39,379 bases of DNA, from contig JANOHV010000226.1 of the NCBI GenBank assembly GCA_031406795.1, positions 1 through 39,379 of the forward strand, written 5' to 3'. The notes below the pieces were generated by a model. The model searched no databases, was not told where the DNA came from, and worked only from the letters and a program-made list of their open reading frames with translations. Positions 1 to 39,379 of the stretch are shown here, in pieces (positions within the stretch are counted from its first letter, which is position 1; the number at the start of each line of letters is the position of its first letter). The stretch comes from Candidatus Rokuibacteriota bacterium. Its GTDB lineage: Bacteria; JAUVQV01; DATDCY01. Made by a program: the position numbers and the translations under genes.

Positions 1-36
1 GGCGCCACGACAGTCTCCCGCTTCGATCTGCGGCAC
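1..36 (-). CDS. Possible 5' end of a divergent gene running off the window (MPQIEAGDCRGA...)
   Basis: GTG at 36-34 preceded by GGAGAGG on the minus strand; only 12 codons visible. Confidence 0.3.
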   Translation of the reverse strand, partial: MPQIEAGDCRGA

Positions 37-129
37 CGTTTCCTCTCCGACAGTGGCCTTCTAGCCGCTCCCGTCACCAGACAGGACGACATGTCGACCA
101 TCACCGTTTCTTTCCCCGACGGCGCCCAC

Positions 130-135
130 TATAAT
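130..135 (+). promoter_or_regulatory. -10 box (TATAAT) of queA
   Basis: Perfect TATAAT in very GC-rich DNA, 8 nt before TTG 144 and 20 nt before ATG 156. Confidence 0.6.
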
Positions 136-155
136 CCGCCGTCTTGAGAAGAACA

Positions 156-1205
156 ATGAGCGACCGACTGGACGCCTTCGACTTCGATCTGCCGCCGGGG
201 CTGATCGCTCAGGAACCGGTCCGGGTACGCGATGCCGCCCGGCTCCTGGTGCTTGATCGCGCCGCCACCGGGTGTCGCCACGCGCGGTTCTCGGGGCTTC
301 CAGGGTTGCTGCGAGCGGGCGATCTCCTCGTTCTGAACGACTCGGCCGTGCGCCAGGCGCGCCTGTTCGGGCGAAAGGCGGGGACCCACGGACGCGTGGA
401 GGCGCTGCTGCTGGCGCCCGAGGGCGGCGGCCGCTGGCGCTCGCTGGTGCGGGGCGCCGGCCGGCCGGGGACGATCGTGGAGTTCGCCGGCGGCGCGATC
501 CGGGCGACCATGGCCGGCGTCGACAGCAACGGGGAGGCGATTATCGAGTTCGAAGACCCCGAGGGCGGCGAGCGGGCGACCGCTGCCGCCGGTTATCCGC
601 CCCTGCCCCCGTACATCCGGCGCCGGGAGGATGAGGCGCGCCGCCGCCGCCGGAGCGACCGCGCCCGCTACCAGACCGTGTTTGCCCGGCGTCCCGCGTC
701 CGTCGCCGCGCCGACCGCCGGCCTGCATTTCACGGGGAGGCTCTTCGAGCGGCTCGCGCGCGCCGGGGTGCAAACGGCGTTCGTGACGCTCGATGTCGGC
801 CCCGGGACGTTCCGGCCCATTCGCAGCGACGACCTCGCCGAGCACCGGCTCGAGCCGGAGCACGCCGAGATTTCCCCGGAAACGAGCGCCGCGATTGCCG
901 CCGCCAGGGCGCGGGGTGGGCGCGTCGTGGCGGTTGGTACCACGGTCACCAGAACGCTCGAATCGTTCGCGGACGGCCATGGCGGCGTGACGGCGCAGCA
1001 CGCTCCGGCCGGGCTCTTCATTCGCCCCGGGCACCGGTTCCAGGTGGTCGATGCGCTGATCACCAACTTCCATCTCCCGAAATCCAGCTTGCTGGTGCTG
1101 GCGGCCGCGTTCGCCGGGCGGGAGCGGCTGCTCGCCGCGTACGCCGAGGCGGTCAGGATGAAGTACCGCTTCTATAGCTTCGGCGACGCCATGCTGATCG
1201 TGTAG
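156..1205 (+). CDS. queA: S-adenosylmethionine:tRNA ribosyltransferase-isomerase
   Basis: FDFDLPPGLIAQEP, PLPPYIRR, SVAAPTAGLHF, AVGTTVTRTLES, LITNFHLPKSSLL, YRFYSFGDAMLI; upstream of tgt. Start could be TTG 144. Confidence 0.97.
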   Translation: MSDRLDAFDFDLPPGLIAQEPVRVRDAARLLVLDRAATGCRHARFSGLPGLLRAGDLLVLNDSAVRQARLFGRKAGTHGRVEALLLAPEGGGRWRSLVRGAGRPGTIVEFAGGAIRATMAGVDSNGEAIIEFEDPEGGERATAAAGYPPLPPYIRRREDEARRRRRSDRARYQTVFARRPASVAAPTAGLHFTGRLFERLARAGVQTAFVTLDVGPGTFRPIRSDDLAEHRLEPEHAEISPETSAAIAAARARGGRVVAVGTTVTRTLESFADGHGGVTAQHAPAGLFIRPGHRFQVVDALITNFHLPKSSLLVLAAAFAGRERLLAAYAEAVRMKYRFYSFGDAMLIV

Positions 1206-1330
1206 CAGACTGCCGAAAGGGCCGTCTGCGGTGCGGGAGGGGGTGAACCCCTCCCCTACGATCGCTCGATTTCGTTGTAGGGGCGGGGTTGATCCCCGCC
1301 CGGCATTCGAACCTGTTCGAGAAGTCTGCC
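1206..1330 (-). repeat. Composite REP-doublet/MITE-like element, copy 1 (inverted relative to copies 2-4)
   Basis: GGGAGGGGGTGAACCCCTCCCCTAC (1235-1259), 17-nt spacer, GTAGGGGCGGGGTTGATCCCCGCCC (1277-1301); ends resemble the terminal inverted repeats of copy 2. Confidence 0.85.
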
Positions 1331-1359
1331 CAGCACAATTCTTGTCGACGAGACTATTC

Positions 1360-2490
<1,131 letters not shown>

Positions 2491-2518
2491 AGGCTGGAAC
2501 GGGAACAAAGGAGAGACC

Positions 2519-2869
2519 ATGTCGACATCGTTTCTGAGCACCGCGACGGCCTACGCTCAGGCGGCGGGCGCGCCGCAGCAGCCGACCGGAATTCTGGGGT
2601 TCCTGCTCGGGCCCTTCGGGATGATGATCATCATCTTCGGCATCATCTACATGCTGATCATGCGTCCGCAGCAGAAGAAGCAGAAGCAGTTGGCGGAGAT
2701 GCTCCGCAACCTGCAGAAGGGCGACAAGGTCGTGACGCAATCCGGGATCTATGGCACGATCGCCCAGCTCGACGAGAAGATCATCGTGCTCCAGGTCGCC
2801 GACAAGGTGCAGTTGAAGATCGCCCGCTGGTCGGTGGCGGACAAGGTGACCGAAGACCTCGGGGCGTAG
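2519..2869 (+). CDS. yajC: Preprotein translocase subunit YajC
   Basis: TM segment then RPQQKKQKQ...LQKGDKVVTQSGIYG; position tgt-yajC-secD; AAGGAG RBS. Confidence 0.95.
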   Translation: MSTSFLSTATAYAQAAGAPQQPTGILGFLLGPFGMMIIIFGIIYMLIMRPQQKKQKQLAEMLRNLQKGDKVVTQSGIYGTIAQLDEKIIVLQVADKVQLKIARWSVADKVTEDLGA

Positions 2870-2914
2870 CCAGTCCCGCAATTTTCACCAGGAGTTTGGT
2901 TAAAACGAACATGG

Positions 2915-3063
2915 GCAGGCAGCTCAAAAAGGTCCAGGTGCAAGGCGCGCGACGAGGATGTTTCGGGCGGGGATCAACCCCGCCCCTACGCCCGGACCGT
3001 GCGTGCGCAGGGGAGGGGTTCAGCCCCTCCTCAGCGGCACAGGGGCCTTTTTCAGCTGCCTGC
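2915..3063 (+). repeat. Composite REP-doublet/MITE-like element, copy 2 (best-preserved terminal inverted repeats)
   Basis: GCAGGCAGCTCAAAAAGGTCC (2915-2935) and GGGCCTTTTTCAGCTGCCTGC (3043-3063) are complementary at 19 of 21 positions; internal palindromes at 2965-2989 and 3007-3030. Confidence 0.9.
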
Positions 3064-3076
3064 TAACGGAGGGGGA

Positions 3077-4666
3077 ATGCCGAAGGCGTTGAGAGTGCGG
3101 TTTTGGATCATCGTGTCCACGCTGGCCGTCGGGGCGCTCTGCCTCGTGCCGACCTTGGCGGGGGAGATGCCGCCCTGGTGGAACAAACTCGTGCCGGTGC
3201 AGAAGCTGCACCTCGGTCTTGACCTCAAGGGCGGCGTGCACCTCGTCCTTGGCGTCCAGGTCGACAAGGCCGTGGAGAACGCCACCGAGCGCATCGCCAA
3301 CGAACTGCGCGACACCTTGAGGCGCAAGCGCCTCGGGGTCGGCACGGTGCGGCGTGAAGGGCTCACGACGGTGGTGCTCGTACCGTCCCCGGACTCCCCG
3401 CTCGAGAAGGTCCGCGCCGAGATCGCGGAGTATCCGACTTTCCAGATCGAGAAGGACGCCGCCGGCGAGATCCGCATGCAGATGCGCGCCACCGAGGCCG
3501 AGCGGATCCGCCAGTACGCGGTCGACCAGGGCCTGGAGACCATTCGCAACCGCATCGACCAGTTCGGCGTCGCCGAGACCACGGTCGTGAAGCAGGGGAC
3601 CAACCGCATCCTCGTGGAACTGCCCGGGGTCGGCGACCAGGCCCGCGCGCGCCAGCTCATCGGCAAGACCGCGCTGCTGGAGTTCAAGCTCATTGACGAG
3701 GCCAACAGCCTCGAGGAGGCGCTCAAGGGGACCGTGCCCCCGGGCAGCCAGGTGCTGTACCAGCAGGAAACCGACCCGGCCACCGGCGTGTCGAGCAAGC
3801 AGCCGTACCTGGTGCAGAAGCGGGTGATTCTCACCGGCGGCGACCTCAACGACGCCCAGGTCGATCTCTCCGGCTCTTCCGGCAAGGGCCCGGCCGTCTC
3901 GATGAACTTCAACAACCGCGGCGGGCGGACCTTCGCGCTGGTCACCGAGGAGAACGTCGGCAAGCGCCTGGCGATCGTCCTCGACGACAACGTCTACTCG
4001 GCGCCGGTGATCCAGGAGAAGATCACCGGCGGGCGCGCCCAGATCAGCGGGCGGTTCACGGTCGAGGAGGCCACCGATCTGGCGATCGTACTGCGCGCGG
4101 GCAGCCTGCCCGCGCCGGTCGAGATCCTCGAGGAGCGCTCGGTGGGCCCGTCGCTCGGCTCCGATCTGGTGAAGAAGGGCGTCCTCGCGACGCTCGCGGC
4201 GACGCTGGTGGTGCTGGTCTTCATGGGGGTGTACTACGCGCTCTCCGGGCTGGTCGCCAACCTCGCGCTCGTGATGAATCTCTTCCTGCTGCTCGCCGTC
4301 ATGGCCGCGTTCGGCGCCTCGCTGACGCTGCCGGGCATCGCCGGCATCGTGCTGACGCTCGGCATGGCGGTGGACGCGAACGTGTTGATCTTCGAGCGCA
4401 TCCGCGAGGAGCTGCGCGCCGGCCGCGCGATCAAGGCCGCCGTCGAGAACGGCTACAACCGCGCGTTCGTGACGATCCTCGACTCCAACGTCACGACGGT
4501 GCTCACCGCCGTCGTGCTGCTGGTCTTCGGCAGCGGCCCGGTCAAGGGCTTCGCCGTCACGCTGAGTATCGGTCTCATCGTGAGCATGTTCACCGCGGTG
4601 GTCGTTACGCGGTGGATCTACGACTATGTTCTCATGACGCGCCCCGTCGCGCGGCTCAGCATCTAG
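3077..4666 (+). CDS. secD: Protein translocase subunit SecD
   Basis: LHLGLDLKGGVHLVL, IRNRIDQFGVAE, LRAGSLPAP, GMAVDANVLIFERIREE; ATG 3077 after GGAGGGG. Confidence 0.98.
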   Translation: MPKALRVRFWIIVSTLAVGALCLVPTLAGEMPPWWNKLVPVQKLHLGLDLKGGVHLVLGVQVDKAVENATERIANELRDTLRRKRLGVGTVRREGLTTVVLVPSPDSPLEKVRAEIAEYPTFQIEKDAAGEIRMQMRATEAERIRQYAVDQGLETIRNRIDQFGVAETTVVKQGTNRILVELPGVGDQARARQLIGKTALLEFKLIDEANSLEEALKGTVPPGSQVLYQQETDPATGVSSKQPYLVQKRVILTGGDLNDAQVDLSGSSGKGPAVSMNFNNRGGRTFALVTEENVGKRLAIVLDDNVYSAPVIQEKITGGRAQISGRFTVEEATDLAIVLRAGSLPAPVEILEERSVGPSLGSDLVKKGVLATLAATLVVLVFMGVYYALSGLVANLALVMNLFLLLAVMAAFGASLTLPGIAGIVLTLGMAVDANVLIFERIREELRAGRAIKAAVENGYNRAFVTILDSNVTTVLTAVVLLVFGSGPVKGFAVTLSIGLIVSMFTAVVVTRWIYDYVLMTRPVARLSI

Positions 4667-4690
4667 CGCAGGCGGGGAGGGAGACCGAGC

Positions 4691-5596
4691 ATGTTCCAGA
4701 TCATCCGGCACGACACGAACTACCCGTTCACCCGGCTCATGAAGCCGGCCCTGTTTCTTTCCGGCTTCCTGATCCTGCTCTCGCTCGGCACGTTCGTGAT
4801 GCGCGGCGGGCTCAACTACGGCATCGACTTCGTCGGCGGCACGATCGTCGAGCTCAAGTTCCAGGCGCCGGTCGACATCGCCGCGGTGCGCTCGGTGCTC
4901 GGCCCGGCGGGCCTCGGCGGCGCCGAGATCAAGCACTTCGGCAGCGACAGCGAGGTGCTGATCTCGACCGAACAGAGTTCGACGAGCGTCGACGGCGTCG
5001 AGAAGACCATCCGCGGCGCGCTCGACACACGCTGGAGCGGGCAGTACGCCGTGCAGCGCCTCGAGATGGTCGGCCCGAAGATCGGCGCCGACCTGCGCAG
5101 CAAGGCGCTCTGGTCGCTCGTGGCCTCCTGGGCGCTGATGCTCGCCTACGTCACCTGGCGCTTCGAGTTCAAATTCGCGGTCGGCGGCATCCTCGCGCTC
5201 GTGCACGACGTCATCATCTCGGTCGGGCTGTTCACGCTGCTCGGCCGCACCTTCAGCCTGACGGTGCTCGCCGCGGTGCTGACCATCGTCGGCTACTCGA
5301 TCAACGACACTATCGTCATCTATGACCGGATCCGCGAACTGCTCAAACGCGAGGGCAACCGCCCGTTCCGGGAGATCATCGACCTCGCGGTCAACCAGAC
5401 GCTCAGCCGCAGCATCCTGACTTCGCTGACGGTGTTCTTCGTGCTGATGGTGCTGTACCTCTTCGGCGGGGCGATCATCAGCGACTTCTCGCTGATCCTG
5501 CTGATCGGCGTGATCGTCGGCAGCTACTCGACGATCTTCATCGCGGCCCCGATCATCCTGGTCTGGGAAGGTAAAGGGATCCGGCTCCGCAAGTAG
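4691..5596 (+). CDS. secF: Protein translocase subunit SecF
   Basis: GLNYGIDFVGG, VGPKIGADL, GYSINDTIVIYDRIRE, QTLSRSILTS. Confidence 0.98.
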   Translation: MFQIIRHDTNYPFTRLMKPALFLSGFLILLSLGTFVMRGGLNYGIDFVGGTIVELKFQAPVDIAAVRSVLGPAGLGGAEIKHFGSDSEVLISTEQSSTSVDGVEKTIRGALDTRWSGQYAVQRLEMVGPKIGADLRSKALWSLVASWALMLAYVTWRFEFKFAVGGILALVHDVIISVGLFTLLGRTFSLTVLAAVLTIVGYSINDTIVIYDRIRELLKREGNRPFREIIDLAVNQTLSRSILTSLTVFFVLMVLYLFGGAIISDFSLILLIGVIVGSYSTIFIAAPIILVWEGKGIRLRK

Positions 5597-5617
5597 GCGG
5601 GCCGCGGGACGGAGGCG

Positions 5618-6166
5618 ATGAGCGCAAGAGTGGCGCTCGGCGCGCCCCTGGTCCTGTCCCTCGTCGGGCATGCCGCGGTGCTCGGCGTGCTGGCCGGCGT
5701 CGGACTCGCGGGGGGCGGGGCGGCGCCGCCGGCCGCCGGGCGGGTGATCCCGGTGAAGCGCGCGGTCGATCCTCCGGCGGCGTCGGCCGCGTTGCGCCTG
5801 CGGGTGGAATTCGGCGAGCCCGCAGCCGAAGCCCCCCGCGTCGGGTCCGACGGGGAGGCGATCGCCCTCGACTCCGCGGACCCGCGCTACCGCCCGTATC
5901 TCAGCAGCCTGAAGCGGCGCATCTGGGAGCGCTGGAGCGCGCCGCTGCTGCCGGGCGGCACGGTGGCGCAGGGCGCCCTGGTGGTCGAGTTCACCCTCAC
6001 GCGCAGCGGCCGGCTCACCGGGTCGAGCGTTCGCGAAACATCCGGAACGCCGGCGCTCGACCGGGCCGCGCTCGACGCCGTGGCGCGCGCCGTCCCGTTC
6101 AATCCGCTGCCGGCCTCGATCGCCGGCGCTTCGATGCGCGTGCGCGCCCGCTTCATCTATGATTAG
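5618..6166 (+). CDS. TonB/TolA C-terminal-domain membrane protein
   Basis: N-terminal anchor with SLVGH (SxxxH), C-terminal YLSSLKRRIWERW...VVEFTL...SG.PALDRAALDAV..A.PF.PLP. Confidence 0.8.
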   Translation: MSARVALGAPLVLSLVGHAAVLGVLAGVGLAGGGAAPPAAGRVIPVKRAVDPPAASAALRLRVEFGEPAAEAPRVGSDGEAIALDSADPRYRPYLSSLKRRIWERWSAPLLPGGTVAQGALVVEFTLTRSGRLTGSSVRETSGTPALDRAALDAVARAVPFNPLPASIAGASMRVRARFIYD

Positions 6167-6233
6167 CCCGGGCGGTGCGTGCGATCACGCCGTCCACGAC
6201 TTCCGCGGTGTGCGGGAGGACGGGGGAACGGGC

Positions 6234-7001
6234 ATGCTGGACAAGGTCGCGATCGTGCTCGTCGAGCCGCGGGAACCGGGGAACATCGGCGCCGCGGCGC
6301 GGGCGATGGCGAACATGGGCCTCTCGCGCCTCGTGCTCGTGCGCCCGCCGGACCATCGCGTCGCGGACGCCTTCCGGATGGCGCTGGCGGCCCGTCCGAT
6401 TCTCGAGTCCGCCCTGGTGGTCGACGACCTCGCGCAGGCGCTCGCCGGCTTCGGCTTCGTCGCCGGCACGACGCGCCGGCCGGGTGCGGGGCGTCGCGGG
6501 CGCGTCACGCCCCGGCAGCTCGCCGTGGAGCTGCCGGCCGTGGCGGTCGAGAATGACGTGGCGATCCTCTTCGGCCGTGAGGACAGCGGCCTGACCAATG
6601 AGGAACTCCAGTACTGCCAGCGGCTGGTGACGATCCCATCGAGCGAAGGCTTCGGATCGCTCAACCTCGCGCAGTCGGTGCTGACGATCGCTTACGAGAT
6701 CTTCCTCGCCGACGCTGCCGCCGGTTCGCGGGGGGCGGGTGCGGCGGCCCGGCGCGCTCCGACCGCCGAACTCGAGGGATTGTACGCGCAGATGCAGCGA
6801 GCGCTGCTGGACATCGGCTACCTGGATCCGGCGAACCCGGCGCACATGATGCGGGTCTTCCGGCGTCTGTTCGGGCGCGCCGGGCCGGACGCACGCGAAG
6901 TCAAGGCGCTGCGGGGGATCTTCCGCCAGGTCGACTGGTACGTCGGACGTCGGGGAAAGCGCCCCGCGCCCGCGGGTGAACCCGACGGCCTTCCCGATTG
7001 A
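6234..7001 (+). CDS. trmJ: SPOUT RNA methyltransferase, TrmJ/LasT family
   Basis: IVLVEP..PGNIGAAARAMANMG, AILFGREDSGLTNEEL, SLNLAQSV, ALRGIF. Confidence 0.9.
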   Translation: MLDKVAIVLVEPREPGNIGAAARAMANMGLSRLVLVRPPDHRVADAFRMALAARPILESALVVDDLAQALAGFGFVAGTTRRPGAGRRGRVTPRQLAVELPAVAVENDVAILFGREDSGLTNEELQYCQRLVTIPSSEGFGSLNLAQSVLTIAYEIFLADAAAGSRGAGAAARRAPTAELEGLYAQMQRALLDIGYLDPANPAHMMRVFRRLFGRAGPDAREVKALRGIFRQVDWYVGRRGKRPAPAGEPDGLPD

Positions 7002-7027
7002 CACGGTGCCCGGGCCGTCGCTAGACT
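6998..7027 (+). promoter_or_regulatory. Sigma70-type promoter for the 7064 gene, overlapping the trmJ stop
   Basis: TTGACA (6998-7003), 18 nt, TAGACT (7022-7027). Confidence 0.6.
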
Positions 7028-7063
7028 CGCTCGCTGTGTTCCCAAGGAGAGGATGAAGACGAC

Positions 7064-7957
7064 ATGAGAAACCCCGTCCGCCGCCTGGTTCTGCCGACGC
7101 TGCTGGCGATCGCGCTGCTCCCCGCCGCGCTCCTCGCGGCGGATCCCGGCGATCTGGTCGTCTTCTTCAAGACGCAGGACCTCCAGGGGCAGCCCGTCTC
7201 GCTCGGCGACCTCGTCGCGCGCCGCCGCGTCGCAGTCTTCTTCTGGGACTGGCGGCGAGCGACTTCTGCGCGCGCGATGCAGGCCGTCGATCGGCTGCAG
7301 GGTCTTTATCGGCAGCAGGGCTTCGAGGTTGTTGCCGTCGAAGGGGAGGGCAGCACGGTGGAGGAGGTTCGCGAACGCGTCGAGAAGCTCCGGGCCATCG
7401 GCAGCGCGCAGCGGTACACCATCGTGCCCGACCCCGGGGGGCGCATCGCCCGCCAGTTCCGCGTCGAGAGCACGCCCCATATCTTCCTGCTCGACGGGGC
7501 CGGGAGAGTCTCTTTCCATCTCGACGGCTTCCGGGCGGACGACGAGCCGGTGCTCGAAGCGCGGATCAAGGAGGGTCTGGGCATCGCTGCGCCGCTCCCG
7601 CCGCGGGCGCCGGCGGTTGCCGCGCCGCGGCAGGCGCAGCAGGTCGCGGCCGCGCCGGAGCCGCCCCGCGAGAGGGCGCCGGCTGCGGACCCGACGGCCG
7701 CTCTGCTGGAGAAATACCGCTACTTCGGCAATTTCCACCTCAATCGGGAGGAGCCGGCGAAGGCCGAGGAGTATTTCCGCAAGCTTGTCGCGCTGGCGCC
7801 GAACGACACGCCGGCCTGGCTGCACATCGGCGAGGCCTGCGCGCGGCAGCGCCGCTACGATCAGGCGCGCGAAGCTTGGGAGCAGGCCCTGCGCATCGAG
7901 CCGGGCAACCGGGAGGCCGACGCCAACATCCGCCGCCTGATCCGCGGCGAGTATTAA
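7064..7957 (+). CDS. Exported thioredoxin-fold (TlpA/AhpC-TSA-like, no CxxC) plus TPR protein
   Basis: Signal peptide; DLQGQPVSL..L...VAVFFWDW, DPGGRIARQFRVESTPHIFLLD; Pro/Ala linker; C-terminal TPR repeats (AEEYFRKLVALAP, AREAWEQALRIEP). Confidence 0.75.
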   Translation: MRNPVRRLVLPTLLAIALLPAALLAADPGDLVVFFKTQDLQGQPVSLGDLVARRRVAVFFWDWRRATSARAMQAVDRLQGLYRQQGFEVVAVEGEGSTVEEVRERVEKLRAIGSAQRYTIVPDPGGRIARQFRVESTPHIFLLDGAGRVSFHLDGFRADDEPVLEARIKEGLGIAAPLPPRAPAVAAPRQAQQVAAAPEPPRERAPAADPTAALLEKYRYFGNFHLNREEPAKAEEYFRKLVALAPNDTPAWLHIGEACARQRRYDQAREAWEQALRIEPGNREADANIRRLIRGEY

Positions 7958-7981
7958 CGAAGATCTTCGCTACCCGATTGG

Positions 7982-8135
7982 ACGGACAGCTCAAAAGGGT
8001 CCATATGCAAGGCGCGCGACTAGGTTGTTTGGGCGGGGATCAACCCCGCCCCTACGTCCGGACCATACGCACGTAGGGGAGGGGTTCACCCCCTCCCGTG
8101 CCGGAGATGGGCTGTTTTCAGCGGCCGGCGGCCTG
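7982..8135 (+). repeat. Composite REP-doublet/MITE-like element, copy 3
   Basis: CAGCTCAAAAGGGTCCATATGCAAGGCGCGCGAC matches copy 2; palindromes at 8031-8055 and 8073-8097 with 17-nt spacer; lies between convergent genes. Confidence 0.9.
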
Positions 8136-8516
8136 TCACGCGGGGGCGATGCGGTATTCCTGCTGGAGGTAGGCGCCGAGCAGCGCGTCGCGGTCGTCTT
8201 CGGAGATCTCGGTGAACTGCACTCCGTTGCGCCAGGGGCCGTCGTCCTGGCGGTCGACATAAACCACGACCCCCGCGGTCTTGATCGTCCGCTCCCCGAG
8301 AATGATTTCCAGCCGCAGGGTTTCGCCGTGGTCGAGGGGCTGCTCGGATTCGAACATCAACCCGCCGAGGCCCAGGGTCCGGGTGCGCGAAAACTGCGGG
8401 GCGAACTCGCCGCCTTCCGGCGGCTGGCGCCGGTAGGCGACGACATATTCGGCCGCCATGCGCGGATACCGCCGCACGGGGGCCTGTCCCGGGGTCTGCC
8501 GCGATTGATCATCCAT
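8136..8516 (-). CDS. Single-domain PilZ protein
   Basis: RRYPR (RxxxR), TLGLGGLMF in place of D/NxSxGG, G.VVY, GVQF..IS..DR..L. Confidence 0.8.
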   Translation of the reverse strand: MDDQSRQTPGQAPVRRYPRMAAEYVVAYRRQPPEGGEFAPQFSRTRTLGLGGLMFESEQPLDHGETLRLEIILGERTIKTAGVVVYVDRQDDGPWRNGVQFTEISEDDRDALLGAYLQQEYRIAPA

Positions 8517-8524
8517 GCGGGCGG

Positions 8525-8530
8525 ATTATA
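8525..8530 (-). promoter_or_regulatory. -10 box (TATAAT) 8 nt before the PilZ ATG; leaderless candidate
   Basis: Minus strand reads TATAAT-CCGCCCGC-ATG; no SD. Confidence 0.6.
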
Positions 8531-8576
8531 GACCCCGGAACCGCGCGACACAACTCTCCCGGCGCAGTTCTCCAAA

Positions 8577-8776
8577 ATCCGCGCGTGACGCGCGGATCAG
8601 GAGAGTCAGGCTAGTCGCCTGGTCCGGTTTATCCAAGTCGATGCTCATATCTGATCGCAATGGATGCTTCAAGCGATGCTTGAGCTCTGCCACACCCTGC
8701 CTCCAGCAAGAAATCCTGCTTTTTCGGCGATTGAAATGCCTCCTCTGCTGCTGGATCCGCGCGTGCGCGCGGATCC
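8577..8776. repeat. Pair of TCCGCGCG-type hairpins bracketing about 155 bp of lower-GC DNA
   Basis: ATCCGCGCG-TGA-CGCGCGGAT (8577-8597) and GGATCCGCGCG-TG-CGCGCGGATCC (8753-8776). Confidence 0.75.
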
Positions 8777-8802
8777 GGGCGGTTCTCCGCGTCGGCGGTG
8801 GT

Positions 8803-10521
8803 TCAGCATCCGGCGCCCGCCACCAGCCGGGGGTAGCGCGGTTGCCAGACCGTGCGCGCAATGGCGCCGGGGATGTCGCCGGCTGCGGCTTGATCGCGGG
8901 CCAGTCCCTGGGCGACCGCGGTCCCGGCGACCACCAGCGCGATCTCCTGCGAGATTGCGCGCAGCGCGCTGATCGCCGGGTAGACGCAGTTGCGGGCGAT
9001 GCGCTCGGCGGGCACGAGCTCGGCGAGGCGGCCGGCGGCGGCCGTGAACATCTCGTCGCTGACCGCGCTGGCTCGAACCGCGATCGCACCGAGTCCGACG
9101 CCGGGGAAGATGAAGGCGTTGTTCCCCTGGCCGATGGTGAACGTCCTGCCGTCGAGGTGCACGTCGGGGAAGGGGCTGCCGGTCGCGACGACGGCGCGTC
9201 CCCCGCTCCAGCGATAGACGTCTTCCGGCCGCGCCTCGGCGAGCGTCGTCGGGTTGGACAGCAGAAAGATCAGCGGCCGGGGGCAATTGGCGGCCATGGC
9301 GCGGACCACCGTCTCGTCGAAACTCCCCGGCTGACCCGAGCAGCCGAGCAGCACCGTGGCGCCGGTTTTCTGAACGACCTCGAGCAGGCCGGGCGCGCGT
9401 TCGCCGACCGTCGCCCACGGCACGACCGAGCGCGGGTGCGTGAAGGGCCGCTTGTAGTCCTCGATCCGGGCGCGGCCTTCGACCAGCAGCCCGCGGCTGT
9501 CGAGCACGTGGATGCGCGCCGCGGCCTCGACCGGCGTCAACCCCTCGGCGAGCAGGCCGGTGCGAATCTGCATCGCGACGCCGATGCCGGCCGCGCCGCT
9601 GCCGAAGAGGACGTAGACCTGGTCGCGCAGACGGCCGCCGGCGGCGCGCACGGCGCAGGCTATGCCCGCGAGCACGACCGCGCCCGTTCCCTGGACGTCG
9701 TCGTTGAAGGAGAGCAGTTCGCCCCGGTAGCGTTCGAGGAGGGTGTAGGCATTGTCCTTGGAGAAGTCCTCCCACTGCAGCAGCACCGCGGGGAAATGAC
9801 GCCGCACCGCCTGCACGAAGCGGTCGACCAGCTCGAAATACTCGCGGCCGCGCAGCCGCGGCCGGCGCAGGCCGAGGTAGAGCGGGTCCTCGAGCAGCGT
9901 CGTGTTGTCGGTGCCGACATCCAGGGTCACCGGCAGGCAGTGGGCGGGGTTGATGCCGGCCCCGGCGGTGTACAGCGAGAGTTTGCCGATCGGGATGCCC
10001 ATGCCGCCCGCGCCCTGGTCGCCGATGCCGAGAATGCCTTCGGAGTCGGTCGCGACGATGACCGCGATGTCGCGGCAGGGGAGCCCGGCGAAGATCTCGT
10101 CCACGCGGTCGATGTTCTCGGTCGAGAGGAAGACACCGCGCGGGAAGCGGTAGATGTGGCTGAATTTCTGGCAGGCTTCGCCGACGGTCGGGGTGTAGAC
10201 GATGCGCATCATCTCCTCGAGATTTCCGCCGAGGAGGGCGTAGAACAGGACCTCGTTGCGGTCCTGGAGCGAGCGCAGGTAGACGTACCGCTCCAGGTCG
10301 GTGGTCTTGGCGAGATAGGCTTCGCGGCAGCGCTCCAGCTGCAAATCCATCGTCGAGACCGCCGGCGGCAGCAGGCCGTCGACGCCGAAGGCCGATCGCT
10401 CCTCCCGCGGGAAGGCCGTCCCCTTGTTGAGCAGCGGCTGGCGCAGGACTTCCTGCCCCATGGCGTTGGTTTCACAGCACAGGGTCCCCGTCTCGTCGGC
10501 GAGCATTCGATAGCGCAGCAT
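8803..10521 (-). CDS. maeA: NAD-dependent malic enzyme
   Basis: PLLNKGTAF, IVYTPTVGEAC, ILGIGDQG, GIPIGKLSLY, LQWEDF, FNDDVQGTG, GSGAAGIG, LSNPT, GQGNNAFIFPG; ATG 10521 after GGAAGG. Confidence 0.95.
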   Translation of the reverse strand: MLRYRMLADETGTLCCETNAMGQEVLRQPLLNKGTAFPREERSAFGVDGLLPPAVSTMDLQLERCREAYLAKTTDLERYVYLRSLQDRNEVLFYALLGGNLEEMMRIVYTPTVGEACQKFSHIYRFPRGVFLSTENIDRVDEIFAGLPCRDIAVIVATDSEGILGIGDQGAGGMGIPIGKLSLYTAGAGINPAHCLPVTLDVGTDNTTLLEDPLYLGLRRPRLRGREYFELVDRFVQAVRRHFPAVLLQWEDFSKDNAYTLLERYRGELLSFNDDVQGTGAVVLAGIACAVRAAGGRLRDQVYVLFGSGAAGIGVAMQIRTGLLAEGLTPVEAAARIHVLDSRGLLVEGRARIEDYKRPFTHPRSVVPWATVGERAPGLLEVVQKTGATVLLGCSGQPGSFDETVVRAMAANCPRPLIFLLSNPTTLAEARPEDVYRWSGGRAVVATGSPFPDVHLDGRTFTIGQGNNAFIFPGVGLGAIAVRASAVSDEMFTAAAGRLAELVPAERIARNCVYPAISALRAISQEIALVVAGTAVAQGLARDQAAAGDIPGAIARTVWQPRYPRLVAGAGC

Positions 10522-10636
10522 GGCAGCTTCCTTCCCGTTGGTTGTCGTCGCCGTATGGTACTCCTCGACGCCGGATCCGCAAGTAATCGCGCGCGGCGGC
10601 GCGCGCCGCCCGGCGGTCATTCCCGGCAGGAATTTC

Positions 10637-10665
10637 TTGACAACACCGGCACAGCTTGGTAAGAG
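10637..10665 (+). promoter_or_regulatory. Candidate sigma70 promoter for the multiheme cytochrome
   Basis: TTGACA (10637-10642), 17 nt, TAAGAG preceded by TG; the -10 is imperfect. Confidence 0.35.
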
Positions 10666-10760
10666 AATACCATCTTTTTCTAGTCGGGTATGTCGCGGTG
10701 CGCTGCGGTAGTTGACGCATAAGATTTGGGGAAATCATGGGCGCGGGACAGTGCTGGAAG

Positions 10761-12158
10761 GTGCGTACGGCGATCGTGTCGCTCCTGCTGGGAGCAGCCT
10801 TGGCGCCGGTTCCCGCGCTGGGCTCGTCCGCCGTCAACACCCACAACATCAGTGCCTGTTCCTCCTGCCACGTGGTGACGCCCCGCTTCGGCGTCGACCA
10901 CCGCCATGATGTCACCTTCACCTCCAGCGCCGACGACCCGGGGCTCTGCACCTCCTGCCACCCGGCGGCGGAACACCGGCACCCGATCCTTGTCGTCGCG
11001 GGGTCGGGACCGGCCGGCGCGCTCGTGTCCACCTATCTCCCCGCGGGGACGGCCGCGGCCTTCGCCGGCCAGATCGTCTGCACAAGCTGCCATTTCATCC
11101 ATGCCTCGGATACGCGCTACAGCCTGCTGCGCGGCTTCCCGGGATCCCCCGACCCGCGCAAATTCCGTTCCGTCGCCGCCTTCTGCGAAGAGTGTCACGG
11201 CGCGAATCTGGCGCCGCGCTCGCCGCACGCCGGCGGCGAGAAATCCTGCGGCTTCTGCCACGCCGGGCGACCGCGTCCGGAGCAGAAGGCCGAGGTTCCC
11301 GCCGGGTTCAAGGAGCGCTGCGAACTCTGCCACCGCGGCGTCAAGGACGACCACTTCGCCGGCGTCACCCCCTTCGGCAAGCTCCGGGAGTGCCTCCTCT
11401 GTCACGACCGACACGGGGTCAGCGCCGCCTCGCCCGGTCTGCTCTCCGGCGGCTACCGGGCGGCCGCGGCGGAAAACGTGGTCATCCGCCCGCACTTCCG
11501 CAAGAGTCTCTGCTTCGCCTGCCACACGAACACCGACGACTATGAGCTGCGGAACGCTGATGTGAACGCCTTGTGCGATCGCTGCCACGCCAGCGGCAAG
11601 ATTCTGGCCAACATCCACCCCTTGCGCAGGGTCCCCCCCTCGATCACGGTGCCGAAGGGCTGGCCGCTGACTGATGGCGCGCTGACCTGCCTGACCTGCC
11701 ACGACCAGGGCCACGAGGACCAGCCGCGGCGGCGCTGGATGCTTCACGGCGGGCCTTACGCCACCCCGCGGGCGGTGTGCCGCAACTGCCACAAGACCGC
11801 CGATCTCGAGGCGAGCAGGATCCACCAGGAGATCAACGAGCACAAGTCCTGCGAGATGTGTCACAAGACGCGGCCCCAGCCGGGCAAAGACACGATCAAG
11901 ACGGTGGACTTCATCGCGTCGCCGGATCTGCTCTGCCTGCGCTGCCACGACCAGAGCGCCGCGGACGGCACCGTGCACCACGCGGACGTGCTGGGGCGTG
12001 AGGTCGAGGATGGCCACCTCCCCGCGCAGCTGCCGCTGCTGAAGGGGCGGGTGATCTGTGCCACCTGTCACAATCCGCACCTGCGGGACTCCGACAACGG
12101 GCGCCTGCGAGCATCCATCGCTGGCAGCGACTTCTGCCTGGGTTGCCACCCGGAGTGA
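10761..12158 (+). CDS. Exported multiheme c-type cytochrome, 15 CxxCH motifs
   Basis: Signal peptide MRTAIVSLLLGAALAPVPALG; 15 CxxCH counted, including doubled-CxxCH-type CATCHNPH...FCLGCH. Start could be ATG 10737. Confidence 0.92.
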   Translation: MRTAIVSLLLGAALAPVPALGSSAVNTHNISACSSCHVVTPRFGVDHRHDVTFTSSADDPGLCTSCHPAAEHRHPILVVAGSGPAGALVSTYLPAGTAAAFAGQIVCTSCHFIHASDTRYSLLRGFPGSPDPRKFRSVAAFCEECHGANLAPRSPHAGGEKSCGFCHAGRPRPEQKAEVPAGFKERCELCHRGVKDDHFAGVTPFGKLRECLLCHDRHGVSAASPGLLSGGYRAAAAENVVIRPHFRKSLCFACHTNTDDYELRNADVNALCDRCHASGKILANIHPLRRVPPSITVPKGWPLTDGALTCLTCHDQGHEDQPRRRWMLHGGPYATPRAVCRNCHKTADLEASRIHQEINEHKSCEMCHKTRPQPGKDTIKTVDFIASPDLLCLRCHDQSAADGTVHHADVLGREVEDGHLPAQLPLLKGRVICATCHNPHLRDSDNGRLRASIAGSDFCLGCHPE

Positions 12159-12179
12159 CGCAACGCGCCGGACGGGCTC

Positions 12180-12608
12180 TCAGGGCCGCTCGATCGTGAT
12201 CAGCCGCTCGCGTACCCCGAGGATTTCGAACCGGACGGTCACGGTCTCCGCGGGCAGCAGTCCCGCCGCGCGCTCGGCCCACTCCACGGCGAGAATGCCC
12301 CCGCGCTCCGCGTAGTCCTCGAGGCCGAGTTCGGCGACCTCGGCAGGGCCGGCCAGACGGTAGAGGTCGACGTGGAACAGCGGCACCGGGCCGGCGTGTT
12401 CGTGGACGAGGGTGTAGGTGGGGCTGACCACCTGGCGCGGGGAGATCCCGAGCCCGGCCGCCAGCCCTCTGACAAAGGCCGTCTTGCCCGCGCCCAGCGT
12501 TCCAAGGAGGGCCAGCACCGATCCGGGCGCGAGCGCCGGGACGAGACGACGGGCGATGGCCGCCGTCTGCTCAGGGGACGAGGAGCGTAAGCTTTGCGCG
12601 CGGGACAT
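12180..12608 (-). CDS. tsaE: tRNA threonylcarbamoyladenosine biosynthesis ATPase
   Basis: LLGTLGAGKTAFVRG, V.SPTYTL, HVDLYRL, AVEWAE; follows nnr. Confidence 0.95.
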   Translation of the reverse strand: MSRAQSLRSSSPEQTAAIARRLVPALAPGSVLALLGTLGAGKTAFVRGLAAGLGISPRQVVSPTYTLVHEHAGPVPLFHVDLYRLAGPAEVAELGLEDYAERGGILAVEWAERAAGLLPAETVTVRFEILGVRERLITIERP

Positions 12609-14166
12609 CGTCGCGTTTGCGGAGCGATCGGACGGCGGACGGGACGCGGTCCGCGACCTCCGCCGCGAGAATGCCCCACGGTCCCAAGTCCGCGGCGGCG
12701 AGATCCCCCGCGCGGCCGTGCAGGTAGACGCCAAGCAGCGCGGCCTCGAGCGGCGCCATGCCGCGCGCCAGGTGCGCGGCCACCACGCCGGCGAGCACGT
12801 CGCCCATGCCGGCGGCGGCCATGGCGGGGTTGCCCGTCGGGTTGATCCAGGCCGGTCCGACCGGAGGGGCCACGACCGTGCGGGCGCCCTTGAGAACGAC
12901 GACCGCGTTGAAGCGCCCGGCGCAGGCGCGCGCCGCTCCGACACGGTCGGCCTGGACCTGCGCCGTGTCGACGCCGAGCAGACGGGAGAGTTCCCCCGGG
13001 TGCGGGGTCAGGACGGCCGGCGTGCGGCGCAGGGAAATCGCCGCGGGGCCGGCGGCCGCAAGAGCGTGAAGCGCGTCGGCGTCGATGAGCAGCGGCGCCG
13101 CGGCGGCTCCGCACAGCCGGCGGACGAGGAGGGCCGTCCCCTCGCTCCGGGAGAGCCCCGGACCCAGCGCCAGGGCATCGACGCGGGAGAGCTGCCCGAT
13201 CAGCAGGCCTGCCGCATCTTCTTCCCCGGCTGCGGAGGCGGCGTCGGGCAGCGGCAGCAGCATCGCCTCCGGCAGGCCCGCGAGCAGCGGCGGGGCGACT
13301 GCTGCGGGCAGCGCAACCGTGACCGTCCCGGCGCCGGCGCGCAGCGCGCCGCGGGCGGCAAGGGCGGCGGCGCCGGTCATGCCGCGAGAGCCGGCGACGA
13401 GCAGCACGTGGCCGAACGTGCCCTTGTGGCTCTCCGGGTCGCGCGGCGCGAGGTGCGTCATCAGGTCGGCGGCGGTCGTCAGCCGCAGATCCCCCGCGAC
13501 GAGATCGTCGGTGCCGGGCGGGAACCCGATGTCCGCCAGCCAGAGGCGCCCGACGTGCCCTGCGCCGGGATACACGACCAGCCCCGGCTTCGGGTAGCCG
13601 AACGTCACCGTCGCCGTTGCCCGGACCGCTTCGCCGGTCACGCGGCCGTGATCCGCCGCGAGACCGGAGGGGATGTCCACCGCCAGCACCGGCAGACCCA
13701 GGGAGTTGATCAGCACGATGGCCGCCTGCGCCAGGTCGCCGGCCGGCGGCAGGAATCCGGTGCCAAGCAACGCGTCCACGACCAGGTCGACCCCGCTCGC
13801 GCGCTCGCGCGCGGCGGCCAGGGTCGAGGCGTCGACGCAGATCGCGGGCTCGATCCCGGACGCGCGGGCCTCGTCCCAGGCCCGGCGCGCGTCCCGTCTC
13901 AGCCCGGCGGGGTCGCCGACGAGGACCACCTGAATTTCGGCACCACGTTCGCGCAGCGTGCGCGCCGCCACGAGGCCGTCGCCGCCGTTGTTGCCGCGGC
14001 CGCAGAACAGCGCGATCCTGCGCCCGCGCACCTCGCCGAGCAGGAGCGTCGCCGCATCGGCGGTGCTGCTGCCGGCGCGCTCCATGAGCTCGGACACCGC
14101 GATACCATGGCAGTCGGCGGCGCAGCGGTCCACCGCCGACATCTCTCCCGCGGTCGCGAGCTTCAC
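12571..14166 (-). CDS. nnr: Bifunctional NAD(P)HX epimerase/dehydratase
   Basis: [58 protein letters not shown]. Confidence 0.95.
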
Positions 14167-14666
14167 GGGGTGCCGGCGCTCCTGACGAGGAGGCAGACCG
14201 CCTGCGCGGCGACACCTTCGCGCCGGCCGACGAAACCGAGGCCCTCCGTGGTGGTGGCCTTGATCCCGACGTTCGCCTCGGAGATGCCGAGGGCCGCGGC
14301 GATTGCCGCGCGCATGGCCGGTTCGTGCGGCGCGATGCGCGGAGTCTCGGCAAGAACGCAGCTGTCGACCTGCAGCGGCGACCAGCCAGCGCCGGCGAGA
14401 ACCGCGACGGTGCGCCGCAGCAGTTCGAGGCTGGAGATCCCCCGGAACGCGGGGTCATGGTCGGGGAAGTGCCGGCCGATGTCGCCGAGGGCGGCGGCGC
14501 CGAGCAGCGCATCGCAGATCGCGTGCAGGAGCACGTCGGCGTCGGAGTGCCCGGCCAGCCCGCGCTCGTGCGGAATGGTGACGCCGCCGATCACCAGGGG
14601 CCGGCCGGGCGCGAAGGGGTGAACGTCGTACCCCGTGCCGACGCGCAGCCCGGGGTCGCGGCTCAC
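14163..14666 (-). CDS. ispF: 2-C-methyl-D-erythritol 2,4-cyclodiphosphate synthase
   Basis: [47 protein letters not shown]. Confidence 0.97.
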
Positions 14667-14678
14667 GCCCGGATCCCT

Positions 14679-14972
14679 GTTCCGCGCGCACGCGCGGAAC
14701 CATGGGTCAGCGAATGCTTATCAGCCCTGATTTGGGTGTTCTTCCGCTCGGCTAACTGAATTGGTCTCATCATGAGGACCTCGAGTGCTCGCGTTTCGTA
14801 CCGGGCGAGCGAAGCAGCGCACTTTCCGCGCGCACGCGCGGAACCATGGGGCAGCGAATGTTTATCAGCCCTATTTCGCTGTTCTTCCGCTCGGCTAACT
14901 GAATCGGTTTGATCACGAGGACCTCGAGTGCTCGCGCTTCGTACCAGACAAGCGAAGCCGCGCATTTTCCGC
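14679..14972. repeat. Tandem pair of 144/143-bp units between ispD and ispF
   Basis: Units 14680-14823 and 14824-14966, about 15 differences by hand alignment (about 90% identical); each starts with hairpin TTCCGCGCG-CA-CGCGCGGAA; TTCCGC recurs at 14967. Confidence 0.95.
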
Positions 14973-15659
14973 CCCCCGGCCGATCAGCACGCGGGCGAGG
15001 ACGAGGTCCTCCCGCGTGGTGATCTTGAAATTCAGCCGGGAGCCGGGGACGACGCGCACCGGGTGACCGAGCGCCTCCACGAGCGCCGCGTCGTCGGTGG
15101 CCTCGAGGCCGGCCCGCCGGGCCTGCGCGTGCGCCTCGCGCAGCAGCCCGACCGAGAAGGCCTGGGGGGTTTGCGCGAGCCAGAGCCCGCGCCGGTCGAT
15201 GGTGCCGTCGAGAAAGAAATCGGGCGAGACCCTCTTGATGGTGTCGTGGACCGGGACGGCGGCCAGCGCCGCCCCGTGGCGCCGCGCCGCCGCGAGTACC
15301 CGCTCGACCAGGGCGGTGGTCGCGAATGGCCGCGCCCCGTCGTGGATGACGACGTAGTCGATGCCCGCGGGCAGGGCGCGCAATCCGGCGGCAACCGAGT
15401 TCTGCCGCTCGCGCCCGCCGGCGACGGCCGCGGCGCAAGTGCTCCAGCCGGAGTGCGCGAGGATGCCGGTGCGAAAGCGCGCCAGGTGCGTGCGGGGCAG
15501 CACGGGCTGGATCAGGGCGATGCGCCGGCTGGCGGCGAAGATGGCGATGGTGTGCGCGAGCAGCGGCCGCCCGCCGAGGTCGATGAAGGTCTTCGGGGTC
15601 TTGAAGCCGATGCGCGCGCCCCGCCCGGCGGCGGGGATGATCGCGGCCGCCCGGCTCAC
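14913..15659 (-). CDS. ispD: 2-C-methyl-D-erythritol 4-phosphate cytidylyltransferase
   Basis: [52 protein letters not shown]. Confidence 0.97.
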
Positions 15660-16558
15660 GACGCGGCCTCCGGAGCGCCCGGCGCGGTTTCGCGGGGCTG
15701 GTACTGGGCGAAGATCATCCGGCCTGCGGTGGTCTGGATGGCGCTGGTGACGGTGACCTCGAGGTTCTTGCCGATGAACCGCCGGGCGTTGTCGACGACG
15801 ACCATCGTGCCGTCTTCGAGGTAGGCTACACCCTGGTTGGCCTCCTTGCCCTCCTTGATGACGCTCACCCGCATCACCTCACCGGGGAGCGCCACCGGTT
15901 TGAGCGCGTTCGCGAGCAGGTTGATGTTCAGGACCGACACGCCGCTGACTTCGGCCACCTTGTTGAGATTGAAGTCGTTGGTCACGATCCGCGCGCCGGT
16001 CTCCCGAGCCAGGGCGACGAGCTTCGCGTCGACTTCGCGCACCAGCGGGAAGTCCCGGTCGCTCACCAGGATCGTCAGGTCGGGCCGCTTCTGCATGCGC
16101 GCCAGGACATCGAGGCCCCGCCTCCCGCGGTTGCGCTTGAGAGAATCGGTGGAGTCCGCGATGTATTGCAGTTCGCGGAGCACGAACTGGGGGACGACCA
16201 GGATGCCTTCGACGAACCCGGTCTCGCACAGGTCGGCGATCCGGCCGTCGATGATGACGTTCGTGTCAAGCAGTTTCGGGCTGGCGCGGCCGGGGTCGAT
16301 GGCCGGCGTCCCCGCCTGACCGGCCGGCAGGCCAGGCGCCGGCGGGGCGCTGCCGCCGCCGCTCGGGAGACCGGGGCTGCACCCGAGACGGTCGAGTGCC
16401 GCTGCGCCGAGCGCCAGGACGGAGAGCGCGAGCGCGGCCGACCCGATCGCGGCCAGTACCGCCGCCCGGGCGGGGTGGGGGTCCCGCAGCGCGACGACCA
16501 GAAACACCCCCGCCGCCGCCCCGAGCGCCGTCCCCGCTGCCGTCGTGACCATCCGCAT
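15656..16558 (-). CDS. Membrane-anchored PIN/TRAM domain protein (YacL-like)
   Basis: [63 protein letters not shown]; upstream of ispD as in the Bacillus yacL-ispD-ispF order. Confidence 0.9.
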
Positions 16559-16708
16559 CTGTCTCTCCCCGGTCCTGTCCGCTGATCGTCGCTCTCGGTC
16601 CGTGCCGGCGAATGATATCGCCCGGGGCCGGATCCCGTCAATCGTCGTGTTCGCGTCGAACCCGCGCCTCTCGCCGCCTAAGTGCCGATGCTGCAATGTG
16701 ATTTGTCG

Positions 16709-16736
16709 TTGACGGCATCGCCGAATCGACTACAAT
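16709..16736 (+). promoter_or_regulatory. Sigma70-type promoter of the chemosensory operon
   Basis: TTGACG (16709-16714), 16 nt, TACAAT (16731-16736). Confidence 0.6.
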
Positions 16737-16759
16737 AGATTACTTTTCGAGGGCTTGAA

Positions 16760-18256
16760 ATGGTGCATGCGGCGATCGATAGAACTGAGCTGGAATACCA
16801 GGCGGTGCGGGATTTCATCGTCCGCAAGACGGGCCTCTACTTCCAGGAGAACAAACGCGACGATCTGCTGACGGTCATCCAGGACCGGCTCGGCGTTCTT
16901 CAGCGTTTCGCCGGCCTTGGCGCCTACCTCGACTTTCTCGAGCGCGAGGAGGACGGCGGCCGCGAGTTGCGCGGCCTCGTCAGCCGGCTCACCGTCGGGG
17001 AGACGTATTTCTTCCGCAACCGCGGCCAGTTCAGCGCGCTTCGCGACGAAATCCTGCCGGAGATCATCAAGCGCCGCCGCGGCAAGAACCAATACCTGCG
17101 CATCTGGAGCGCCGGTTGCTCGACGGGGGAGGAGCCCTACTCCCTGGCGATCCTGCTGCGCGAACTGCTCGGCGACGTCGGCGAGTGGAAGATCCACCTG
17201 CTGGCGACGGACATCAACGAGGACGCGCTCGCGGCCGCCCGCGAAGGCAGCTATCGCAACTGGTCGTTCCGCGAGGTCGAGGAACACTACCGTCAGCAGT
17301 ATTTCACCCCGGAGGGTGATGTTGCGCGGATTCGTCCCGAGGTCCAGTCGATGGTGACCTACCGCTACCTCAACCTCGCCGACGAGCACTACCCGACGGC
17401 GGCGACCGGCACGGACGCACTGGACCTGATTCTCTGCCGCAACGTGATGATCTATTTCCCCCCGGGCCTCTGCCAGGACGTGACACGCCGCTTCTTCGGC
17501 TGTCTCGAGGAGCAGGGCACGCTGCTCGTCGGCCACTCGGAGCACAGCAATCTCGTCTATCCCGGGTTCTCGCGCAGCTTCAGCGGCCGGGCGATCATCT
17601 ACCAGAAGAAAAGCGCCAGCCCGGTCTGGGAGAAGGGGATCGCCATCCGTTTTCGCGGCAGTGGCGCGCCGCCGCCGGGGATCCTGACCCACGAGCCGCT
17701 GGCCGCGCGGCGCGAGGGGCTGCAGCGTCCCACCGGCACCGAGGAGACCCTGCTCTTCGAGCGCGGGGTGCTGCTGGTCGGGCAGATGCGACCGCACGAG
17801 GCGATCGCCGAGTTCAAGCGGGTGCTCGCGTTCAACCCGCGCAACGAGCGCGCGCTCTACTCCGTCGCGATGCTGCTCGCCAACACCGGCAATGCGGCGG
17901 AGGCCGCCGCGTGCGCCGAACAGTTGATTCACCACAACCCGCTGCACCTGGAGGCGACGTATCTTCTGGCGATCCTCGCGCGCGAGACCGGCAGCCCGGC
18001 GCAGGAGCTGTCCCTGCTCAAGAAGACGGTCTACCTTAACCCCGGCTTCGTTCTCGGGCACTTCCAGATGGGACTGCACTACCTGCGCTCGGGCAATGCC
18101 CCGGTCGCCCGGCGCTCGCTGCTCAATGTGCTGCGGATCATGAACGACCGGGAGGCCGGTGACCCGGTCGAGGGCGTCGAGGGGATGACGGTCGGTCGGC
18201 TGCGCGAAACCGTGCTCGCGATGATCCCCGACGGCGTCCCCGGCGGGGCAGACTGA
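16760..18256 (+). CDS. cheR: CheR-type methyltransferase with C-terminal TPR domain (WspC/FrzF-like)
   Basis: [47 protein letters not shown] repeats in the last third. Confidence 0.93.
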
Positions 18257-18888
18257 TGGTTTCCGACATCTGGGAGCAGCGCCGGCGGGAGTCGGAGCGC
18301 GTCTGGGGGGAGATCCGCAGACGCATCGAGCAGCTCGATCACCCGGCGGACAACGCGCCGCCGGCCGAGGAGCTGGCGGCCCTGTGGCGCCGGCGGGCGG
18401 TCGAACTCGCCGATGCGCCCGATCGCGACCGGGAGGCCGGCGAGCTGCTCACGCTGGTGGTGCTGCGGTGGGGCGCCGATCGTTACGCCGTGCCGATCAC
18501 CTCGGTGCGCGAAATCCTGCGGGTCGGCCGCCTGACCGCGGTGAGCACCGCCCCGACCTTCGTGCTCGGCGTGATCAACCTGCGCGGCGTCATCATGACG
18601 GTCCTCGACCTCCGGGTCTTTTTCGGGCTGGAAACCGGTCCGGTCGGGGACGAGGCGCGCATCATCATCGCCGAGGGGGCCGGCATGGTGGTCGGCATCC
18701 TCGTCGAGCAGATCGAGGAGATCGTCGATCTGCCGGCGGCGCAGGTCAAACCGCCGCTCTCTCCGGCCAAGGGCCTGGTCGAAGATTACGTCGTCGGCAT
18801 CGCCGCCCACGGCGACCAGATGGTGGTGCTCATCGATCTCGAAAAGGTGCTCAGCAACCCGCGTATCGTCGTCGACGAAGTGGTCTAG
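18256..18888 (+). CDS. cheW: CheW-domain coupling protein with N-terminal helical extension
   Basis: [44 protein letters not shown]. Confidence 0.92.
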
Positions 18889-18926
18889 CCCCGGGCGGGA
18901 CCAGAGGCCGGCATGAGGAGGAGTGG

Positions 18927-21278
18927 ATGGGTGCAAGAATGAAGCTCGGACCGAAACTGATCGTCTCGCTCGGACTGACCCTGGCCCTGATTCTCGGGTT
19001 GTTCATGTTCGTCATGACCCGCTACCAGCGCCACGGGGCGATCGAGCAGGCTTCCCAGCTGATGCTCACCGTCGGCCAGGCCATCGTCAAGAGCATGGAG
19101 CGCTCGATGCGCCAGGGCGATATGGCGAGCATCCAGGAGATGCTCGAAAGCATGGCCGGCGGCGACATCGCCGGCCTGCGCATCGTCAACTGGGGCCGCA
19201 CCGTCACCCAGAGCGACAAGCCCGGGGAGATCGGCACCCGCGCCGGCGACGCGCTCATCGACGAGGCCTTCCGCACGGGGCTGCCGGTGCGAACGGATCT
19301 CGTGCTGGGCCAGCATCCGGTCCTGCGCCAGGTCTTCCCCCTGCGCAATTCCCCGCAATGCACCGGCTGCCACCGCCAGGTCGGCCCCGGCGCCGTGCTC
19401 GGGGCGGTCGACCTGCACCTGAACATCGACCTGATCGGGCAGCACATCAGCTCGATGACCAAGACGATGTTCCTGTGGTCGGCGGCGATCCTCGTGTTGA
19501 TCATTGGCGCACTGCTCCTTCTGCTCCAGCCCCTCGTTCTCGGCCCGATCTCCGCGCTCTCGCGGGCAGCGACGGCGGCGGCCGACGGGCAGGAGATCGT
19601 CTCCGTTCCGGTGAAGAGCGCCGACGAGATCGGCCAGCTGGCGAACGCCTTCAACACGATGATGCGCAATCTCAAGGACGCGCTCGAGCGCAACGAGAGC
19701 ATCGTGCGCGGGATCGCCGACCCGATGATCGTCGTCAACCAGGACGGCATCGTGACCTTCATGAACGAGCCGTGCGAACGGCTCACCGAACATGGGCGCG
19801 AGGACGTCGTCGGCAAGCTGGCCTGCCGCGAGTTGATGAATTGCGTGGAGTGCCAGGGCGCCTGCGGTCTGCTGCGGCTGGTCAAGACCGGGCAGGACGG
19901 GGGCACCGAGGAGAACACGATCCGCACGCGCAGCGGGCGCTCCGTGCAGACGCTCTCCACCTCCTCCCTGATCCGGGACGCCGCCGGCAACCTGCGCGGT
20001 GCAATCGGCATCTTCCGGGACGTCTCCGTGCAGCGCAAGGCCGAGCGCAAGCTGGCCAACAAGACCTCCTGGACCGAGTCGGTGATCCGCGCCGTCGCCG
20101 ATCCGATGTTCACTGTCGACCAGGAGAAGACCGTGACTTTCGTGAACGAGACCGCGGCGGCGCTCGTCGGCTTCTCGCCCGAGGAGATCGTCGGGCGCAA
20201 GTGCCACGAGATCTTCCGGGGAGCGGTCTGCCGGGAGGACTGCCTCTACGGCCGCGCCCTGCGCACCGGGACCTTCCACGGGGCCGAGCGCGAGGTGATC
20301 AACCGGCGGCAGGAGAACCTGGTCGCGCAGGCCAGCGGCGCGGTGCTGCTCTCCGCGGAGAAGGGCAACGTCGGCTTTCTGGAAATCCTGCGGGACGTCA
20401 CCGAAGAGAAGAAGAACCTGATGAATCTCGTCGAGGTCATCAAGCACGTTCAGGACGCCTCGACCCAGATCCTGAACATCGCCGGCGAGATTCTCTCGAA
20501 CACCGAGGAGCAGAAGAAGAGCATCTCCGAGCAGTCCTCCTCCGTCAAGGAGGTTGCGACCACGATCGAACAGCTGGACATCACGTCGCAGCAGACCGCG
20601 GAGAAGGCCGAAAAGGTCGTGCGTTCCGCGACGAAGTCGGTCGAGGTCTCCAAGGAGGGCCAGAGCGCGGTGCGGGAGGAGATGGAGACGATGCAGCTGA
20701 TCCGCGAGCGCGTCGAGGGGATCGCCCAGCAGATCCTCGGGCTCTCCGAGCAGGCCCAGCAGATCGGCACGATCGTCACCACGGTGAACGACATTGCCGA
20801 GCAGACCAACCTGCTCGCGCTCAACGCCGCGATCGAGGCCGCCCGCGCCGGCGTGCACGGGAAGGGTTTCGCCGTCGTCGCGATGGAGGTCAAGAAGCTC
20901 GCCGAACAGAGTCAGCAGGCCACGGCCCGCATCGGCGCCCTGGTCACCGAGATCCAGAAACAGACCCGGGCCAGCGTCGTCGCCACCGAGGACGGCGCCA
21001 AGGGGGTCGAACTCGGGGTGCGTCTCGCCCTGAAAGCCGGGTCGACGATCGAGAGCGTGATGGCGACGATCGGCGACACCTCCGACGCGGTCCAGCAGAT
21101 CGCCTCGATTGCCAAGCAGCAGTCGGTCGGAATCCAGCAGGTCTCGATCGCGATGGCCAACATCAACGCCGGGATGAAGCAGACGACCACCAGCGCCGAG
21201 AGCCTGCAGCAGGTGGCCGAGGACTTCAACGCCCTGGCAATGGCGCTCCGCAATGTCGCGCGCAAGTACAAGATCTGA
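18927..21278 (+). CDS. Methyl-accepting chemotaxis protein: TM, periplasmic CxxCH sensor, TM, HAMP, 2 PAS, signalling domain
   Basis: CTGCH (19359-19373); [17 protein letters not shown]; two PAS repeats; [37 protein letters not shown]. Confidence 0.93.
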
Positions 21279-23226
21279 GCCGGGGAGTCTCGCAACGGCG
21301 CTCTCGCTCGGGAGCGTGCGCGCGCTGCTGGCCCTGTTCGCCATCGGCACGCTGGTCGGCGTCCTGTCGCTCGTCGAGGGGGCGCAGCTGCGCTCGGAGA
21401 TCAAGCTGCTCGAGGCGACCCGGAGTTTCGAAAAACTGCTCGACGCCGCCGCGGAGGCGGTGCTCGCGTTGGAGCGGCGTCTGGAAGCGGTGCCCGAAGC
21501 AACCGCCGAACCCTGGGCGCTGGAGGTCCAGTCGGTCCGCGACCGACTGCAGGCGCTCGAGGCCGGCGTGCTGCCCGGCGCCCGCTTCCCCGGTCGGCCG
21601 CTGCTCGAGGCGCTCGCCAGGGTCGAGGCCGCCGGACGGCGGGGCGCCCCGGCGCCGACGCCGGCCGAGACGCGGGAACTGCGCACCGCGCTCGCGGAGC
21701 GCTGGAACGTCTTTCACGACGCGGTGCACGAGGAGCTGACCCGGAAGGAGTCCCACCGTCTCTGGCGCATCGGCGAGCGCTCGCGGCAGTACCGCTGGGT
21801 GCTGTTCTTCGTCGGCCTCGCGGCGACGGCGATCCTCGGCGCCGCCATCGCGGTGACGGGCCGCTCGGCGGTGCGCGCCGGCGCTCAGGCGCGGGCGCTG
21901 GTCGCCGGGGATTACCCCGGCGCCGCGGCCCCCGCCGTGAACCGCGGGGATTTCGCCGGACTGCGTGCCGCCCTCGGCGCCGCGGCATCCGCCCTGAGCG
22001 CGGTGGAGGCCGGGCGCCGGCTCGAACAGCTGCGCCACGAGCGCTTCTTCCAGCGCCTGGATTCGGCGCTCAGCGACATCGCCGACGGCCAGAAGGCCCG
22101 TCAGCTCCCGCCGGCCGAGGACCCGGCCTGCGCCGGCGCGCTGAGCGCACTCGGGCGCGTCGTGGAGCGGCTGCACGCCGTCGAGGAGCGGGAGGAACTC
22201 GAGCGTTCCCGCGCCCAGTCGCTCACGGCCGTGCCCCGTGAGGAGATCTTCCAGCTCCACCAGTTCCTGGAACTCGGCGCGCAGGCGCCCGTGGCCTTCG
22301 CGCCCGAGAGCCCGCTGTACGGTCTGGCGCAGCGGGTCGCGGCCGTGGTCGCCCGCAGCCGGCTGTTGGTTTCTCAACTGCAGGACCGTTCGGCCCGCAT
22401 TCTCGAACTCTCGGGTACGCTCTCGGCCGCCATCGTCGACCGTGAAGCGGATTTCCGCCGGGAGTCGCAGCTGATCCACGAGACCTCGACGACCGTCAAC
22501 GAAGTCTCCGTCGCCGCCAAGCAGACCGCCCAGATGGTCGAGTTCGTCTTCCGCTCCTCCCAGGACGCGATGCAGGCCGCCGAGGACGGCCGCGAGTACG
22601 TCCGGCTCACGATCGAAGGCATGGATGTCATCGAGCAGCGCGTGAGCCGGATCGCCGAACAGATTCTGCAGCTCGCGGGGAAATCCCAGGAGATCGGCGC
22701 CATCGTCAAGGCCATCGGGGACCTCTCCAAGCAGACCAATCTGCTCGCCCTCAACGCGGCCATCGAGGCCGCCGGGGCCGGCGAGCACGGCAAGGGGTTC
22801 GCGGTCGTCGCCAAGGAGATCCGCGAACTCGCCGTCAAGAGTTCGCGCTCGACCCGGGACATCCAGCGGATTATCGGCGACATTCAGTCGGCGACCAACT
22901 CCGCGGTCCTCTCCACCGAGGAGGGCACGAAGAGCGTCCACGGCGGCGTGCGCCTCGCGACCTCGCTCAACCTGGCCTTCACCCAGGTGGTCGCGAAATT
23001 CCAGGAAGTCGTCGAGTCGGCGCAGCAGATCTCGACCGCGGCGCAGGAGCAGACCAGCGGCGCGCGGCAGGTGGCCGCTTCGGTCAGCAGCATCGACCAC
23101 ATGGTGCGCACGACCGTCGAGGACCTCAAGGGACTGCGGCACATCCTGGAGGAGTACCAGGGCATCGCCGCGGAACTGGCGGAGATTCTCAACGACACCT
23201 CCTCGACCCGGGGAGCGGTTGCGTGA
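21253..23226 (+). CDS. Methyl-accepting chemotaxis protein with divergent sensor/HAMP region
   Basis: Two hydrophobic segments; [34 protein letters not shown]; start uncertain (GTG 21316 possible). Confidence 0.88.
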
Positions 23227-25583
23227 GTTACCACCCCGACGAGCTCCTCGAGATACTCTCCATCTACAAGGCGGAGACCGAGGAGCACTTGCAGAAGCTC
23301 AATGAGGGGCTCCTGCGCCTGGAGCAGGCGCCGCGCCGCACCGAGACGCTCGAGGAGATCTTCCGCGAGGCCCACAGCCTCAAAGGCGCGGCACGGATGA
23401 TCGGCTTCGAGGCGGTGGAGAAGATCGCCCACGGCCTCGAGGACCTGTTCAGCCTGGCCCGCAAGGGGGAATTGGACTTCGGGCGCCACGTCTTCGACGT
23501 GATCTTCGTCGCCCTCGACGCGATCTCGAAACTGACCACCACCTGGCTCGAGAACCCCGGGGCGCCGTCGCCTCCGGTCGACGATCTGCTCGAACGCCTC
23601 CGCTCCGTGCGCACCCCGGGTTCCGAGCCTCCCGCCACTGTCGCCGCGGCGACACCGGCGCCTGCGGCTCCGCCCCCTCCGGTCGCTCCCGCGCGACCGG
23701 CCGAGCCTGCCCGACCGCGCGCCCCGATCGGGCCGTCCGCGGCGAACGCCGCGTCAGCCGCTGCGGGGGCGCCGCAGCCGAGGAGCGCGACGAGCGCCGC
23801 AGCCGCGGAGCGTACCGCGGATGACCATGCCGCCCCGGTGCCCGAAACGGGCGTGCGGCAGATCGAGGAGACCATCCGGGTCACCACGCAGAAGCTCGAC
23901 GACCTGATGAATCAGATCGGCGAAATTCTCGTCACACGCATCAAGTTCGACGAGCGTCTCGCCGAGATCCGCCTGATCGAGCGGCAGATCGAACAGCTGC
24001 AGGGGTCCTGGATCGCCGTCCGCCGGCGCGCCGGGCAGGGCGCGGACGCCTGGGCGGTGCGGGAGATCGGCGATCGCGTCGCCCGCCTCCAGGACGACAT
24101 CCGACACCTGGCCACCGGGTTCAATGAAGACACGCTGCGCATGACCCTGGTGTCGGGCGAGTTGCAGGATTCGATCAACCGGGTGCGCATGCTGCCGCTC
24201 TCCGCGCTGTTCAATCTTTTCCCGCGCCTGCTGCGCGACATCGCCCGGCAGGAGGGCAAGGAGATCGAGCTGGTCGTCGAAGGCGGCCACGCGCAGCTCG
24301 ACAAGAAGATCATCGAGGAGCTCAAGGACCCGCTGACGCACCTGTTGCGCAACGCGCTGGATCACGGGATCGAAAAACCCGAAGTTCGTCTGCGCGCCGG
24401 CAAGCGGCCGGCCGGGCGCCTGAGGCTCTCGGCAGCGCAGAAGGCGAGCAGCGTCGTCATCGACATCGAGGATGACGGCGCCGGCATCGACCTGGAGCGC
24501 GTCCGCGCCCTGGCGCTGCGCCGGGGCTTCGCCAAGGAGGCGGAGCTGCGGGAGATGACCGACCAGCAGGTGCTCGGCCTGGTCTTCCGGCCGGGGTTCT
24601 CGACCAAGGGCATGATCACCGACCTCTCCGGCCGCGGAGTCGGGCTCGACGTGGTGCTGACGAACATCGAGCGCATGAAAGGGACGATCACCGTCTCCTC
24701 GGTTCCCGGACGCGGGTCGGTCTTCTCGATTCGCCTGCCGATCACGCTGACCACGACCCAGGCGCTGCTGGTCAAGGTTTCCGGGCAGGCTTTCGCGATC
24801 CCGCTCGCCGCCGTCGAAACCATCGGCGAGATCGGCCTCGACCAGGTGACGTCCGTCGAATCGCGCGAAGCGGTGCTGATCGAGGGTGTGCCGACGGCGC
24901 TGGTGCGCCTCCACGAAATCCTGCGCCTCGCGGAGCAATCGGCGGGCCTGGAGGCCGGCGACAAGGTGCCCGTCGTCGTGCTCGGCTCCACGGAGGAGCG
25001 GGTGGCGTTCCTGGTCGACGAACTGCTCGGGGAGCACGAAATCGTCGTCAAGGGGCTCGGGGCGCCGCTGCGGCGGGTGCGCAACGTCTCCGGAGCGACG
25101 ATCGCCGGCGACGGGGCGATCGTGCTCATCCTCAACGTCTTCGACCTGATCAAGGCCTCGCAGAAGGTGCGCGGCCTCTGGCTCGCCGACAAGCGCCGTG
25201 CCGAGGCGGGGCGGCGCGGCAAGTCCCGGGTCCTCGTGGTCGACGACTCGGTGACCACCCGCCTGCTGGAGAAGGGTATACTCGAAAATAATGGGTACGA
25301 AGTGTCGCTCGCGGTGGACGGTGTCGACGCCCTGGAGAAACTCGCGAACGGCGGCTTCGACCTGGTGGTTTCGGACGTGGAGATGCCCCGGATGAACGGG
25401 TTCGAACTCACGCGTCGGTTGCGGAGTCAGGAGGTGTACCGCGAACTGCCGGTGATCCTGGTGACGTCGCTCTCCTCGGAGGAGGACAAGAAGACCGGCG
25501 TCGAAGCGGGCGCCGACGCCTACATTGTCAAAGGCGCCTTCGACCAGGGCAACCTGATCGCCACCATCAGGCAGTTGCTGTGA
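23223..25583 (+). CDS. cheA: Hybrid CheA histidine kinase with C-terminal receiver (WspE/FrzE-like)
   Basis: Hpt [43 protein letters not shown]; CheW domain; REC VVDDS...[10 protein letters not shown]. Confidence 0.96.
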
Positions 25584-26671
25584 GCGCCGTGGAGCGGGAC
25601 TCGAGGGAGGCGGCGCCCACGGCGCGGACGATTCGCGTCCTGGTTGCCGAGGACTCGCTGTTCGCCCGCAGCGTCCTCGTGAAGATCCTCGAGTCCGACC
25701 CCCACATCAAGGTGGTCGGGGTGGCCCGCAACGGCCAGGAGGCCGTGGATCTGGTGCGCTCGCTGCGCCCCGACGTCGTGACGATGGACATCCGCATGCC
25801 GGTCATGGACGGGTTTCAGGCGACGCAGCTGATCATGGCCGAGAACCCGACGCCGATTCTGGTGATCAGCGCCTCGGTCGGCAGCGAGGACCTGAAGATC
25901 TCGTTCAATGCCATTCAGGCCGGCGCGCTCGACATCATCGAGAAGCCGCGCGGCAATCTGCAGTCCGGCTACGAGAAGCTCGGCGCGCAGATCGTGCGGC
26001 GCGTGCACATGGTCGCGGAGATCCGCGTGTTCCGCCATCTCTCGCCACGGCTGCGGCGGCCCATTGCCTGGACGCCGCCCGCGGGCGCCGCGGCGCGGGC
26101 TCCCGAGTTCGTGGTCGCGATCGGGGCTTCCACGGGGGGGCCCTCGGCGCTGCTCTCGATCCTGCAGGCCGCGCCGGCGGGCTTCCCGGCCCCCGTCTTC
26201 ATTACCCAGCACATTTCGGAGGGCTTCGGGCGCGGCTGCGCCGAGTGGCTCGCGCGCAATTCCGCCCTCGAAGTCAAGGTCGCCGAGGACGGGGAGCGGG
26301 TGCGCGCGGGCGTCGTCTACTTCACCCCGGACCGCGGCCTGCTCGAGCTGCGCGGCAAGTGGGCGATCGCGGTGCGCCCGCAGCGCTCCCGGACGGAGCG
26401 CGCGACCATCGACATCATGATCGCCTCGGTCGCCGAGGCCTGGCGCGAACGGACGATTGCCGTGTTGCTCACGGGCATGGGTAACGACGGCGTCGACGGC
26501 CTGCGCCGGGTGAAGGAACTCGGCGGTCGCACCGTGGTTCAGGACGAGAAGACCAGCGTCGTCTGGGGAATGCCGCGTGCCGCGGCGGACGCCGGCGTGG
26601 CCGACCAGGTTCTGGCGCTGGATGACATACCCCAGGCCCTGCTGCGGCTCGTGGCGAGCCCGGCGCGCTGA
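25580..26671 (+). CDS. cheB: Chemotaxis methylesterase/response regulator
   Basis: REC VTMDIRMP; catalytic motifs GASTGG, TQHI, LTGMGNDG; SVVWGMP. Confidence 0.95.
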   Translation: MSAVERDSREAAPTARTIRVLVAEDSLFARSVLVKILESDPHIKVVGVARNGQEAVDLVRSLRPDVVTMDIRMPVMDGFQATQLIMAENPTPILVISASVGSEDLKISFNAIQAGALDIIEKPRGNLQSGYEKLGAQIVRRVHMVAEIRVFRHLSPRLRRPIAWTPPAGAAARAPEFVVAIGASTGGPSALLSILQAAPAGFPAPVFITQHISEGFGRGCAEWLARNSALEVKVAEDGERVRAGVVYFTPDRGLLELRGKWAIAVRPQRSRTERATIDIMIASVAEAWRERTIAVLLTGMGNDGVDGLRRVKELGGRTVVQDEKTSVVWGMPRAAADAGVADQVLALDDIPQALLRLVASPAR

Positions 26672-26685
26672 GGAGAGTTGCGGAG

Positions 26686-28149
26686 ATGAAGATCCTGATT
26701 GCCGAGGACAGTCTGACCCAGGCCACGCTGATGAAGCACGGGCTGCAGCGCGTCGGCTACGAGGTGATCCTCGCGCGCGACGGCATCGAGGCGATCAAGC
26801 GGGCCTGGCAGGAATGCCCGGATCTCGTGGTCTCCGACGTCGTGATGCCGCGCCTCAACGGCTACCAGGTCTGCCGGCTGCTGCGTGACCACCAGAGCAC
26901 CGCGCGGATCCCGGTGATCCTGCTGACGAGCCTCGACCAGCGTCAGGACGCGTTCTGGGGGCTCAAATCGGGCGCGGACAAGTTCATCACCAAGGGCGGC
27001 GACATCCCGGCGATCGTCGCCCAGATCCACGCGTTCGTCGAGGAGCGTGCGCGCGCGGGCGCGGCCGCGGCGCCCGCGCGGGACGCCGCGGCCTGCAGGG
27101 TCGACCTGGACGCGGACGTCATGGAGCGCGTCATCCAGCTGCTCGACAAGAGCCTGTTCGAGTCCACCGTGGCCGCGGAGATCCAGGACCTGGTGAACAT
27201 CCTGGACGATCTGCAGGCGACCGTGCTCGGGGTGCTCGAGATCCTCCGCAAGGTCATCGATTTCCACATCGGGGCCATCCACCTGGGCGGCGAGGAGCAG
27301 CAGGGGCTGTTCGTGCTCGTGAACAAGTCGGTGGACGACCGCTTCATCAGCGTGCTGTGTGAGCAGCTGCAGCGCGAGACGCCGGGAACCGATCCGGGGC
27401 CCGGCTGCGAGCCGGAGATCATCGACCCGCAGCATCTGCTCACCCGGCCGGGGAGCCACCCGCAGCTGCCCGGATCGGTGCTCATCGCGCGCCTGACGAC
27501 CAAAGGCCGCGCGAGCGGCTCGATCGCGATCGCCACCGCGGAGGCGGAGGCCTATCCGGAGCGGGTCGAGCAGACCTTCGAGATGATCGCCCGGCACGCC
27601 AACATCGTCATCGACTACGCGCGCCTCTACGAGAGCACCAAACGGCTCTCCATCACCGACGGGCTGACCAAGCTCTACAATCACCGCTTCTTCCAGGACT
27701 CGCTCAAGCGCGAGTTCGCGCGTTGCCTCAGACATCAGTCCCCGCTGTCGCTGGCGCTGCTCGACATCGACCATTTCAAGAGATTCAACGACACCTACGG
27801 CCACCAGCAGGGCGACATCGTGCTGCAGGAGCTGGCCCGGACGCTGCGGGGGCAGGTGCGCAATCTCGACGTCGTGGCGCGCTACGGCGGCGAGGAGTTC
27901 GCGGTGATCATGCCCGACGCCACGCCGGAGGTCGCGCTGCGCGTGGCCGAGCGGCTGCGCGCCGCCGTCGAGGGGCATCCGGTGGAAGGGCCGACGGGGC
28001 CGCTGCGCGTGACCATCAGTCTCGGCGTGGCCTCGGTCCCACGCGCGGAGATCGGGGTTCCGGCCGGGCTGATCGCCGCCGCAGACCGCGCGCTGTATCG
28101 CGCCAAAGAGCGGGGCCGAAACTGCGTCGCCTCCCAGGAGCAGGGGTAG
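26686..28149 (+). CDS. Response-regulator diguanylate cyclase (REC, GAF-like, GGEEF)
   Basis: REC SDVVMP; TDGLTKLYN, DIDHFKRFNDTYGHQQGD, RNLD I-site, RYGGEEF, ADRALYRAK. Confidence 0.95.
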   Translation: MKILIAEDSLTQATLMKHGLQRVGYEVILARDGIEAIKRAWQECPDLVVSDVVMPRLNGYQVCRLLRDHQSTARIPVILLTSLDQRQDAFWGLKSGADKFITKGGDIPAIVAQIHAFVEERARAGAAAAPARDAAACRVDLDADVMERVIQLLDKSLFESTVAAEIQDLVNILDDLQATVLGVLEILRKVIDFHIGAIHLGGEEQQGLFVLVNKSVDDRFISVLCEQLQRETPGTDPGPGCEPEIIDPQHLLTRPGSHPQLPGSVLIARLTTKGRASGSIAIATAEAEAYPERVEQTFEMIARHANIVIDYARLYESTKRLSITDGLTKLYNHRFFQDSLKREFARCLRHQSPLSLALLDIDHFKRFNDTYGHQQGDIVLQELARTLRGQVRNLDVVARYGGEEFAVIMPDATPEVALRVAERLRAAVEGHPVEGPTGPLRVTISLGVASVPRAEIGVPAGLIAAADRALYRAKERGRNCVASQEQG

Positions 28150-28166
28150 GGGCGGGGAGAACGGCG

Positions 28167-29861
28167 TTGGACGAGCGCAAGCGGATCGGCGAATTGCTCC
28201 TCGACGCCGGCGTCATCACGGCGGAGCATCTGGCCGCGGCCCTGACCGAGCAGAAGCGCTCCGGCGGGCGGCTCTGTTACAACCTGATCCGCCTCGGGCA
28301 CCTGAAGGCCGATGATCTCGTCGGCTTCCTGCGCGACCAGTTCGGGGTGGCGGCGGTCAACCTGGAGCGGTACCAGGTTCCCGAGGCGGTGTTGCGCCTG
28401 ATCCCGGCGGCCTTTGCGCGCGAACGCCACGTCGTGCCGCTGCACGTTCTCGACGGCACCCTGACCGTCGCGCTGCTCGACCCCTCCCGCGCCGATGACA
28501 TCACGGCGATCCGCGATCTGACCGGCCTGGAGCCCGAGCCGGTGATCTGCCCGGAGGCCGCGCTCGAAGCGGCGCTGTTGCGCTTCTATCCGCTGGAGCC
28601 CCCGGTCGCCGCGCGGGGCGAAGGGGTGCTTGAACTCGACGAGGAACGGGACGCGCGCCCGGCGGCCCCGGCCGATGCGCCGGCGGTCCTCTCGGCGGAG
28701 GACTGGCTGCGCCGCATCGTTCTGCAGGCGGTGCGGCGGCGCTCGCGCGAGATCCACCTCGAGGCGTCCGAAGCCGGGCTGCGTGCGCGCTATCGCGTGC
28801 GCGGCATGCTGCAGGACGGCGAGACCGCGCCGCCCGAGACGCGCCGCGAGATCACGCGGCGCGCGCTGGCGATCGCCGGCGTTGCGGCCGGCGCGCCCGG
28901 CGGCGCGCCCGGGGAAGGCCGCTTCCGGATTCATGTACGCGGCCGCTGGCTGCGCGCGACGCTCTCGGCGTTTCCGACGCTCTTCGGCGAGCGGCTGGTC
29001 ATCCGGATCGTCGACGAGAGTCTGCTGGCCCGGGAGTTTCAGGAACTCGGGATGTCGAAGGAAGTCGCCGACGAGGCGCAGCGGCTGCTCGCCTTCCGGC
29101 ACGGCGTGCTGCTGGTCAACGCGCCTCCCGGACAGGGCCGCCGCACGACGTTCTACAGCATGCTCGCCCACCTCAGGGGGGAGGGCGGGCGGAACATCAT
29201 GACCCTGGAGAGCCCGGTGCGCTTCCCGATCGCCGGCATCAGCCAGTCGCAGATCGGTGGCGCGACCGGGCTGGACTACGCGGCCGGCCTGCAGTCGATT
29301 CTGCACCAGGAGCCTGACGTCGTCGGCCTCACCGATGTGCCCGACCGCGCCACACTCGAGATGGTCTTCGCCGCCGGGAGGCGCTGTCTCGTCGTTGCGC
29401 TCTGCGGCTTTCGCGACAACCGGCAGGCGCTCGACTGGGTCAAGGACGCCGGGGTCAGCGCCGCAACGCTGGGTCTGCTGCTGCGCGGCATTCTCGCGCA
29501 GCGGCTGCTGCCGAAGATCTGCAGCGCCTGCCGGGAGCCGCTCGCCGAGCCCGTGCGGCTGGTCGAGGGTATCCGGGGCCACGGGGTCGAGGAACTCACC
29601 TTCTACACCGGCGCCGGGTGCGAGCAGTGCGGCGGCTCGGGGCGCGCCGGGCGGGTGGCCATCTTCGAGTTGCTCTCCTTCCGCGAGGACCTGCGCGACC
29701 GTCTGCTGCGCGGGGATCCCTCGCAGTTGCTCGTCGAGGAGGCAGAGCGACTCGGCATGTGGTCCCTGCGGGAGGACGGGCTGCTCAAGGCCTCCCAGGG
29801 GCTCGTGGACATCCGAGAGGTGCTCGAGGCCACCGCCGCCGACGGGTCAATCCCCGGGTGA
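28167..29861 (+). CDS. GspE/PilB-family ATPase homolog with N-terminal MshEN domain and degenerate catalytic motifs
   Basis: TTG 28167 after GGGGAG; RIGELLLDAGVIT...LAAALTEQ; PT.FGER.VIRI; AQRL...ICSAC; GCEQC..SG..GRVAIFELL; Walker A reads APPGQGRRTT. Confidence 0.88.
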   Translation: MDERKRIGELLLDAGVITAEHLAAALTEQKRSGGRLCYNLIRLGHLKADDLVGFLRDQFGVAAVNLERYQVPEAVLRLIPAAFARERHVVPLHVLDGTLTVALLDPSRADDITAIRDLTGLEPEPVICPEAALEAALLRFYPLEPPVAARGEGVLELDEERDARPAAPADAPAVLSAEDWLRRIVLQAVRRRSREIHLEASEAGLRARYRVRGMLQDGETAPPETRREITRRALAIAGVAAGAPGGAPGEGRFRIHVRGRWLRATLSAFPTLFGERLVIRIVDESLLAREFQELGMSKEVADEAQRLLAFRHGVLLVNAPPGQGRRTTFYSMLAHLRGEGGRNIMTLESPVRFPIAGISQSQIGGATGLDYAAGLQSILHQEPDVVGLTDVPDRATLEMVFAAGRRCLVVALCGFRDNRQALDWVKDAGVSAATLGLLLRGILAQRLLPKICSACREPLAEPVRLVEGIRGHGVEELTFYTGAGCEQCGGSGRAGRVAIFELLSFREDLRDRLLRGDPSQLLVEEAERLGMWSLREDGLLKASQGLVDIREVLEATAADGSIPG

Positions 29862-30373
29862 GCGGCCCGGCGCTGCTCCTCCTGGCCCTGCTCGCGACCT
29901 GCGGATGCGCGGCAGCGCCCGTGTCCGTGGCGCCCGTCGGCCCGCCGGTGCTCGGGAATCGGCCGGAGAGCGGGGGGGCGGCGTTCCTCGGCAGCGAGGT
30001 CTGCCGCGCCTGTCATCAAACGGCGTACGATCGCTGGCGCGCAACTGCACACGCAAGCGAGTACACCGGACTGTCGCCGGCCGACCGGCAGCGTTCCGCC
30101 TGCCTGCGCTGTCACGTCACCGGCTATGGCGAGCGGTTCGGGTATCGGGCGACCGGCGCCGGCCCCGACCTGGCGAACGTCGGCTGCGAAGCCTGCCACG
30201 GACCCGGAGCCGACCACGGGCGCAGCGCCCATCCGGAACTGGTGCCGACGCTGACCGGCGGGGCGTGCCCCCCCTGTGAGGTCAACAAACTCTGTCGTCT
30301 CTGCCACACGCCGGAGCGCTCCCCGGCGTTCGACCTCGAGCGTGCGCTGACCCAGATCAGCTGTAAGTCGTGA
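29858..30373 (+). CDS. Tetraheme cytochrome c554-like protein, probable lipoprotein
   Basis: GTGA overlap with the previous stop; LLLLALLATCGC signal/lipobox; CRACH, CLRCH, CEACHGPG, CRLCH. Confidence 0.88.
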   Translation: MSGPALLLLALLATCGCAAAPVSVAPVGPPVLGNRPESGGAAFLGSEVCRACHQTAYDRWRATAHASEYTGLSPADRQRSACLRCHVTGYGERFGYRATGAGPDLANVGCEACHGPGADHGRSAHPELVPTLTGGACPPCEVNKLCRLCHTPERSPAFDLERALTQISCKS

Positions 30374-30380
30374 CGGCGAA

Positions 30381-30452
30381 GGGGTGGCGCGGAGGGGAGG
30401 TCTCCAGCGGCGGAGCGGAGCGAGGCCGATGGAGGTCCGCAGCGACCACCCC
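30381..30452. other. Nested multi-stem inverted repeat after the chemosensory operon
   Basis: Nested pairs GGGGTGG/CCACCCC, GCGGA/TCCGC, CTCCA/TGGAG, CGGC/GCCG. Confidence 0.55.
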
Positions 30453-30516
30453 AGCGGCGTGGTGGCAGGCAGGACCCCGCAGCCAGCACGGGAACGCCGG
30501 GAGGCAGGTTCTCCTG

Positions 30517-30525
30517 TGCTATAAT
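30517..30525 (+). promoter_or_regulatory. Extended -10 promoter (TG-C-TATAAT), near-leaderless
   Basis: TGCTATAAT ends 10 nt before ATG 30536. Confidence 0.65.
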
Positions 30526-30535
30526 CCGCCGAGTA

Positions 30536-31597
30536 ATGGAAGTGACACCGACGCAGCTGATCGCGCTCCTTCGGGAGGGGACCGCACCGCTCAAGGTTCG
30601 CGCTGCTGTCGCCCGCGGTCTGCTTCCGCTGCCGCCGGCGACTCTGCTGGAATCGCTGGACATTCTTGCCGACGATCCCGACGCCGCCATCCAGGCCGAG
30701 GCGCTGGCCGGCCTCGAGCGGTTGCCGGCGACCGTCGTGCGCGGGGTCGCGTCGTCCCGCACGCTCGCCCCGGGGCTGCTCGGGCGGCTGGCCCGGCGCT
30801 ACCCGGGGAATGAGCCGGTGCTGCTGGACATCGTCCGCAACAGCGCCGCCGACGACGCCACCGTGGCCTTCATCGCCTCGCTGCCGTTTCCGTCGGCGCT
30901 CGAGGTGATCGGCCGCAACCAGGCGCTGCTCGAACGCTCGCCGGAGGCCGTGGCCGCGCTGTTCTCGAACCCCGCGACCCCGACGTCGGTCGTCCAGCTC
31001 TGGCAGGAGCACGTGGAGCGCCGGGCGACCGCCGCGGCCGGCGCCGCCGTCGCCGATATGACCGTCGCGGTGGACCCCCGGTCGTTCGCGCCGGTGCTCG
31101 TCGAGGAAGAAGAGAAAGCCGAGGAACCGGCGGCGCGCGCCTTCTCGACGGAGGCCGACGACGCGCTCAGCGCCAAGCAGCTCTCGATCTACGCGCTGCT
31201 CAAGAAGATGTCGATGGGCCAGAAGGTGGCTCTGGCCGTCAAGGGCAACCGCGAAGTGCGCAACATCCTGATCCGGGAGAACAACCGGATGCTCTGCCTC
31301 AAGGTGCTCGAGAACCCGCGGCTCAGCGACACCGACATCGAAGCGTACGCGAAAAGCACGAACCTCTCGGACGACGTGCTGCGCGGGATCGCGAACCAGA
31401 AGGAGTGGTGCAAGAAATACGCGATCGTCAAGGCGCTCGTCTTCAACCCCAAAGCGCCGCTCGGGGTGACGCTCGAGTTCGTCAAACGGCTGACGCTCAA
31501 GGATATCGAATTCCTGTCGAAGAACCGCAACGTGCCGGAAACACTGCGCACCACCGGGCGCAGGCTGCTGGCGCTCAAGCGCGAGTCGAACCGCTGA
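30536..31597 (+). CDS. Hypothetical alpha-helical (HEAT/LRV-like repeat) protein
   Basis: Good codon bias; repeated (L/V).NP motifs ([23 protein letters not shown]); no catalytic motif recognised. Confidence 0.8.
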
Positions 31598-31637
31598 CGG
31601 GCTCGACGGCCGCGCCGCACATCAAGGAGAGGAAACC

Positions 31638-32510
31638 ATGAAGCTGAAGATCGGGCTCCCGAAGGGCAGCTTGCAGGAATCGACATTCAAGCTCTTCCGC
31701 CGCGCCGGCTTCCAGGTCACGCTCGGCTCGAGCCGCTCGCTGTACCCGATGTTCGACGATCCCGAGATCGAGGCGATTCTGATCCGCGCGCAGGAGATGG
31801 GTCCCTATGTCGCCAAAGGGGTGCTCGACGTCGGTCTCACCGGCCTGGACTGGATTCGCGAGACCGGGGCGAAGGTCCACGAAGTCGCCGAGCTGAACTA
31901 CGCCAAGGGGGGGCTCGGCGCCGTGCGCTGGGTGCTCGCCGTCCCGGAGGATTCCCGGGTCCGAAAGGCCGAGGACCTCGCCGGCAAGCGGGTCGCGACG
32001 GAACTGGTGAACGTGTCGCGACAGTTCTTCCGGAAGAAGGGCGTCTCGGTGGACCTGGAGTTCTCCTGGGGTTCTACCGAGGCGAAGCCGCCGGTGTTGG
32101 CCGACGCGATCGTCGAGCTCACGGAGACCGGCAGTTCGCTGCGGGCGAACAATCTGCGGATCGTCGAGGACGTCCTGGTCTCGCGCACGAAGCTGATCGC
32201 GAACCCGGCCGCGTGGAAGAACGCCTGGAAACGCGAAAAAATCGAGAACATCAATCTGCTGCTGCAGGCCGCGCTCGCGGCGGAGGACAAGGTCGGGCTC
32301 AAGATGAACCTGCCGCGAGCGGTGCTGCCGAAGGTGCTGAGGATCCTGCCGGCGATGCACACCCCGACCGTCGCCGATCTGGCCGACGTCGGCTGGATCG
32401 CGATCGAGGTCATCATCGACGAGAAGGTGGTGCGGCACATCCTGCCGGCTCTCAAGAAGGCCGGCGCCAGCGGCATCGTCGAATACCCCTTGAACAAACT
32501 GGTCCTATGA
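31638..32510 (+). CDS. hisG: ATP phosphoribosyltransferase, long form
   Basis: [53 protein letters not shown]-terminal regulatory domain. Confidence 0.96.
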
Positions 32511-32548
32511 GCGCGAGCGAATGAGAAAGCCGTGAAAGTACCGGCAGT

Positions 32549-33571
32549 ATGAGCATGAAGGAGAAGAACGTGAAGGGGGCGGAGTTGCTCGAGGGCGAGA
32601 CCGACCTGGCCTGGCTGGCCGGCGAGGGCGGCAACGCGCTGCGCGCGATCGAGGAGTCGAGCGGCGTGCGCGTCGACGCGCGGGGCAACAAGGTGCTCCT
32701 CGAGGGCGCCGCGGCGGACGTCGAGCGGGTCCGCGTCTTCCTGCGGGAACTCGCCGTCCTGCGCGAGCGCGGGCAGGCCCTGCAGCCCGTGGACATCCGG
32801 CACGCCGCGCGCGCGTTCTTCCGCGACGGCGAAAACCTGGCCGCGATCTTCCAGGAGGTCGTGCTCGTCGCCCCGAACAAGCGGCCGGTGTCGCCCAAGA
32901 GCGCGACCCAGCTGCGCTACGTGCAGGCCATGCGCGCGAACGACCTGGTGCTCGGCATCGGGCCCGCGGGAACCGGCAAGACTTTCCTCGCGATGGCGAT
33001 GGGGGTCGCGCTGCTGACCCAGAAGCGGGTCTCCCGCATCATCCTGACCCGGCCCGCGGTCGAGGCCGGGGAGCGACTCGGGTTTCTTCCCGGGGACCTC
33101 TACGACAAGATCCACCCCTACCTGCGCCCGCTCTACGACGCGCTCTACCACATGGTCGACCCGGACCGCGTCGCCAAGCTCGTGGAGCGCGGGACGATCG
33201 AGGTCGCGCTGCTGGCCTACATGCGCGGGCGGACGCTGAATGACTCGTTCGTCATCCTCGACGAGGCCCAGAACTCGACCACCGAACAGATGAAGATGTT
33301 CCTGACCCGCCTCGGGTTCGATTCCAAGGCGGTCATCACGGGCGACGTCACCCAGATCGACCTGCCCTCGGGCAGAGCTTCCGGGTTGATCGAGGCGGCC
33401 CAGGTCCTGCGGGAGATTCCGGGGGTCGAGACGGTGCGGTTCACCGAGCGCGACGTCGTGCGCCACGAACTGGTCCAGAAGATCATCCTCGCCTACGAGC
33501 GGCACGCCGCGCAGGGCCGGAAGGCGGCCGCGCCGCAGCCGGGTGCGGCCGACGCGGGGGCGTCCGCTTGA
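32549..33571 (+). CDS. phoH: PhoH-family ATPase (YbeZ-like)
   Basis: GPAGTGKTFLA, LTRPAVEAGERLGFLPGD, YMRGRTL, ILDEAQN, DVVRHELV. Confidence 0.95.
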   Translation: MSMKEKNVKGAELLEGETDLAWLAGEGGNALRAIEESSGVRVDARGNKVLLEGAAADVERVRVFLRELAVLRERGQALQPVDIRHAARAFFRDGENLAAIFQEVVLVAPNKRPVSPKSATQLRYVQAMRANDLVLGIGPAGTGKTFLAMAMGVALLTQKRVSRIILTRPAVEAGERLGFLPGDLYDKIHPYLRPLYDALYHMVDPDRVAKLVERGTIEVALLAYMRGRTLNDSFVILDEAQNSTTEQMKMFLTRLGFDSKAVITGDVTQIDLPSGRASGLIEAAQVLREIPGVETVRFTERDVVRHELVQKIILAYERHAAQGRKAAAPQPGAADAGASA

Positions 33572-34032
33572 GCGTGAGCGTGCGTCATCCGCAGCCCGAG
33601 GTCGAGGTGATCGACCGCCAGCGGGCGGTCCGGATCAGCCCGGTGCGCGTCGGTGCGTTCGTCGAGTACGCGCTGCAGCGGCTGAAGCTCTACGGCGCGC
33701 ACGTCTCGATCGTGCTCAGCGGCGAGCGGGCGATGCGCGTCCTGAACAAGCGCTGGCGCGGGAAGGACCGCCCGACGGACGTCCTGTCGTTCTCCCAGCG
33801 GGAGGGGGAGGGGGGCGGGCTGCACCCCGAGTTGCTCGGCGACATCGTGATCTGCGTTCCCGTCGCCCGGCGCCAGGCCCGCGAGGCCGGCCACTGCCTG
33901 GCCGCGGAACTCGACCGGCTGTCCGTGCACGGCCTGCTGCACCTGGCGGGGTACGAGCACGAGGACGACCCGGCGGCCGCCCGCGCGATGCGCCGGCGCG
34001 AGGACGCGATCATCCGGGGGTGGCGCGGGTGA
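33568..34032 (+). CDS. ybeY: rRNA maturation endoribonuclease
   Basis: LN..WRGKD.PTDVLSF, LGDIVI, HGLLHLAGYEH; start may be GTG 33574. Confidence 0.95.
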   Translation: MSVSVRHPQPEVEVIDRQRAVRISPVRVGAFVEYALQRLKLYGAHVSIVLSGERAMRVLNKRWRGKDRPTDVLSFSQREGEGGGLHPELLGDIVICVPVARRQAREAGHCLAAELDRLSVHGLLHLAGYEHEDDPAAARAMRRREDAIIRGWRG

Positions 34033-34931
34033 ACGAGCAACCGCCGGATTCCCTCGTCGGCCGACTGACGCGGCTGGTCGTCCTCCCGCTCGTGCGCGGG
34101 CTGGGCCTGCTCAAGAGGGCGCTCGAGCGTCTGGTCAGCCGCCGCGGCCACGTCCCGCGTTCGGAGATGATTGAGGAGGAACTCGAGTCGGTCATCACCG
34201 AAGGGCGGGCCGCGGGGGTGATGGACCAGAGCGACGAGGATCTGCTCAAGAGCGTGATCGAGTTCGGCGACACGCTCGTGCGCGAGGTCATGGTGCCGCG
34301 CATCGACCTGGGAGCCCTCGAACTGGGGACGACACTGCCGGAGGTGCTCGAGGTGATCGTCGGACGCGGGTACTCGCGCTGGCCGGTTTATCGCGAAAGC
34401 GTCGACCACGTCGTCGGCATCGTGCACGCCAAGGATCTGCTGCGCGTCTGTCGGAGCGAAAGCGGCGGGTCGCCGCTCGAGGGCCTGATGCGGCCGGCGA
34501 TTTTCGTCCCGGAAAATCAGCGCGTCAGCGTCCTGCTGCGCGATTTCAAGAAACGGCGCACCCACATGGCGATCGTGCTCGACGAGTTCGGCGGCACCGC
34601 CGGACTGGTGACCCTCGAGGATCTCGTCGAAGAGATCATCGGCGAGGTCGCCGATGAGTTCGAGAGCGGCCAGGCCGAGTCCATCCGCGCGGTCGAGGGG
34701 GGCTGGCTGATCGACTCGCGGGCCAGCCTCGAGTTGCTCGGCGAGCGACTCGGCATCCCGGAGGAGGAATTGGCCGGGCGGCAATCCGAAACCGTCGCCG
34801 GCCTCGTCAGCGAGTTGCTCGGACGCCTGCCGCGCGCCGGCGACGAGGCGCCGCTCGGGGCGTGGGTCCTGCGGGTCGCCGACACCGACGGGCGGCGCAT
34901 TCTCAGGATTCTCGCGGTGCGCTCATCGTGA
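34029..34931 (+). CDS. CBS-pair/CorC-HlyC domain protein (YbeX/CorC-like)
   Basis: VREVMVPR, GYSRWPVY, HMAIVLDEFGGTAGLVTLEDLVEEIIGE, T.AGL....LGRLP..G; phoH-ybeY-corC order. Confidence 0.9.
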   Translation: MNEQPPDSLVGRLTRLVVLPLVRGLGLLKRALERLVSRRGHVPRSEMIEEELESVITEGRAAGVMDQSDEDLLKSVIEFGDTLVREVMVPRIDLGALELGTTLPEVLEVIVGRGYSRWPVYRESVDHVVGIVHAKDLLRVCRSESGGSPLEGLMRPAIFVPENQRVSVLLRDFKKRRTHMAIVLDEFGGTAGLVTLEDLVEEIIGEVADEFESGQAESIRAVEGGWLIDSRASLELLGERLGIPEEELAGRQSETVAGLVSELLGRLPRAGDEAPLGAWVLRVADTDGRRILRILAVRSS

Positions 34932-35473
34932 AGATCGGCGCGCTCTATCATGACGTGACCCGCGTCGAAGCGGACCTGCTCGTCGCGCCGCTGTGGGACG
35001 GTGATCGCCCCCCGCGGGGCATCGCTGGCTACGCGGACTGGCATCTGTGCGGGTTCCTCTCGCGGTTGATCCTCGCCGGTCGCCTGAGCGGCGAGGCCGG
35101 CGCGACGACCCTGATCGCGGTGCAGGGTCGGCTGCTCGCCCCGCGGCTGCTGCTGCTCGGCTGCGGCCGGCGCGACGCGCCCTTCGACGCCGATGCCGGC
35201 GTGGCGCACGCGGGGCGCGCGGCGGATGTGGCCGCAGATCTCAAGATCTCCACCGTGGCCATCGAAGTGCCGGTGAGCGAAACGAGAGCGGGGCTGCGCT
35301 CCCTCGTGACCAGAATCGGCGACGTCTTTGCCGGCGTTCTCCCGCCGAACGAGGGCGAGGTCCAGGTGCTGGCCGGCAGCGAAGAGGAATGTGAGCGCTG
35401 GCGCGCGGCGATCCGCGACGCTTTTCCCCGCGGCACGGCGCGCGGCAGGGGACTGTCGCTGCCGCGTCGGTAA
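34928..35473 (+). CDS. Stand-alone M17 leucyl-aminopeptidase N-terminal-domain protein
   Basis: D.RPPRG.AG..DW.LCG.LSRLI..G..SG..G...L...RLLLLG.G pattern; no catalytic M17 domain; GTGA overlap. Confidence 0.7.
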   Translation: MKIGALYHDVTRVEADLLVAPLWDGDRPPRGIAGYADWHLCGFLSRLILAGRLSGEAGATTLIAVQGRLLAPRLLLLGCGRRDAPFDADAGVAHAGRAADVAADLKISTVAIEVPVSETRAGLRSLVTRIGDVFAGVLPPNEGEVQVLAGSEEECERWRAAIRDAFPRGTARGRGLSLPRR

Positions 35474-35482
35474 CCGGCGGCC

Positions 35483-35507
35483 CGCCGGCGATTGCCGGCG
35501 CTTTCTT
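35483..35507 (+). terminator. Probable intrinsic terminator
   Basis: CGCCGGC-GATT-GCCGGCG followed by CTTTCTT, 10 nt after the stop. Confidence 0.5.
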
Positions 35508-35534
35508 GACAGCCACCGGGGCCGAAGCTACGAT
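35506..35534 (+). promoter_or_regulatory. Sigma70 promoter of ppdK
   Basis: TTGACA (35506-35511), 17 nt, TACGAT (35529-35534). Confidence 0.75.
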
Positions 35535-35597
35535 AAAAACGGCATTTCTGCGGTCGACCACGGCACGCGTGATATCGGGAAGCGGAGGAGCAGGCAC

Positions 35598-38402
35598 ATG
35601 GCGGTCAAGAAGGTGAGCAAGCACGGGAAAGCCGGCAAGCTGGTCTACTTCTTCGGCAACGGCAGGGCGGACGGGGACGCCGGTCTGAAGAATCTGCTCG
35701 GCGGCAAGGGCGCGAACCTGGCCGAGATGGCCAGCCTTGGCCTCCCGGTCCCCCCGGGCTTTACGATCACGACGGAAGTCTGCACGCACTTCTACGCGAA
35801 CGGCGGCCGCTACCCCGCGAAGCTCAAGGAACAGGTCCTCGCCGCGCTCTTTTGCGTGGAGAAGTCGCTCGGACTTGGCTTCGGCGACCCGAAGGACCCG
35901 CTGCTCCTCTCGGTCCGCTCGGGCGCCCGCTCATCCATGCCGGGCATGATGGAGACCGTCCTCAACGTCGGGCTGACCTCGGCCACGATCCCGGGGATGA
36001 TCGCGAAGACCGGCAGCGCCCGCTTCGTCTACGACGCTTACCGGCGCCTGATCATGATGTACGCCGACGTCGTGATGGAGAAGGCCGCCGGCCTGGAGCC
36101 CGCGGAGGACAACGGCGTGCGCAAGCAGCTCGAGCACCTGCTGGACGACCTCAAGAAGAGGCGGGGGTACACCAGCGACACCGAGATCACCGCGGAGGAA
36201 CTCGAGCGACTCTGCGTCCAGTTCAAGGCCAAGGTGCGCGAGGTCATCGGCAAGGAGTTCCCCGACAACGCCGTGGACCAGTTCTGGGGCGGGATCGGCG
36301 CGGTCTTCCAGTCCTGGAACGGCAAACGCGCGATCTCCTACCGCAAGATCGAGGGGATCCCGGACAGCTGGGGGACGGCGGTCACCGTGCAGGCCATGGT
36401 CTTCGGCAACATGGGCGAGGATTGCGCCACTGGCGTGGCCTTCACCCGCAACCCCGGGACCGGCGAGAACGGCTTCTTCGGCGAGTGGCTGGTGAACGCC
36501 CAGGGCGAGGACGTGGTCGCCGGGATCCGCACCCCGAATGCGATCAACGAGCACGCGACGAACGACCAGAACCGCAACCTGCCGACGCTCGAGAAGACCA
36601 TGCCGCTGCTCTACAAGGAGCTCGTCGGCTACCGCAACAAGCTCGAAAGACACTACCGGGACATGCAGGATCTCGAGTTCACCATCCAGAGCGGCCGGCT
36701 CTTCATGCTGCAGACGCGCGTCGGCAAGCGCAACGGCCCCGCCGCGCTGCGCATGGCGGTCGAGATGGTGCGCGAGCGGCTGATCGACAAACAGACCGCG
36801 GTTTCGCGCGTCCGGCCCGGTCAGCTCGACGAATTGCTTCACCCGATGATCGACCCGGCGCACGAGAAGGAGTTCAAGCCGATCGCCAAGGGGCTGCCCG
36901 CGGGTCCCGGCGGCGCGACCGGGCGGATTGTCCTGACCGCCGATCGCGCCGCGGAGTGGGGCAAGGCCGGCGAGAAAGTCGTCCTGGTGCGGCACGAGAC
37001 CTCGCCGGAGGACGTCCACGGAATGCACGCGGCCGAGGCCATCCTCACCGCCAAGGGCGGCATGACCTCGCACGCCGCCCTCGTCGCGCGCGGCTGGGGG
37101 AAGTGCTGCATCGTCGGCGCCGGAGCGGTCCACATCAATCTGGCGCAGCGGACCGTGGACATCGGCGGCACCGTGTTGCGCGAGGGCGACCTGATCACGC
37201 TCAACGGGACGAAGGGGCTGATCTACGCCGGCGCGCTGCCGCTCGTCGTGATCGACCTCGAGGAGAACCACGACCTGAAGGACTTCCTGCGCTGGTGCGA
37301 CGCCATCCGGTCGCTCGGGGTGCGCACGAACGCCGACACGCCCGCCGACGCCGCCCAGGCCCGCCGCTTCGGCGCCGCCGGGATCGGGCTCTGCCGCACC
37401 GAGCACATGTTCTTCGGCGAGGAGCGCATCCGCGCGATGCGCGAGATGATCCTCGCCGAAAACCTGCACGAGCGCGAGCAGGCGATCTTCAACCTCCTGC
37501 CGTTCCAGAAGGAGGATTTCAAGGGGATACTGCGCGCGATGGCGGGGCTGCCGGTGACGATCCGGCTGCTCGACCCGCCGCTGCACGAGTTCGTCCCCCA
37601 CGAAGAGCGCCTGGTGCGCGAGCTCGCGGTGGGCATGGGCAAGAACCTCGAGGCGGTCAAAGCCCGGATCGACAAGCTCCAGGAGATCAACCCGATGCTC
37701 GGCCACCGCGGCTGCCGCCTCGGCATCACCTACCCGGAAATCACCCGGATGCAGGCGACCGCGATTCTCGAGGCGACCGCCGAGCTGCTGATGGACAAAG
37801 TCGATGCGCGACCGGAGATCATGATCCCGCTCGTCGGCACGGTGATGGAATTGACCGACCAGAAGGCCATCGTGCTTGCCGTGGCGGCCGAGGTGAAGAA
37901 GAAATACGGCCTCAGGAAGCTGCCTTTCACCGTGGGCACCATGATCGAGGTCCCGCGCGCGGCGATCACCGCGGACGAAATCGCCGCCGAGGCGGAGTTC
38001 TTCTCCTTCGGGACGAACGACCTGACTCAGATGTGCTGCGGCTTCTCCCGCGACGACGCGGGGAGCTTCCTGCCGGCGTACGTCGAAAAGCGGATCTACG
38101 CCGACGACCCGTTCATCTCCCTGGATACAGCGGGAGTCGGCAAGCTGATGCGGATTGCCGTCCAGCTGGGGCGCGGGGCCCGGCCGGATCTCAAGATGGG
38201 GATCTGCGGCGAGCACGGCGGGGATCCGGCATCGATCCGCTTCTGTCACGACCTCGGACTCAATTACGTGTCGTGCAGTCCGTTCCGCGTGCCGATCGCC
38301 CGGCTGGCGGCCGCGCAATCGGAACTGGCGAATCCCCGCAAGGCCGCCAAGAAACCGCAGGCGGCAGCGCGGAAGAAGGCTGTCGCGAAGAAACACCGCT
38401 GA
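35598..38402 (+). CDS. ppdK: Pyruvate, phosphate dikinase
   Basis: LLGGKGANLAEM, SVRSGARSSMPGMM, GGMTSHAALVARG (phospho-His), GIGLCRTEHMFF, SFGTNDLTQ, GICGEHGG; GGAGG RBS. Confidence 0.98.
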   Translation: MAVKKVSKHGKAGKLVYFFGNGRADGDAGLKNLLGGKGANLAEMASLGLPVPPGFTITTEVCTHFYANGGRYPAKLKEQVLAALFCVEKSLGLGFGDPKDPLLLSVRSGARSSMPGMMETVLNVGLTSATIPGMIAKTGSARFVYDAYRRLIMMYADVVMEKAAGLEPAEDNGVRKQLEHLLDDLKKRRGYTSDTEITAEELERLCVQFKAKVREVIGKEFPDNAVDQFWGGIGAVFQSWNGKRAISYRKIEGIPDSWGTAVTVQAMVFGNMGEDCATGVAFTRNPGTGENGFFGEWLVNAQGEDVVAGIRTPNAINEHATNDQNRNLPTLEKTMPLLYKELVGYRNKLERHYRDMQDLEFTIQSGRLFMLQTRVGKRNGPAALRMAVEMVRERLIDKQTAVSRVRPGQLDELLHPMIDPAHEKEFKPIAKGLPAGPGGATGRIVLTADRAAEWGKAGEKVVLVRHETSPEDVHGMHAAEAILTAKGGMTSHAALVARGWGKCCIVGAGAVHINLAQRTVDIGGTVLREGDLITLNGTKGLIYAGALPLVVIDLEENHDLKDFLRWCDAIRSLGVRTNADTPADAAQARRFGAAGIGLCRTEHMFFGEERIRAMREMILAENLHEREQAIFNLLPFQKEDFKGILRAMAGLPVTIRLLDPPLHEFVPHEERLVRELAVGMGKNLEAVKARIDKLQEINPMLGHRGCRLGITYPEITRMQATAILEATAELLMDKVDARPEIMIPLVGTVMELTDQKAIVLAVAAEVKKKYGLRKLPFTVGTMIEVPRAAITADEIAAEAEFFSFGTNDLTQMCCGFSRDDAGSFLPAYVEKRIYADDPFISLDTAGVGKLMRIAVQLGRGARPDLKMGICGEHGGDPASIRFCHDLGLNYVSCSPFRVPIARLAAAQSELANPRKAAKKPQAAARKKAVAKKHR

Positions 38403-38443
38403 GGAAGGTGCGCGAAAACCCGGGAATGTGGCTTCGGGAACTC

Positions 38444-38545
38444 GGGCGGGAGTGAATCCCGCCCCACGGGTCCACGCGCCATCCACGGTTCGCAGGGGAG
38501 GGGTTCACCCCCTCCCGCAGCAGCCGGGCCTTTTTCAGCAGCCTG
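38444..38545 (+). repeat. Composite REP-doublet/MITE-like element, copy 4 (left terminal repeat not recognisable)
   Basis: GGGCGGGA-GTGAA-TCCCGCCC (from 38444), GCAGGGGAGGGGTTCACCCCCTCCC (from 38492), right end GGGCCTTTTTCAGCAGCCTG. Confidence 0.85.
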
Positions 38546-39205
38546 TCACCGGCCGAAGCGGCGTTGCCGGTCGTGGTAGTCCGCTACCGCGCGGCGCAGG
38601 CCGGCGGTCGAAGGTGCCGTCAGCGGTTCCGGGGTGTGGCTGATTTCGGCGTAGGACCCCTGCCAGAGCAGCACGTCCCGCGGCTCGAGCGCTCCTCCCA
38701 CGTACCACAGCAGGTCCGGGTCGGGGATGCCCGCGGTGTCCAGCCAGGCGTCGAGTTCGCCGTCGAGGAGTCTTCTGCCCGGGTGCGCGGCGAGAAAGCG
38801 ACCGGCCGCCCGAACGATCTCGTCTCTGCCGCCATAGCGCTGAAACCAGAGCAGTGACCGGCACTCCTGCGTAACCGCCAGCTGCTCCCGCGCGGCGGCG
38901 GGAAGGTCGTCCGTGCGGCCGCACAGGCGCAGCGAAAGGCCGAGGTCCGCAGCCGCGACGGCGAGCGCCCGGGCGCCCGCCGCGCAGGCGGCTGCGGCCG
39001 CGGGGGCGTCCGCGCGGGCGAGGAGGGCGTCGAGTCCGGGATCGAGCCAGGAGAAGGCGCGCAGGCCGGAGACGATGCTGAAGGCCTCACGCGCAACCTC
39101 GACGGCCTTGGCGCAGGAGGCGAGGACGGCGGCGCCGAAGTCTTCCGGGTGATCGGGAACCGTGCCGGTGATGACGGCCAGATGGCGCAACTCGTGTTCG
39201 CTCAT
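38546..39205 (-). CDS. Degenerate cis-prenyltransferase (UppS-fold) homolog
   Basis: RHLAVI, YGGRDEIVRA, LDTAGIPDPDLL, LLWQGSYAEI, DY..RQRRFG; catalytic DGN.R and RTSGE.R.S absent. Confidence 0.82.
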   Translation of the reverse strand: MSEHELRHLAVITGTVPDHPEDFGAAVLASCAKAVEVAREAFSIVSGLRAFSWLDPGLDALLARADAPAAAAACAAGARALAVAAADLGLSLRLCGRTDDLPAAAREQLAVTQECRSLLWFQRYGGRDEIVRAAGRFLAAHPGRRLLDGELDAWLDTAGIPDPDLLWYVGGALEPRDVLLWQGSYAEISHTPEPLTAPSTAGLRRAVADYHDRQRRFGR

Positions 39206-39213
39206 GGATCGGG

Positions 39214-39241
39214 ATACTACGCAGCGGCCGACGGATGTCAA
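39214..39241 (-). promoter_or_regulatory. Sigma70 promoter of the UppS-like gene, leaderless candidate
   Basis: Minus strand: TTGACA, 16 nt, TAGTAT, 8 nt, ATG. Confidence 0.7.
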
Positions 39242-39286
39242 TGACCTGTTGCCGGGCCGTAATCCTTCAGTGAAGCGCGGAAACTC

Positions 39287-39379
39287 TTTCCGTTCGTGGT
39301 GAGCCGTGAGCTTGACGAACGGTCGAACCATGAACGGAAATTTGCCCTATCCACAAGCGCCCTTCGACAGGCTCAAGGC
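39287..39379. repeat. Palindromic extragenic element of a third type, cut by the window edge
   Basis: TTTCCGTTCGTGGT (39287-39300) pairs with ACCATGAACGGAAA (39327-39340); CCCTTCGACAGGCTCA near the edge is complementary to the TGAGC...GTCGAA core. Confidence 0.75.

Follow-up and report, generated by a model that had tools for sequence, protein, structure and literature searches.

A Wsp-type chemosensory operon of Rokubacteria that probably links redox or nitric-oxide sensing to c-di-GMP and encodes a likely local reader derived from a pilus motor protein

In the Wsp system of Pseudomonas aeruginosa (WspA-F, WspR), a membrane MCP, two CheW-like proteins, a CheR-TPR, a hybrid CheA-REC, a CheB and a REC-GGDEF protein with an I-site are encoded in one operon that holds no CheY or flagellar genes. 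A second chemosensory network with a REC-GGDEF output is the Esn network of Geobacter sulfurreducens, composed of EsnA (MCP), EsnB (CheW), EsnC (CheA) and EsnD (REC-GGDEF), as described in parts of PMC5585712 and PMC6456294. Geobacter also supplies GSU0582 and GSU0935 (PDB 3B47, 3B42), heme-c MCP sensor domains of the sCache_heme family (sections of the preprint PMC12889525). Among motor proteins, Vibrio MshE, Myxococcus PilB and Thermus PilF join MshEN N1 and N2 domains to an ATPase core with a Cys4 zinc site (in part from PMC5013675, PMC12002112, PMC5544727) and carry a tandem 24-residue c-di-GMP motif with a 5-residue spacer (PMC5013675, PMC12002112). In E. coli, the specific cyclase DgcJ is paired, for a local output, with an MshEN-bearing effector, NfrB, an active glycosyltransferase (excerpts of PMC8669469).

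The locus described here comes from a metagenome-assembled genome of Rokubacteria, an uncultured soil and sediment bacterium, and lies in a stretch of 39,379 nt, which we call the window. As originally predicted, nine co-oriented, tightly packed genes occupy positions 16760-30373 of the + strand (Table 1), with Pfam E-values from 2e-17 (MshEN) to 2e-57 (CheB), and all intergenic gaps are below 40 bp. From cheR-TPR on, the junctions are a 1-nt overlap, a 38-bp gap, a 26-bp overlap and a 4-bp overlap, followed from cheA-REC onward by a 4-bp overlap, a 14-bp gap, a 17-bp gap and a 4-bp GTGA overlap. The promoter-like site before cheR is one of two found in 18.5 kb (0.7 expected from shuffles), and terminator-like sites inside the region show no excess (7 found, 7.1 expected from shuffles). 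The cluster holds no free-standing REC, pilin, platform or flagellar gene, also as predicted. No T2SSF platform, secretin or pseudopilin gene was found near the pseudo-ATPase gene, and the genome's T2SSF platform genes sit on other contigs.

Table 1 Features of the operon and its boundaries in the window.
Feature	Position	Strand	Evidence or remarks
Promoter-like site TTGACG-16-TACAAT	16709-16736	+	10/12 consensus matches; 24 bp 5' of cheR
CheR methyltransferase with C-terminal TPR repeats (498 aa)	16760-18256	+	PF01739 8e-51
CheW (210 aa)	18256-18888	+	PF01584 6e-32
MCP1: TM, periplasmic c-heme sensor (CTGCH), TM, HAMP, two Cys-rich PAS, MCP signalling domain	18927-21278	+	
MCP2: two-TM receptor, periplasmic region, MCP signalling domain	21253-23226	+	PF00015 1e-38; topology from translation
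Hybrid CheA-REC: Hpt, dimerisation, HATPase, CheW-like, REC; without P2 domain	23223-25583	+	Pfam
CheB methylesterase with REC	25580-26671	+	PF01339 2e-57
REC-GAF-GGEEF diguanylate cyclase	26686-28149	+	GGDEF 2e-47, REC 3e-21
MshEN-PilB/GspE-like pseudo-ATPase (564 aa)	28167 (TTG)-29861	+	T2SSE 2e-54, MshEN 2e-17
Tetraheme c-type cytochrome lipoprotein (171 aa)	29858 (GTG)-30373	+	PF13435 2e-13
TGcTATAAT extended -10 element, operon boundary	30517..30525	+	10 nt 5' of next gene's ATG

We lean, with moderate confidence, towards reading this locus as a Wsp-type alternative-function operon in which a redox or nitric-oxide signal drives c-di-GMP synthesis and a decayed PilB-like protein serves as local receptor. 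The conversion of signal into c-di-GMP is probable, and the decayed motor protein is likely to be the local reader. The original prediction survives in its architecture, inputs, cyclase, motif loss and synteny, and is unsupported in the link between cytochrome and ATPase and weakened in the high-affinity receptor.

The likeness to Wsp is one of architecture: an MCP, CheR-TPR, hybrid CheA-REC, CheB and, as output, a REC-GGDEF protein with an I-site are all present in one operon. The locus differs in having a single CheW where Wsp has a pair of CheW-like proteins, two MCPs, one of which combines a periplasmic c-heme sensor with Cys-rich PAS domains, an extra GAF domain in the cyclase and two further genes, for the dead PilB-like MshEN protein and the tetraheme lipoprotein. 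With Esn it shares a chemosensory array leading to a c-di-GMP cyclase, in Esn's case in a multiheme-cytochrome-rich organism and connected with the use of extracellular acceptors in respiration; the Esn genes, however, are scattered, EsnA has a cytoplasmic GAF and no periplasmic domain, and a co-encoded receptor or cytochrome goes unreported in the available sections of the two Esn papers (PMC5585712, PMC6456294).

Residues 330-448 of CheR-TPR match TPR_16, TPR_2 and TPR_17 in Pfam, and CheB scores 337.6 bits against NF001965, above the cut-off of 293. MCP1 is read in ORF 18384..21278 from the ATG at 18927, which is preceded by a GAGGAGGAG site; the longest naive ORF over the gene (18923..21739) is in the wrong frame and has zero Pfam matches. 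Pfam assigns HAMP, PAS_9 (7e-27) and MCPsignal (1e-38) to MCP1. Its periplasmic domain is unmatched by the Pfam DUF3365 model at E <= 0.01, and its profile matches PDB 3B47 at 4.6e-8 and 3B42 at 5.3e-6 with the CXXCH in register; what sets MCP1 apart from GSU0582 and GSU0935 is its pair of Cys-rich PAS domains in the cytoplasm and its output to a cyclase pathway. The CXXCH, the C-x5-C-x2-C-x3/4-C of PAS1 and the C-x8-C-x3-C of PAS2 are kept in 4/4 orthologues. Both kinds of input domain, heme and Cys-cluster, are genuine.

The cyclase has all the sequence hallmarks of an active c-di-GMP synthase, as anticipated: all 13/13 orthologues share D51 (the receiver Asp), D377 (the Asp at the Hypr-Ser position), the R392-x-x-D395 I-site and GGEEF (401-405), and Asp at the Hypr-Ser position together with GGEEF indicates a diguanylate cyclase by a rule given in part of PMC6456294. 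Pfam calls no GAF domain in this protein; residues 136-322 as modelled (pLDDT 82) match almost exclusively GAF domains, and the middle domain is predicted to fold as one.

The pseudo-ATPase belongs to a lineage-restricted family of 60 proteins, carried by 5 of the 6 genomes of the phylum examined. Orthologue identity falls from 100% to ~51% and then breaks, with genuine PilB at 33%; the protein lies far under both the PilB and GspE equivalogue cut-offs (289.7 bits against the PilB model, cut-off 675.65). Catalytic motifs were scored in the 60 members and in 59 PilB comparators, which have the canonical residue at every scored position. In the family, the first Walker A Gly is Ala in 59/60, the Lys position holds R in 38, K in 18, G in 3 and S in 1, the Thr is retained in 3/60, and the window protein has Arg-Arg where Lys-Thr is expected. 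The Walker B Glu is replaced by Asp in 57 members (E in 2, A in 1), the Asp-box Asp is retained in 1/60 and the His-box His in 0/60. Such family-wide loss, judged from alignment, points to a non-catalytic paralogue, as had been proposed, although nucleotide binding may be possible in the deeper subfamily because 18/60 members retain the Walker A Lys. The four zinc-site Cys are retained in 60/60, and R208 and R210 in all 58 members with a residue there (the other 2/60 have gaps). The family is under purifying selection, with dN/dS of 0.13-0.19 (5 pairs) against 0.15-0.26 for the cyclase.

What is best preserved is the c-di-GMP motif region (residues 6-58), with a mean pairwise identity of 0.74 against 0.68 for the ATPase core; the PilB set shows the opposite (core 0.87, motif region 0.71). 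Motif I and the 5-residue spacer agree with the published consensus, and the NCBIfam model of the c-di-GMP motif, NF053729, scores 53.8 bits (cut-off 38). The third-position Gly of motif II, however, present in all 59 PilB comparators, is Cys in 53/53 family members having the N-terminus. In PilF GSPII-A an Ala at the corresponding position blocks the pocket, and high affinity required the A41G change (part of PMC12002112), which weakens the proposal of a high-affinity receptor; because of this invariant substitution, c-di-GMP binding may be weak, conditional or lost. The protein thus differs from MshE/PilB-type motors in its decayed Walker A, its family-wide loss of Walker B Glu, His box and Asp box, this Cys, and a gene beside a cyclase instead of with pilus or secretion genes. 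It resembles NfrB as an MshEN-bearing partner of a specific cyclase; the effector here is a decayed motor ATPase with no evident enzymatic output, and the cyclase takes its input from a chemosensory kinase. A search for proteins that fuse cyclase and ATPase found none, which counts against a local reader.

From knowledge of these families we infer the following mechanism. MCP1 would sense through its covalently bound periplasmic c-heme and its two PAS domains, so that the signal site may be periplasmic or cytoplasmic, with MCP2 as a second input and CheR-TPR and CheB providing receptor adaptation. CheA-REC would pass phosphate to Asp51 of the REC-GAF-GGEEF protein, which would then make c-di-GMP. 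The PilB/GspE-derived protein, full-length and with its zinc site, arginines and MshEN motif kept, would most likely serve the operon as a dedicated c-di-GMP receptor or adaptor without hydrolytic activity. Its ligand-bound form would then target a second protein, such as one in an exopolysaccharide pathway or in one of the genome's five intact PilB/GspE-type machines; that it gates a pilus or a type II secretion system is speculative.

Synteny supports the association, as expected, within limits. In the 16 family loci other than the window, all from one order-level clade, the last two genes accompany the che cluster wherever this can be assessed: the cyclase is directly upstream of the pseudo-ATPase gene in 15/15 loci and the cytochrome directly downstream in 10/10. 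Since only one clade is covered and hisG and phoH, both housekeeping genes, show the same synteny there (6/6 loci with room), synteny alone is weak evidence, and the adjacency may be inherited gene order. It is possible, though unlikely, that nothing more is involved: c-di-GMP from a Wsp-like che-cyclase pathway would act on distant receptors, and the PilB-like gene would be an unrelated degenerate paralogue that landed once and stayed by phylogenetic inertia, its product serving, for example, as regulatory subunit of a pilus or secretion machine of the genome. Its spread in the phylum fits this explanation, and other receptors exist, given eight MshEN matches in the genome and a PilZ gene 8 kb upstream. 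Also in its favour, G001, a relative classified in a different family, carries this che-cyclase cluster without an ATPase gene: its cytochrome follows the cyclase immediately (with a 4-bp overlap if the TTG start holds), and the PilB-like gene is therefore dispensable for the pathway. The same adjacency places the PilB-like gene inside an older transcription unit, however, and with a 17-bp gap before it, a 4-bp overlap after it and no promoter-like element in the window, it is almost bound to be co-transcribed with its neighbours. Across loci the cyclase-ATPase spacer (17-24 nt) shows a ribosome site resembling GGGGAG and lacks any -10-like element. In one metatranscriptome library of a close relative, with short contigs and possible DNA carry-over, one contig spans the ATPase-cytochrome junction and none spans the cyclase-ATPase junction. 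The operon boundary comes only after the cytochrome, where TGnTATA(A/C)T-N10-ATG is kept in 6/6 closer loci amid unconserved intergenic sequence, the predicted separate start of an unnamed HEAT-like protein outside the system (30536-31597); the G001 copy of its gene sits next to hisG, 7.5 kb away from the cluster. Also against mere inheritance, the protein's most constrained part is a c-di-GMP motif and its gene adjoins a c-di-GMP synthase.

Quite improbable, in our view, is that the dead PilB-like protein acts as input or scaffold and tunes the pathway instead of executing its output, either by informing the receptors or CheA about the state of a pilus or secretion apparatus or by feeding c-di-GMP levels back to them. 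Precedent comes from M. xanthus, where ATPase-deficient PilB is a signalling protein acting upstream of the Dif chemosensory proteins and its nucleotide-free form is the proposed signalling state (part of PMC5544727), and the Che-PilB pairing recurs in this genome, on a contig where a second che cluster is directly followed by an intact MshEN-T2SSE ATPase. Nothing in the sequence separates input from output, however; the place after the cyclase suits a downstream reader at least equally, and the cyclase has its own I-site for feedback.

That the protein is still an enzyme, slowly hydrolysing bound ATP with Asp in place of the Walker B Glu to power a small, dedicated step in export or assembly, perhaps that of the neighbouring lipoprotein cytochrome, is very hard to credit: the Walker A pattern [AG]x4GK persists in 18/60 members, the arginines and zinc site are kept and the gene is translationally coupled to that of the cytochrome, but the Arg-Arg of the window protein, the near-total loss of the other motifs and the lack of nearby machine genes oppose it, and the cytochrome needs only Sec, Lol and Ccm.

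Nor is there support for the proposal that the cytochrome is a cargo or partner of the ATPase, since G001 keeps it next to the cyclase, with its own lipoprotein signal, where the ATPase gene is absent; it belongs to the sensing cluster. As a periplasmic, older member of that cluster, it would most likely couple the heme sensor to the periplasmic electron pool. Its four CXXCH motifs and G/A-C lipobox are kept in 9/9 orthologues.

Homologues of the ATPase-like (PilB-like) protein encoded by the eighth gene of the operon (564 aa) separated into two blocks, a family running from 100% to about 51% identity and, past a break, genuine PilB proteins at 33% identity or less. We compared 60 family members with 59 genuine PilB sequences; the family count leaves out P0063, a frameshifted gene call, and in seven of the family sequences the N-terminus is missing. 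The window protein scored 289.7 bits with the NCBIfam PilB model (TIGR02538, cut-off 675.65) and 266.3 bits with the GspE model (TIGR02533, cut-off 630.25), below both equivalogue thresholds, and the other che-adjacent ATPase of the same genome scored 554 and 547 bits, respectively. It was also the weakest full-length match among the genome's 15 T2SSE matches, five of which are strong. The window protein does not carry the intact set of Walker A (GxxGxGKT), Asp box, Walker B Glu and His box; the corresponding segments are APPGQGRRT (Walker A), TLESPVRF (Asp box), EPDVVGLTDVPD (Walker B) and LVVALCGFRDN (His box).

Residues at catalytic and zinc-site positions in the family (n = 60) and in the PilB comparators (n = 59)
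Position	Family	PilB comparators
Walker A first Gly	Ala 59/60	Gly 59/59
Walker A Lys	R 38, K 18, G 3, S 1	Lys 59/59
Walker A Thr	kept 3/60	Thr 59/59
Asp-box Asp	kept 1/60	Asp 59/59
Walker B catalytic Glu	D 57, E 2, A 1	Glu 59/59
His-box His	kept 0/60	His 59/59
Four zinc-site Cys	kept 60/60	kept 59/59

Judged by dN/dS, the gene is not decaying, as its values against five relatives (0.13–0.19) are in the range of the cyclase's (0.15–0.26). Among the 53 full-length members, mean pairwise identity was highest in the c-di-GMP motif region (residues 6–58, 0.74), followed by the ATPase core (0.68) and N2 (0.65), compared with 0.71, 0.87 and 0.88 for the same regions of the PilB set; with divergence unmatched between the two sets, the rank order alone counts, and by that order constraint in the family is shifted toward the N-terminus. 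A search for longer proteins returned no fused form of the family; its single return was a distant PilB-like protein, 30% identical, that carries a secretin domain. P0063 (972 aa; GGDEF, MshEN and T2SSE by precomputed Pfam) was considered as a Rosetta-stone fusion and rejected: its alignment alternates between matching and garbled stretches, and it is most likely a frameshift-ridden gene call across adjacent cyclase and ATPase genes. Complex prediction from alignments of cyclase residues 120–487 and of the whole ATPase-like protein, run without controls, gave a score of 0.00 against a mark of 0.32, which weighs neither for nor against an interaction.

The original prediction had described the MshEN domain as a high-affinity c-di-GMP receptor. 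In the excerpt of PMC5013675, the MshEN determinant is given as two 24-residue motifs with a 5-residue joiner, motif I having the consensus RLGxx(L/V/I)(L/V/I)xxG(L/V/I)(L/V/I)xxxxLxxxLxxQ before the 5-residue spacer. Motif I of the window protein (residues 6–29, RIGELLLDAGVITAEHLAAALTEQ) and its spacer, KRSGG, agree with this in full, and across the 53 members with an N-terminus R6 occurs in 52, G8 in 53 and Q29 in 45 (Lys in the remaining 8). The 53-residue motif model NF053729 scored 53.8 bits over residues 6–58 (cut-off 38), and PF05157 scored 63.3 bits (cut-off 23.1). This part of the claim stood, but motif II (RLCYNLIRLGHLKADDLVGFLRDQ) departs from the expected pattern at its third position, which is Cys37 in 53/53 members with an N-terminus versus Gly in 59/59 PilB comparators; the other key positions (R35, G44, L51, L55 and Q58) are kept. 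In the GSPII-A domain of Thermus PilF, an Ala at the equivalent position obstructs the pocket, A41G was needed for high affinity, and the authors stress the glycine (excerpt of PMC12002112). Binding of c-di-GMP is therefore plausible, but the high-affinity label is not warranted. That the Cys never varies in the family points to a functional role for it. Taken with the profile scores, these motifs class the protein as an MshEN-domain protein with one deviant motif position, outside the PilB and GspE equivalogues.

The junctions between the nine genes of the operon are either overlaps (1, 26, 4, 4 and 4 nt) or short gaps (38, 14 and 17 bp), in a window of 69% G+C from a genome of 278 contigs rated 99.9% complete. 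A divergent PIN-TRAM gene borders the operon on one side and an unnamed gene on the other, and the window flanks hold housekeeping genes (queA, tgt, yajC, secDF, malic enzyme, ispDF, hisG, phoH and ppdK). Upstream, at 5–8 kb, are a stand-alone PilZ-domain protein (8136–8525, minus strand) and a larger multiheme cytochrome (10737–12158, plus strand; Paired_CXXCH, c7 and c3 families). For MCP1, the naive longest ORF (18923..21739) was discarded as lying in the wrong frame; it has no Pfam match, and the HAMP, two PAS and MCP signalling domains are in the other frame.

Genes of the operon, in window coordinates
Gene	Coordinates	Strand
cheR-TPR	16760-18256	+
cheW	18256-18888	+
MCP1	18927-21278	+
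MCP2	21253-23226	+
cheA-REC	23223-25583	+
cheB	25580-26671	+
REC-GAF-GGEEF cyclase	26686-28149	+
MshEN-T2SSE protein	28167-29861	+
tetraheme lipoprotein	29858-30373	+

Pfam domains placed the elements of the Wsp-type core (CheR with a C-terminal TPR, hybrid CheA-REC, CheB and a REC-GGDEF output) in one cluster, as originally predicted, and the packed genes leave no room for a free REC gene, in line with the predicted lack of a stand-alone CheY. Wsp has two CheW-like couplers, WspB and WspD, whereas the window operon has a single CheW gene beside the CheW-like domain of CheA; it also adds a GAF domain and two genes relative to Wsp. The ACF class is said to be assigned, after Wuichet and Zhulin in 2010, by phylogenetic profile models of CheA, CheW and CheB.

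A promoter-like TTGACG-16-TACAAT lies 24 bp 5′ of cheR, and terminator-like hairpins within the operon region showed no excess over shuffles. The 17–24 nt spacer 5′ of the PilB-like gene has a GGGGAG-like site and no -10-like element. In the 162-bp spacer 3′ of the cytochrome gene, a TGcTATAAT is separated by 10 nt from the start codon, ATG, of the following gene (30536–31597), element and ATG together spanning window 30517–30538; TGnTATA(A/C)T-N10-ATG is kept in 6/6 closer loci, and the remainder of the spacer is not conserved. This spacing suggests a leaderless or nearly leaderless transcript for the downstream gene. The transcription unit most likely runs from cheR through the cytochrome and ends there, since the PilB-like spacer lacks a -10, the conserved element lies 3′ of the cytochrome, and the counterpart of the next gene is 7.5 kb from the cluster, beside hisG, in G001, a relative of another family with a che-cyclase-cytochrome cluster. 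One metatranscriptome library (X4, 0.16 of sampled words) yielded short RNA contigs (159–315 nt) from a close relative, falling on cheB, the cyclase, the ATPase-like gene, the cytochrome and the next gene; parts left uncovered are uninformative. One of these contigs spans the ATPase-cytochrome junction (29804–30022, 14 differences), and among these short contigs from a single library none bridges the cyclase-ATPase junction (28149–28167). The downstream gene was considered as a tenth operon member and rejected, having its own conserved promoter-like element, travelling with hisG in G001 and belonging to a broadly distributed unnamed family. Its 353-aa product has no Pfam or NCBIfam match, and its nearest Atlas clusters are unnamed Acidobacteriota and Myxococcota families, one with HEAT repeats in a minority of members. 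The gene adjoins hisG in all relatives, G001 included.

Sixteen further loci with a family member were found (L001–L003, L022, L024–L034 and L037), all from one clade. A cyclase orthologue lies directly upstream of the family gene in all 15 loci with room (L034 has none), and a cytochrome orthologue directly downstream in 10/10 loci with room, so that the predicted co-occurrence of the last two genes with the cluster was borne out within this clade. By itself, adjacency would be weak evidence for a functional link, because the sixteen loci share one clade and hisG and phoH are likewise syntenic (6/6 loci with room). At L003, on a 1.46 Mb contig, tblastn matches to nearly all cluster genes break up into two or three segments whose frames differ; these splits look like indel errors of long-read assembly, not broken genes.

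G001 belongs to the window's class, is 77% complete and carries its locus on a 361-kb contig, with cheW, MCP1 (50% identity), MCP2, cheA (47%), cheB, cyclase (51%) and cytochrome (43%). Its cytochrome gene is directly 3′ of the cyclase gene, with a 4-bp overlap if the TTG start is right, and no ATPase-like gene lies between them; the gene after the cytochrome encodes an isocitrate/isopropylmalate dehydrogenase. The best matches to the ATPase-like protein in G001 (26–32% identity over long stretches, 40% over one 136-residue N-terminal stretch) are at paralogue level. By this arrangement the cyclase and cytochrome are therefore the older pair, with the PilB-like gene lying inside the pair in the window's lineage, by gain there or by loss in G001; either course fits the six genomes of the phylum that were compared. 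The region from cytochrome to hisG has been rearranged in one of the lineages. In G001, the 7.5 kb between the cytochrome and the unnamed gene with hisG contains a Mutator-family transposase, a cNMP-binding protein and a class-II-like phosphodiesterase (L053, G001:C5, 5315–6613).

The cytochrome is a predicted tetraheme lipoprotein: its CRACH, CLRCH, CEACH and CRLCH motifs and a G/A-C lipobox are present in 9/9 orthologues, the signal peptide ends in the lipobox Cys, and PF13435 matches at 2e-13, heme attachment being predicted. Its domain (29858–30373) also aligns, at 3e-28, to a C-terminal stretch of 116 positions in NCBIfam NF041198, 'UshA-like (seleno)protein', so that the tetraheme module exists in fusion with a nucleotidase-like protein as well. 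On the G001 arrangement, we rejected a role for the cytochrome as cargo that the ATPase-like protein would handle. G001 keeps the cyclase-cytochrome pair without that cytoplasmic protein, which argues against the original suggestion of cargo or partner. Retention beside the cyclase in that genome instead argues for a cytochrome that belongs functionally to the sensing cluster; most simply, it would act as a periplasmic redox relay to the MCP1 heme.

The periplasmic domain of MCP1 carries CTGCH, and a CXXCH is present in 4/4 orthologues. A single-sequence PDB search with the N-terminal half of MCP1 returned 3B47 only at E = 0.018, and a profile of the four orthologues was needed; it gave E-values of 4.6e-8 for 3B47 and 5.3e-6 for 3B42, and the CXXCH motifs lined up. 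These are the solved heme-c MCP sensor domains of Geobacter (GSU0582/GSU0935), and by homology and the conserved CXXCH we consider MCP1 a likely sCache_heme sensor of this kind; PF21563 matched at just 2e-4, under its cut-off. A 2026 preprint, in the excerpt consulted, places the Geobacter domains in a heme-bearing Cache family and describes members fused to signalling modules as sensors of NO, not of O2 (PMC12889525). The cytoplasmic PAS domains of MCP1 contain C-x5-C-x2-C-x3/4-C and C-x8-C-x3-C, kept in 4/4 orthologues down to 62% identity, and a metal or Fe-S site there is plausible. MCP2 is a two-TM receptor with a periplasmic region.

In the cyclase, receiver D51, the I-site RxxD (R392/D395), G401-G402-E403-E404-F405 and D377 are invariant in 13/13 orthologues, which gives it every sequence feature expected of an active diguanylate cyclase (GG(D/E)EF, Asp at the Hypr-Ser position, I-site and receiver Asp). 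By the rule set out in part of PMC6456294, Asp with GGEEF denotes a diguanylate cyclase and Ser at that position a cGAMP-making Hypr enzyme; the protein is a diguanylate cyclase by this rule, and Asp377 with GGEEF rules out the Hypr alternative. Pfam gave no domain match between REC and GGDEF. An AlphaFold model of residues 136–322 (pLDDT 82, pTM 0.78) matched almost exclusively GAF domains (DosS/DosT, PDE2A/5A, phytochromes and an HD-GYP protein; probability 0.9–1.0, TM 0.4–0.56), and the REC-GAF-GGEEF assignment is therefore right at fold level.

We propose that a redox or NO signal at MCP1, together with MCP2's own input, would modulate CheA-REC, and that CheA~P would switch on the cyclase, a pathway that would resemble both Wsp and the Geobacter Esn network in its working (excerpt of PMC5585712). 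The c-di-GMP produced would be read by the co-translated PilB-derived pseudoenzyme, which could relay its state by protein contacts, candidate targets being an intact PilB/GspE machine or exopolysaccharide control. A precedent for this relay step comes from Myxococcus xanthus, in which a hydrolysis-deficient PilB variant still signals to the Dif chemosensory pathway (PMC5544727, in part). This analogy also allows the reverse wiring, in which the PilB-like protein would be an input to the chemosensory pathway, and we retain that direction as a rival reading. The forward reading can be taken further, to a PilB/GspE motor turned into a pure signalling pseudoenzyme amid a redox- or NO-sensing Wsp-type operon, where its gene was inserted between those of the cyclase and the periplasmic tetraheme cytochrome, and in which the motif II Cys in place of the pocket Gly makes c-di-GMP reading dependent on thiol redox state; we offer this combined version tentatively and regard it as rather unlikely. 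If it were true, the operon would be a self-contained sense-synthesise-read module, and the protein would merge c-di-GMP with cytoplasmic redox state before acting on a pilus or secretion machine or on exopolysaccharide synthesis.

Genomes commonly encode chemosensory pathways whose outputs lie outside motility, few of them with a known readout, and how one diffusible messenger yields specific outputs is a standing question for c-di-GMP networks. Here, sensor, kinase, cyclase and candidate receptor share one predicted transcription unit, and the receptor candidate is a conserved, catalytically decayed motor protein. Judged from the sequences compared, the operon anatomy is clean, and the PilB-like family is real, conserved and confined to one uncultured clade. 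Degenerate enzymes are known to be reused as receptors, as with GGDEF/EAL proteins such as FimX; if the PilB-like protein binds c-di-GMP, this pattern would extend to the secretion ATPase superfamily, and the operon would provide a compact system for in vitro tests of local signalling. Rokubacteria are an abundant uncultured phylum of soil and sediment, and the operon is one of few functional leads on their signalling. Because a receptor with heme and a Cys cluster comes with a tetraheme cytochrome, it suggests surface or biofilm behaviour tied to electron-acceptor status. In the literature on MshEN, Wsp, PilB and Rokubacteria chemosensing, titles and abstract openings described no such gene set, and supplementary tables of surveys may hold some. 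Searched mostly at the same level, the literature yielded no case of a chemosensory cyclase gene accompanied by one for a decayed PilB/GspE paralogue, and the excerpt of a PilB-cofactor review held nothing relevant on an inactive paralogue (PMC11656802).

The window's genome has five CheA genes. Its closest paralogous cluster is a Wsp-like one on contig C173 (L040, 1383–13254), with CheR-TPR, two CheW, MCP, CheA-REC (40% identity) and CheB, and with neither a cyclase nor an ATPase gene; downstream, in place of the window cluster's cyclase, are a REC-histidine kinase and a REC-PAS-kinase-REC-REC hybrid. On contig C111 (L039, 3562–10730), cheR, MCP, cheW, cheY and cheA with a P2 domain are followed directly by an intact MshEN-T2SSE ATPase, whose best NCBIfam match is TfpB (656 bits, under the cut-off of 850), and a convergent MCP with a phosphonate-binding domain adjoins it. 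T2SSF platform genes adjoin three intact ATPases, and none is on the window contig. An unrelated, unclassified MAG (L005, 7933–12517) shows, by gene order, an independent adjacency of cyclase and MshEN-ATPase: a REC-GGDEF gene there shares an overlap with the beginning of an ORF for an intact MshEN-T2SSE ATPase, which has 913 aa and is 27% identical to the window protein. Upstream of these are two genes for multiheme cytochromes, and V-type ATPase genes lie downstream.
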